Shown here in pieces: positions 1 through 64,000 of a DNA stretch of 64,000 bases; the stretch's first letter is position 1, and each line of letters begins with the position of its first letter. The stretch spans positions 1 to 64,000 of the IMG/VR virus record IMGVR_UViG_3300001598_000045; one strand, given 5' to 3'. Position numbers and translations under genes: made by a program. Source of the DNA: a virus. Its lineage: Duplodnaviria; Heunggongvirae; Uroviricota; Caudoviricetes. The notes beneath the pieces were generated by a model. That model did not search any database and was not told the DNA's origin. It saw only the letters and a list, made by a program, of their open reading frames with translations.

Positions 1-85
1 TAGTTGATTTATTAGATTATTTTGTTATTACTAAGGCGAAGAGTGAATATGAATGGTTTTATAGAATAGTTAATAGAAAGATATT

Positions 86-577
86 ATGATAGTAAAATTA
101 GAGCCAAATTTAGAGCAGATTGAAAAAGGTTGGAAAACTAAGAAAGATAGGAAAGTTGTATTAGATCATGTACATGGAATTAAGTTAACTGAGGATTTTA
201 ATCATGCATATCTTCAGAATACTAATATATATGTAGCTCTTGGAATATTTAAAGGTTATGAAGATATTAGAGTTCAGCCAAAGTTAGAAGATTATGGATA
301 TGCACTAACTGGAGAAGCAATTAAGAAATATGTCTTATCTAATTTTGGTGATTCAGATCCAACAGAATATATGTTAGAAATTTCAGTTATGCCTTTTGAT
401 TATGAGAAATATTATAAAAATGGCTCATATATAGACTTAGATGGAAATGATACTGGTAATGATTTCTTTGATCAGCCAGATTATAAAGAATTAGAGAAAA
501 AAGCTGAATTACCCGGCTATTGGATCTCATTTACTGTTTTAAAACTTAGACCAGATAATAAAGAAGAAGAAAAATGA
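86..577 (+). CDS. hypothetical protein
   Basis: 163-aa ORF, first of a plus-strand run; no recognisable motif. Confidence 0.5.
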   Translation: MIVKLEPNLEQIEKGWKTKKDRKVVLDHVHGIKLTEDFNHAYLQNTNIYVALGIFKGYEDIRVQPKLEDYGYALTGEAIKKYVLSNFGDSDPTEYMLEISVMPFDYEKYYKNGSYIDLDGNDTGNDFFDQPDYKELEKKAELPGYWISFTVLKLRPDNKEEEK

Positions 578-783
578 CATACGAAGAATTTAAGAAGATT
601 CAATGTGGTGATAGAATAAAAAATATTGCTACAGGAGAGATTGGTGAAGTTAAGGTAGCATCGAGAGGAGAATATTATGTAGAGTATCCTTCTCATCCAG
701 GTCAATTAATTATGTATGATGAATCTGAGTATTATAGTGAAGATGGTAATATTTGGGATTTTATAGAATTAGTAAAAGGATGA
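574..783 (+). CDS. hypothetical small protein
   Basis: 69-aa ORF; ATGA start/stop overlap with flanking genes. Confidence 0.4.
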   Translation: MTYEEFKKIQCGDRIKNIATGEIGEVKVASRGEYYVEYPSHPGQLIMYDESEYYSEDGNIWDFIELVKG

Positions 784-1319
784 ATTATACAGAAGAAGAA
801 TTAGTATCAAGAGGAAAGGAATTATCTTGGTTACTTAGACATGATAAGAACTATAAATTTGATCCTCATGGTTGGCGTAGCGTTAAAGATATCGTTGAGA
901 ATCATGGTTTTACTTCTGAGCTAATAGCGGAAATTGTAAAAACCAATAATAAACAACGATATGAATACAACGCTACTGGAGATATGATACGAGCTAGACA
1001 AGGGCATAGTGTAAATGTTGATGTAGAGCTTAAAGAAATAACTCCACCTGATGTACTCTATCATGGAACATCGAAGGTAAATCTAGAAAATATTAAGAAA
1101 AAAGGATTATTAAAAATGAATCGCTTGCATGTTCACTTATCTGATACAAAAGAAACTGCTGAGAATGTAGGATTAAGGCATGCAAAATCTAGAGTATTTT
1201 TATTAATCCTTGAAGTTGATTGTAAAAAAATGATAAAAGATGGATTTAAATTTTATCAATCAGAGAATGGAGTATATCTTGTTGATAATGTACCCTGGAA
1301 ATATTTAAAAATAATTTAA
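780..1319 (+). CDS. kptA: RNA 2'-phosphotransferase (Tpt1/KptA family)
   Basis: Protein contains ...RARQGHSVNVDVEL...LYHGTSKVNLENIKKKGLLKMNRLHVHLS, matching the Tpt1/KptA conserved blocks. Start taken at the internal ATG at 780, which overlaps the upstream stop. Confidence 0.85.
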   Translation: MNYTEEELVSRGKELSWLLRHDKNYKFDPHGWRSVKDIVENHGFTSELIAEIVKTNNKQRYEYNATGDMIRARQGHSVNVDVELKEITPPDVLYHGTSKVNLENIKKKGLLKMNRLHVHLSDTKETAENVGLRHAKSRVFLLILEVDCKKMIKDGFKFYQSENGVYLVDNVPWKYLKII

Positions 1320-1320
1320 T

Positions 1321-1348
1321 AGAGAGGAGAATTAATATCTTCTCTATT
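1321..1348 (+). terminator. stem-loop terminator after Tpt1
   Basis: Imperfect inverted repeat agagagga-gaattaata-tcttctct, followed by a T-rich tract. Confidence 0.5.
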
Positions 1349-1385
1349 TCCTTTTTATTCCTTATAATTGAAAATAAGATAAATT

Positions 1386-1889
1386 ATGAAAATTGAAGAG
1401 AAAATTAAAAAAGCAGAGGCAAAATTAGCTGCACTTAAAGCTGAAAAAAAGAAGATAGATGATGAAATTTTAAAATCTACTTCTATAATTGACTCTGAAG
1501 AAGCCCAACAAGAATTTTTAAATTATCTAAATGGTAAAGGTTTATTTAAGAAAAAATATGGATCTAATATATTTTTATTATGTAAGCCTGAAGGTTTTGA
1601 AAAAGTTGATTCAGATATTTCAATTTATGGAAGGTGTATTGAAATTATTGATCAAAGAGATGGTTGGGAAGAGTTAGATACTGATCGTGTTAGTACCAAG
1701 ATAAAAATAGAAGACTTTGATATTCTATTTCAATTACAGGCTAAAGAAATAAAAACAGTAAAAGATATTGTTGATGGGTTTTTATCTTTTTATGAACCAA
1801 CTGAAATAAATAGTTTTTCAGATACAGAAGTTTTAAATAGAATAGAAGATCATTTAAAAAGGTTAGATGGAAATCATGAAAACTTATAA
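1386..1889 (+). CDS. hypothetical protein (coiled-coil N-terminus)
   Basis: 167-aa ORF; K/E-rich N-terminus. Confidence 0.5.
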   Translation: MKIEEKIKKAEAKLAALKAEKKKIDDEILKSTSIIDSEEAQQEFLNYLNGKGLFKKKYGSNIFLLCKPEGFEKVDSDISIYGRCIEIIDQRDGWEELDTDRVSTKIKIEDFDILFQLQAKEIKTVKDIVDGFLSFYEPTEINSFSDTEVLNRIEDHLKRLDGNHENL

Positions 1890-2112
1890 ATGTACTAAGA
1901 AATTATATATACGTGGAGTTATATTTGATAATAATGGTAAAGAATCTGTAAAATATAAAATAGAGATTTTTCGGGGTAGCTTAATTGATATAAATTCGGA
2001 AACATTTTGTATTATATCTGATAATTCTTTATTAAATGGAGTTTATATCGATCCAATTGTACTTAAAGAGCAATTTAAAGAGATTAATAAATGCGACAGT
2101 TTATTCAAATAA
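1867..2112 (+). CDS. hypothetical small protein
   Basis: 81-aa ORF overlapping both neighbours. Confidence 0.35.
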   Translation: MEIMKTYKCTKKLYIRGVIFDNNGKESVKYKIEIFRGSLIDINSETFCIISDNSLLNGVYIDPIVLKEQFKEINKCDSLFK

Positions 2113-2720
2113 CAGCAGGTAGAGGTCCAGTTGAATGTGCATCAGTTGTTACTAGAATTGGGGCTGAAATAATTAAAGCCATACAAGATTTAGGAATAAT
2201 AAATGTAGATATAGTAGATTACGAAGAGCATAATGATTTCTCTAATTTATTTATGTCTATGGTCCTTGGCTTTGAATCTCCAGCCCCAGAAATTATAACA
2301 ACTCTAAGAAATCAATGGGAAGGAACAATTAAGTATATAGCGACTAAGAATACATTACGACCAGGACATAAAAGAAAGAATTGGTTTGTTGGTGTTAATT
2401 TCTTTGAGGAGCTTGATTTTCCAGAAGTATCAGAAAAAGATATTAAATATGAAGCTATTAGAAGTAGTGGAAATGGAGGACAAAATGTAAATAAAGTTTC
2501 TTCAGCAATTAGAGCAACTCATATTCCGACTGGTCTTAGTGTATTGTGCGAGGAGTCTAGAGATCAGCCAAGAAATAAAGAAATTGCAAAAGAGAGATTA
2601 TTAAATAGACTTAGAGAAATTAATTTAAGGAAACAGGATAATCAGAAACAACAAATCTGGAATAATCACAATCTCTTAGAGCGTGGTAATCCAAAGAAAA
2701 CAATTAAAGGGGAAGTTTAA
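2091..2720 (+). CDS. ArfB-like peptidyl-tRNA hydrolase (GGQ domain) with an N-terminal extension
   Basis: The C-terminal half has SSGNGGQNVNKVSSAIRATHIPTGLSV (GGQ motif), then a basic tail RLLNRLREINLRKQ as in ArfB/YaeJ. The true start may be an internal Met. Confidence 0.7.
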   Translation: MRQFIQITAGRGPVECASVVTRIGAEIIKAIQDLGIINVDIVDYEEHNDFSNLFMSMVLGFESPAPEIITTLRNQWEGTIKYIATKNTLRPGHKRKNWFVGVNFFEELDFPEVSEKDIKYEAIRSSGNGGQNVNKVSSAIRATHIPTGLSVLCEESRDQPRNKEIAKERLLNRLREINLRKQDNQKQQIWNNHNLLERGNPKKTIKGEV

Positions 2721-2734
2721 TCCCCTTTATTTTT
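2706..2734 (+). terminator. intrinsic terminator
   Basis: aaagggga-agtttaa-tcccctt followed by tatttttt. Confidence 0.7.
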
Positions 2735-2768
2735 TACCGTTTATAAAAAAGTATTTACCTTATATATG
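2735..2768 (+). promoter_or_regulatory. conserved phage promoter motif (plus-strand copy)
   Basis: TACCGTTTATAAAAAAGTATTTACCTTATATATG matches the ACCGYCT...CCTTATATATG consensus seen upstream of many genes. The ATG of ORF 2792 is 24 nt downstream. Confidence 0.6.
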
Positions 2769-2791
2769 AAAAAAAAATAAAATAAAATATT

Positions 2792-3148
2792 ATGAAGATA
2801 CTTATTGGATTATTAATTATTAGTGTATTTATTATTATTAGACTTTTAATGTCATTATCAGATGATAAATACTATGAATCTATGCTAAAGACGTTTAAAG
2901 TAACTGTTAAGTATAAGGTTCATTATAGTAGTTCAGAGTCAAAAGAGTATACTAAAGAATTTATTGTAAGAAATAAGCAAAAAGAAAATATTAGAGTTGA
3001 GACTAGTGTAAGAGCTAGTAGGGCTAATATTCTCTCTATATACTGGACTTACACTGCTAATGTTCCTCATGAAATTAGAATAGAGGAAACTACCGCACCT
3101 ATTGAAATTATTGAATATAGTGCAGAGGAAGTAGTAGAAGAGGCTTAA
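2792..3148 (+). CDS. hypothetical membrane-anchored protein
   Basis: 118 aa with an N-terminal hydrophobic helix. Confidence 0.5.
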   Translation: MKILIGLLIISVFIIIRLLMSLSDDKYYESMLKTFKVTVKYKVHYSSSESKEYTKEFIVRNKQKENIRVETSVRASRANILSIYWTYTANVPHEIRIEETTAPIEIIEYSAEEVVEEA

Positions 3149-3235
3149 TAGAGATATGGTAGAATTTATAATAATAGAAGTAGTTATTATAGTTTTAGTA
3201 AGCTCTATTATAGGATTAAAAAAATTCAGAAAACA

Positions 3236-3652
3236 ATGAAAATATATATTGCAGGACCATTCTTTAGTGAACAAGAAAGAGTTGATTTAAAAAGGATGAT
3301 TCATTATATTCAACAAACTAATCCTGGAGCTGAACTATTTATACCAATGGAGCATTTTGTTCCTGGTGGTGATGCTAGAGATGAACATGGTGAGTATGTA
3401 ATGAATAATGCTGAATGGGGAAGACGGGTATTTGAATTAGACTTAGAAGGTATGAAGGACTGCAATGAATTATATGTTCTTTATTATGGTCTTTATTCAG
3501 ATACTGGAACTGCATGGGAAGTTGGTTATGCTTATGCTAAGAATATACCTATTACATTATTTGTACCATCAGAAGAAGTTAAATTATCTTCCGTGATGAT
3601 ACATAATTCAGCAAAAGTTGTAATAGCAAATAAAATTTTAGAACAAAAATAA
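3236..3652 (+). CDS. nucleoside 2-deoxyribosyltransferase-like protein
   Basis: KIYIAGPFFSEQERV and DTGTAWEVGYAYA blocks are typical of the NDT family. Confidence 0.65.
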   Translation: MKIYIAGPFFSEQERVDLKRMIHYIQQTNPGAELFIPMEHFVPGGDARDEHGEYVMNNAEWGRRVFELDLEGMKDCNELYVLYYGLYSDTGTAWEVGYAYAKNIPITLFVPSEEVKLSSVMIHNSAKVVIANKILEQK

Positions 3653-3694
3653 AAAGGTAGAGAATTAATCTATCTTTTATTTTCCTTATATTTG

Positions 3695-4252
3695 ATGAGA
3701 GAGTATGACTTATTTAGCTTAAGAGATAAATTAAATAATCTGGATATTAATGTAATAAGAGATACTTGGAGAGATGGTGAATTGTGGGCATCTGGTTTAT
3801 CCGATATTTATAAATTATCAGAAGACGATATAACTGAATATGTAGTTGGTGAAAAAATAAAAATAGATAAAGAAATATTTACAATTATTTCATTATATGA
3901 AAATACTAAATTACCTAAAGTAGTAATGTATGATGAGAATATCTCTAATATTTCTTGGAATAAAGCAATGAAACTATATATACCTGATGATTTTAAATAT
4001 ATACCTAGTATTAATGATTTTTTAGAAATAAAAGATAATTTAAAGAAAGTATTCAGTACTATTCCTGAAATAATTAATGAAAGTAATAAGCAAAATGGTG
4101 TATGGTCAAGATCACTATTTACATCAACTTCAAAAGATGAACGATTTGCATATTATTTTAATGTATATACTCAAGAATCTTATTTAGTATTGAAAGAATT
4201 AGAAAGCCCTGTTATGAATACAGTATTTTTTAAAAAGCTAAGAAATATATGA
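3695..4252 (+). CDS. hypothetical protein
   Basis: ATG at 3695 follows CCTTATATTTG directly, so the mRNA would be leaderless. The ORF track lists a TTG start at 3692. Confidence 0.5.
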   Translation: MREYDLFSLRDKLNNLDINVIRDTWRDGELWASGLSDIYKLSEDDITEYVVGEKIKIDKEIFTIISLYENTKLPKVVMYDENISNISWNKAMKLYIPDDFKYIPSINDFLEIKDNLKKVFSTIPEIINESNKQNGVWSRSLFTSTSKDERFAYYFNVYTQESYLVLKELESPVMNTVFFKKLRNI

Positions 4253-4638
4253 AAATTTTAATTATTATATATTTAGTAATAGCATTTATTTTATCTATAT
4301 TTAAAGAAGATCATATATTTAGTACATTTCTTTGGCCCATTACTACTCTTTTAACTCCCATAAGAGAAATAAGAAAACAAAAGAGAGATAAAAAATTTTA
4401 TTCTATAAAACATAATTGTGGAAAATTTATAATTAGATTTGATGAAAATTATGAATCAAATGATTATAGAATTGATATAGGTTCAGGAGGTGATGGCATA
4501 TACATAATTACAGTATCTCCAGAAATATCAAAAGAAGTCCTAACGGATGCTCTTAATGAGTTTGTATCTAGGCCAATGATAGTAAATAAAGAGCAGTATT
4601 ATAATAGCATAATATTAGTACAAAATTTAATAAAATAA
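4249..4638 (+). CDS. hypothetical protein (N-terminal TM helix)
   Basis: 129-aa ORF overlapping the stop of the upstream gene. Confidence 0.5.
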   Translation: MKILIIIYLVIAFILSIFKEDHIFSTFLWPITTLLTPIREIRKQKRDKKFYSIKHNCGKFIIRFDENYESNDYRIDIGSGGDGIYIITVSPEISKEVLTDALNEFVSRPMIVNKEQYYNSIILVQNLIK

Positions 4639-4642
4639 AAAA

Positions 4643-4684
4643 AAAGAGAAAGGAATTAATCCAATCTCTTTATTTTTTTTAGTA
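4643..4684. terminator. bidirectional stem-loop terminator
   Basis: aagagaaagg-aattaat-ccaatctctt flanked by an A-run and a T-run, between convergent genes. Confidence 0.5.
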
Positions 4685-4924
4685 TTTATTTTTTATATCT
4701 TCTAATTGCTTATTCAATCGCAGATAGTTTTCTACATCTTCAGTTATTGATTGTGCTTCATCATTCGCTTCTACAACAACTGAATTTAATAATCTATCTT
4801 TATCTAATAAAGTAGTATAGTCAATATCAACTATGTGATTCCAATATAACCACTCTAAGATTTCTATGAATGAATGTCTATAAATACCGTGTCTATAGTC
4901 ATTCTTTAGATAAATATAATACAT
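4679..4924 (-). CDS. hypothetical protein
   Basis: 81-aa ORF. Confidence 0.45.
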   Translation of the reverse strand: MYYIYLKNDYRHGIYRHSFIEILEWLYWNHIVDIDYTTLLDKDRLLNSVVVEANDEAQSITEDVENYLRLNKQLEDIKNKY

Positions 4925-4927
4925 AAA

Positions 4928-5242
4928 TTAACATTCTTTTTTATCATCGTATAGAATAGTTATCTCTCTCATTGATCTGTGGGAAATCATATTTGATCCT
5001 GGTCTTTTTGGATCTGGAGAATCGAGGGATGTTATTCTATATATATTAACTTTTACATCATGTATCTCTTTATTTACCATAAAGGAATTTATGATTTCAT
5101 CCTCTTTGTAAAAACTTTCATCAGATATCGTAGTGCGCAAGTTCTCTGACTGTCCTGCTCTTTGTGCATTATTAATATCTGTCCAAGCTTGCTCCTCAGA
5201 TGTTCTGCTATTACCGATAAATCTAAATGTTTTAATTTTCAT
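4928..5242 (-). CDS. hypothetical protein
   Basis: 104-aa ORF; promoter motif about 27 nt upstream. Confidence 0.5.
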   Translation of the reverse strand: MKIKTFRFIGNSRTSEEQAWTDINNAQRAGQSENLRTTISDESFYKEDEIINSFMVNKEIHDVKVNIYRITSLDSPDPKRPGSNMISHRSMREITILYDDKKEC

Positions 5243-5263
5243 TTCATTTTGTTTTTAAATTTT

Positions 5264-5294
5264 CAAATATAAGGCTTTAGTGACTTTAGGAACG
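5264..5294 (-). promoter_or_regulatory. conserved phage promoter motif
   Basis: Minus-sense CCGTTCCTAAAGTCACTAAAGCCTTATATTTG. Confidence 0.55.
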
Positions 5295-5316
5295 GAAAAA
5301 AAATAAGCTAGATATA

Positions 5317-5631
5317 TTAGTTTATACCAAGCTCTTTTTCTATTTTTACTAATATTTCTATTAATTCTATTGATCTCCAATTAAGTTCATTATATTCATA
5401 CTTAATCATTGAAGTATAGTCTCCAAATTCAATATCGTAATTTTCTCTATTCCAGCAACAATAAAGCCAATCATTATCTTTTAGATTTATACTAACTTCT
5501 ATATAATCGCAATCTATAAAAGCTAGAATAGTTTTAGAATTTTTAATAATATCAGTAAAATTTTTTAATTTATCCTTATCATTTCTTATGATGTATTTCC
5601 AAGTATATCTGTTATTATTCCTTAGTAACAT
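5317..5631 (-). CDS. hypothetical protein
   Basis: 104-aa ORF. Confidence 0.5.
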   Translation of the reverse strand: MLLRNNNRYTWKYIIRNDKDKLKNFTDIIKNSKTILAFIDCDYIEVSINLKDNDWLYCCWNRENYDIEFGDYTSMIKYEYNELNWRSIELIEILVKIEKELGIN

Positions 5632-5711
5632 ACTGTAATCTTCGACTAAAAGTATTTTTGTTTTTCCTACTATATTTCTAAATAATTGTTTTATAATATA
5701 GTATTTTTGTA

Positions 5712-5978
5712 TTACTTTCTTTTTGAAGGTAATATTTTTTTTATTTTTAAATTTATTTTTGGTATTTTTACATTAAGTATCATTAATGTAGTAATAACGA
5801 GAGCCAGGAACGTTATTATTAAGAAAACATTCTGTGATATTATAAATATGGTGTTTAATACTTCAGATTCCTTAGTATATTCTGTATTTACAACACCCAG
5901 AAATACCATAAGTAATGTACTACAGATCCATAAACCTGCTAATATTGAAGCAACAATATCTATTATTTTATGTTTCAT
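5712..5978 (-). CDS. hypothetical small membrane protein
   Basis: 88 aa with two hydrophobic helices; tail-to-head with the next gene. Preferred over the overlapping plus ORF 5686-6102. Confidence 0.4.
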   Translation of the reverse strand: MKHKIIDIVASILAGLWICSTLLMVFLGVVNTEYTKESEVLNTIFIISQNVFLIITFLALVITTLMILNVKIPKINLKIKKILPSKRK

Positions 5979-6754
5979 TTATGACGTTTTATTTCTGTAT
6001 ATTGTCTATCAGGCTCACAGCACCTTGAATAAACATGTCCAGGTATTCTGTCTAAATAATCTTCTATTAACATTTCTACTTCAGGATTTTCATATGCATT
6101 AAATATTATAATAGAATCATTAGTTAGTCTTGTAATTAATGTTTGTAATATTTTTTCATCCTCTTCATATTCATGAGATGCATCAAATAAGACAAAATCA
6201 TAATTTGTGACAGAACTGCGTAACATCTTTGCCGCATTACCAAAGTATATATTAATCCCGGTAGTATCCCCTAGAGTTTTTTCTAAAAATGTTGCATAAA
6301 ATAAGTTCTTTTCGTAGCAATCATAAGTTTTTATAGATCCTTTAAATTTATTATAAAAAAATCTTGTAGTTGCTCCGAATTTTGTTCCAATCTCTGCTAC
6401 ATAAGATAGTTTTTTGGGAAATAAATAATCTAAATCAGGGATAGGTTCAACACAATCAAAATGAAGATATACACTATCATAATATATATATTTTCTTGAT
6501 ATATCACAAAAATCTGTAAATTCAAATTTACATGAAGTAGGATTAAATGATTTTACTACATGTGGTTTATTTACAAAAAGGCCAGTTACTCCAGTTTCTT
6601 TATGTATAACTATATTATTTTTAGAAAACATTATATAGTTTTCATTTTTACTAAAATATAATTTATCATAACAACTAGCACTTATATTATTTTTAGAGTT
6701 TATGTTATATATTCCATTACTATCTTTTATTCCAAACTCTTCTAAATTTATCAT
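5975..6754 (-). CDS. putative SAM-dependent methyltransferase (class I, FkbM/O-MTase-like)
   Basis: VAEIGTKFGATT resembles glycine-rich MTase motif I, and YDFVLFDASHEY is an acidic post-I-like block. Weak, motif-only call. Confidence 0.4.
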   Translation of the reverse strand: MINLEEFGIKDSNGIYNINSKNNISASCYDKLYFSKNENYIMFSKNNIVIHKETGVTGLFVNKPHVVKSFNPTSCKFEFTDFCDISRKYIYYDSVYLHFDCVEPIPDLDYLFPKKLSYVAEIGTKFGATTRFFYNKFKGSIKTYDCYEKNLFYATFLEKTLGDTTGINIYFGNAAKMLRSSVTNYDFVLFDASHEYEEDEKILQTLITRLTNDSIIIFNAYENPEVEMLIEDYLDRIPGHVYSRCCEPDRQYTEIKRHK

Positions 6755-7104
6755 AAGAATTTTACTTGTTTTATTTCAATTTCTTTATTTTCTAGCATAC
6801 TGAGAACTTTCATATGTATTATCTCTTTTGCTACTTTTTTATCTGGATTAATTAACCCCCAAGATCGATTATATAAAATTTTTATTAAATTTTTTATGGC
6901 ATCTTCTTTTGTTTTATAGAACATGGTTAGACTTCTAGGATGTCTGTATATTCTATCATTCCACAAAATATAATAGGCAATGCCATTATTATCGGTTTTA
7001 GGCGGTTTACAAAATAAATGTGTTACTAAATAAAATAATTGTTCTGTAAATAATACTTTCACAATTATAAGGAAAATAAAAGGTGGATTAAATTTCCACC
7101 TCAT
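6751..7104 (-). CDS. hypothetical protein
   Basis: 117-aa ORF. Confidence 0.45.
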   Translation of the reverse strand: MRWKFNPPFIFLIIVKVLFTEQLFYLVTHLFCKPPKTDNNGIAYYILWNDRIYRHPRSLTMFYKTKEDAIKNLIKILYNRSWGLINPDKKVAKEIIHMKVLSMLENKEIEIKQVKFL

Positions 7105-7513
7105 TTAATATTTTTATTTGTTCAGATGCATAACTTTCTCCTGTTACATCTATAAAATACCAAGAATCTTTTGGTATAATACATTTATACATTACTAAAT
7201 CATCCCTTTTTATTTTAGGGGATTTCATATTTTCTTCTAAAATCGAAGAAATTGAACAAGTATGTATAGCACCAGATTTAATGTAGAAATGCCCTTTATT
7301 ATCCCCACTATATATTTTTTCAGGAACACAATATTTTTGATGTGGTTTTAATACTGTTCCTTCTTTAAAAATATTATCATTTAATTCAGTTTTTACTCTA
7401 TATTTTCTTGGGAAAGTAAATAAACGTGAATCTTTTGTTTTTATAAAAACTTTATAGCAGTAAATATCACACTTTGCTTTTACTGGCTCTTTTGATGTTG
7501 TTAATAAACTCAT
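7088..7513 (-). CDS. hypothetical protein
   Basis: 141-aa ORF. Confidence 0.45.
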   Translation of the reverse strand: MSLLTTSKEPVKAKCDIYCYKVFIKTKDSRLFTFPRKYRVKTELNDNIFKEGTVLKPHQKYCVPEKIYSGDNKGHFYIKSGAIHTCSISSILEENMKSPKIKRDDLVMYKCIIPKDSWYFIDVTGESYASEQIKILNEVEI

Positions 7514-8040
7514 ACTATTATTGCTTCTTTATCGTTTAATACTATAGAACCATCACAAGTTTGAATAACTAATCTTGTTTCGGGCTCTAATAATTCACTA
7601 TTTATATATTTATCCTGTTTATATATTTTATCTATTTGTTCTTTAGTAAAATTATCCCCAAAATCTTCAATAGGAAAAATTATTCTTTTCGGAATATCAA
7701 TACAATGAGTACGTAGTGGTCCAATACTTATTTCATCTAAATCTCCGTATAGAGTAGATTCTAATACTATATCATCCGGGTTTAATGCTATATATTCATC
7801 TAAAATACTAGGAGTTAGTGATTTTAAAATATTAAATATATTAATTCCAGTCAGTGGTGTACTACTTAATAAACTAGGACCAACTAAATCAAATCCATAA
7901 AAATATTCGAAGCATTCACCACCACCTATAATAACAGGCAATTCCATATACTGTCTTGGAATTTTCGACAATGCTATTAATAAATCATTCCATGTAATTT
8001 TTCGTTTCATACATTTATAAGGATTCCAGAAGTATTTCAT
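7510..8040 (-). CDS. hypothetical protein
   Basis: 176-aa ORF. Confidence 0.45.
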   Translation of the reverse strand: MKYFWNPYKCMKRKITWNDLLIALSKIPRQYMELPVIIGGGECFEYFYGFDLVGPSLLSSTPLTGINIFNILKSLTPSILDEYIALNPDDIVLESTLYGDLDEISIGPLRTHCIDIPKRIIFPIEDFGDNFTKEQIDKIYKQDKYINSELLEPETRLVIQTCDGSIVLNDKEAIIV

Positions 8041-8476
8041 TAAATTCTTCCAAGAAGGGATTCTTACCTATATAATTATATAAATTATCAAGAAACTTTA
8101 TAGGTAATGAATTAATCTTATTAGGATTTAGTGGTATCAATGAATTATTTTTATCACTAAATTTGATTGAGTTTTCAGAATAATCAAGGTTAAATGATAA
8201 ATTATATTTGTAGTAAATTCTTTCTAATCTTCGAATAAAAACTCGATTATAATTTAAACTTTCAACCATTAGAATAGTTATGTCATTAATCTTAATTTTA
8301 TTTAGAAGTATATAATTACTAAGAATATAGTAAAGATTGTTATGATAAAATTCAGGAGCTACATATTTTCCTCCCGGTTTAATTTTATCTAATATTTTTT
8401 TTATTAAACTTAAGTAATCTATTACTTTAAGATCTTTCGTTATTTCTAAAAATAATTTAGGATTTTGAGTATCCAT
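8015..8476 (-). CDS. hypothetical protein
   Basis: 153-aa ORF. Confidence 0.45.
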   Translation of the reverse strand: MDTQNPKLFLEITKDLKVIDYLSLIKKILDKIKPGGKYVAPEFYHNNLYYILSNYILLNKIKINDITILMVESLNYNRVFIRRLERIYYKYNLSFNLDYSENSIKFSDKNNSLIPLNPNKINSLPIKFLDNLYNYIGKNPFLEEFNEILLESL

Positions 8477-8507
8477 ATTAAATTAATTTTATCTCAAAAG
8501 AAAAAGT

Positions 8508-17768: not shown

Positions 17769-18606
17769 ATAAGATGCTTTCCAAAACGCTAAGGTTTTGA
17801 ATTTCTACAAAAGATTTGTTTAACTTTATAACTCCAGGTATTTTCTCCGAAAGTTTATCTTTATCTATTCGTAATGGAGTTTTATTAAACATTCTTAAAA
17901 TATACGTATCTGAATTCGTCCTTACAACAAATCCATCTGCATCATAATAGAAGTAGTCCATATGAACTGGAAAATTTCTATCTAATAGTTTTATTACTCT
18001 ATTATTAAACTCCATAGTTGGAGCATTTTTTAGTGAAGTTCTGAATCCTGTTTGAACTCTCTCTTCATTAAGTATATATTTAATAGTAGTTGTCATAAAC
18101 TCTAGACTACTTTTCCAAGCGGCTTCTTCCGTTCTTTCACCGCCACGGACTCCTATCATCGCATAGGATAAGGGATTAAGTTCCCCTGTTGTATCTGAAA
18201 TGTCTATTGGACGAATCAAGTTTTCATCAATATTTTTCCAACTTTCTTCATCTATTTTAAAAACGTTTCTAAATTCCTTTTTCCCCCATCGCCAAATACG
18301 GCCAATAGAAGATAAAGCTCTACCACTTTCGTGAATATCCCCCTGATGATGATCAAATCTTCCCAGGAAAACATCATAAACAATTGCATTCTCAGGTATC
18401 TTAAAGTTAGGATCCCGAGTTCTAATAACTTTTGTCAAAATACTCTTCTCTTTAAAATAAAGTTGTAGAAGAGCAGTAGTGAGTACATCATCCGCATGAC
18501 ATACTCCATCATGTGTAACCAAAAGAACTTCTTTCTCTTGGTCAAAGTTTTCCAATAAATTTCGCATTGTTTTTAATTTAAATTGTTCCAAAATAAAACC
18601 TGGCAA
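17767..18606 (-). CDS. MYG1/UPF0160-like metal-dependent hydrolase
   Basis: THDGVCHADDV and GRFDHHQGD match the HDGxFHxDE and DHH blocks of the MYG1 family. Confidence 0.55.
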   Translation of the reverse strand: MPGFILEQFKLKTMRNLLENFDQEKEVLLVTHDGVCHADDVLTTALLQLYFKEKSILTKVIRTRDPNFKIPENAIVYDVFLGRFDHHQGDIHESGRALSSIGRIWRWGKKEFRNVFKIDEESWKNIDENLIRPIDISDTTGELNPLSYAMIGVRGGERTEEAAWKSSLEFMTTTIKYILNEERVQTGFRTSLKNAPTMEFNNRVIKLLDRNFPVHMDYFYYDADGFVVRTNSDTYILRMFNKTPLRIDKDKLSEKIPGVIKLNKSFVEIQNLSVLESIL

Positions 18607-18650
18607 GATCTAACTTTACCAGGTTCGTTTATTATTCATATATAAGGCTA

Positions 18651-19121
18651 TTAAGACTTTAGAGGCGTATTAATATTTAGCATATTATTAATACTATTTA
18701 CTTGATTTGTATCAAATATTGTTTTTATAGAATCATTATTATTTAATTTTTCTATCTTTTCCTCTAGTCTATTAATTACTTGCTCTAGATTTTTTATTTT
18801 ATCGTCGAGTTTAGTAATTAATTCTATTCTATCTGTAATTATTTTTTCTAATAATGGTGTAGGATTATCAATTACCTTTTCTAATTCTAATTTTACTAAT
18901 TCATTTATCAGGTCTTTTAGCTCAATATCTGAATTATCTTTTAAGTAATCATTTAAACTACTACATATATTTTCTGCTATATTTACTAGTTTACTTAATC
19001 TTTCATCACCATAAATATAACTAGTTGTTGTACTTACTATGTTATTATTATCAAAGTAATCTTTAATTGTACCATAGCTTGTAGTAACTCCAGTATTATT
19101 TATTATACTATTATTCATTGT
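18651..19121 (-). CDS. hypothetical coiled-coil protein
   Basis: Start placed at the internal Met (MNNSIINN) just downstream of the preceding stop. The ORF-track start at 19241 overlaps the phosphatase gene by 130 nt. Confidence 0.45.
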   Translation of the reverse strand, partial: TMNNSIINNTGVTTSYGTIKDYFDNNNIVSTTTSYIYGDERLSKLVNIAENICSSLNDYLKDNSDIELKDLINELVKLELEKVIDNPTPLLEKIITDRIELITKLDDKIKNLEQVINRLEEKIEKLNNNDSIKTIFDTNQVNSINNMLNINTPLKS

Positions 19122-19851
19122 TATCCTCTCCTTGTACTTTTTTATCAATTTTATCAGGTACTTCAAATAACTCCATAATTCCAAGTCCTCTATATATTGT
19201 TTTATTATAGCTACCGGAATATGAGTTATGATAGTGTCCATATATCCATTTATCTACATTTACATTCTCTAAAACAGAATCTAAATATTTTCTGCTTTCT
19301 ACTATTTTCTCATATTGTTCAACTGGAGTGTCATTTAATCTAGTACACATTGGTTGAAATATTAGTGGTGCTTCGTGAGATACTATAATATCTACGGTTT
19401 TTGGTAATTTTTCTATAGGTACTTTTACAATATCCTCATCTTCCCACCAAACTCTTCTATCTTTCCCTTTTGTTGCTAGTTTTTGATTATATTCTAGCCT
19501 CCAAGAAATATCAGTAGAATTTGCACCCCCAATAGTATAAATATCATAACCACATAGATTATATATTTTATTGTCTTCTAAAAATTTAAGTCTTGGATAA
19601 CTAAATTTATCTAGATCTTTAAAAAATGCTGGATCATCGTGGTTACCTCTTATGGCATGAATTACTATATCTGCTTTTTCTAGTCTATTTTCATATTTTT
19701 TATAGACTTGAGGTAGAGCATTATCAAATCCCATGCCAAAATCTCCAACCACGAGAATATCAGCATTAGTTATTTTGTATCTATTAGTTATTGTCCAAAC
19801 TAATTCAGCAAACTCACCATGAACATCACCACACATTATTAATTTTCTCAT
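19111..19851 (-). CDS. calcineurin-like metallophosphoesterase (PPP-like phosphatase)
   Basis: GDVHGEF, GDFGMG and GNHD metal-binding motifs. Confidence 0.7.
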   Translation of the reverse strand: MRKLIMCGDVHGEFAELVWTITNRYKITNADILVVGDFGMGFDNALPQVYKKYENRLEKADIVIHAIRGNHDDPAFFKDLDKFSYPRLKFLEDNKIYNLCGYDIYTIGGANSTDISWRLEYNQKLATKGKDRRVWWEDEDIVKVPIEKLPKTVDIIVSHEAPLIFQPMCTRLNDTPVEQYEKIVESRKYLDSVLENVNVDKWIYGHYHNSYSGSYNKTIYRGLGIMELFEVPDKIDKKVQGEDNNE

Positions 19852-20381
19852 ATCTGTGTAACATCTAAATAGTCAATATTAAAATTAATTGCAGTATCAT
19901 AGTCAGAAGAAGAGAATGATAGAGGATTAATTACTTTTGGACATGCATCACCTATCATTAACATCTTTGATTTTTCTATATTAGTTAAATTATATTTCTG
20001 TACAAATGACTCTAACATCCCAGTATTTGGTTTTCTCCACTGGTTAGATTTATCATTACTAGGACAAAACATATAATCAACTACTATCTGTTCATTAATA
20101 TATTCAGATAATGCTGCTTTTATATAATCAAATTTAGCAGTCATATATTCTACTTTACTTGCTTTTCCATTCTCTATTCCACCTTGATTAGATACAATAA
20201 AAACATATCCACTATTTTTAGTATCTGCCCATTCTTTTAACTCATTCCAAGTTTTAAAGATAGGCGTACAATCAATAATACATTTAGCGAAAGGACCACC
20301 AGAGAGTGTTTTTATTAATGTACCATCAAGATCTATAAATATAATATCTTTATTTTTTAATTTATCATTCATATTTACCAA
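19848..20381 (-). CDS. HAD-IIIA family phosphatase (PNKP-3'-phosphatase/GmhB-like)
   Basis: Motif I FIDLDGTLIKT; motif II-like VSNQGGI. Confidence 0.65.
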   Translation of the reverse strand: MVNMNDKLKNKDIIFIDLDGTLIKTLSGGPFAKCIIDCTPIFKTWNELKEWADTKNSGYVFIVSNQGGIENGKASKVEYMTAKFDYIKAALSEYINEQIVVDYMFCPSNDKSNQWRKPNTGMLESFVQKYNLTNIEKSKMLMIGDACPKVINPLSFSSSDYDTAINFNIDYLDVTQI

Positions 20382-20875
20382 TTTTTAGGTTTAAATCCGT
20401 GTTCTGTATATTTATTTTTTACAACCTTGATAAGACCTGGATTTATATCATTAAGATCAAATTTGTCTCTAATCTCTTTTATAGAGATTTTTGTAATAGG
20501 TGAGATATTATATGATTCAATATCTTTAATAATAATAAATAGTGTACTGATAATTTCTATATTTTCAATCCACCCATCTTCATCACATTCTATATAATTA
20601 TCAAGATCTATAGACCATACTCTTCCATGAGTATTTTCTGGATAAAAATAATCTTGGCTATAATAATCACCATGTCTTCTAATATTATAAACACGTGATA
20701 AATACTTTTCAACCGCGGTATAATTACCCTGTTCTAATACTTTTCTTAAGATCTGTAATTTTTGTAATCTTAATTCTTCGTTTCCTAATTTAACTTCTGG
20801 AATTTTCGCTTCTTTAATTTCATTTTTTGTAAAACTAAATAACTCTTTTAACTTTTCTAAAAAATTTCGTTTCAT
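20375..20875 (-). CDS. hypothetical protein
   Basis: 166-aa ORF. Confidence 0.45.
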   Translation of the reverse strand: MKRNFLEKLKELFSFTKNEIKEAKIPEVKLGNEELRLQKLQILRKVLEQGNYTAVEKYLSRVYNIRRHGDYYSQDYFYPENTHGRVWSIDLDNYIECDEDGWIENIEIISTLFIIIKDIESYNISPITKISIKEIRDKFDLNDINPGLIKVVKNKYTEHGFKPKNW

Positions 20876-20890
20876 ATTATTTATATTTTA

Positions 20891-21292
20891 TTAAATTTTC
20901 TGTGATAAAAAATGTAATCTAAAACCGGCACTAGTATTTTTCCAACACCAATACCCTTTTATTACTCCATTTGTCATATTATTAACTACATTAAGAAGTT
21001 CACCGCCAGATATTGTAAACCAAGTTAGGCTCTCTTTGAATAGATTATACTCTACATCTAGCTTTTTCCTTAACTCAAGTCCACCACTATAATCATTCCA
21101 AGTATTCCAAAAAGCTTCATATATGTCTTTTAATTGAATAGGGCATAATCTTAATTTTTCATAACCTAAGATAGCCGCTAATTCTAAATAGAATTTGTTT
21201 TCTATTCTTTTATAATTATTTTTTATAACAATTTCATTTTCATAGAATGAGTATGGATACCCAAGCTCATCTATATAAATATATTCATTCAT
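20891..21292 (-). CDS. hypothetical protein
   Basis: 133-aa ORF. Confidence 0.45.
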   Translation of the reverse strand: MNEYIYIDELGYPYSFYENEIVIKNNYKRIENKFYLELAAILGYEKLRLCPIQLKDIYEAFWNTWNDYSGGLELRKKLDVEYNLFKESLTWFTISGGELLNVVNNMTNGVIKGYWCWKNTSAGFRLHFLSQKI

Positions 21293-21324
21293 ATCAATTA
21301 TAAGGATTTTAAGAAAGTATTAGT

Positions 21325-21336
21325 CCCTTATATATG
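21325..21336 (+). promoter_or_regulatory. promoter core element CCCTTATATATG, 2 nt before the ATG
   Basis: Same core as the other copies; near-leaderless arrangement. Confidence 0.5.
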
Positions 21337-21338
21337 TT

Positions 21339-21683
21339 ATGAGAAAAATTTATATAGTAAAAGTAAATAAACCTATATTTTTTCCAGAAACTTTTATTGG
21401 TGGAGCTTTTAGTAAGAAGTTCATAGCTGTACAAAAAAATGAAACTACGATATATTTAATAAATTGTGAAAACTTAGTTAAAATCTCATTATTAAACTTA
21501 TTTAAAAAAGATAATTGGTTAGTAATAGAAGGATCTCCAGAAAAAGTTAATGAGGTTATAAATTATTCATTATTTTCAAAAGAGTTACAGATTTCAGAGA
21601 CTAATTACAATGAGTTATTAGATAGGTGTACTTCAATAGTGAGCAAAAGATTAGAATATTTAAAAGAGGTTATTCGTGATTAA
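21339..21683 (+). CDS. hypothetical protein
   Basis: 114-aa ORF. Confidence 0.5.
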   Translation: MRKIYIVKVNKPIFFPETFIGGAFSKKFIAVQKNETTIYLINCENLVKISLLNLFKKDNWLVIEGSPEKVNEVINYSLFSKELQISETNYNELLDRCTSIVSKRLEYLKEVIRD

Positions 21684-21725
21684 GAAATATTACGTTTAAC
21701 TTCTATTATTTTCCTTATAAATAGA

Positions 21726-22664
21726 ATGATATTAAAAATAGAAATAAATAACTTTAATAGAGAAGAATCAATTATTTTTAATTTTCAAAGAGGAATTAAT
21801 GATCTCGAGTATAGAGAGCGTGATATAGAGGATCTTCTTAGTATCTTAACTATTTTACGAAATCCTACTAATCAATTTTCAGAAAGATTACTAGGAAATC
21901 TTAAAGATGAGATAACTATAGTAACGATAATATTTACTAAAGATGGAAAATCTATTTATGAGTATTCTATATCCTGCTTACCAGAGAAATATTTAATGGA
22001 ATCTTTGATAAAAGATGGCGTCCTAGTTTCATATTGGGATTTTTCGGGGCTTGCTGAATTGAATGGTAATAATATAGAAATATTTGCAAAAGAGATGCCG
22101 ACTATTCCACATATGTTAGTGGGATTACGTGGTTATGATGACCAGCTTAGTGATTTTGGAAAAGCAATATGTGAAGAATTAGTTAATGTATATACTTTAC
22201 CAGATTTTTCCTTATTTATGCTTGAAAACAAACAAATTAATATACAGGATATAGTATATTTTTATAAAAATACTTATCCTAAAATAGAACCATTTAAATA
22301 TTGGAATGATATATTACCAAAACTAGATCTAAATATAAGTGGAATAACTAAACAAGGTGAGATAGTTACTAATGGTAATTTTAACATTAAATTTTCTGAT
22401 ACTGGTTCTGGTGCAATGAGGATGATTTACATAATTCCATTGCTATTTGAGTCTATGAAATCAAATAATGGTATATTTATATATCCAGGTTTTTGTGAAA
22501 ATTTACATATGTTATTGATTAAATTTTTATTAGAAACTTGGTCAAAAATAACAGTAGATAATCCAGAAAAGAATTGTCTCAATCAGTTTATTTCTAAATT
22601 ACCTGCTGAATATGATAAGTATTTTAAACTAAATATATATAGATATAATGATAAGAATAAATGA
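21726..22664 (+). CDS. hypothetical protein
   Basis: 312-aa ORF; CCTTATAAATAGA lies immediately upstream of the ATG. Confidence 0.5.
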   Translation: MILKIEINNFNREESIIFNFQRGINDLEYRERDIEDLLSILTILRNPTNQFSERLLGNLKDEITIVTIIFTKDGKSIYEYSISCLPEKYLMESLIKDGVLVSYWDFSGLAELNGNNIEIFAKEMPTIPHMLVGLRGYDDQLSDFGKAICEELVNVYTLPDFSLFMLENKQINIQDIVYFYKNTYPKIEPFKYWNDILPKLDLNISGITKQGEIVTNGNFNIKFSDTGSGAMRMIYIIPLLFESMKSNNGIFIYPGFCENLHMLLIKFLLETWSKITVDNPEKNCLNQFISKLPAEYDKYFKLNIYRYNDKNK

Positions 22665-23121
22665 GTTGAATCTTAATTATATTGAATCATTTACCCATAT
22701 ACTAGTTGATACTCGTGCCTATAGAATATCTGGTACTACATGGGATAATTCTATTAGTATGGATGAAGTTTTAAATAATGAAACAGTATTAAAACCGAAA
22801 ATAGTATTAGAATCACCAGATAATTATACTAGTTTGCAAGAGTCTATACTAACTGAACAGGAAGTTTTAGATTTTATTAATAATTTATATAATCTAACTA
22901 ATCCTAATCCTATGTTTTATTTCAAACATTCTATTATTGTAAAAAATAATGATATTAATGTAGGATTTTGGCCATTCAAATATTTAAATTTTTGGAGAAA
23001 AGATGAAAATACTTTTACACTTAGAACTTCAGATTTTTTAAATATAGATTGGAAAAGTTGTAATAAAGAAAATTTAGTTTTGAACGAAGTATATGGAGAG
23101 GAAATTAGAAAAAATATTTAG
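22648..23121 (+). CDS. hypothetical protein
   Basis: 157-aa ORF. Confidence 0.45.
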   Translation: MIRINELNLNYIESFTHILVDTRAYRISGTTWDNSISMDEVLNNETVLKPKIVLESPDNYTSLQESILTEQEVLDFINNLYNLTNPNPMFYFKHSIIVKNNDINVGFWPFKYLNFWRKDENTFTLRTSDFLNIDWKSCNKENLVLNEVYGEEIRKNI

Positions 23122-23818
23122 AAAAGATGATAATAAGGTAGTTGAATTTAGAGGACTACCCATTAATGTCCCTATAGATTTAAAAGATACTGTAGGATAT
23201 TGGGTATATGGAAGCTTGAAAATTGTAGATGATTATAATAATAAAATGACCTTTGTAGAAGATAAAAAAATACCAAGAAGAGCATATATAACGTATTATT
23301 ATAATCAAGTGAATAATATGAGTCTTTATACTGAAGTAGAGGTTCATCTAGATTCTATCGGGCAATTAGTATGTAAAGATGTTTTTGAAGGAAGTATCTT
23401 AAGTCATCCAGATTATCCGGAATGTTTATTTGAAATTTCTTGGGATAAATATAATACTAGATGGATTCCTAAATTAATATATGGAACTAATGGTGTAGAT
23501 TATTCACAAAAACAATTACCACTAAAAATACAAGAATATTCTATTAATAGCTTATGGTGTAAAAGCTTACCTTGGTATACAGAAATAATTCCGGCTAATA
23601 AATATTATAATGATAATTATATTTTACTAGAAACTATTAATAATCATGATATTTGGTATAATAGTATTAAAGGTAATAATGGAGATTTTTTAGATATAAC
23701 AACAGAAGATAAAAATACAATAATAATGTCTCCAATAAATAGTTTAGGGGAATTATCCATCATTTATCCAGAATTATTAGATAAATTATTAAAACAAAAA
23801 TTAATAAAATTAATATAA
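23093..23818 (+). CDS. hypothetical protein
   Basis: 241-aa ORF. Confidence 0.5.
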   Translation: MERKLEKIFRKDDNKVVEFRGLPINVPIDLKDTVGYWVYGSLKIVDDYNNKMTFVEDKKIPRRAYITYYYNQVNNMSLYTEVEVHLDSIGQLVCKDVFEGSILSHPDYPECLFEISWDKYNTRWIPKLIYGTNGVDYSQKQLPLKIQEYSINSLWCKSLPWYTEIIPANKYYNDNYILLETINNHDIWYNSIKGNNGDFLDITTEDKNTIIMSPINSLGELSIIYPELLDKLLKQKLIKLI

Positions 23819-23835
23819 AAATAAAGTAACCTTAA

Positions 23836-23916
23836 TTAGGTTACTATTTTTTTTTATAATACAGAATCCAGTTAAAAAATAAAACCGGACTTTAATATCC
23901 GGTTTTAAGTAAGTAA
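23836..23916. terminator. pair of convergent stem-loop terminators
   Basis: gtaacc-ttaatta-ggttac with a T-run serves the plus gene. aaaccgga-ctttaata-tccggttt with a minus-sense T-run serves the minus gene. Confidence 0.6.
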
Positions 23917-23924
23917 CTACTTCA

Positions 23925-24179
23925 TTACTTCTGAGGAGCCTCTGCAGCAGGTGCCTGTTGGGCCTGGCCTTTCTTAGCTGCGCGGCGCTTCTTAATTCCT
24001 CGATAGAGGAAGAATCCACCAACGGCAGCAGCAGTTACGGCGGTACCAATCAGGATGCCATTTTTGTGCTCTGCAAAGAAACTACCCTTGGTAGTTACTA
24101 CATTGTTATTGACTTGTGCAGGTTGAGCTGCACGTTGATTCTGACCATTAAAGGTCTTGTTGTTCATGTTGTTATCCAT
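23925..24179 (-). CDS. small membrane protein (Ala/Gly-rich TM, basic C-terminal tail)
   Basis: ILIGTAVTAAAVGGFFLY; GC-rich due to Ala/Gly/Pro codons. Confidence 0.45.
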   Translation of the reverse strand: MDNNMNNKTFNGQNQRAAQPAQVNNNVVTTKGSFFAEHKNGILIGTAVTAAAVGGFFLYRGIKKRRAAKKGQAQQAPAAEAPQK

Positions 24180-24352
24180 AAACGTACGGTTTTAATTTGT
24201 TAATATTTAAAAATTTCCTCGAATTAAAATGTTAATATATTTCTCATAAACTTTGTCGTAGGGGCAGGGATATATAATAATCCCTTTCCCCTATTGACCT
24301 ATTGTTTATGGAAAACAGTGTTGTTATTTTCACTGTGACGAAAAATAAAATA

Positions 24353-24441
24353 AGTATATAATAGGATTCGAACCTATGACTTCCTTTAATTATATTCTCC
24401 AACTATAATTAATGGTGTTCTACCGACTGAACTATATATTT
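24353..24441 (-). tRNA. tRNA-like gene with atypical anticodon/variable region (possible intron or pseudo-tRNA)
   Basis: Minus-sense sequence has a canonical D-arm (TA-GTTC-AGTCGGTA-GAAC-A) and T-arm (ATAGG-TTCGAAT-CCTAT). The acceptor stem has 5 bp plus 2 terminal mismatches. 38 nt lie between the D and T arms, containing a 9-bp palindrome ttaattata/tataattaa. No standard 7-nt anticodon loop can be drawn. Confidence 0.45.
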
Positions 24442-24452
24442 CTTATTTCTTC

Positions 24453-24495
24453 ATATATAAGGCTTTAGGCCTTTTATAGACGGTAATTCTATTTT
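24453..24495 (-). promoter_or_regulatory. conserved phage promoter motif driving the tRNA-like gene
   Basis: Minus-sense AGAATTACCGTCTATAAAAGGCCTAAAGCCTTATATATG, about 20 nt before the tRNA-like 5' end. Confidence 0.55.
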
Positions 24496-24554
24496 TATTA
24501 AAATTTACCAAAAATAAATACCGGAACCCTTTTTAGAGTTCCGGTTTGGCATTA

Positions 24555-24695
24555 TTAGACAATGGGTCTTTACTTGCTAGCAGGAGTTTGAGTTTCTCCG
24601 TGCCAAACCTCGATGCCGTCTTTTACGGCACCCATCGTCAGCCATGCCCCGATGGCGGCACCTGCCAATGCAAATGTCGTCTTAATGATTTTACC
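24555..24695 (-). CDS. small hydrophobic protein (46 aa; not in ORF track)
   Basis: MKVFGKIIKTTFALAGAAIGAWLTMGAVKDGIEVWHGETQTPASK; promoter motif at 24765-24800. Confidence 0.3.
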
Positions 24696-24847
24696 AAATA
24701 CTTTCATACTTTCCGTATTTTGGTTAATAAATTTCCGCTGGGATTAAAATAAAGTCACTCAATTGACCTATTTCCCATTCAAATATAAGGCTTTTATCCT
24801 TTTTCAGACGGTATTTTTTTTAAATAAAAAAGGGATAAAATCCCTTT

Positions 24848-25669
24848 TTAACGACGTATATTCCACATTGAATTTGCAGAACCATTAAATAATACGTCAA
24901 TATTAGTACCTTGCTTCTCTTCTATAATATTCCAAGCGCGAAGTTCTATATATTGATCTGCAGTTAAACCCATTTCTCTCATATAAGCTTTATCTGCTAC
25001 TGCTCTTTGTTTTTCAGCTGCCTCACGCTTTTTTTCCATTTCACAAAGTCTTTCTTGAGTCTTTGTTTTTTGAATAGCCGCCGCAGTATTATTCATTTCA
25101 TCTAATTGATCCTGATTTGGCCGTGCAGCTCCAGTAGTAACAGATACTATATTAATAGGAAAAGGTTTTTCTAAAGATTTATTTGCTACATATTCTCTCA
25201 TGTCTATTAGTAACATGGAATCTATTACTGATATTACTTCACGATTACTAATAAGATCAAATGGGCTATACATAGATACATATTCTCGAGTTTTATTTCT
25301 ATAAGGAACTTGAATATTATGTACATACCACTGTGCACCATAATTTTGTAATAGTATTGGTGTCTTACCCTGTTCTATCTGTATTGTTATATAAGTATTA
25401 AAATCGAGTGGGGTATTGTCATTTGAGAATATATCATCAAATTTTTCATCATACCTTTGTGGAACAATTTTAAAAGTTACATAATCAGTAGTTGGAGCAC
25501 ACCAAGTCAAACCAGTAGATACTGGCTGAGAATACACACCACCATGGCCAAAGAACCAAGGTTTCATAACCAAAGCTGCTTCTTCATCTGCATTAACTGC
25601 TACTTTAGTACAAGAAGCGCTAATCAATACTACAAATAGTAATGATAAGAACATAAAAATTTTCTTCAT
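24848..25669 (-). CDS. secreted protein or lipoprotein candidate with a C-terminal coiled coil
   Basis: Start placed at the internal MKKIFMFLSLLFVVLISASC (signal peptide, Cys after an ISAS-like box). The ORF-track start at 25729 overlaps the upstream gene. Confidence 0.5.
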   Translation of the reverse strand: MKKIFMFLSLLFVVLISASCTKVAVNADEEAALVMKPWFFGHGGVYSQPVSTGLTWCAPTTDYVTFKIVPQRYDEKFDDIFSNDNTPLDFNTYITIQIEQGKTPILLQNYGAQWYVHNIQVPYRNKTREYVSMYSPFDLISNREVISVIDSMLLIDMREYVANKSLEKPFPINIVSVTTGAARPNQDQLDEMNNTAAAIQKTKTQERLCEMEKKREAAEKQRAVADKAYMREMGLTADQYIELRAWNIIEEKQGTNIDVLFNGSANSMWNIRR

Positions 25670-25688
25670 GTTTTTAATAAATTTTTGA

Positions 25689-26279
25689 TTAATATTTACG
25701 TTTAGTCCAATCATAAAAACTAGGATCAATAAAATCCATTATTTCTTTAGCTTTTACTAATTGAACAATGCAGTCTAGACACATTGTAACTTCAGACTCT
25801 TTACTACCAAAAGTTAACCATTCTTTATGAGTTTCTTCAGGTATTCCAGGAATAGCATCTACTATACTTTTCCATAAGTCTAAATTACAAGTTTGTTTAC
25901 CACATATACAGCAACTACTTTTATTATTTCCTGTTATATTTATTAATAATTCAGGATCACAAAAAGCATGCATAATATGTTTTATAAATCTTCCATATTG
26001 CGTAGTTTGTCCTGCTTCAATCAATAATATAACTTCTCCATCAATAGGTTGTAAAGAACCCGCTTGATTAATACCCATAGAGTTACGATAATTAGAAACT
26101 CTGCTTGGTAATTCATAGTCACCTAGTGGTCGTGGGAAACAATAAGAAATTATTAGATTTTTACTATCTGAAGTTAATCTTTTTTCTGGAGTTAGAAAAT
26201 TAATAGCGGCTTCTTTAGTTAAATGTGCTGCTTTAATTTTTTGTAAATACTCTAATACTAAATTATTGTCTTCCATCAT
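25689..26279 (-). CDS. hypothetical Cys-containing protein
   Basis: 196 aa; CCICGKQTC...C cluster. Confidence 0.45.
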   Translation of the reverse strand: MMEDNNLVLEYLQKIKAAHLTKEAAINFLTPEKRLTSDSKNLIISYCFPRPLGDYELPSRVSNYRNSMGINQAGSLQPIDGEVILLIEAGQTTQYGRFIKHIMHAFCDPELLINITGNNKSSCCICGKQTCNLDLWKSIVDAIPGIPEETHKEWLTFGSKESEVTMCLDCIVQLVKAKEIMDFIDPSFYDWTKRKY

Positions 26280-26378
26280 CCAAAGAAATTATTAAAGGTT
26301 TCTTCTTTAATTCCTGTTTCTACAATTCTTTCAATTTGAATGTTTAAATCTTCTTTAATAAAATTTTCTGTCATTTTG

Positions 26379-26675
26379 TTACATATATAATGTTGAAACA
26401 TTTCCTTCAATTACATTTATTTCTTCTATTCTAAGAAATCCATGTATTGGAGTTGGTAGTCTATTAATTAATTCTTGTAATGTATCAAATTTCCCATATA
26501 AATCTGATATATTCGTTTCTCCAGGTATTATATTATCACCTGTTGGAAAATAACCATTATTATTTTTTAGCTCTATTAATAATGGAGTTAAGGTATCTAA
26601 TATTTCTTTAGATATTTCAGAAATCCAAAAAGACTCTTCACCTTCTCTACTATCAGTTTTAGCTATAAAAATCAT
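26379..26675 (-). CDS. hypothetical protein
   Basis: 98-aa ORF. Confidence 0.4.
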   Translation of the reverse strand: MIFIAKTDSREGEESFWISEISKEILDTLTPLLIELKNNNGYFPTGDNIIPGETNISDLYGKFDTLQELINRLPTPIHGFLRIEEINVIEGNVSTLYM

Positions 26676-27133
26676 AGTTCTATTCCTTTTATTTCTTTAA
26701 TTAATTCTTTTTTATTTAATATTATTCTATCTTCTTTTCGTTTCTGTAAGATAACTCTACAGATTGAATAACATTTATCTAAAGCTCTATCTATCCAATA
26801 ATTAAACTTTTTATCATTTTCAATTTTATCTATTTTTCTTTGTTCTATTAATGCTTTTTCAAAATAGTAACTCAAATGATGTTCTCTTGTTGGTGAGCAT
26901 AAATATTCACTCGCTAATTTAAAAGCTCTATCTCCAGCTGATCTATTTTCTAAATATTCTGGATGTTTTTCTGAATATTCATGGCCTAGTAAAAAAGCTT
27001 GGATAAAAAGTGATCTAGAATTTTCATCTAATTTTTTATGTTTAGCTATAGACTTTAGACTTAATTCTAAAAATAATTCACCTGCAATTCTCTCTAAATT
27101 ATTCTGTCTATCCTCTTTATTTTCCATATTCAT
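26672..27133 (-). CDS. hypothetical protein
   Basis: 153-aa ORF. Confidence 0.45.
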   Translation of the reverse strand: MNMENKEDRQNNLERIAGELFLELSLKSIAKHKKLDENSRSLFIQAFLLGHEYSEKHPEYLENRSAGDRAFKLASEYLCSPTREHHLSYYFEKALIEQRKIDKIENDKKFNYWIDRALDKCYSICRVILQKRKEDRIILNKKELIKEIKGIEL

Positions 27134-27166
27134 TTATAAGGAATTTTGGCAGTTATACCCGTAGTT

Positions 27167-36012: not shown

Positions 36013-37414
36013 ATGGATTCTTTAAGCCAGATGTATTTATATTCTGACCTTGTGCTGCAGCCATATTATTCATCATCTGTTGTGTATTTTGTTTAATCTT
36101 ATCATATTGAACATTAAAAGCATGAATCATATTATCTATTTCTTGCTCTGTATATTCTTTCTCTTCTTGTTCTAGACGAAGCTGATCATATACACCTTTT
36201 GGTATCTCTTTAAATCTACCATTACTTAAACGAATAACATAAGCTTTACTTCCTACTCTACCACGACGGGCTTTAGGAATTTGCATAATATATAAATGAT
36301 TTGGACAGTCAGGATTTACATTAGAGATAGTTAAGATAGCATCTACTACTTGTTGTTTTTTAGAACTTTCTCCTATATCTGCTAATCCAATTAATTTATC
36401 ATAAGCAAATACTTTAGGTTGAGATGCTATAATACATAATTTACCCGACATACTCAGCTTAGTAAATGTATTATAAACTTCTCCAAAGGTGTTATACATA
36501 GAATCTCCTTCCGTAACACCTTTTATAACTCCATCATAGTCTACAAAAACTACAGAATAATTTCCTGCCATAACTTTCTCAACTATATCATCTGCACTAA
36601 CCTGTCCAGCTGCATTGATTGAGACTTCCAAATTATTCCCAACCATCTTTTTTAAATTATCATAAATACCACTAATGTTTTTATAAGCATTAGCAAATGG
36701 AATACCAAATGCAATAGAACCCATACGCACAATAAAGTCTTTCATATTCATATCAGCCAAGGATACATATAATACTTTTTCTCCGTGACTAGCCATCCAA
36801 CATGCTAGATTCATTGCAAATAATGTTTTACCAACACCAGGAGGAGCTGACACTAGGAATAATTGTCCTCGCTCTATCCCATTATGTGGTGCAAAAGCTC
36901 TATTAATTAGATCTACATTAGTTGAAATAGCACCTTTACTTTCATCTGCTATAATAGTATTTATATCTACTCTATCAAATGGTGTTGCAGTAAATATTTC
37001 TATATCTGAACTATGATAATCTACATTTTTAAGATATTTTAGATAATCACTTGGACTTTCTTGATATAAACGGCCTGCTTTTTGTAAAACTGCTGCTGCA
37101 CATATATCACTTAAATATTTTGCTGCAGGTGCTATTTGTTCTTTTGAATATAATTTCCATCTTCTAATATCATCCATTATCTTAGCACTTTCTTCAGGAG
37201 ACTTATTACATCTCATTAAAATAGACTTAAATAATGGAGAACCAATTGCATCTAATTCATATGTTTTAATAGCACTTATCAATTCATTAACAAGTGGATT
37301 AGTCATTGTATTAGGATTGGTTTGATAATAATATTCGATGTTAGATATATTCTGTTTTGCTGTATTAAAAATATACTGATTAAAAAACGAATATAATAAC
37401 TCTAAATTTTCCAT
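36002..37414 (-). CDS. DnaB-family replicative DNA helicase
   Basis: Walker A VSAPPGVGKTLFAMNLA, Walker B VVFVDYDG, IIASQ, and an arginine-finger region ESSKKQQVVDAILTI. Confidence 0.8.
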   Translation of the reverse strand: MENLELLYSFFNQYIFNTAKQNISNIEYYYQTNPNTMTNPLVNELISAIKTYELDAIGSPLFKSILMRCNKSPEESAKIMDDIRRWKLYSKEQIAPAAKYLSDICAAAVLQKAGRLYQESPSDYLKYLKNVDYHSSDIEIFTATPFDRVDINTIIADESKGAISTNVDLINRAFAPHNGIERGQLFLVSAPPGVGKTLFAMNLACWMASHGEKVLYVSLADMNMKDFIVRMGSIAFGIPFANAYKNISGIYDNLKKMVGNNLEVSINAAGQVSADDIVEKVMAGNYSVVFVDYDGVIKGVTEGDSMYNTFGEVYNTFTKLSMSGKLCIIASQPKVFAYDKLIGLADIGESSKKQQVVDAILTISNVNPDCPNHLYIMQIPKARRGRVGSKAYVIRLSNGRFKEIPKGVYDQLRLEQEEKEYTEQEIDNMIHAFNVQYDKIKQNTQQMMNNMAAAQGQNINTSGLKNPFGI

Positions 37415-37426
37415 ATATTAATTTTT

Positions 37427-38926
37427 TTATAATGTATCTTCGTATATAATTGAATCTGTTATATTACAGTATTTATAATAATCATGTATCATTTCATCTC
37501 TTTCACGCTCTCCTCCAGAATATACAGGAATAGTTTTACCTGACATTGGAAGAAAACTAATTATATTCATATGAGCACCTCTAGCAGTTCGCCCAGCACA
37601 TTGAAGAGTTACACCTGCTACTTTACCAGCAACTAAGCATATATTCTCTAATCCAGGTAAATCTAATGCTCTAAATCCAGATGAAGTAGATGGAATAATA
37701 TCAACTTTTTTATCTTTAACATATTCACATGCTTCATTTAGATCTTTTAATTTTGTTTTATTTCCTTGAAGATCATAATATATATAACCTTCAAAACATA
37801 TTAATAAAATTCTGAACTTTCCAATAAAATACTTGTCAATCCATTCATAAATTATATTCGCTAAATTATTAACTGGTATATACATCATTGGAAATTTCTT
37901 TGCTGTTTTAACTAGTGCATTACATACATCAGGGTTTGTCCATATTTTTGTCATAACGTTCATATAGACATTTGTTCCTTCTGCAAAATCTGTCTTATCA
38001 AATTTTATAAAGTCTAAAGATCTAGTTAATACCTTTATACAATCAATATCAAGAGTAAGTGGCATTCTATAAACAAGATTAGGCCCAAAATATTTAACAA
38101 GATCTTTATTTCTCATTACCACTTCAGACAATCCATTTATAAAAGATATACATTCACCACCAGTTTTATCAGCAGTTCCACTAAATCCATAAAATCGTTC
38201 AGCACCTTTAAGATTATCGTATAGCAATTTTCCACCAGGGTTAATTGTATATTCAACCTCATCAACTAAAACGACTTGATAACTAGCCCATTGTTGTTGT
38301 AAAGCTTCAAATAATTTCTGATTCTTAACTTCAGATCTATTCATTAAACCTGCTGTTATAATTGAATTTATTCGAAGATCTTTACTTGGTATATCTAATC
38401 CAAATGCTTTTTTACATCTTTTCGTCAATTCTTCGTTAGGTTTCTTATTCGGAGTAACTAGCAACACACTCTTTCCCATATTATAAAAATAATTTGCTAA
38501 TGTTGCTATAACTTGTGTCTTGCCATACCCTGTGAAGACCCCATATAAACCAACTTTATATTTTAATAAGTGTAATACATCCTCATTTTGATAATCACGT
38601 AACTCAGGAAATGGTATATCCCTATATTCTGTAGCTACGATTGAATTTACTACATTATTAAAATCTTCTTGGCTTATAAAATTTTTGAATATATTAATAA
38701 GATATGCGCCCCATCCAAGCCCAAAAGTAAATGTATATATTCCATTATGAGCTACTATTTTTCGTTCATCATAGATTTTTTCTATAATTTTAACGTCCCC
38801 CATTTTATGTTCCCACGGTTTAAATTGTCGCTCTACTCTTGAACTTTCTAACATATATCTTACACTAGAATCATCTGTTTGTAATTTAATTTTCTTTAAA
38901 TCATTATCTACCCAAATAGTTATCAT
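37427..38926 (-). CDS. superfamily 2 helicase (DEAD/DEAH-like)
   Basis: Motif I GVFTGYGKTQV, motif II LVDEVEY, motif VI LQCAGRTARG. Confidence 0.65.
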   Translation of the reverse strand: MITIWVDNDLKKIKLQTDDSSVRYMLESSRVERQFKPWEHKMGDVKIIEKIYDERKIVAHNGIYTFTFGLGWGAYLINIFKNFISQEDFNNVVNSIVATEYRDIPFPELRDYQNEDVLHLLKYKVGLYGVFTGYGKTQVIATLANYFYNMGKSVLLVTPNKKPNEELTKRCKKAFGLDIPSKDLRINSIITAGLMNRSEVKNQKLFEALQQQWASYQVVLVDEVEYTINPGGKLLYDNLKGAERFYGFSGTADKTGGECISFINGLSEVVMRNKDLVKYFGPNLVYRMPLTLDIDCIKVLTRSLDFIKFDKTDFAEGTNVYMNVMTKIWTNPDVCNALVKTAKKFPMMYIPVNNLANIIYEWIDKYFIGKFRILLICFEGYIYYDLQGNKTKLKDLNEACEYVKDKKVDIIPSTSSGFRALDLPGLENICLVAGKVAGVTLQCAGRTARGAHMNIISFLPMSGKTIPVYSGGERERDEMIHDYYKYCNITDSIIYEDTL

Positions 38927-39927
38927 ATTACAAACTGTTTATATTTAACTTGGACGGGTGATTCTTTCTTCATTGGTTTTATACATTGAAGTTTTTTCCC
39001 TTCCTTTATTAATTCCTTCATTTTTTCTTCAGGATCTTGCCCATCTGATTTTATTATTCGGATAGGACAATAATCTATAACTGACTTAACCTTTGTTGCT
39101 ATTCGCTGAGATATTGCAGTTTCATCCATATATATTGAAATCTCTGTTGGAATATACTCACGAATAAAATTTAATTGATAGTCAGATACACTAGAACCCA
39201 TTAATGCTATTGGTATAAAATCTGGTGCCATAATTAATAAAGCTATAGCATCAAAAATACCTTCACATAATATTATTCTAGGTTTATCTACAGCATGGTC
39301 TATTATATATGGAGGTTTTGCAGATATTGGTGGAAAGAAATAACGAATCTTACTATTTCCACTAAATCTAATTTGATAATATATAACATCCCCATGATAC
39401 TTAAATGGCATCACTATATTACCATCTACAAATTTAAAACCCAAAATTTTATATAAATCTTTCATAAATCCATGTCTGCCTAAAAGATATTTATAACCTT
39501 TTGCATCAAAATCATCGAACTCATAATTAAATTTATCTAAAGTCCATTCATCTGGGTTTTCACTAGATTCAGCTAATTTTACAACATTAAATTCTGGCTG
39601 TCCTAAAAACTTTGAGAAATCTGGTGTTTTAAAAAATACTGAAACTTCATCTGTAACATTTATATAATCACGACCACATACAAAACAGTGACCTACAGTT
39701 AAATCAGTCTTTATATATAATTTATGTTTTGTATGTCCTTCTTTTTTACAAAATGGACAGTGACATATATATTCATCTCCATTTGCAAAAGGCTCTACTT
39801 CTTTTATTGTTTTTACACTAAATGCCTCTTGAAGTAGCTCCTCAAAATTACAAAATACTAGACGTTTTCCACTTTTTGTTTTAACCTCTTTGTAATCCAT
39901 AATTTTATAAATTAAAAGGAATCCCAA
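38923..39927 (-). CDS. DNA primase (zinc-binding domain + Toprim)
   Basis: Zinc ribbon CHCPFCKKEGHTKHKLYIK...CFVCGRDY, then Toprim-like ILCEGIFDAIAL with acidic residues. Confidence 0.7.
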   Translation of the reverse strand: MGFLLIYKIMDYKEVKTKSGKRLVFCNFEELLQEAFSVKTIKEVEPFANGDEYICHCPFCKKEGHTKHKLYIKTDLTVGHCFVCGRDYINVTDEVSVFFKTPDFSKFLGQPEFNVVKLAESSENPDEWTLDKFNYEFDDFDAKGYKYLLGRHGFMKDLYKILGFKFVDGNIVMPFKYHGDVIYYQIRFSGNSKIRYFFPPISAKPPYIIDHAVDKPRIILCEGIFDAIALLIMAPDFIPIALMGSSVSDYQLNFIREYIPTEISIYMDETAISQRIATKVKSVIDYCPIRIIKSDGQDPEEKMKELIKEGKKLQCIKPMKKESPVQVKYKQFVI

Positions 39928-39975
39928 ACATACAGTTTAATTGTACGTAAGAGATTCCTTGATTAATAAAGTAAA

Positions 39976-40542
39976 TTATTTACTTTTCTTTACAAATCTA
40001 GTTACTTTTTGTAACTTTTCTACACTAGGATTGGACTCACAGATACAACATTCATCTTCACAATCACATTCCTCATCAGAAGGAGACATTAAATCTCTTA
40101 ATGAATCTGTTGTATCAACTTTATCATTGACATGTTTGCCTGATATTTTCTGCTCTACATTTTCAACTTGTCTATCACAGCTTTCCATAATTGCACCACA
40201 GCAACAAGCATCATCACATATACCAGCGGATTTTTGACAACAATCCATTGCTGGCATTGATTCAGTAACTTCCTCTACTTTTGGAGAAAATCTTTCAATT
40301 GCTTCTTCCAAAGTTTGAACTACATAATTCGTAACCGTTGGAATAGATGAACATAGATTTAATTCAAAAGGACCTGATACAATAATTGCCATTTCATCAG
40401 TTGAATAAGCACTAACTAATGTTGATAGCATAGATGAATTTGCTCCCAGATCTCCAGAAACTGAGTGAGCACCAATACTAATTCTTTGATTACCTACATA
40501 AGGTAGGTCTACTAAATAATCTGTTCCGTTATAAATTCTCAT
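39976..40542 (-). CDS. hypothetical cysteine-rich acidic protein
   Basis: 188 aa; C-terminal half has CC, CCC, CDC and CCIC clusters among acidic residues; atypically GC-rich for this genome. Confidence 0.4.
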   Translation of the reverse strand: MRIYNGTDYLVDLPYVGNQRISIGAHSVSGDLGANSSMLSTLVSAYSTDEMAIIVSGPFELNLCSSIPTVTNYVVQTLEEAIERFSPKVEEVTESMPAMDCCQKSAGICDDACCCGAIMESCDRQVENVEQKISGKHVNDKVDTTDSLRDLMSPSDEECDCEDECCICESNPSVEKLQKVTRFVKKSK

Positions 40543-40628
40543 AACTTATTAAAATTTTTAATTTTTATTTTTCCTAAGATAATTTTATTTCAAATTACCC
40601 CAGGAATCTCATTACAATATTAAGATTC

Positions 40629-41822
40629 TTAGGGTATAAGACTTGCGTTTTGTAATTTTCGAAATAGAATTTTACCATTATAACAACATAATATATAATG
40701 ATTAGCTTCTTGTACTACTTTATTAGGACCAAAAATCCTCTTATAAACTCTATCTTTAACTGCAGATATTACTAAAATATTATTATCTATTTTTGCTAAT
40801 TTAGTATACCAGCTAAAGTTTGTATGATATTGTATAGATAACATTCCTAGATACTTAAGTTTAATTGATGCTAAAATATCCTCATCTGATTTACTATCCT
40901 TAGGTAATACATAACTAAGTAAAAAACTTTCACTTAAACCTATAATTTCATCTTTATCTTCTTCTTTCATAGGTTCAAATTTTAATTTTTTATTTTCTAA
41001 AGATAAATATAGTTCCTCAGGATTAAATATATCACTTGGTGTATAATAAGGTAATACTATTTTATCTTTTTCTACGACTAATGACATATTAATAACTCTT
41101 TTTAATGGTTTTACTAATTTATCCACTGACTTCCTTAGTTCATATATTTTGTTATCTGTTACTTCTTTCCCAACTAATTGTCCTAAATATACACGATCTT
41201 CATTTGCTCTTATTAAATCGCGGCCAGATAAAAATACTATATCACAATATACTGATGCAAAATTTAATAGATATGGTACAGTAAAACTTTCTATAACTAA
41301 ATTTGAAGATATATTACCACCAAATGAATTAAAACCAAAGATATATACATTATTCTTATTACACCATTGAATAATATCAAAATTAAAATTTAATGGACAT
41401 AAATTTAATGATATACCCGCAAATTCATTCTTAAACATCTTAATAAATTTAGAAATAGTATCAATTTTATCTGGATTGCTTAAACCTACAGACTTTACAA
41501 TACCTTTCTCTATTACTGCCTTAATATTATCTTTATATGTATTTATATCACATTTAGAATCAATTAGCAATATATCAATAGGTTTTCCTCCAATAAAATA
41601 GATATGACTAGCTAAAGTTTCTTCTAGTTTATCAAGAAAATCTATTGTAGTTACTAATTTGGTATCTTTAAAATCATCCATCTCTAATAATTCTCTAAAT
41701 AAGTAATCATTATTGGAAGAAATATTAGTATGAATGTAATTAAATTGTTTTACCATTTCTATATCAGGTTTATAACTATTATTTGTAGTATCTAAACCTA
41801 TATTTTTCATTTTATAAATCAT
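40629..41822 (-). CDS. hypothetical protein
   Basis: 397-aa ORF. Confidence 0.5.
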   Translation of the reverse strand: MIYKMKNIGLDTTNNSYKPDIEMVKQFNYIHTNISSNNDYLFRELLEMDDFKDTKLVTTIDFLDKLEETLASHIYFIGGKPIDILLIDSKCDINTYKDNIKAVIEKGIVKSVGLSNPDKIDTISKFIKMFKNEFAGISLNLCPLNFNFDIIQWCNKNNVYIFGFNSFGGNISSNLVIESFTVPYLLNFASVYCDIVFLSGRDLIRANEDRVYLGQLVGKEVTDNKIYELRKSVDKLVKPLKRVINMSLVVEKDKIVLPYYTPSDIFNPEELYLSLENKKLKFEPMKEEDKDEIIGLSESFLLSYVLPKDSKSDEDILASIKLKYLGMLSIQYHTNFSWYTKLAKIDNNILVISAVKDRVYKRIFGPNKVVQEANHYILCCYNGKILFRKLQNASLIP

Positions 41823-42790
41823 AATATTGAAATATTTATACTATTATCCATTTTATAATCACTTAGAGGAGTCCATATCAAATTCACACTAATATCAGAT
41901 TTTTTTGGATCTAATATTACAGAATTTTTTAGAAAAATAGTATCTCTTAATACACCTATAGATTTTGATAGTTCTTGTACAATATCAAAAATTAATCTTA
42001 AAAAATTCTTATTTCTCATCATAGCTAGTTTTATAATTACAAAGTCTTGGTGAGATAAACTACGAATAGCAATTTCTTCTCCATTTTTTGTAATCTTAAA
42101 AATAGCTTTTACATTATCATCTTCAGTGTTATAAAATCTAATACACTTATCCCCTATTTTCATTCTCTTACTTTTCCTGTCACCATTTTTATTTAGTATA
42201 GAATAACGAGTATGATGTCGAGGATCAAATAAAGTTGGTTCTGGCATGCTAACTTCATAATCACCTACCTTAACCACATCTTTATCTAATTCAATTTGAC
42301 CATACTTATCTGTCAAATTTACTATCTTAATTCCTTGTAAATTATCTAAAGAAATAATTTTAGGATAACCAGGAACCCAATCAAGAAACCAAATATCATT
42401 ACGATTTGGTGGATCTAATGAATTTACAACTTTCTTGAATACTGGATATGTATGTGGAAATGTTGTTCTAAAATATATATCATCAACTATAAATAATTGA
42501 AAATATCTATCACCAAGAATTTTAGAATAAAAATCTCTAATTCCACGTAAAAGTCCTTCAGTTACAAGTTCTCTATCTGATTTTCTTTTATTAGAACAAT
42601 CCCAACAAGGCTGATAATAAAAATCTGGCTCACAATAAGTTAATGGTTCTAATCTTTTCTTACACTTATAACAGAAACTATCATCATCATAGTAAGACAA
42701 TAATTTAGTCTCACAATACTCAGGATAGTTCATAAAGTGATTTTCCTTAATATCTTTTGCTAATACTAAAGAATCTTCTATTAATCTCAT
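41819..42790 (-). CDS. hypothetical protein with Cys4 cluster
   Basis: CYKCKK...CWDCSNK. Confidence 0.5.
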   Translation of the reverse strand: MRLIEDSLVLAKDIKENHFMNYPEYCETKLLSYYDDDSFCYKCKKRLEPLTYCEPDFYYQPCWDCSNKRKSDRELVTEGLLRGIRDFYSKILGDRYFQLFIVDDIYFRTTFPHTYPVFKKVVNSLDPPNRNDIWFLDWVPGYPKIISLDNLQGIKIVNLTDKYGQIELDKDVVKVGDYEVSMPEPTLFDPRHHTRYSILNKNGDRKSKRMKIGDKCIRFYNTEDDNVKAIFKITKNGEEIAIRSLSHQDFVIIKLAMMRNKNFLRLIFDIVQELSKSIGVLRDTIFLKNSVILDPKKSDISVNLIWTPLSDYKMDNSINISIL

Positions 42791-42917
42791 AGTTAATCTA
42801 ATTCTTCTATTGCTAGTTCACCTTCTACTTCTCTAGCACATTTTTCAGCCGATTTTCTAGTTTTATAATCACTAATACATCGACCATCTTTATAAACGTA
42901 ATAATGATATTTCTTCA

Positions 42918-43244
42918 TTATGAAATAGTTAATTGATTTAGAATATCATTCCAAGGAATTTGTTTCCCAGTAAATGGGTCAAAATAGAATAATACTACAC
43001 TACCGTGAGGAAAATAGGTATTTGTTTTCTTATTAGCTATATCTTCTTTTAAATTATCAAATACAGCTTTTTTAAATTTAATATCCTTAAATTCTACAGC
43101 TGATTCATACTCTTCTTCTCCAGGCCATGACCAACGTCCACCTTCTGACATAATTAATAAAAATTCCTTGAGTTTAAAATAATGTGCACCACCATCACCG
43201 CACACACATACAGCATAATCTTTATAATCTTCTAAATTTACCAT
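42918..43244 (-). CDS. hypothetical protein
   Basis: 108-aa ORF. Confidence 0.45.
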   Translation of the reverse strand: MVNLEDYKDYAVCVCGDGGAHYFKLKEFLLIMSEGGRWSWPGEEEYESAVEFKDIKFKKAVFDNLKEDIANKKTNTYFPHGSVVLFYFDPFTGKQIPWNDILNQLTIS

Positions 43245-43255
43245 AACTATTAATT

Positions 43256-44218
43256 TTAAAATAATTTATCATATCCTTTTTCTCTCATCTGACTTTCTAA
43301 TTCTCTCGACAATCTACGTATATCGTGTTGAGCACTATTAGCAGATCTCAAGAAAAAGAATCCAATTTTCTCTGGACTATTTTGAGGTGGAGTTTTAAAC
43401 CAATCCTCTAAATAACCACACATACATAATTCTGTTTTAGTATCATTGCATAAAACACCTCGAGCATCTTCTGGATTTAATTTATTATTCTCTAAATTAA
43501 CCTCAAATAAATACTCATCTTCGCATGCTTTCCAGAAATTATAACGACTCTTAACCAATTTACTCATACCACAAAGTTCATCTATTAACTCATTTTCATC
43601 ATAATTTAATATATAATCTCTAGGCTCAAAAGTAACTGGATCTATAGTTGCTCCATATTGTTTCCGTAAATCATAAATCCATTCAGGTATTATATAAGTA
43701 ATCTCTGAACCAAATTTATCTTTTCCATAATTCACATATCTCTGCGATTCCTGGATATAAGAATAAACTCGATTTCTTACAATTTGATGACTTGTAGTAC
43801 GTGAACAAATCCAATGAGAAGTAACCCGATGATAATGATTTTCACATGAATCAAACCAATATCGTAAGTCTTCTTCTCTATTATTTTCTAAAAGAACACG
43901 ATAATTTGATGTAATATACCAATAATACTTTTTATCTTCTGGATCTTCTGCAATTCTTACTTTACTAAATTCATTCTTACTATAAAAATCATGAACTTCT
44001 GCATCTTCTTCTGGTAATCTTAAATAAACAGTACCAAATTCAAAACAAGCCCAATGCCCACGATCATGTAACATATTTATAAATTTAATATAAGAATCAT
44101 CAGTAATATGATCTTCAGATTTGTATGAAATTCTTGAACATCTCTCTATATGTTTCTTCATTCCTATTATCCCAGGCTCTTGACCTAGGATATCTACACT
44201 TGATCTTAAAAACTTCAT
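43256..44218 (-). CDS. thyX: flavin-dependent thymidylate synthase ThyX-like (variant RNR in place of RHR)
   Basis: HDRGHWACFEFGTVYLRL and VRNRVYSYIQESQRYVNY align to the ThyX blocks HGHxSxxEH and RHRxxSxxQxSxRY. Confidence 0.6.
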   Translation of the reverse strand: MKFLRSSVDILGQEPGIIGMKKHIERCSRISYKSEDHITDDSYIKFINMLHDRGHWACFEFGTVYLRLPEEDAEVHDFYSKNEFSKVRIAEDPEDKKYYWYITSNYRVLLENNREEDLRYWFDSCENHYHRVTSHWICSRTTSHQIVRNRVYSYIQESQRYVNYGKDKFGSEITYIIPEWIYDLRKQYGATIDPVTFEPRDYILNYDENELIDELCGMSKLVKSRYNFWKACEDEYLFEVNLENNKLNPEDARGVLCNDTKTELCMCGYLEDWFKTPPQNSPEKIGFFFLRSANSAQHDIRRLSRELESQMREKGYDKLF

Positions 44219-44306
44219 ATGTTATTTTATTTTGTTACATATATAAAGAGAGTGAGGTTACTAGGGAGAGTTTTATTAATTTGAAGAAAAAATAAAGAGG
44301 AAGATT

Positions 44307-44534
44307 TTACTCTTCCTTATCTCCCTCTTCATCAAAATGGAAGAACTTATGCATTGCTTCCATCTGACCCTTCCTCCATGCATCAAATAATAGATCATGA
44401 AGTTTTCTGTTTTTGTTCAGAAATTCTTTTTCCTCTTGTGTTTGCGGAGGAAATCCGATCTTACAGAATTTAGATCGCTTGTTTTGCAGCTGTTTATACT
44501 CCGATGCTAGAGTTGGATGTCCTAAAATTTCCAT
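44307..44534 (-). CDS. hypothetical small protein
   Basis: 75 aa; promoter motif about 22 nt upstream. Confidence 0.4.
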   Translation of the reverse strand: MEILGHPTLASEYKQLQNKRSKFCKIGFPPQTQEEKEFLNKNRKLHDLLFDAWRKGQMEAMHKFFHFDEEGDKEE

Positions 44535-44552
44535 AATTTTGTTTTTTAAATT

Positions 44553-44615
44553 TCCATATATAAGGCTTTAAAACATTATTAGGCGGTAAAAAATAAAAGG
44601 GTATATTTCAACCCT
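44553..44615 (-). promoter_or_regulatory. terminator hairpin followed by promoter motif (near-identical copy of the element at 33318-33380)
   Basis: Minus-sense AAAGGGTTGAAATATACCCTTTTATTTTTTACCGCCTAATAATGTTTTAAAGCCTTATATATGG. Confidence 0.6.
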
Positions 44616-44954
44616 TTAATTCACTTGGTTAATAGAATTATAAATATCATAGATGTAACTGATAGATATTTTCCCTAAATCTTTATATCTTTCTAGTTTT
44701 TCAGACTCTACCCACAAGTTAAAATCCTGTTTTGTAAATATCTCGGTTCTATTTAGAATATTTAATACCCTTGCTTTTATATGACTAGGTATTTCATTCG
44801 TTTTTGCATAATCTTCAATAAGAACTTTAATACTTTTATTACCATCCAGGATCATCTCTTCATTACTTTCTTGAAGACTGGATAAAATCTCACCAATAGT
44901 TCTATCTTTATCATAGATACTTAATGCTTCTATTAAAAATTCTTTCTTTGTCAT
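44616..44954 (-). CDS. hypothetical protein
   Basis: 112-aa ORF. Confidence 0.45.
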   Translation of the reverse strand: MTKKEFLIEALSIYDKDRTIGEILSSLQESNEEMILDGNKSIKVLIEDYAKTNEIPSHIKARVLNILNRTEIFTKQDFNLWVESEKLERYKDLGKISISYIYDIYNSINQVN

Positions 44955-45040
44955 AACTTTATAATTTTATCATTAAAAATAAAATAATGAATAATTCCTT
45001 CTCTCTTAAGGTAATTATATTCATTACATATATAAGGGTT

Positions 45041-45469
45041 TTAAACATTATTAGACGGTAATTTCTTAAAAGCATGAACTCGTAGGTCAATGTCATGGCC
45101 ATCCTTTCTGTAGTAGTCTAGATTACCATCGCTAGTATTTAAGTACCAAGCAAAATATCCAGAAAACTTAGATGAGCTCCATAAGTAAAAACCAAAAGTA
45201 TCCGTAGAAAAGTTTGAGTCTTCTGAGTTTCTAAGAAAAGCTATATTTTTACCAAACTCTTCAAACTCTTTCTTACTCGGTATCTTCCATCCTTCTGGTA
45301 ATTTTAGATTTATTGCATCATCCCAAGAAATATTTATACCTAGTTCATCTTTTAGCATTACCCATTCAGGTTTTCTGCTTGGATAAACACTAACTATGAA
45401 ACACTCTTTTCCATCCACTACTAATTCTTTCCCTAATTGTTCTCTTATTAATTTCTGTAACTTTTTCAT
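45041..45469 (-). CDS. hypothetical protein
   Basis: 142-aa ORF; promoter motif at 45023-45060. Confidence 0.45.
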   Translation of the reverse strand: MKKLQKLIREQLGKELVVDGKECFIVSVYPSRKPEWVMLKDELGINISWDDAINLKLPEGWKIPSKKEFEEFGKNIAFLRNSEDSNFSTDTFGFYLWSSSKFSGYFAWYLNTSDGNLDYYRKDGHDIDLRVHAFKKLPSNNV

Positions 45470-45599
45470 TTCAATAATAAGGAATATAGGATTAAATATT
45501 AGAAGTAAGTTTTAAGAATTGGATTTTATGTTGAGAAAAAGAAAAATAAAGGGATATAGTCTAAAGTTCTAATTCTCTAGACTACTCCCTTATTATTTT

Positions 45600-46256
45600 T
45601 TAATCTTTCAACATAGATCTTAATTCTTTATCTGACTTCTTTAATTCCTCTATCCTAAAAAATCTATCAATACTCTTAAATGATGTTAGATAGTATTGTT
45701 TTCTATCTTCTACATCATTATCAGTACCATAAGATAATACTAGGTCCTCAAAACTAATATAAGAGTCATTTAAAACTAACTTCAATGTCTCAGAATCTAT
45801 ATACTTTCTAGCTGTTCCTGGTTGTAATTCAGCTAATGTTATATGAGGATTATATTCACTAAAATCTGAAGATACTCCATACTTAATACGCAAACCTTTA
45901 TTTATTATATTTACCATATCAAATATTTCACTATCTTTCTTCAACTTTAATACTATATAATCACTGTCATTCTCAAACATACCAAGATCAAACATAGTAA
46001 ATACACCACACTCATGATCACCTTTACATAAGTTAATAAAATCTTCAAAATCAGAACCTAAGATACTTTTTACATCTCCTAATAATTCTTTTCTTGGTAA
46101 TTCTTTCCCCTGTGCATATAATAAGGTAATGTGTGAATCAAACTCTAAACCAGTATCTTTCAAATCATCATAATCAAATATAGATCCGAAATCAACTGGT
46201 GCATCTAAATTCATTGCCCACATAAGACAACTATTCATTACATCTTTAGTATCCAT
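45600..46256 (-). CDS. 2H phosphoesterase (LigT / 2',3'-cyclic phosphodiesterase family)
   Basis: Two HxT/S tetrapeptides, FDSHITLLYA and YNPHITLAEL, at the spacing typical of the 2H superfamily. Confidence 0.75.
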   Translation of the reverse strand: MDTKDVMNSCLMWAMNLDAPVDFGSIFDYDDLKDTGLEFDSHITLLYAQGKELPRKELLGDVKSILGSDFEDFINLCKGDHECGVFTMFDLGMFENDSDYIVLKLKKDSEIFDMVNIINKGLRIKYGVSSDFSEYNPHITLAELQPGTARKYIDSETLKLVLNDSYISFEDLVLSYGTDNDVEDRKQYYLTSFKSIDRFFRIEELKKSDKELRSMLKD

Positions 46257-46262
46257 ATTTTA

Positions 46263-46943
46263 TTATTTTTGATTCTTAAGTCTAAATTTAGCTTTCATTT
46301 TATTAAGATTAGCTTTTAAATCAGAACCTCCTTGATTAAATCCTTTACTATCAACTACGGTAAGCCCAAGTCCTAGTAAGTTATTTAAGAAAGTTTGGTT
46401 ATCCTCTCTAGCTGAATCTTGTCTGGCAGCGTTAATATATTGTTTCGCATTCCTGCTCAATAAAACGCTCAATTCCATTTCACCGATCTTTTGCCCAGTT
46501 ACACGATATCTACCGCGTCCCAATATTGGCTCATCTCGTTTTGCACTAATATCTCTAGAGTACATTGAGGTAGTTACTTTGTTAGAATATGATGGAATGT
46601 GATATAATTCTTCTAATGTCATATAACCACACTGTAATTCTTTCTCTACAGGTATAAACTTTCCCTGCATATCCTTAACTACTTTCTCATATTCTTCTTC
46701 TGGTAAATTATCCTTCAACTCTTTAAGATCTGTTACTGTAGACTTTGGAACTAGAATTTTATTTTGTGATTTAAGTCCTAGCTCATCCATCATCTTATCT
46801 ACTTTCTCTGGCGTATAGTCTGAAAAACAACCTACATTGAAATAATATACTTCTTCTATAGGTTTTGAATTGTGAAGCTTTATAAATTCTTCTACATCCA
46901 TTTTATCATAACGACCAGGATAGTACTTGTTTATTAAAGGCAT
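46263..46943 (-). CDS. rpoB: RNA polymerase beta subunit, C-terminal coding segment
   Basis: GRGRYRVTGQKIGEMELSVLLSRNAKQYI aligns to the bacterial beta block [22 protein letters not shown]. Confidence 0.8.
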   Translation of the reverse strand: MPLINKYYPGRYDKMDVEEFIKLHNSKPIEEVYYFNVGCFSDYTPEKVDKMMDELGLKSQNKILVPKSTVTDLKELKDNLPEEEYEKVVKDMQGKFIPVEKELQCGYMTLEELYHIPSYSNKVTTSMYSRDISAKRDEPILGRGRYRVTGQKIGEMELSVLLSRNAKQYINAARQDSAREDNQTFLNNLLGLGLTVVDSKGFNQGGSDLKANLNKMKAKFRLKNQK

Positions 46944-47083
46944 TATCTTCTTCTGCCCTGTTTTCGTCGTTTTGTATTCCTCTACTAAATCATATAACTT
47001 GTGACAGATATTTCCTAGTTCTTGTTCAACTAAAACACCTGCGATTTTACGATTACACTTATCTAATATATTTCTATATTAGC

Positions 47084-47171
47084 TAGACTATATTATCTCA
47101 TCTAGAGTTTCGCCTATAGTCTTTGAACTTTTTTTAAGTTGCTGATTTGATTTCTCATCTTTCCAGCATTT
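47084..47171 (-). ncRNA. group I intron catalytic core g (compact, no ORF)
   Basis: Minus-sense P AAATGCTGGAAAG, Q CAAATCAGCAAC, R GTTCAAAGACTATAGG, S GATAATATAGTCTAG. Confidence 0.55.
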
Positions 47172-47347
47172 AGTGAAATTTTATTACTACATATATAAAA
47201 TATAGTACTGTAGGGATTCATTACGACTTCAACACGGCGCTGCTTTCCTGACTCATCTACCATTATAGGCATTTCTTCATCCGGGGTTACAGCAGATATA
47301 ACACCTTTTCCTCCATCAAATTTATATTCTAATTTTGTATTAGAATT

Positions 47348-48381
47348 TAGACTGTATCTTTTTCAAATTGTACACAGTCGTTGAAAATTTTAATTTTTAT
47401 TTATTAATTTATATCCACTATCTTCTTCTGATAGTAATCTTTCTACATAATGTCTAGATCTATGTAATAATTTTGCACAATTAGTAATGCTCCTATATAT
47501 CGTTCCATCAGGGCCTATTATTTTATTTGATACATCAAAATTATCTACTTTATATTTAAATCCTTTTTCTGGATGAAATTTTAGCCAATTATATATAGTA
47601 CCTCTAGATACAGAATTATTTTTAGCACATTCATCCATCGTCCCATACTCTTTTCCATCTGGACCAATAATTTGACGCGCTGTTATTGAATTCGAGCCAG
47701 ATATTTTATCAATTGCCGATTGTTTTATCTTTATATTTTTTCTAGACTCACTTAATTTTTGTTTTTGTTCATCTGAAAATATAATTCCTTTTCTAGAATT
47801 TGACAATTTTTTCCTAGACTCTTCATTTAAAATATGACCTTTTCTTATCTTACTTAATAATTCTTTCGTTTCTTGTGAAGCTTTTTTTCCTTTATGAGAT
47901 TCAGATAATTTCTTTTTTGTCTCATCTGAATGTTTTCGATTAGTATTTAATTTACGTAAATAATCTATACTCTTCTCTCTCAATTCCTCTAATGATTTTA
48001 ATGAAACTCTATAAGGAATTTTATTACCATTTTCATCTAATTTATAGGTATTTTCTTTACGATCACTATGACTTGATTGAATCATTCGTAAATATGCATA
48101 TAACAGTTCATTACTGTCTGGATAAATAAATGTTAATAAATGATGCGCAATTATATGTTCTTTAAAAGTTAATAATACTAAATTATCTTTATTATCATTT
48201 CCACCTAAACATTTAGGAAGTATATGATGTTTATTTAATCCATCCCCTTTTCTCTTTATAACTCCTCTAAATTTACGTGATTCTACTAAATCGTCATATA
48301 CTTTTTTATAATTCATCTTTGCTATAATTAATAAATTTTATAAAATTTTGCTGATTCTATATTAATAGTTCCAGCAATTCT
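47348..48381 (-). mobile_element. group I intron core f carrying the HNH homing endonuclease ORF between the P/Q and R/S elements
   Basis: P/Q AGAATTGCTGGAACTATTAATATAGAATCAGCA at 48349-48381. R/S TTTCAACGACTGTGTA...AAAAGATACAGTCTAAA at 47348-47387, directly after the HNH stop. Confidence 0.6.
47390..48316 (-). CDS. HNH homing endonuclease with NUMOD3 and NUMOD1-like DNA-binding repeats
   Basis: HHILPKCLGGNDNKDNLVLLTFKEHIIAHH (HNH). Repeated KKLSESHKGK/RKKLSNSRKG (NUMOD3-like) and C-terminal GPDGKEYGTMDECAKNNSVSRGTIYNWL x2 (NUMOD1-like). Confidence 0.85.
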   Translation of the reverse strand: MNYKKVYDDLVESRKFRGVIKRKGDGLNKHHILPKCLGGNDNKDNLVLLTFKEHIIAHHLLTFIYPDSNELLYAYLRMIQSSHSDRKENTYKLDENGNKIPYRVSLKSLEELREKSIDYLRKLNTNRKHSDETKKKLSESHKGKKASQETKELLSKIRKGHILNEESRKKLSNSRKGIIFSDEQKQKLSESRKNIKIKQSAIDKISGSNSITARQIIGPDGKEYGTMDECAKNNSVSRGTIYNWLKFHPEKGFKYKVDNFDVSNKIIGPDGTIYRSITNCAKLLHRSRHYVERLLSEEDSGYKLINKN

Positions 48382-49467
48382 TAATCTATATAGACCTGGA
48401 TTATTTGATCTATTCGTAACTTTCGATCCTACCATAAGAGTAGTACGTTTTATCAATCTAACTCGTACGGTATAAACTACCTTATACTCATCTGGATTCA
48501 TAATAATTGGATCTAAAGTATCCGCAGCAATATACTCAGGAAATTTATCGTATATTACTTTTCTATTTTTATTATCATTATACTCTTTAATTACTTTTTC
48601 AGATTGTCTAGCAAAAGTAAAGTCAGGCATCTTTTCAGTTTTAGGTACTTTTGGTTTCTTCATTTCTTGAACCATAATATCAGAAACATAAGCCTCATCT
48701 ATATTGTTCGGTACTTTTAAATAATCCTCAACCGTATATTCTGTTAAATCCTTTCCTTCTTCACCAAATAATCCACCTAATTTTTCATTAAGAGCTCTAT
48801 TTATTTCATCTAATCTTACTGTTTTAAATAAAGTAACTACACTATCACCTGACTTAACTTGTGTGCCAATTGGAGCTAACCATTTTAATGATGCGCTATT
48901 CTTAACATTTATTTTTAAGTCAATAATACTATAGTGAGCCATTCTATTTGCATAAGATTCAGATACGACAAGTGCATCCTCATTTACTAAACCATGATGC
49001 GCTGAGAATAAAACTAACGTATTTAATCCCATCTTATATGTGTCTTTCTCTAAACCAACAGCTCCAGTAATCACATCGCCTTTTTTGACTTTCTGACCTA
49101 CTTTTACTTTTGGCTCAGTATAAACACAAACATCATTCATAGATTGTATTGCACTACGTCTTAATACATCTACCTCTGTCTTATCCGGTAACTCAATAAC
49201 AACTTTATCTTCATCTATTCGCTTTACTTTACCACTCTCATAAGCAAATTTTTCACTAAGAATATTGTTACTAAGCTCTTCATTATTACCAGTATCAACT
49301 AATGGTCTCTGTGCATTAACTAGAGGTATACTTTGTTTAAGCATTCCGGTGCCCATTGAGATTCGCACAGAGTCAGTACTAGAGATAAAAGGTATTCTTC
49401 TAGTTGTTTCAGAAAGACGGTAATCTGGGTGTAAATCAATTAAATCAATTTCTTCTACAGGTACCAT
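48328..49467 (-). CDS. rpoB: RNA polymerase beta subunit, middle coding segment
   Basis: [40 protein letters not shown] aligns to bacterial beta DVHPTHYGR...[36 protein letters not shown] aligns to GDKMAGRHGNKG. The last roughly 20 codons run into intron core f. ATG at 49467; the ORF track lists a TTG at 49479. Confidence 0.8.
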   Translation of the reverse strand: [379 protein letters not shown]

Positions 49468-49720
49468 TTTTCTTTTCAATCTATACTTTACTTCTACCTC
49501 ACCATTCTCATTGGGCTTTAATTTCTTTTCTTTATAATCAACAAACTCTGATGCACAAACTTTTAAATTAAGATAATCTAAATATTGTATTGTTATCTTA
49601 TTAAATTCTTTGTCATATACATCAAATAATATTCCATCATCAGTAATATGTGCCGATACTGTTAATGAGTTTTGAATATTTGTGTTTTGATTGCATTATT
49701 AGATATACTTAAAATATATC

Positions 49721-49837
49721 TTAGGACTATATCACTCTAAAATTATATTAGATTATATACATAGTCTCTGAATATAAAATATTTATTAAAGATATTTATA
49801 CTGCTGATTACTATTAAATTTAGTTTCCAGCATTTTT
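49721..49837 (-). ncRNA. group I intron catalytic core e
   Basis: Minus-sense P AAATGCTGGAAAC, Q TAATCAGCAGTA, R TTCAGAGACTATG, S AGAGTGATATAGTCCTAAG. Confidence 0.55.
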
Positions 49838-49919
49838 ATATAATTTTCCATTTATTTCAATGGCGACCAATTAAAATCGGAGTCATTTATTCAAGATATG
49901 TCAAATCTAAATATCTTGA

Positions 49920-50027
49920 TAGACTGTATCTTTATTATCTTTGCACACAGTCTTTGTATGTAATTATCTATATATTAATTAAAATAATTACACTGCTGAT
50001 TCTATATTAATAGTTCCAGCAATTCTC
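49920..50027 (-). ncRNA. group I intron catalytic core d
   Basis: Minus-sense P GAGAATTGCTGGAAC, Q GAATCAGCAGTG, R ACAAAGACTGTGTG, S AAAGATACAGTCTATC. The P/Q module is nearly identical over 37 nt to those of cores c and f. Confidence 0.55.
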
Positions 50028-50068
50028 AAAGTTCTTAGGAAATTTTAATTTCCTCGGACTACTCTTAT

Positions 50069-51031
50069 TTAATCCGCGAGATCTATAAGATCGCTCAAGC
50101 TTTCATTATATGCAGTTGTCTTTGGAATAGTTACTTTTGCTCCTAAACTTCCAAGGTTCATTGCATTTATTCCGGGTGGTACTTGCACATTAGAATCACC
50201 CGCAGTAGCTTCTTGTGTTCCTTTAAAGAATCTATATGAGAGACGAGTTATTGAAGTTATTTGATCCTGTAACTTACCTTGTTTCATGAAGTAATTTTGT
50301 ATTTGTTTACGAGCTCCATAGTAATTTCTTCTATTATTGCTCTTAAATATAAACTGCATAAAGCCGGTAGGAACAGAGTCAATAGTTTTATCAATAATTA
50401 AATCTCTTAATCTATCATCTCCAAAGGCTAGACATTCCTGAATAAGTTGAGTGGTAATATATTCTGGTTTATAGTCTAGATCTAATTTTATTTGAAACTT
50501 TTTACTTTGTCGTTCTGTAAGTTTCAATAATTCTTTCTTCTCCCCTGTAACAGTATCAATGTCGTCATATTTTATATCTATGGCTCTTTCTGAATATCCT
50601 GTTTCAAAGTTTGTTCTTTTTACTTTAAGAATCTTAGTTTTAATGTCATATCTTCTATCATAGTCAAAGTTAATAATATACTCACCTGAACCTGACATTT
50701 TAATACGACAATCATAATCTGGATTCAATTTATTAGTTGCGATACGATATGCACCCTCTATAATAAAAGCACCATCAATCTCTTTAGGTACTTCAAATTC
50801 AGATTCTAAAATTCCTGGATCATCATTTATAGTATACTCAATTTTAACTTTATGAGATGCAGTTAAACCATTCTCAATAAAATAAGATGCTGGTTTTTCT
50901 GGTTCTTCTACTATATGAAATTTTAGATCTGTTATTTTCTTTTTAGGATTATATTGATCTGCACTATTTAAAAATCTCGATACTAATATTTTAGCTCCAT
51001 GATTCTTAAAATATTCGTTAAAATTACTCAT
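50069..51031 (-). CDS. rpoB: RNA polymerase beta subunit, N-terminal coding segment
   Basis: GAFIIEGAYRIATNKL aligns to the bacterial beta block GTFVINGTERVIVSQL. ITSITRLS aligns to the region before fork loop 2. Confidence 0.8.
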   Translation of the reverse strand: MSNFNEYFKNHGAKILVSRFLNSADQYNPKKKITDLKFHIVEEPEKPASYFIENGLTASHKVKIEYTINDDPGILESEFEVPKEIDGAFIIEGAYRIATNKLNPDYDCRIKMSGSGEYIINFDYDRRYDIKTKILKVKRTNFETGYSERAIDIKYDDIDTVTGEKKELLKLTERQSKKFQIKLDLDYKPEYITTQLIQECLAFGDDRLRDLIIDKTIDSVPTGFMQFIFKSNNRRNYYGARKQIQNYFMKQGKLQDQITSITRLSYRFFKGTQEATAGDSNVQVPPGINAMNLGSLGAKVTIPKTTAYNESLSDLIDLAD

Positions 51032-51381
51032 TACAATAGTGTTTTAATATTTAATTGTTTATACTCACAATCTACCGTGTTAAAAAATTCTTCTATATCT
51101 TTTCTAATACTATCCTTTAAATCTCTAGCTTCTACATATTCACTCATTACCTTTTCACTTCTACATCTAAAAAATGCATCATAAGTAACTAAATAATTAT
51201 ATGTATCTTTTAACTGATATAATACTAACTTAACTGAGAATCTTTCATACTTATCTGGAATATTATCTTTCAAACTAGTATATAAAATATCTCTAGCCTT
51301 TATTACATCTGGATCTTTACTGTCTAATATATTATAGGGAATTTCATATGATAGCGTAATTTTAAAATAATGATCGTTCAT
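51031..51381 (-). CDS. hypothetical protein (possible small polymerase-associated subunit or downstream exon)
   Basis: 116-aa ORF between the beta' and beta genes. Confidence 0.4.
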   Translation of the reverse strand: MNDHYFKITLSYEIPYNILDSKDPDVIKARDILYTSLKDNIPDKYERFSVKLVLYQLKDTYNYLVTYDAFFRCRSEKVMSEYVEARDLKDSIRKDIEEFFNTVDCEYKQLNIKTLL

Positions 51382-51404
51382 ATTTATATCACCTTGTATA
51401 TGTA

Positions 51405-51656
51405 TTAAAAGTCCATATTCATCATGTTACCAGTTATATTTCTTACTGGTCTTGACTCTAACTGAACTTCTTTCTTTTCTGTAATTTCCTCTTTCTTCCT
51501 ATCATCCACAACAGGCATTTCCGGAGTATTTACAGTATTTTCATTTAAACTACCCGAAGACGATGAAGTAGAATAAACTACCTCACCATCTTTACGGATA
51601 ATAATATTGATATTTAATTCTCTCTCAAATCTTGGTAAATCAAATTCAATCTTCAT
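51405..51656 (-). CDS. hypothetical protein; candidate downstream exon following intron core c
   Basis: 83-aa ORF beginning about 75 nt after the S element of core c. Confidence 0.35.
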   Translation of the reverse strand: MKIEFDLPRFERELNINIIIRKDGEVVYSTSSSSGSLNENTVNTPEMPVVDDRKKEEITEKKEVQLESRPVRNITGNMMNMDF

Positions 51657-51739
51657 ATCTATTTTTCATCAAGTTTATCATTCATGAGCAAGCCCAAAAT
51701 TGTTTCCGTCCTTTAAAAAATATACATATCTGTATATTA

Positions 51740-51834
51740 TAGACTATATCTTTAAAATTCATACATAGTCTTTGAAAATAACATATATTTAAAGTTATTC
51801 TGCTGATTCTATATTAAATAGTTCCAGCAATTCC
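51740..51834 (-). ncRNA. group I intron catalytic core c
   Basis: Minus-sense P GGAATTGCTGGAAC, Q GAATCAGCAGAA, R TTCAAAGACTATG, S AAAGATATAGTCTATA. Begins 2 nt after the HNH-2 stop. Confidence 0.55.
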
Positions 51835-51846
51835 TAAAATTCTAAA

Positions 51847-52662
51847 TTAAATAATTTTCTTTCGTTTAGTCTTCTTGTAAAATTTAAAGCCTTTTTCTGG
51901 ATGTTTTTCTATCCAATAGACAATCGTACTATAACTTACTAAATATTTTTTTGCCATTTCTACTACTGAAAGTATTTCATTAGAGGGATCAATAACTAAA
52001 TCCAGATGCTCCCTTCTTTTTATACTTAAGCGTTTCTTTACTTCATCAGTATGATGTTTATTAAAAAATGGATTTGCTTCGCCAGTAAACTTACCTAGCC
52101 TACTTTTTGAAATCTTATCACAATGTTCTTTAGTAAATTTAGGTCTTTTACGATTTTTTAAAGACTTTCGTATTTTTTCTTTATGTTCTTCACTTAAATG
52201 TCCATTATAATTCCAATGTTTTTCTCCTAGCTCACGTTCACTCATTTTCTTTCTTGACTCTTCAGTATGTTTTCTATTATACATCGGATTATTTTCTCCA
52301 GATCTATCGATTTTAGATCTAGAATAAGCTTTTTCTCGTAATGTTGCAATTAGTTTTGAGTTCTTTAATGCAACGAATTTAACATCTTTCCCTCTATTTA
52401 ATGTTTTATCAAATTTTGTCAAAGCAAGAATTGAATATAATAACTTAGAGTTATCTGGGTAAATTTCAGATAATAGTATATGTGCTAAAAGATGTTCTCT
52501 AGCCGTTAATAGTACTTTATTATCAGCTGTATCTGGACCATTTAAACATTTTGGTACAATATGGTGAATTTCATAATACTCTCCTTTTAATTTTGATTTA
52601 TCTAAACCTCTTTTCTTTCTAGAATCCATTAAATCATCATATATTTTTTTATAATTCATTAT
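51847..52662 (-). CDS. HNH-NUMOD homing endonuclease 2 (in frame with the upstream beta' segment)
   Basis: MNYKKIYDDLMDSRKKRG...EIHHIVPKCLNGPDTADNKVLLTAREHLLAH. Its N-terminus is nearly identical to that of HNH-1. NUMOD3-like repeats and a C-terminal NUMOD1-like module. Confidence 0.8.
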   Translation of the reverse strand: MMNYKKIYDDLMDSRKKRGLDKSKLKGEYYEIHHIVPKCLNGPDTADNKVLLTAREHLLAHILLSEIYPDNSKLLYSILALTKFDKTLNRGKDVKFVALKNSKLIATLREKAYSRSKIDRSGENNPMYNRKHTEESRKKMSERELGEKHWNYNGHLSEEHKEKIRKSLKNRKRPKFTKEHCDKISKSRLGKFTGEANPFFNKHHTDEVKKRLSIKRREHLDLVIDPSNEILSVVEMAKKYLVSYSTIVYWIEKHPEKGFKFYKKTKRKKII

Positions 52663-54003
52663 ATAGTAATTTTTAATTTTATTTAATTTAGGACAACATT
52701 TAATTATCACATCACCAGAAAGATCTACATCTCCCTTAAGTGCTTTATCAACAATTTTAGAACTATAACCATAACTCAAAACAGTATAGAATGATTTTTT
52801 ATTTAACACAGATTGACCCGCACCTTGATATTGTATTTCCTCTAATTTATCTTTAGGTCCATAAGTTAATTTAGTTAAACCTACAAACAATAACTCAATA
52901 ATTTCTTCTGGAGTCGAATCTAAAGATGATAAACCAGTCTTCATATATCCATCATCAGTTAAAGTATACATCTGCTTACGGAAAATTAAATATATATCAT
53001 TTAGTCTCTTTGGTCCTAATACACTTGATACAGTTCTCATATTAACTACACCAGAACAAATCTTATCAAACTTATGAACCTGAGCACCATCTGGAAAATA
53101 ATACATACTTCTTGGATTATATTGATATTCTTGATTACCAATAAATACATGAATCTCTCCTTTATTATCTTCTGTATATTTAATTATACCATCATCATAT
53201 GCATAACAATCTGCTACATTAATTGTTTCTTTTTCAAAATATTTAGTTCCATTTCCACCTTTTGCATTCATTAAATTAATTAATGTATTTACTTTTACAA
53301 TAGGTGAACTAGTATTATATGCAACACAAATATTTTCTCCTTTTTCAAATTTTGTTTTTCCTAAAGTTACAAGATTATCTGGACGTGGATATTTTAATTC
53401 AGCGCCTCTAACTTTTAAATATATCCACTTTCCTTCTTCACTAAAAGTACATGGTTTATCTGCTACTAAATAACCAGATTTATCCAAAACTCTTTCATGA
53501 CCACCGTGTTTTAATCCTAATGCAGCTTGTGTAGTACCTTCTGTAAAACTTGTTGCAAAAGATAATCCAATAGCAGCTCCATCAGTAAAATCAGATACAC
53601 CTGGACGATGACCTATTAAATCAGGAGTCACTACATTCAAGTCACCTTTTACTTTTGTAACTATAGAACGAACAGGAACTAAATCATTTTCATCTCCTTT
53701 TGCTATCGGAGTATTAGGATAAACTTTTCCATTTGGTGCAGTTCTTCCTAATGCTTTATAACGAGGAATTAATAAACCTTCATTAGTCTTGTCTTCTCCT
53801 TCATGATAAACGAAATTATTTAATACGAAGGAAATTTGTCTTGTTAAATATCCCGAAGTAGGACATATATAGCCTTTAAAACTATATACGGAATTATAAT
53901 CTCTATAATTCATTAGACTATACCATGAGATAATAAATATATCCCTACAATATTTAGTCGTTGATCTTATTACTACATTACTACTCGGCTTTAATGTCTT
54001 CAT
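52663..54003 (-). CDS. rpoC: RNA polymerase beta' subunit, C-terminal coding segment (trigger-loop region)
   Basis: TSGYLTRQ aligns to bacterial NSGYLTRRL. GAAIGLSFATSFTEGTTQAALGLKHGG aligns to the trigger loop [36 protein letters not shown] aligns to TGLSSLVVLDS. The 5' roughly 40 codons may be intron. Confidence 0.75.
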
Positions 54004-54224
54004 TCTTTATCCCTGCGGCGGAATTCTTAAGCTCCTGATAATGATTTATTTGCTTTAATACTTCGCCGGCTGTAACTAGAATGGTAGTAATAGCCGATAA
54101 AACTTTCAATACATTTCCTAATTTCATAATAAGTTGCTGATTAATTGTTAAAAATTTTATATCTTTTTCACACTATTCCCAGCATTTTTCTGCTTTTTGA
54201 TAGTGATGCTCCAATTCTTCATAT
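54004..54224 (-). mobile_element. intervening sequence with a group I P/Q module and a divergent GC-rich candidate P7
   Basis: P/Q AAATGCTGGGAA...TTAATCAGCAAC at 54133-54187. Candidate P7 strands cagccggcg at 54064-54072 and cgccgcagg at 54013-54021. Confidence 0.4.
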
Positions 54225-55214
54225 TTAAACACCACCTTGCTTAATAGACTGTAATGATCTATTTTCTACACTATGTAATATCATGTCATGTTCTGCATAT
54301 GAACCTAACAATGATCCACGTGTAATAACTGGTTTTTCATCTATACCCGAAACAATCAATTGAGGCATGTTTAAGGCGGATATTGATGAAATTTTAACTC
54401 GTCCAGCTCGATTCAATTCATTCTTTAAATCTTCTGTAAATTTGCCTTCTATTTCTTTCTCGTATTTAGCATATTTATCAGTTAAGATTGCAAGTTTCTG
54501 TTGATCCGTTAATTCCTTCGAGTCAGCTACTTTACAAATTTCTTTATAAAGTTCTGTATTGGTATCTACATATAATGTCTTATAGTCAAATGTTACTACA
54601 CCTGCTAAAGTCACTACACGAAGAGCAAATATTTGTAATTCTCTTCTCTTCTCAACACCATCTTCTTGCCCATTTAAATAAGCTGATAACTTCGCTGCGG
54701 CTTTTGCATCAATTCGTTTAAATGGGTCTGATAAAATATGAAGATCTTCTAAGTCTGCATCCAATATTTTAGAAATTCTTATTCTACCATAACTTGTTGT
54801 TTTACTTTTATAGTTCACATTTCCAATTTTGCCTGTATATGTAATTGGAGTACCTATTTTTATTTTCTTATCAACCTCTACATCTTTTAATAATTGAACA
54901 TAATCTGTATAGAAATGTTTTGGATTCTCTAAGTCATCCTCATTTTCCAATACATATTCTGTTGCCACTGCTAAACCATTAAGAGTTTCATGATTAAATG
55001 GAAATATAGGCTTTCCACTTTTTTTATATACATTTACATAACGAGGCGACATTTTTTTATATGTATCCTCTGCAATTTCTTCTGGAACAAGCTGCAGGGC
55101 TACGGTATCGCCGTCAAAATCGGCATTTAATGGCTCACAAACTGCAATTGGATAGTGAATTGCATAATCGTCAACTAATCTTTGCTTCATACAGAATATT
55201 GAATATTCGTGCAA
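54225..55214 (-). CDS. rpoC: RNA polymerase beta' subunit, middle coding segment (catalytic NADFDGD)
   Basis: AIHYPIAVCEPLNADFDGDTVALQLVP aligns to bacterial [27 protein letters not shown]. Confidence 0.85.
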   Translation of the reverse strand: MHEYSIFCMKQRLVDDYAIHYPIAVCEPLNADFDGDTVALQLVPEEIAEDTYKKMSPRYVNVYKKSGKPIFPFNHETLNGLAVATEYVLENEDDLENPKHFYTDYVQLLKDVEVDKKIKIGTPITYTGKIGNVNYKSKTTSYGRIRISKILDADLEDLHILSDPFKRIDAKAAAKLSAYLNGQEDGVEKRRELQIFALRVVTLAGVVTFDYKTLYVDTNTELYKEICKVADSKELTDQQKLAILTDKYAKYEKEIEGKFTEDLKNELNRAGRVKISSISALNMPQLIVSGIDEKPVITRGSLLGSYAEHDMILHSVENRSLQSIKQGGV

Positions 55215-55990
55215 TGATGGTTGGCGATCAACTCATGTTTTGTCGAATATATTTCAATTCAACCACAGACTATATTTTCTATTACTAGTTTTATCCATAG
55301 TCTTTGAGCTTAAATATAATTTTTAACTTCTAAATTTAAGTTTTTATTTTCTTTTGTTTTTTGTAATAAGAAATTATAAACTTGTCTTTTTTCTTTTTTA
55401 TCCATGAATTCAGTATATCTAGTACCGGATTCATCTAATTGTGTATATTTTTGGAATTTTATAAATGTATCAAATTCTAAATCTGCTAGTTCATATGTAG
55501 GTCCTGAAATAATAAGAAGTACTTTACCACCTAAAATTTGTTTCTGTGTTCGTCTTTCCCAGTCTTTAGAGAAACCTACTTTAATACTAGATGGAAAATC
55601 TAGCATATAAATATAACCATTATCTCCTTGAAATTTATTATGGAGTAAGGTTCTATTAGCTTGTCGTTGATGATACTCTGATCCATATCCGTGAGAAGAT
55701 TTATCTAAAAGATTTCTTTCACGGATACTTTTCATTCTTTCTCTCTTTTCATCAGATACATTCCACAAACCAATCTTAGAGGTACCATTATATCTTCCTT
55801 CTTGATGTAGTTGTTTCATGTGTTCTGATCTATTGAATGTCAGATCAGAGTATGAATTTTGTCGTAATATAATCATATCTGTCTGTTTTTTAATTAATAG
55901 AGATTCCAGTTAAAAATAAATTTAAGCTGCTGATTCCTTAACTTCCACGTTAAAGTTCCAGCAATTCATAAAATTCGAATTGGCATTTTC
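55215..55990 (-). mobile_element. group I intron (core a) carrying the GIY-YIG-like ORF between the P/Q and R/S elements
   Basis: P/Q TGAATTGCTGGAAC...GGAATCAGCAGC at 55927-55968. R/S GCTCAAAGACTATGG...GAAAATATAGTCTGTG at 55264-55309, abutting the ORF stop. Confidence 0.6.
55310..55876 (-). CDS. GIY-YIG superfamily (T5orf172/MUG113-like) endonuclease candidate, intron-encoded
   Basis: C-terminal GYIYMLDFPSSIKVGFSKDWERRTQ resembles the N-terminal domain of ORF 9908-10525. The basic N-terminal region KRERMKSIRERN is NUMOD3-like. Confidence 0.55.
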   Translation of the reverse strand: MIILRQNSYSDLTFNRSEHMKQLHQEGRYNGTSKIGLWNVSDEKRERMKSIRERNLLDKSSHGYGSEYHQRQANRTLLHNKFQGDNGYIYMLDFPSSIKVGFSKDWERRTQKQILGGKVLLIISGPTYELADLEFDTFIKFQKYTQLDESGTRYTEFMDKKEKRQVYNFLLQKTKENKNLNLEVKNYI

Positions 55991-57181
55991 GGGTTTACCA
56001 ATTTGTAGGGAATTTAACCCTAACGTACCAGTATTGAAATATATTAGCACGCATTGTTTTTCAGCATACTCTTGGAACAGTTTTTGAGTTTCTGGGTCAA
56101 GAGCTTCATACTTAGTTGCCTTTTTTGCTTCATCATAAGTAAAGTTCAATTCCTCTTGTAATCTCTTAATAAATCCTTCGCGGCACATTTCATAAGCTAT
56201 ACTACGAGGAACACCTATTTCATCAATTGCAAGGGTAGTAGACGGAACAATTGGACATCTAGCTGAATTTTTAGTGCGGACAGAATAAAGTTCACGAGCT
56301 AAATTATCTTTCGAAGTTTCCAATAATTTAGTTGCTTCTCTTTTACCAGTATTAATTAAAGCACGTAATAATGCAGTATATCGTACTCTCTCTCCTGGTG
56401 TTTTGAACTGTGACATAACTAAGTTGTAATTAAGCGCATTACTCTTTACAGCTTCAGTACAACACAATCTAATTAAGTTACTATACCAAATAGATAGTTT
56501 ATGTGAACCCATTACTTTTTTACCATCTTTATAACCTAATGTAAAAGGTCTCATGATGGAAGGTTGCACAAGATAATATCTATTTATTAGTTTCATATAT
56601 TCTGTCAATCTTTCTGGAAAATGTTTTTTGATAATTGCCATAAGTCCTTCATAAGAACATTTACTTTCATCTGTAATAAACTCAGTAATTTTTAGTTCTT
56701 TTTTAGTAGCATTATATTCAAATTGGCAAGAATCAAATACTTTAATTCCCAACTTCTTTCCTCCACGGGTTGCACTATACCCATTTCGTTTTAAATCATC
56801 TCCTAAGAAATCTAACTTAATCGTACTAGATTCAAAAATATCATCAAATAAGTCTTTAAAGATATCAAATCTAAGATCATTTAGATAATAAAAAGGAAAT
56901 TCAATTCTAGCAAATCTTCTTAAAGCTTCATCTCTAGTAAATACTCTTGCACCACAATTAGGACAAGGTTCTGGAGAGGGTTGTCGAATTTTACCACAAA
57001 TACATCTATCTGCTATAGGCGAACCAAATGCATCTATGTCGTAAACACCTCCTGGAACTGGATGTACTCCGTCAAAGCTTAAATTAAGATCTCGGAAGTC
57101 AAAAAGAATTCTATCAACTCCATCACTTCTTGAATAATCTACAATAGCTTCATCTGTTAATAACTCTAGTGATACTGCCAT
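55922..57181 (-). CDS. rpoC: RNA polymerase beta' subunit, N-terminal coding segment
   Basis: Bacterial-type zinc ribbon CICGKIRQPSPEPCPNCGARVFTRDEALRRFARIEF aligns to CxCGK...CxxCGVEV...RRERMGHIEL. RTKNSARCPIVPSTTLAIDEIGVPRSIA aligns to KRVDFSARSVI...LxIDEVGVP. The last roughly 20 codons overlap the intron P/Q module. Confidence 0.85.
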   Translation of the reverse strand: MAVSLELLTDEAIVDYSRSDGVDRILFDFRDLNLSFDGVHPVPGGVYDIDAFGSPIADRCICGKIRQPSPEPCPNCGARVFTRDEALRRFARIEFPFYYLNDLRFDIFKDLFDDIFESSTIKLDFLGDDLKRNGYSATRGGKKLGIKVFDSCQFEYNATKKELKITEFITDESKCSYEGLMAIIKKHFPERLTEYMKLINRYYLVQPSIMRPFTLGYKDGKKVMGSHKLSIWYSNLIRLCCTEAVKSNALNYNLVMSQFKTPGERVRYTALLRALINTGKREATKLLETSKDNLARELYSVRTKNSARCPIVPSTTLAIDEIGVPRSIAYEMCREGFIKRLQEELNFTYDEAKKATKYEALDPETQKLFQEYAEKQCVLIYFNTGTLGLNSLQIGKPENANSNFMNCWNFNVEVKESAA

Positions 57182-57193
57182 ATTTTTTTAAAA

Positions 57194-58282
57194 TTAATTA
57201 TTGATTTCATTCCAGATAATTTTCTTTGATAAATCGGTATCCATTGCATTATCTGCAGACCATTTCTTATAGACTTCTTTAACATCAGCAATTGCTTCAC
57301 CTCTGGTTTTATCCTTTAGTTTTTCATAAATTCCTGCATCTTCATCTATAACTACTTCAATTAAATCTGAAATAACATCTTGTGTGATTGCTTTAGAAGT
57401 ATTTGTAAACTTACTTCTATACTCACGATAGACAAGAACATCATCATAAGTTAAATCAAGATCTTTGTATTCAGATGAGGTACGAATTTCAGCAGGTTCT
57501 TTAGTAAACCAGGCTAATTGTAATTTTCGTACACGTTCCGCTACTTTATGTCTACCTAATTCATCATATCGTTTAGCAAGATCTTCTACAATATCATACT
57601 TTGACTTTATTATTTTACTTAATGCATTATCAATTTGTTTTGCATATACCCTAGGCATTGTTGGACATTTTAAAATAAGGTCATACATACCTGAAGAGAA
57701 CAAATAAATAATAAGAGCCGGGATATGTCTTTGTTTTCTACGTCTTGAAACGACAGAGTCCCTAGATAAATCTCTACTAGCAAGATAGCCAATAAAGCGA
57801 GCAATATGATCTCTAGCTTCCTGAGCAAACATTTTATTAAAACCGGAGTCATCTTCTAGTACAAAATCTATATCTACATCTTCTCCTGTAAGTGGAGAAT
57901 CTGGGACATAAATAGAGTTAACCATACGAGAGTGACCTTGCTTATGTAACATCTCCTTTACCATATTTCCAGCTGTATAAACTGAAGTATTTTTAGGACA
58001 AGCCAATGCGATAGTAGTAAGTGCATCTTCAATAGCAGTTTCTCTACTATTTTTATTAGCAGCAACAATGTCATCATAAGCAGAGATTAACCAACTTTCA
58101 GTAGATGTAATTCTACCACCTGATTCTTTTTCTACATCAGTTTTCTTTTTTGGTTTCTCTTCCTCTTCTTGCTCAATGGAATCATCATTTTCCTCTTCAT
58201 CTTCGGAATCATCTTCATTACCCTGATAATAACCCTCTTCTTCAAGTTCATCATCATCGCCTAACAAATAATCATCTTCCAT
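57194..58282 (-). CDS. hypothetical protein with highly acidic N-terminus
   Basis: The first roughly 45 residues are D/E-rich (MEDDYLLGDDDELEEEGYY...EEEEKPKKK). Immediately upstream of beta'. Confidence 0.5.
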   Translation of the reverse strand: MEDDYLLGDDDELEEEGYYQGNEDDSEDEEENDDSIEQEEEEKPKKKTDVEKESGGRITSTESWLISAYDDIVAANKNSRETAIEDALTTIALACPKNTSVYTAGNMVKEMLHKQGHSRMVNSIYVPDSPLTGEDVDIDFVLEDDSGFNKMFAQEARDHIARFIGYLASRDLSRDSVVSRRRKQRHIPALIIYLFSSGMYDLILKCPTMPRVYAKQIDNALSKIIKSKYDIVEDLAKRYDELGRHKVAERVRKLQLAWFTKEPAEIRTSSEYKDLDLTYDDVLVYREYRSKFTNTSKAITQDVISDLIEVVIDEDAGIYEKLKDKTRGEAIADVKEVYKKWSADNAMDTDLSKKIIWNEINN

Positions 58283-58438
58283 GTTCTTTGATTCTATTAT
58301 TATTTTCCATTAATTCACGTGACAAAAAAGCCCGAACTTCTTTGTCTTTCACTTATTAGTCTTTGAGGGGATTTGAGAAGAGTTTTGGCTATTTCAAAAA
58401 AAAATAAGAGCAGCTTTTACACTACTCTTATAATTATT

Positions 58439-61066
58439 TTAGCTGAAGATTATATTAACTTTTTCATCAATATAATCTACTTGGATATTCTTTTTACCCT
58501 CTATATCCTGATCCAACATTACTTTACAAATCTCCTGTTCAATATGTTCAACAAGTAAACGTTGTAAAGATCTTGCACCATATTCAGGTTCACACTTAGA
58601 TACTATAAAGTCTTTAAGCGCATCAGTAACAGTTAGAGTATATCCATTATTCTCTAAAAGTCTATCCTGCAATTTCTTAAGCTCAAGATAGAAAATTTTA
58701 CCTAATTCTTCAGTACCCAAACTATTGAATACTACAACTTTAGAAAGTCGATTTAAGAATTCAGGTCTAAATTCCTTCTTAACCTCTTTCATTACAGTCT
58801 CTACGTCAGCCTTTCTTTTATCATCTTTATTTAATTGCTGGAAACCAATACCATTACCTTTTAGGGCTAAAGCTTTAGTTCCTACATTTCCGGTAAAGAT
58901 GATAATTGAATTGCGACAACTAACCTTTTCTCCAGTACTCAAAGTAATCTCACCTTCTTCTAGCATATTAAGCCAGATATTATAAAGATTAGAATTACTC
59001 TTCTCAACCTCATCAATCAGTAATACACTATAAGGTTTTCTTTTAAGTACATATAGACGTGGTTCTGAATCTGAAAATCCAACATAACCAGGTGCAGAGC
59101 CAAGAAGTTTACTCTCAGCCCACTCTTGCATATATTCTGAACAAGCTATTGTAATTAAGCTATCTTCAGAACCCATAAACTCTTTGGCTACTAGTTTTGA
59201 TATTAAACTTTTACCAACACCGGTAGGACCAACTAATAGAAGCGAACATATAGGTTTATTTGGATTTCTAAGACCAAGAATATTACGCTGAAGAGCTAAA
59301 GTTAACTGCTCTACTGCTTCATCTTGACCAATAATTTGATCTTCTAAAGCTTTTTTCATAGACTTTACTTTAGCAACATCAGAACTACGTATTTTATCGA
59401 TAGGTACGTTTGATGTCTTAGATATAACGCTGCAAAGATCATCAATAGTAACTTCAACTAAATTTTTACTATCCATACTATCTAGTTCTTTCTGCTGTTT
59501 ATCTTTCTCCTCACGCAATGAATTAATAGTATCACGTAATTGAGCAGCTTCTTCAAATCTAGACTCATTAATGGCAACTATCTTTTGCTGAACTAAATTA
59601 TTAATCTGATCATCCAACAAATCTATATTAGATGTATCGACTTTTTTACGTAACTTAGCGCAACTAGATGCCATATCTAAAACTGATATAGCTTTGTCTG
59701 GGAAATATCTATCATTAATATACTTTCCAGACCATTCAACACATTTAGTAATTATCTCATCCGTATAAGAAACGTGATGGAATTTACTATATGTTTTTGA
59801 TAATCCTTTTAATATTTCGATTGTTTCTGGGATTGTAGGTTCAGTTACAAATACCGGGCTAAAACGACGCTTTAAAGCACCATCCTTTTCAATAAACTTA
59901 CGATATTCATCTACCGTAGTTGAACCTATACATTGGAATTCTCCACGAGCTAAGTATGGTTTTAATATATTAGCTCCATCACCAGATCCACTTGATGAAC
60001 CATTACCTATTAAGTTATGTATTTCATCAATAAAGATTATCACATCCTTATTTTCAGTGACTTCTTTAATAATATCTTGAAGACGCTGTTCATACTGTCC
60101 ACGATATTGAGTTCCAGAAACAAGAGCATTCAAATCTAAGCTGAAAATTCTCTTATTCTTTAACTCTCTTGGAATATTGCCTTCTACAATACGTTGTGAC
60201 AAAAGCTCGATTACTGCAGTTTTACCACAACCAGGATCTCCTAATAATACTGCATTATTTTTCTTTCTACAGCAAAGGATTTCTACAATTTGATCAATTT
60301 CTTTTGATCTTCCAACTACCGGATCATAAATGCCTTGTTTTGCATTAGCAGTCATTTCAACTGCAAATTGATCCAATGATGGTGTTTTTGAATTAGGATC
60401 TACCTTTTTAGAAGATATTGTTTTTCGTTGACCTGCTCTTTCAAAACGCTCATCCTCATCATCCTTACTCATATTAGGATCTATTCGTGAGCCTTCTGTA
60501 AATAGATTTTTCTCTTTAAAAATAGCACCATTGTCATTTAGGAATTTCTTATCCATGTTATCCATTCTACCCTCAACTAATTTATCAAGGGTAACATTAT
60601 ATCGATCATTCATAAGACCAATGATCTCAATATGACCTTCTGTTAATAACATTGTAAATAAATCTTCCGTATTTATAACAACATCATCCGTTTCATCAAC
60701 AACTTCTCGTAACCTAGCAGCACCTTCAGCTCGTTTAAAAGCAGTTTCAAGTACATCCGATAACAATATATTATCACTGTTATACAAATTAGCTGCTATT
60801 ACGATTGGCTGCTTAGCACGCTCCATTGCTTTATAACAATCTCTTTCTAGTGATATTTTTTCATCGACTCCTAATTCATCAAGAGTTTTAAATAATATAT
60901 CACCGTCTAATTTACTTCCATCACTCGTTGTTGTATATTTTTTAATAGTGAAGTAAATAATAGACTCGACAGAGATATTTAATTGTTTAAACTGTGCAGC
61001 ATATTCAAATGCTTTACTTAAAATTCCATCCAATTCGTCTGTAATCTTAAAATTCAATTTATTCAT
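58439..61066 (-). CDS. Clp/Hsp100 family AAA+ ATPase (ClpA/B/C-like, two nucleotide-binding domains)
   Basis: NBD1 Walker A LLGDPGCGKTAV and Walker B IIFIDEIHNLIG. NBD2 Walker A LLLVGPTGVGKSL and Walker B VLLIDEVEKSN. The promoter core CTTATATATG abuts the ATG. Confidence 0.85.
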   Translation of the reverse strand: MNKLNFKITDELDGILSKAFEYAAQFKQLNISVESIIYFTIKKYTTTSDGSKLDGDILFKTLDELGVDEKISLERDCYKAMERAKQPIVIAANLYNSDNILLSDVLETAFKRAEGAARLREVVDETDDVVINTEDLFTMLLTEGHIEIIGLMNDRYNVTLDKLVEGRMDNMDKKFLNDNGAIFKEKNLFTEGSRIDPNMSKDDEDERFERAGQRKTISSKKVDPNSKTPSLDQFAVEMTANAKQGIYDPVVGRSKEIDQIVEILCCRKKNNAVLLGDPGCGKTAVIELLSQRIVEGNIPRELKNKRIFSLDLNALVSGTQYRGQYEQRLQDIIKEVTENKDVIIFIDEIHNLIGNGSSSGSGDGANILKPYLARGEFQCIGSTTVDEYRKFIEKDGALKRRFSPVFVTEPTIPETIEILKGLSKTYSKFHHVSYTDEIITKCVEWSGKYINDRYFPDKAISVLDMASSCAKLRKKVDTSNIDLLDDQINNLVQQKIVAINESRFEEAAQLRDTINSLREEKDKQQKELDSMDSKNLVEVTIDDLCSVISKTSNVPIDKIRSSDVAKVKSMKKALEDQIIGQDEAVEQLTLALQRNILGLRNPNKPICSLLLVGPTGVGKSLISKLVAKEFMGSEDSLITIACSEYMQEWAESKLLGSAPGYVGFSDSEPRLYVLKRKPYSVLLIDEVEKSNSNLYNIWLNMLEEGEITLSTGEKVSCRNSIIIFTGNVGTKALALKGNGIGFQQLNKDDKRKADVETVMKEVKKEFRPEFLNRLSKVVVFNSLGTEELGKIFYLELKKLQDRLLENNGYTLTVTDALKDFIVSKCEPEYGARSLQRLLVEHIEQEICKVMLDQDIEGKKNIQVDYIDEKVNIIFS

Positions 61067-61101
61067 ACATATATAAGATTTTTACAGTTTTTAAAAAGAT
61101 A

Positions 61102-61794
61102 TTATTTATCTTCCCTTTCAGCCTTCTTTTGTTTATTTCGATCTGACCTATTCTGAATAGCTCGATATAAACTAATTGCCCACTCAGTTAAGTCTTCAGG
61201 CATTACTGGAACTAATGGTCGATGTATCCATTCCTCTTCAGATAAACCGTCAATATTAATAAAATTTGAATGTTCCAAAGATCTTACTACTAATTCGGAA
61301 TGGGTTATTATTAGAACACCATAAATATTCTTTTCGATTTTCTTAAGTAAATCGTTAAGATATAAACAAGTTCCTAAAATAACTTCATTACTCATTCCTA
61401 TTTCTAACTCATCTATTACTAAAAATTTCTTAGTAATTTCTTTTTTATTAGATTCATCATCTTTAAAATTATTCAATAAGCGGGTTAAAGTATAAATAGT
61501 ACTTTGTGATGTGGAATCCTCAGGCATATCATGAGTTATACTACTAAATGCACCCCATTCAGACTTTAACTCAGTACGTAATTGCATTGATATACTAGAA
61601 ACAGACCTTTCTTTTTCATTTAAACCAAGTCTTCTATTTATACTAAAAGGTAATAATTTTCTGATTAATGATTTACCAGATGCATTACTGCCAGTTAATA
61701 TAGTTATTTTTCCAACTTCGATAGAATCAGCTATAGATATTAATTTATCAATATGCTCTTCTAAATGTTCTTCTGTTAAATTTTTGTAATCCAT
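61102..61794 (-). CDS. compact ABC-type ATPase (SMC/RecF-like head, AAA_21-like)
   Basis: Walker A ILTGSNASGKSL, Walker B/D-loop LVIDELEIGMS, H-loop LIITHS. Confidence 0.55.
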   Translation of the reverse strand: MDYKNLTEEHLEEHIDKLISIADSIEVGKITILTGSNASGKSLIRKLLPFSINRRLGLNEKERSVSSISMQLRTELKSEWGAFSSITHDMPEDSTSQSTIYTLTRLLNNFKDDESNKKEITKKFLVIDELEIGMSNEVILGTCLYLNDLLKKIEKNIYGVLIITHSELVVRSLEHSNFINIDGLSEEEWIHRPLVPVMPEDLTEWAISLYRAIQNRSDRNKQKKAEREDK

Positions 61795-61802
61795 ATTTTC
61801 TA

Positions 61803-61845
61803 TTTCTATTTATAAGGATAAAAATGGATTCTAGGCGGTAAAAAA
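61803..61845 (-). promoter_or_regulatory. conserved phage promoter motif
   Basis: Minus-sense TACCGCCTAGAATCCATTTTTATCCTTATAAATAG. Confidence 0.55.
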
Positions 61846-61856
61846 ATACTGAAGAA

Positions 61857-62243
61857 TTAATCCTCAGGATTAATATTTTCATTCCAATGCTCTTGGATCC
61901 ACCTAACTCTAAATTCACCTAAAGTTTCTTCAGATCCATCAGGTTTATAAGTAATTGGTTTATCATCAAATTTACCAAAAATTTCTTCTCGATAAAAAGC
62001 CAGTGATAATTTTTCAAACCTTTCAATCATACCTGATGGTGGATTGTAACATATCCATTTAGCACCTTCAATAAAATCATTCCTTCTACCACTATAATCT
62101 TGATAGACAGGTTCAGTTAATTTTACTGATCCAGTCTTAACGGCTTCTACACTAGCAATATTGAAATCATTTAAATCTAAATAATGATCTTTAAATCTAA
62201 TCTCGGCCTCTTTTTTTGCTAATTCTAAATCTTCTTTTATCAT
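61857..62243 (-). CDS. hypothetical protein
   Basis: 128-aa ORF. Confidence 0.45.
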   Translation of the reverse strand: MIKEDLELAKKEAEIRFKDHYLDLNDFNIASVEAVKTGSVKLTEPVYQDYSGRRNDFIEGAKWICYNPPSGMIERFEKLSLAFYREEIFGKFDDKPITYKPDGSEETLGEFRVRWIQEHWNENINPED

Positions 62244-62851
62244 AATTTATAACACTTATAAGAACAACCTTGACCTTGCATTAAGCTTATGAAATACATA
62301 TTATCAATTTTATAAGCTAACTCTGGGAAATGAGATTGGGATTCCTGAGTCTGTTCACCATACTTTTCTGCATATTTAAATAATAATGCGAATAGTCTTT
62401 CTTCAGGTTCTCTCCCACATTTATATTCCCTTTCTTTATATTCTTTAGATGAATATTTTATAATTACTTTATCTATTATTTTACTACGGTCTTCTATACT
62501 AAGTTTATGAATTCTTTCAATCCATCTAGTATAAAAAGATTCATGAGTAATTTTTTCATACATATTTTTAGCTTCTTCTTCTGACATATTATTAAAAAAA
62601 TTCTCTAGCCTTTCTTTCATACTTTTTTGCTTATTAGAAGAACTTTTATTTAAACTTGCTGCTTTAATCAAAAATTTATTTTTTAAGTCAATATCTAATT
62701 TATGAAGTAGTTCAAATTCTACTTTTTTATTAGACCACTTACTAAAAAATAAATGAAGATATTTTTGAGTCGCTGCAAAATATTTAGTATCATTACAACT
62801 ATCAATAACTTTTCTAACTTTATCGTAATCTAAATAAATATTATTGTTCAT
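62240..62851 (-). CDS. hypothetical protein
   Basis: Start placed at the internal Met (MNNNIYLD) that directly follows CCTTATAAATAT. The ORF-track start at 62878 lies upstream of the promoter core. Confidence 0.45.
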   Translation of the reverse strand: MNNNIYLDYDKVRKVIDSCNDTKYFAATQKYLHLFFSKWSNKKVEFELLHKLDIDLKNKFLIKAASLNKSSSNKQKSMKERLENFFNNMSEEEAKNMYEKITHESFYTRWIERIHKLSIEDRSKIIDKVIIKYSSKEYKEREYKCGREPEERLFALLFKYAEKYGEQTQESQSHFPELAYKIDNMYFISLMQGQGCSYKCYKL

Positions 62852-62899
62852 ATATTTATAAGGAATTGAAGAAAACAAAAACGGAATATTTCATCCGCT

Positions 62900-63088
62900 T
62901 TATATAAAACATATGGCTACTAGTATTATAAAAACCCACCAGAAATTAAGTAAAAAAGACAAAATTCCTAATGCAGCTAAAATACCTAAACCTATTAATG
63001 GTGTGAATATTATAATCCACCATGACCAATCTATCTTACCTGCTATTTTTAGTAAGATAAATAGTAATAAAATAATTAAACAAATCAT
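62900..63088 (-). CDS. small membrane protein
   Basis: 62 aa, two hydrophobic helices. Competes with the overlapping plus ORF 62913-63275. Minus preferred from operon context. Confidence 0.3.
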   Translation of the reverse strand: MICLIILLLFILLKIAGKIDWSWWIIIFTPLIGLGILAALGILSFLLNFWWVFIILVAICFI

Positions 63089-63309
63089 AGTTTATAAATT
63101 ATATCTAAGTTATGATTACCAGATTCTTCAGTTCCATCAAGATTATATTGATGTAAACCGTAATCTTCTATATCTCGCTCTTTTATATATAGAATTGCTT
63201 TATCCATATATTGACTCCAACCTACTAAAACAGCGGGGCGATTATCTAAAGTTTGAAATAATTCTCCAAACTTAGCATCTTTGAAAATATTGCACTGATT
63301 ATCATTCAT
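63085..63309 (-). CDS. hypothetical small protein
   Basis: 74-aa ORF. Confidence 0.4.
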   Translation of the reverse strand: MNDNQCNIFKDAKFGELFQTLDNRPAVLVGWSQYMDKAILYIKERDIEDYGLHQYNLDGTEESGNHNLDIIYKL

Positions 63310-63587
63310 AATTCAATTATTTCTATATGTTTTATAATTTCATTAAATAGTTCTTCTTCACTATTTATACCTTCAAGTTCATTTTGAAGTTCACTATGCC
63401 AAATATTTCTAGCATGCCAAAGTATGTTATCTAATAGTCCTTTCCTTGTTTTAAAAAATACTGGAGTCCCATTTCCTGATCCTTCAAAAAAATCACCATT
63501 AGGATACTTAGCATAATAAAAGTGTTTAGATTTTTCTCTTCTTCGATATTTTACTATATCAGGACTCAATATATCTAATACTGTCAT
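63306..63587 (-). CDS. hypothetical small protein
   Basis: 93-aa ORF. Confidence 0.4.
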   Translation of the reverse strand: MTVLDILSPDIVKYRRREKSKHFYYAKYPNGDFFEGSGNGTPVFFKTRKGLLDNILWHARNIWHSELQNELEGINSEEELFNEIIKHIEIIEL

Positions 63588-63889
63588 GGTATAATAACAT
63601 ATTTAGATGAAACATAAGTAAAGTCAAAAGAATAAGTATCTTCTGAAGTTTTTACCCAAGCATATGTTTTATTCATAGGTAATTTGTCTATTTTTGTTAT
63701 TTTACCAGGAATATAAACAGTTCTTTTAGCTAGGTTACTTAATATCTCTGATTTGATAAAGATTTGATCTTTTGGTTTAAGACTATAAAATTTCTTCCTT
63801 AAAGCTTTATCTCTCTTAACACAATATATAAATAATGATATATATGCGATAATAAAGACGGCAATACAAATTAGATCAAAGTTACTCAT
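63584..63889 (-). CDS. hypothetical membrane-anchored protein
   Basis: 101 aa, N-terminal TM helix. Confidence 0.4.
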   Translation of the reverse strand: MSNFDLICIAVFIIAYISLFIYCVKRDKALRKKFYSLKPKDQIFIKSEILSNLAKRTVYIPGKITKIDKLPMNKTYAWVKTSEDTYSFDFTYVSSKYVIIP

Positions 63890-64000
63890 ATAATTGTTTT
63901 ATTAAATGCCTCTCTAAATTGAGCTTTAGTCATTGTACAAACTCTTATTTCTTTTCTTGGGTGATAATAAGTTGCATAATGCTCAAAGAGTTTCCAAGCT

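Follow-up and report, generated by a model that had tools for sequence, protein, structure and literature searches.

The GIY-YIG endonuclease I-TevI is encoded in the P6 loop of the td group I intron of phage T4, and essential phage genes are well known to harbor introns together with homing endonucleases. T5orf172 nucleases and putative homing endonucleases have been described in phages, among them Odn/Gp88 and others of ICP1, and further ones in T5-like and other phages (PMC8263062, PMC10448857). The E180A substitution abolishes cleavage by Odn (PMC8263062). In the psbA-750 group I intron of the Ulva chloroplast, a homing endonuclease with a T5orf172 domain has been predicted (Liu et al. 2023, PMC10151680). 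In the jumbo phage PhiPA3, an intron within the gene for a virion RNA polymerase subunit encodes gp210, an HNH nickase directed at the corresponding, intron-less gene of a competitor, PhiKZ gp178 (Birkholz et al. 2024, PMC11620839). Group I introns average ~18 per genome in the ‘Jug’ jumbo phages of the animal and human gut, whose contigs measure 350-400 kb. Many HNH, GIY-YIG, PD-(D/E)XK and LAGLIDADG endonuclease genes split essential genes there, the GIY-YIG ones numbering only 55 across 139 genomes, and metatranscriptomes confirm splicing for 37 of 76 predicted introns. The accessible part of that report, which makes no mention of RpoC introns, lists terL, nrdD and DNA polymerase among the genes that are split (Sci Adv 2026, PMC12880540).

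We analyzed 64,000 nucleotides of an uncultured jumbo phage (the window; G+C content 28%), in which the gene for the β’ subunit of the phage RNA polymerase is interrupted by a group I intron that is probably mobile and carries a gene for a predicted T5orf172-type GIY-YIG homing endonuclease. Like I-TevI, the predicted enzyme belongs to the GIY-YIG superfamily and has its gene in the P6 loop of a group I intron that interrupts an essential phage gene, but it falls into another branch of the superfamily. Its domain order is also reversed with respect to I-TevI, where the catalytic domain is N-terminal and the NUMOD3/HTH region C-terminal. The preliminary description of the locus had pointed out this reversal correctly; it is not novel, however, because the characterised T5orf172 nuclease Odn shares the architecture (PMC8263062). 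The ORF has in common with the Odn group a C-terminal T5orf172-type GIY-YIG domain and a (here presumed) N-terminal DNA-recognition module, although the latter has no profile match and bears no relation to RepA_N or CapR domains. As with the phage T5orf172 homing endonuclease genes, which lie in or adjoin essential phage genes, an essential gene is concerned, but those described are free-standing (one beside a terL intron), whereas the present ORF lies inside a group I intron. With gp210 it has in common that an intron-borne endonuclease gene resides in a jumbo-phage gene for a multisubunit RNA polymerase. The two differ in the type of nuclease (T5orf172/GIY-YIG vs HNH), the subunit and the phage lineage, and activity has been shown experimentally for gp210 while it is predicted for the ORF protein. 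The Ulva protein is likewise a predicted T5orf172-type homing endonuclease within a group I intron and, like ours, known from sequence alone; it is organellar, resides in another host gene and is detectable with the Pfam T5orf172 profile. The IMG/VR relatives of the locus are in the size range given for the Jug phages.

A group I intron interrupts the β’ gene

The features of the locus are listed in Table 1. The intron lies between the codons ..KQCVL and VDRQPSLH.., 35 codons upstream of the NADFDGD motif, and the last base of exon 1 is the U at 56046. This exon 1/intron border was set from the P1 pairing and from colinearity with intron-less alleles. When unspliced, the reading frame of exon 1 continues through 45 non-homologous codons. 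Since the downstream part has no start codon 5’ of the conserved VDRQPS codons, these can be expressed only via splicing. A megablast search of positions 54000-58000 against 50,697 phage records returned no match. A neighboring HNH ORF contains three NUMOD3 repeats (61.5 bits, Pfam scan).

Table 1. Features of the β’ locus in the window
Feature	Position	Strand	Sequence or remark	Basis
β’ exon 1, N-terminal part	56046..57181	-	terminates ...KQCVL	ORF list, Pfam RNA_pol_Rpb1_2
P1	56025..56050	-	exon GUGCU (56050-56046) with internal guide GGUAC (56029-56025); U.G at splice site	
Group I intron	55234..56045	-	812 nt; starts AAUAUAUUUC, terminates ...AACAUG	P1-P9, covariation, MFE
P3, 5’ strand	55973-55968	-		
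P element / P4	55966-55956	-	AAUUGCUGGAA; 5’ of ORF	
P5 hairpin	55955-55936	-		
Q element / P4’	55935-55926	-	AAUCAGCAGC; 5’ of ORF	
P6, 5’ strand	55920..55927	-	GCUUAAAU; partner 55315-55308	
Intron ORF	55310..55876	-	188 aa; ATG at 55876, TAA at 55310-55312; T5orf172-type GIY-YIG endonuclease candidate; P6 loop	
N-terminal basic helical module, residues 14-84	55625..55837	-		conserved in distant relatives
T5orf172-like GIY-YIG domain (predicted), residues 86-176	55349..55621	-		invariant residues, fold, Odn alignment
P6, 3’ strand	55308..55315	-	AUUUAAGC; includes ORF stop UAA (55312-55310)	
R element / P7	55307-55295	-	UCAAAGACUAUGG; 3’ of ORF	
P3’	55294-55289	-		
P8	55288-55279	-		
S element / P7’	55277-55266	-	AAAUAUAGUCUG; 3’ of ORF	
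P9	55262-55243	-		
β’ exon 2	54225..55233	-	starts AGUUGAUCGC; completes ..L-VDRQPSLHEYS..	
NADFDGD catalytic motif of β’	55107..55127	-		translation

The P1-P9 structure with its P, Q, R and S elements was drawn by hand. As P and Q are found 5’ and R and S 3’ of the ORF, the latter is located in the P6 loop, flanked by Q and R. Among 14 related introns from which the ORF had been deleted, the core positions were paired in 95.4% of cells, compared with 30-44% when the partners were slid, and changes on both sides occurred in 10 pairs, a number reached by none of 500 shuffles. Both sides had changed in 3 of the 6 pairs of P3 and in 7 of the 8 pairs of P6. P4 and P7 were invariant and 100% paired; in P5, P8 and P9, read by eye, the sequence varied and pairing was kept. 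P1 covaries with the exon, the combinations being GUGCU/GGUAC, GUACU/GGUAC and, in locus L025, GUGAU/GUCAC. The ORF-deleted intron of the window had a minimum free energy (MFE) z-score of -4.65, none of 200 shuffles being equally stable, and its MFE fold recovered P1, P2 and P4-P9. At the 3’ splice site, the intron ends in ..CAUG with the terminal G at 55234. Core covariation, the U.G pair of P1 and the terminal G confirm the group I identity of the intron, which would be self-splicing to judge by this structure.

A scan of positions 50000-60000 with Rfam, including RF00028 (Intron_gpI), gave no match at E ≤ 1; the 567-nt ORF in P6 splits the region covered by this model. The related introns of L073 and L077 matched Intron_gpI with 45.5 bits (E = 1e-8; gathering score 50) and 20.9 bits, respectively.

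The β’ genes of L118 and L120 are intron-less, being uninterrupted over residues 1-718. Their sequences at the junction (..VLANRQPSLHEYS.. and ..VLVNRQPTLHEYS.., respectively), like that of L139 (..VMVNRQPTLHEYS..), are gap-free, and the intron-less alleles are exactly colinear with the predicted spliced product of the window (..VLVDRQPSLHEYS / ..KQCVLVDRQPSLHEYS). In the predicted RNA junction, ...GCGUGCU is joined to AGUUGAUCGCC, that is, GUGCU is followed directly by the first bases of exon 2, and the corresponding intron-less junction of the window would read ...GAAAAACAATGCGTGCTAGTTGATCGCCAACCATCATTGCAC... The intron-less alleles have TTA/TTG-GCT/GTA codons. Among related genomes, the insertion site of the window (site A) is polymorphic: it is empty in L118, L120, L139, L001-3 and L073, and filled in the window and in the other 67 ORF-carrying IMG/VR loci.

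These results bear on several points of the preliminary description. Its placement of the ORF between the P/Q and R/S elements of a β’ intron agrees with the coordinates, the covariation and the intron-less alleles, and the intron-less β’ that it envisaged at the same site in related phages is present in L118, L120 and L139. The span it had given, 55215-55990, covers part of the element, the intron running from 56045 to 55234. R had been said to begin at the ORF stop; it starts 3 nt past the final base of that codon, which is itself part of the 3’ strand of P6.

The intron ORF encodes a candidate T5orf172-type endonuclease

The ORF of the window is not preceded by an obvious Shine-Dalgarno sequence. 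The N-terminal 85 residues of its product are basic (pI 9.8; 15 K+R vs 10 D+E), as had been noted before, and in an AF2 model of the protein (pLDDT 79) the N-terminal module forms four helices. In distant relatives this module is preceded by zinc fingers, and its residue S66 is invariant across them; we presume that it binds DNA. The likeness to NUMOD3 (PF07460) suggested earlier did not stand, amounting to a resemblance over ~10 residues (SDEKRERMKS) without statistical support: Pfam returned no NUMOD3 match for the ORF or for any of 36 relatives, family members reached only 2-4 bits with an ad hoc HMM derived from 8 local NUMOD3 repeats, and the window ORF showed neither NUMOD3 nor a zinc finger or HTH.

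The C-terminal domain starts with the block GYIYMLDFPSSIKVGFSKDWERR (residues 87-109) and displays the motifs Y90, K99-V-G101, R108/R109, E134 and E156-F. Y90, K99, G101, R109, E134 and E156 are invariant in 18 sequences down to 20% identity, Lys99 occupying the position of the classic YIG tyrosine. The domain also agrees with the GIY-YIG fold, which is defined by a three-stranded sheet with flanking helices.

Direct searches with the ORF were largely blank. Pfam, to which the preliminary description had looked for the assignment, gave no match at E ≤ 1; among 36 family members at E ≤ 10 there was a single T5orf172 match (E = 0.041). NCBIfam returned nothing, PHROGs one insignificant match, a profile search of PDB sequences only noise (E > 1) and Foldseek against PDB nothing significant. 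The protein is too divergent for direct detection with PF10544 (T5orf172) or PF13455 (MUG113), and its placement comes from relatives. In a library of 1.84 billion proteins, the family profile found only 28 representatives (HMMER), and it recovered the proteins P0138 (E = 1.7e-15) and P0148 (E = 4.8e-4). P0138 exceeds the thresholds of both MUG113 (23.4 bits, cut-off 22.3) and T5orf172 (22.6 bits, cut-off 20); P0148, whose link to the family is weak, scores 41.3 bits with T5orf172 and 39.5 bits with MUG113. Six further relatives have sub-threshold T5orf172 or GIY-YIG matches at the same position. A search with P0138 returned only four proteins, none of them annotated.

Foldseek against BFVD gave 32 matches at E ≤ 1e-3, with names such as T5 Orf172 domain, CapR-homology, Hef-like homing endonuclease and ICP1 ORF88. 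Alignment to ICP1 Odn/Gp88 with hhalign (E = 8e-5, probability 61%) brought the motifs into register and matched E134 with E180 of Odn. Transitive homology, motifs and fold support the assignment to the T5orf172/MUG113-type GIY-YIG enzymes; thus the resemblance of the C-terminal block noted at the outset is upheld by the thresholds passed by P0138 and P0148, the BFVD matches, the Odn alignment and the invariant residues. The ORF protein would accordingly be expected to act as a metal-dependent endonuclease.

Distribution and divergence of the ORF family

The ORF has more than 300 metagenomic homologues (64-100% identity) and is found in 70 of 73 related IMG/VR β’ loci; none of 72 loci showed a degenerate copy. 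In a window of 28% G+C, the number of homologues, the low dN/dS given below and the stable fold of the intron go far beyond what chance would produce. The family occurs in phages as distant as gut jumbo phages and a marine Vibrio phage. It is absent from standard domain libraries and unusually well conserved.

Members of the family occupy β’ introns at four sites, each with a matching P1: VRT^KNS (β’ residue 306), VL^VNRQP (site A, that of the window), TLH^EY (residue 391) and NAD^HDGD, the last in the cultured Vibrio phage 150E35-1. In the sequence of this phage (OX241562), the β’ halves are at 58344-59684 and 60690-63146. An apparent fifth site at residue 386 was discarded as a tblastn read-through into the intron; the loci concerned use site A. 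In L028 and L049, residues 1-300 of exon 1 are 100% identical and the ORFs only 70% identical, while the window and L005 share 72% identity in the ORF and 60% in the exon. The four sites and the incongruence of these two pairs are evidence for horizontal movement of the element. Overall, the divergence of the ORF correlates with that of the exon (rho = 0.75), which shows mostly vertical descent. Between close relatives, dN/dS was 0.019 for the ORF and 0.034 for β’ exon 1; a second group of loci, in which ORF variants were mixed, was left out of this comparison. Given its presence in nearly all related loci, the strong purifying selection and the correlated divergence, the ORF resembles a stably inherited useful gene, and looks more like one than like a participant in the classic cycle of invasion, decay and loss.

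Discussion

For the mobile intron with its endonuclease gene, which we regard as the probable nature of this locus, we infer splicing, DNA binding, cleavage and homing as follows. Once transcribed, the intron RNA would adopt the P1-P9 core and excise itself, a guanosine attacking after the U of the GUGCU/GGUAC helix, and ligation of the exons after the terminal G would restore the colinear β’. The ORF in the P6 loop would yield a protein with a presumed DNA-binding module at the N terminus and a nuclease domain at the C terminus. By analogy with I-TevI and Odn, this protein would most likely cut the intron-less β’ of co-infecting relatives. Repair from the intron-bearing copy would then spread the intron and its ORF, and the same cut would damage an essential gene of the competitor.

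The ORF might instead be a retained beneficial gene, either a weapon against the β’ of competitors or a maturase aiding the folding of the intron. This reading, which we put forward only tentatively, overlaps the preceding one, and the difference concerns mainly the selection that keeps the gene. The ORF is at least as constrained as the exon of the essential β’ gene, occurs almost throughout the related loci in intact form and has diverged along with its exon, and PhiPA3 gp210, directed at PhiKZ gp178, sets a precedent in the RNA polymerase gene of a jumbo phage (PMC11620839). Targeting of an intron-less competitor gene in the manner of gp210 would provide a rationale for the purifying selection on the ORF. 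Continuous homing in a mixed population could, however, maintain the ORF equally well. As for a maturase, the residues that never vary are precisely those of GIY-YIG catalysis, for which a protein acting purely as an RNA chaperone would have no use, and GIY-YIG maturases are not known. It is conceivable, if somewhat doubtful, that the family as a whole is a long-term, selectively maintained resident of β’ in distant phages, which hops between at least four sites near the catalytic center and is kept, beyond homing alone, for disabling the intron-less β’ of competitors or for serving the intron.

A C-terminal domain of T5orf172 fold without catalytic activity, confined to a DNA-binding or regulatory role in keeping with the DNA-binding annotation of some T5orf172/Bro-type proteins, appears unlikely. 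The Pfam title ‘T5orf172 DNA-binding’, carried by several of the BFVD matches, would fit such a role, as would the Lys99 in place of the classic tyrosine and the lack in the family of the helix-1 His/Tyr of classic GIY-YIG enzymes, which are missing in Odn as well (PMC8263062). Yet Y90, R109, E134 and E156 are invariant even at 20-35% identity, and the same variants of the motifs (K-[IV]-G for Y-I-G, and helix 1 without His/Tyr) occur in Odn, whose nuclease activity requires the Glu aligned with E134.

It is very improbable that the likeness to GIY-YIG enzymes arose by chance in a protein of another fold, for instance an RRM/RAMP-like RNA-binding protein such as Cas6. Besides the absence of a direct Pfam match, a PADLOC Cas6b match (20.2 bits, E = 1e-4) points in that direction, but the latter was seen in only 1 of 18 family members and was dropped. 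Moreover, SLX1 GIY-YIG domains rank above RAMPs among the matches to the ORF protein, two relatives exceed the Pfam T5orf172/MUG113 thresholds, and the motifs are in exact register with those of Odn.

Split subunits are common among the multisubunit polymerases of phages. At this locus, gene callers delimit separate genes and Rfam has no match on the window, as if β’ were naturally divided into two polypeptides (cf. PhiKZ/AR9-type) with a free-standing ORF between them, but this is extremely improbable in view of the complete, covarying group I core in the flanks, the VDRQPS codons upstream of any start codon for ‘exon 2’, the run of the exon 1 frame into non-homologous codons, the uninterrupted and exactly colinear genes of related phages, and a break point that varies among phages over four sites. 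An intein is ruled out, the ORF having its own frame, start, stop and flanking RNA structure.

With the assignment proposed here, a family of several hundred metagenomic clusters (at 90% identity) that is blank in domain libraries gains a name and a testable function, and the β’ genes of these jumbo phages prove to be mis-annotated as fragments. The cultured Vibrio phage 150E35-1, with a homologue in the same gene, may offer an experimental system. The locus adds a phage case in which a predicted T5orf172-type nuclease resides inside a group I intron, the phage ones described so far being free-standing. The element appears to be aimed at the region of the catalytic center of a viral RNA polymerase, and the very low dN/dS together with its near-fixation makes it a good case for intron endonucleases that may be kept as weapons between phages.

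Organization of the interrupted β' gene

The phage-type RNA polymerase β' gene on the minus strand of the window is present in pieces, as judged from the ORF list and Pfam, with more pieces downstream of ORF 54225-55214. As the preliminary description had placed it, the ORF under study (hereafter the ORF) lies between the first two of these pieces (Table). The frame of exon 1 continues beyond the homologous ..KQCVL into 45 unrelated codons, and the conserved VDRQPSLHEYS is encoded in the exon 2 frame 5' of any start codon, so that it can be expressed only once the intervening sequence is removed. We infer from these sequences that the window's intron is spliced.

A search of IMG/VR with the β' exon recovered 73 loci. 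Among them, β' is uninterrupted across residues 1-718 in L118 and L120 and up to residue 418 in L139. These alleles read ..VLANRQPSLHEYS.., ..VLVNRQPTLHEYS.. and ..VMVNRQPTLHEYS.. (L118, L120 and L139, respectively) at the insertion site and match the predicted spliced ..VLVDRQPSLHEYS.. without a gap. Intron-less, colinear β' genes, which the preliminary description had proposed to look for at this site in related phages, thus exist, and a naturally split β' gene is therefore excluded.

Near β' residues 378-381, the same three alleles encode the same Leu/Met-Val/Ala residues by other codons (TTA GCT, TTG GTA and ATG GTA in place of CT^A GTx) and therefore have no GUGCU/GUACU to pair with the guide of the intron. 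Such variants might make resistant targets.

Table. Features of the β' region, core elements of the intron and insertion sites of ORF homologues
Feature	Position	Strand	Sequence, carrier or basis
β' N-terminal piece	55922-57181	minus	Rpb1 domain 2 match; ORF list and Pfam
The ORF	55310-55876	minus	188 aa
β' piece with NADFDGD	54225-55214	minus	Rpb1 domain 2 match; ORF list and Pfam
β'/HNH ORF	51847-54003	minus	718 aa
P/S motif pair	51741-51830	minus	
P/S motif pair	49724-50022	minus	
P/S motif pair	47085-48377	minus	
P/S motif pair	35612-35694	minus	
P1			GUGCU/GGUAC, U.G at splice site
P2			UAGGG/CCCUA
P2.1			AAUUGG/CCAAUU
P3			UUUUAU/AUAAAA
P4			UGCUG/CAGCA, inside P = AAUUGCUGGAA and Q = AAUCAGCAGC
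P5			CUUUAAC/GUUAAGG
P6			GCUUAAAU/AUUUAAGC
P7			AGACUAU/AUAGUCU, inside R = UCAAAGACUAUGG and S = AAAUAUAGUCUG
P8			short hairpin
P9			UUGAAU/AUUCGA
Site A	VL^V(N/D)RQP		window and most relatives
Second site	VRT^KNS, β' residue 306		L001-L003; site A empty there
Third site	TLH^EY, β' residue 391		L073/L074
Fourth site	NAD^HDGD		cultured Vibrio phage 150E35-1; ORF 26% identical, extra zinc fingers

A group I intron between the β' pieces

The sequence between the β' pieces is a group I intron. The 5' splice site was assigned after GUGCU (last exon base 56046) and the 3' site after ..AACAUG (terminal G 55234), giving a length of 812 nt. The ORF fills the P6 loop, and its stop codon lies within the 3' strand of P6; the R element starts 3 nt beyond the last base of that codon. 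The earlier placement of the ORF between P/Q and R/S, with R beginning at the ORF stop, is thereby borne out.

The ORF-deleted intron folds with a z-score of -4.65, and equal stability was reached in none of 200 shuffles; the MFE structure independently recovers P1, P2, P2.1 and P4-P9. Rfam did not detect the window's own intron, and the homologous intron in the related locus L073 scored 45.5 bits (E 1e-8), slightly below the gathering score. Covariation was scored by placing the drawn structure on an alignment of 14 ORF-deleted introns from related contigs. Paired cells amounted to 95.4%, compared with 30-44% when the partners were slid, and 10 of 25 pairs changed on both sides, a covariation that none of 500 shuffles reached. 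Such two-sided variation is found in P6 (7/8 pairs) and P3 (3/6), and no variation in P4 and P7. On visual inspection, P5, P8 and P9 vary in sequence among relatives with the pairing kept; three near-identical phages, for example, have AAGGUA/UACCUU, AGGAUA/UAUCCU and AGAGUA/UACUCU as their P8. P1 follows the exon (GUACU/GGUAC in relatives, GUGAU/GUCAC in L025).

The ORF encodes a probable, divergent T5orf172-type protein

Searches with the ORF itself gave no match in Pfam or NCBIfam, nothing in a PDB profile search and one insignificant match in PHROGs, and a Pfam scan of 36 family members returned a single T5orf172 match (E 0.041). The T5orf172/MUG113 membership proposed earlier was thus not found directly; it is reached through distant relatives, alignment and fold. 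P0138 and P0148, distant relatives from a library of 1.84 billion proteins, exceed the Pfam cut-offs for MUG113 (23.4 and 39.5 bits) and T5orf172 (22.6 and 41.3 bits), and six other distant representatives show weak T5orf172 or GIY-YIG matches at the homologous position. In the family alignment S66, Y90, K99, G101, R109, E134 and E156 are invariant down to 20% identity. All but S66 are motif residues: the 'GIY' Tyr, the K-x-G by which T5orf172 proteins replace 'YIG', the Arg, the catalytic Glu and, last, the Glu that opens the terminal E-[WFY]. In the AlphaFold model (pLDDT 79), residues 86-140 form a beta-beta-alpha-beta-alpha core, and Foldseek found 32 viral models with E<=1e-3, including 'T5 Orf172 domain' and CapR-homology proteins, a Hef-like homing endonuclease and ICP1 ORF88. 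The last, Odn, is a biochemically proven T5orf172 nuclease that loses cleavage in E180A (PMC8263062); hhalign aligned the ORF family with it at E 8e-5 and a probability of 61%, every motif being in register and E134 facing E180. From these transitive and model-based matches we conclude that the C-terminal domain probably belongs to the T5orf172 type of GIY-YIG domains, its catalytic set intact. A PADLOC match of residues 102-188 (window 55310-55573) to Cas6b (20.2 bits, E 1e-4) was judged spurious because only 1 of 18 family members shows it.

The N-terminal half is presumably DNA-binding, a reasonable inference from residues 14-84, which are basic (pI 9.8), form four helices in the model and are conserved in distant relatives, where C2H2/Ros-MucR-like and zinc-ribbon modules lie ahead of them. 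Its supposed likeness to NUMOD3 was not upheld: Pfam found no NUMOD3 in the ORF and three repeats in the neighboring HNH ORF in the same scan, and an HMM derived from eight local NUMOD3 repeats gave 2-4 bits only. The catalytic domain does come last, as first described, and in this the ORF is the reverse of I-TevI; this order is not unusual within the T5orf172 branch, since Odn likewise has an N-terminal RepA_N-like domain and a C-terminal T5orf172 domain.

The family is abundant yet narrow, with more than 300 clusters (64-100% identity, contigs up to 394 kb) and only 28 representatives in the 1.84-billion-protein library.

Insertion sites and further introns

Homologues of the ORF occur in β' introns at four sites (Table), each with its own complementary guide sequence, U.G pair included. 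In L001 (5840-6700), the exon pentamer GUACU^A and guide GGUAC of the VRT^KNS intron are identical to those of site A in other loci, which fits transposition to a guide-matching site, either by reverse splicing or through selection for a fitting P1. Horizontal replacement is indicated by L028 and L049, whose exon 1 is 100% identical (residues 1-300) whereas their ORFs are only 70% identical, and by the window and L005, with 72% identity in the ORF and only 60% in the exon.

For the marine Vibrio phage 150E35-1 (OX241562 58344-63146), GenBank lists two 'RNA polymerase subunit' genes with a hypothetical protein between them. These are in fact a single β' gene, split at NAD^HDGD; the group I intron there has GAUAAGAUAUAGUCC as its S element and GCUGAU/GUCAGC as P1, and encodes a 250-aa homologue of the ORF.

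In the window, the reading frame of a β' exon continues into that of an HNH endonuclease whose three NUMOD3 repeats score 61.5 bits, and a P/S core pair lies directly downstream; this is a second, differently organized intron/endonuclease unit in β'. Counting this pair, the group-I-like pairs of P (TTGCTGGAA) and S (ATATAGTCY) motifs on the same strand as the β' intron suggest at least four additional introns of its family in the window; the P motif is present 7 times where 0.66 would be expected, a number found in none of 100 shuffles.

At the window's intron site, L028 (3001-4388) carries two tandem endonuclease genes, a T5orf172-like ORF (3001-3606) whose stop is overlapped by an HNH and NUMOD3 ORF (3603-4388), an arrangement shared by other loci with an ORF-to-exon 2 gap of ~931 nt. 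L025 has two introns nearly back to back, the ORF-bearing one and, beyond a micro-exon of ~45 nt (VNRQPSLHEYSML), an ORF-less second group I core (3555-3930), and L001 has an ORF-less intron at VLVNRQP^. Across β' residues 380-718 of L005-L076, breaks occur at variable positions near 408, 420, 430, 456, 470, 603, 637 and 674, with up to five or six intervening sequences per gene in a pattern that varies between near-identical phages.

Retention of the ORF and relation to known elements

Divergence of the ORF and the exon is correlated overall (rho 0.75), the ORF is present in 70 of the 73 loci, degenerate copies were not seen in related loci, and dN/dS is 0.019 for the ORF and 0.034 for β' exon 1 in one group of close relatives, whose pairs are not phylogenetically independent. 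These observations speak for descent that is mostly vertical and constrained. The constraint is stronger and longer-lasting than the textbook cycle of invasion, decay and loss predicts, and we therefore retain the reading that the ORF is kept as a weapon or helper. PhiPA3 provides a direct precedent: its gp210, an HNH nuclease encoded in an intron of a jumbo-phage RNA polymerase gene, cripples PhiKZ (PMC11620839).

Taken together, our results make it likely that the element combines a group I intron with a T5orf172-type homing endonuclease, and NUMOD3 aside they support the preliminary description. T5orf172 is described as a subfamily of GIY-YIG and as a family of phage homing endonuclease genes that mostly stand free; one such gene adjoins an intron from outside (PMC10448857), whereas the window's ORF lies inside one; a T5orf172 protein is also predicted within a group I intron of Ulva chloroplast psbA (PMC10151680). 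The available part of a report on gut 'Jug' jumbo phages (360-402 kb) gives on average ~18 group I introns per genome, many endonuclease genes and only 55 GIY-YIG genes in 139 genomes, and names terL, nrdD and DNA polymerase, not RpoC, as split genes (PMC12880540). The relatives found here fall in the size range of these phages.

The element is a divergent addition to kinds already known, group I introns and T5orf172 homing endonucleases, rather than a new kind, and its mechanism is ordinary in phage biology. What stands out is a family invisible to Pfam and extremely conserved, its fidelity to the region of the β' catalytic center in very distant phages, and a homologue carried by a cultured phage.
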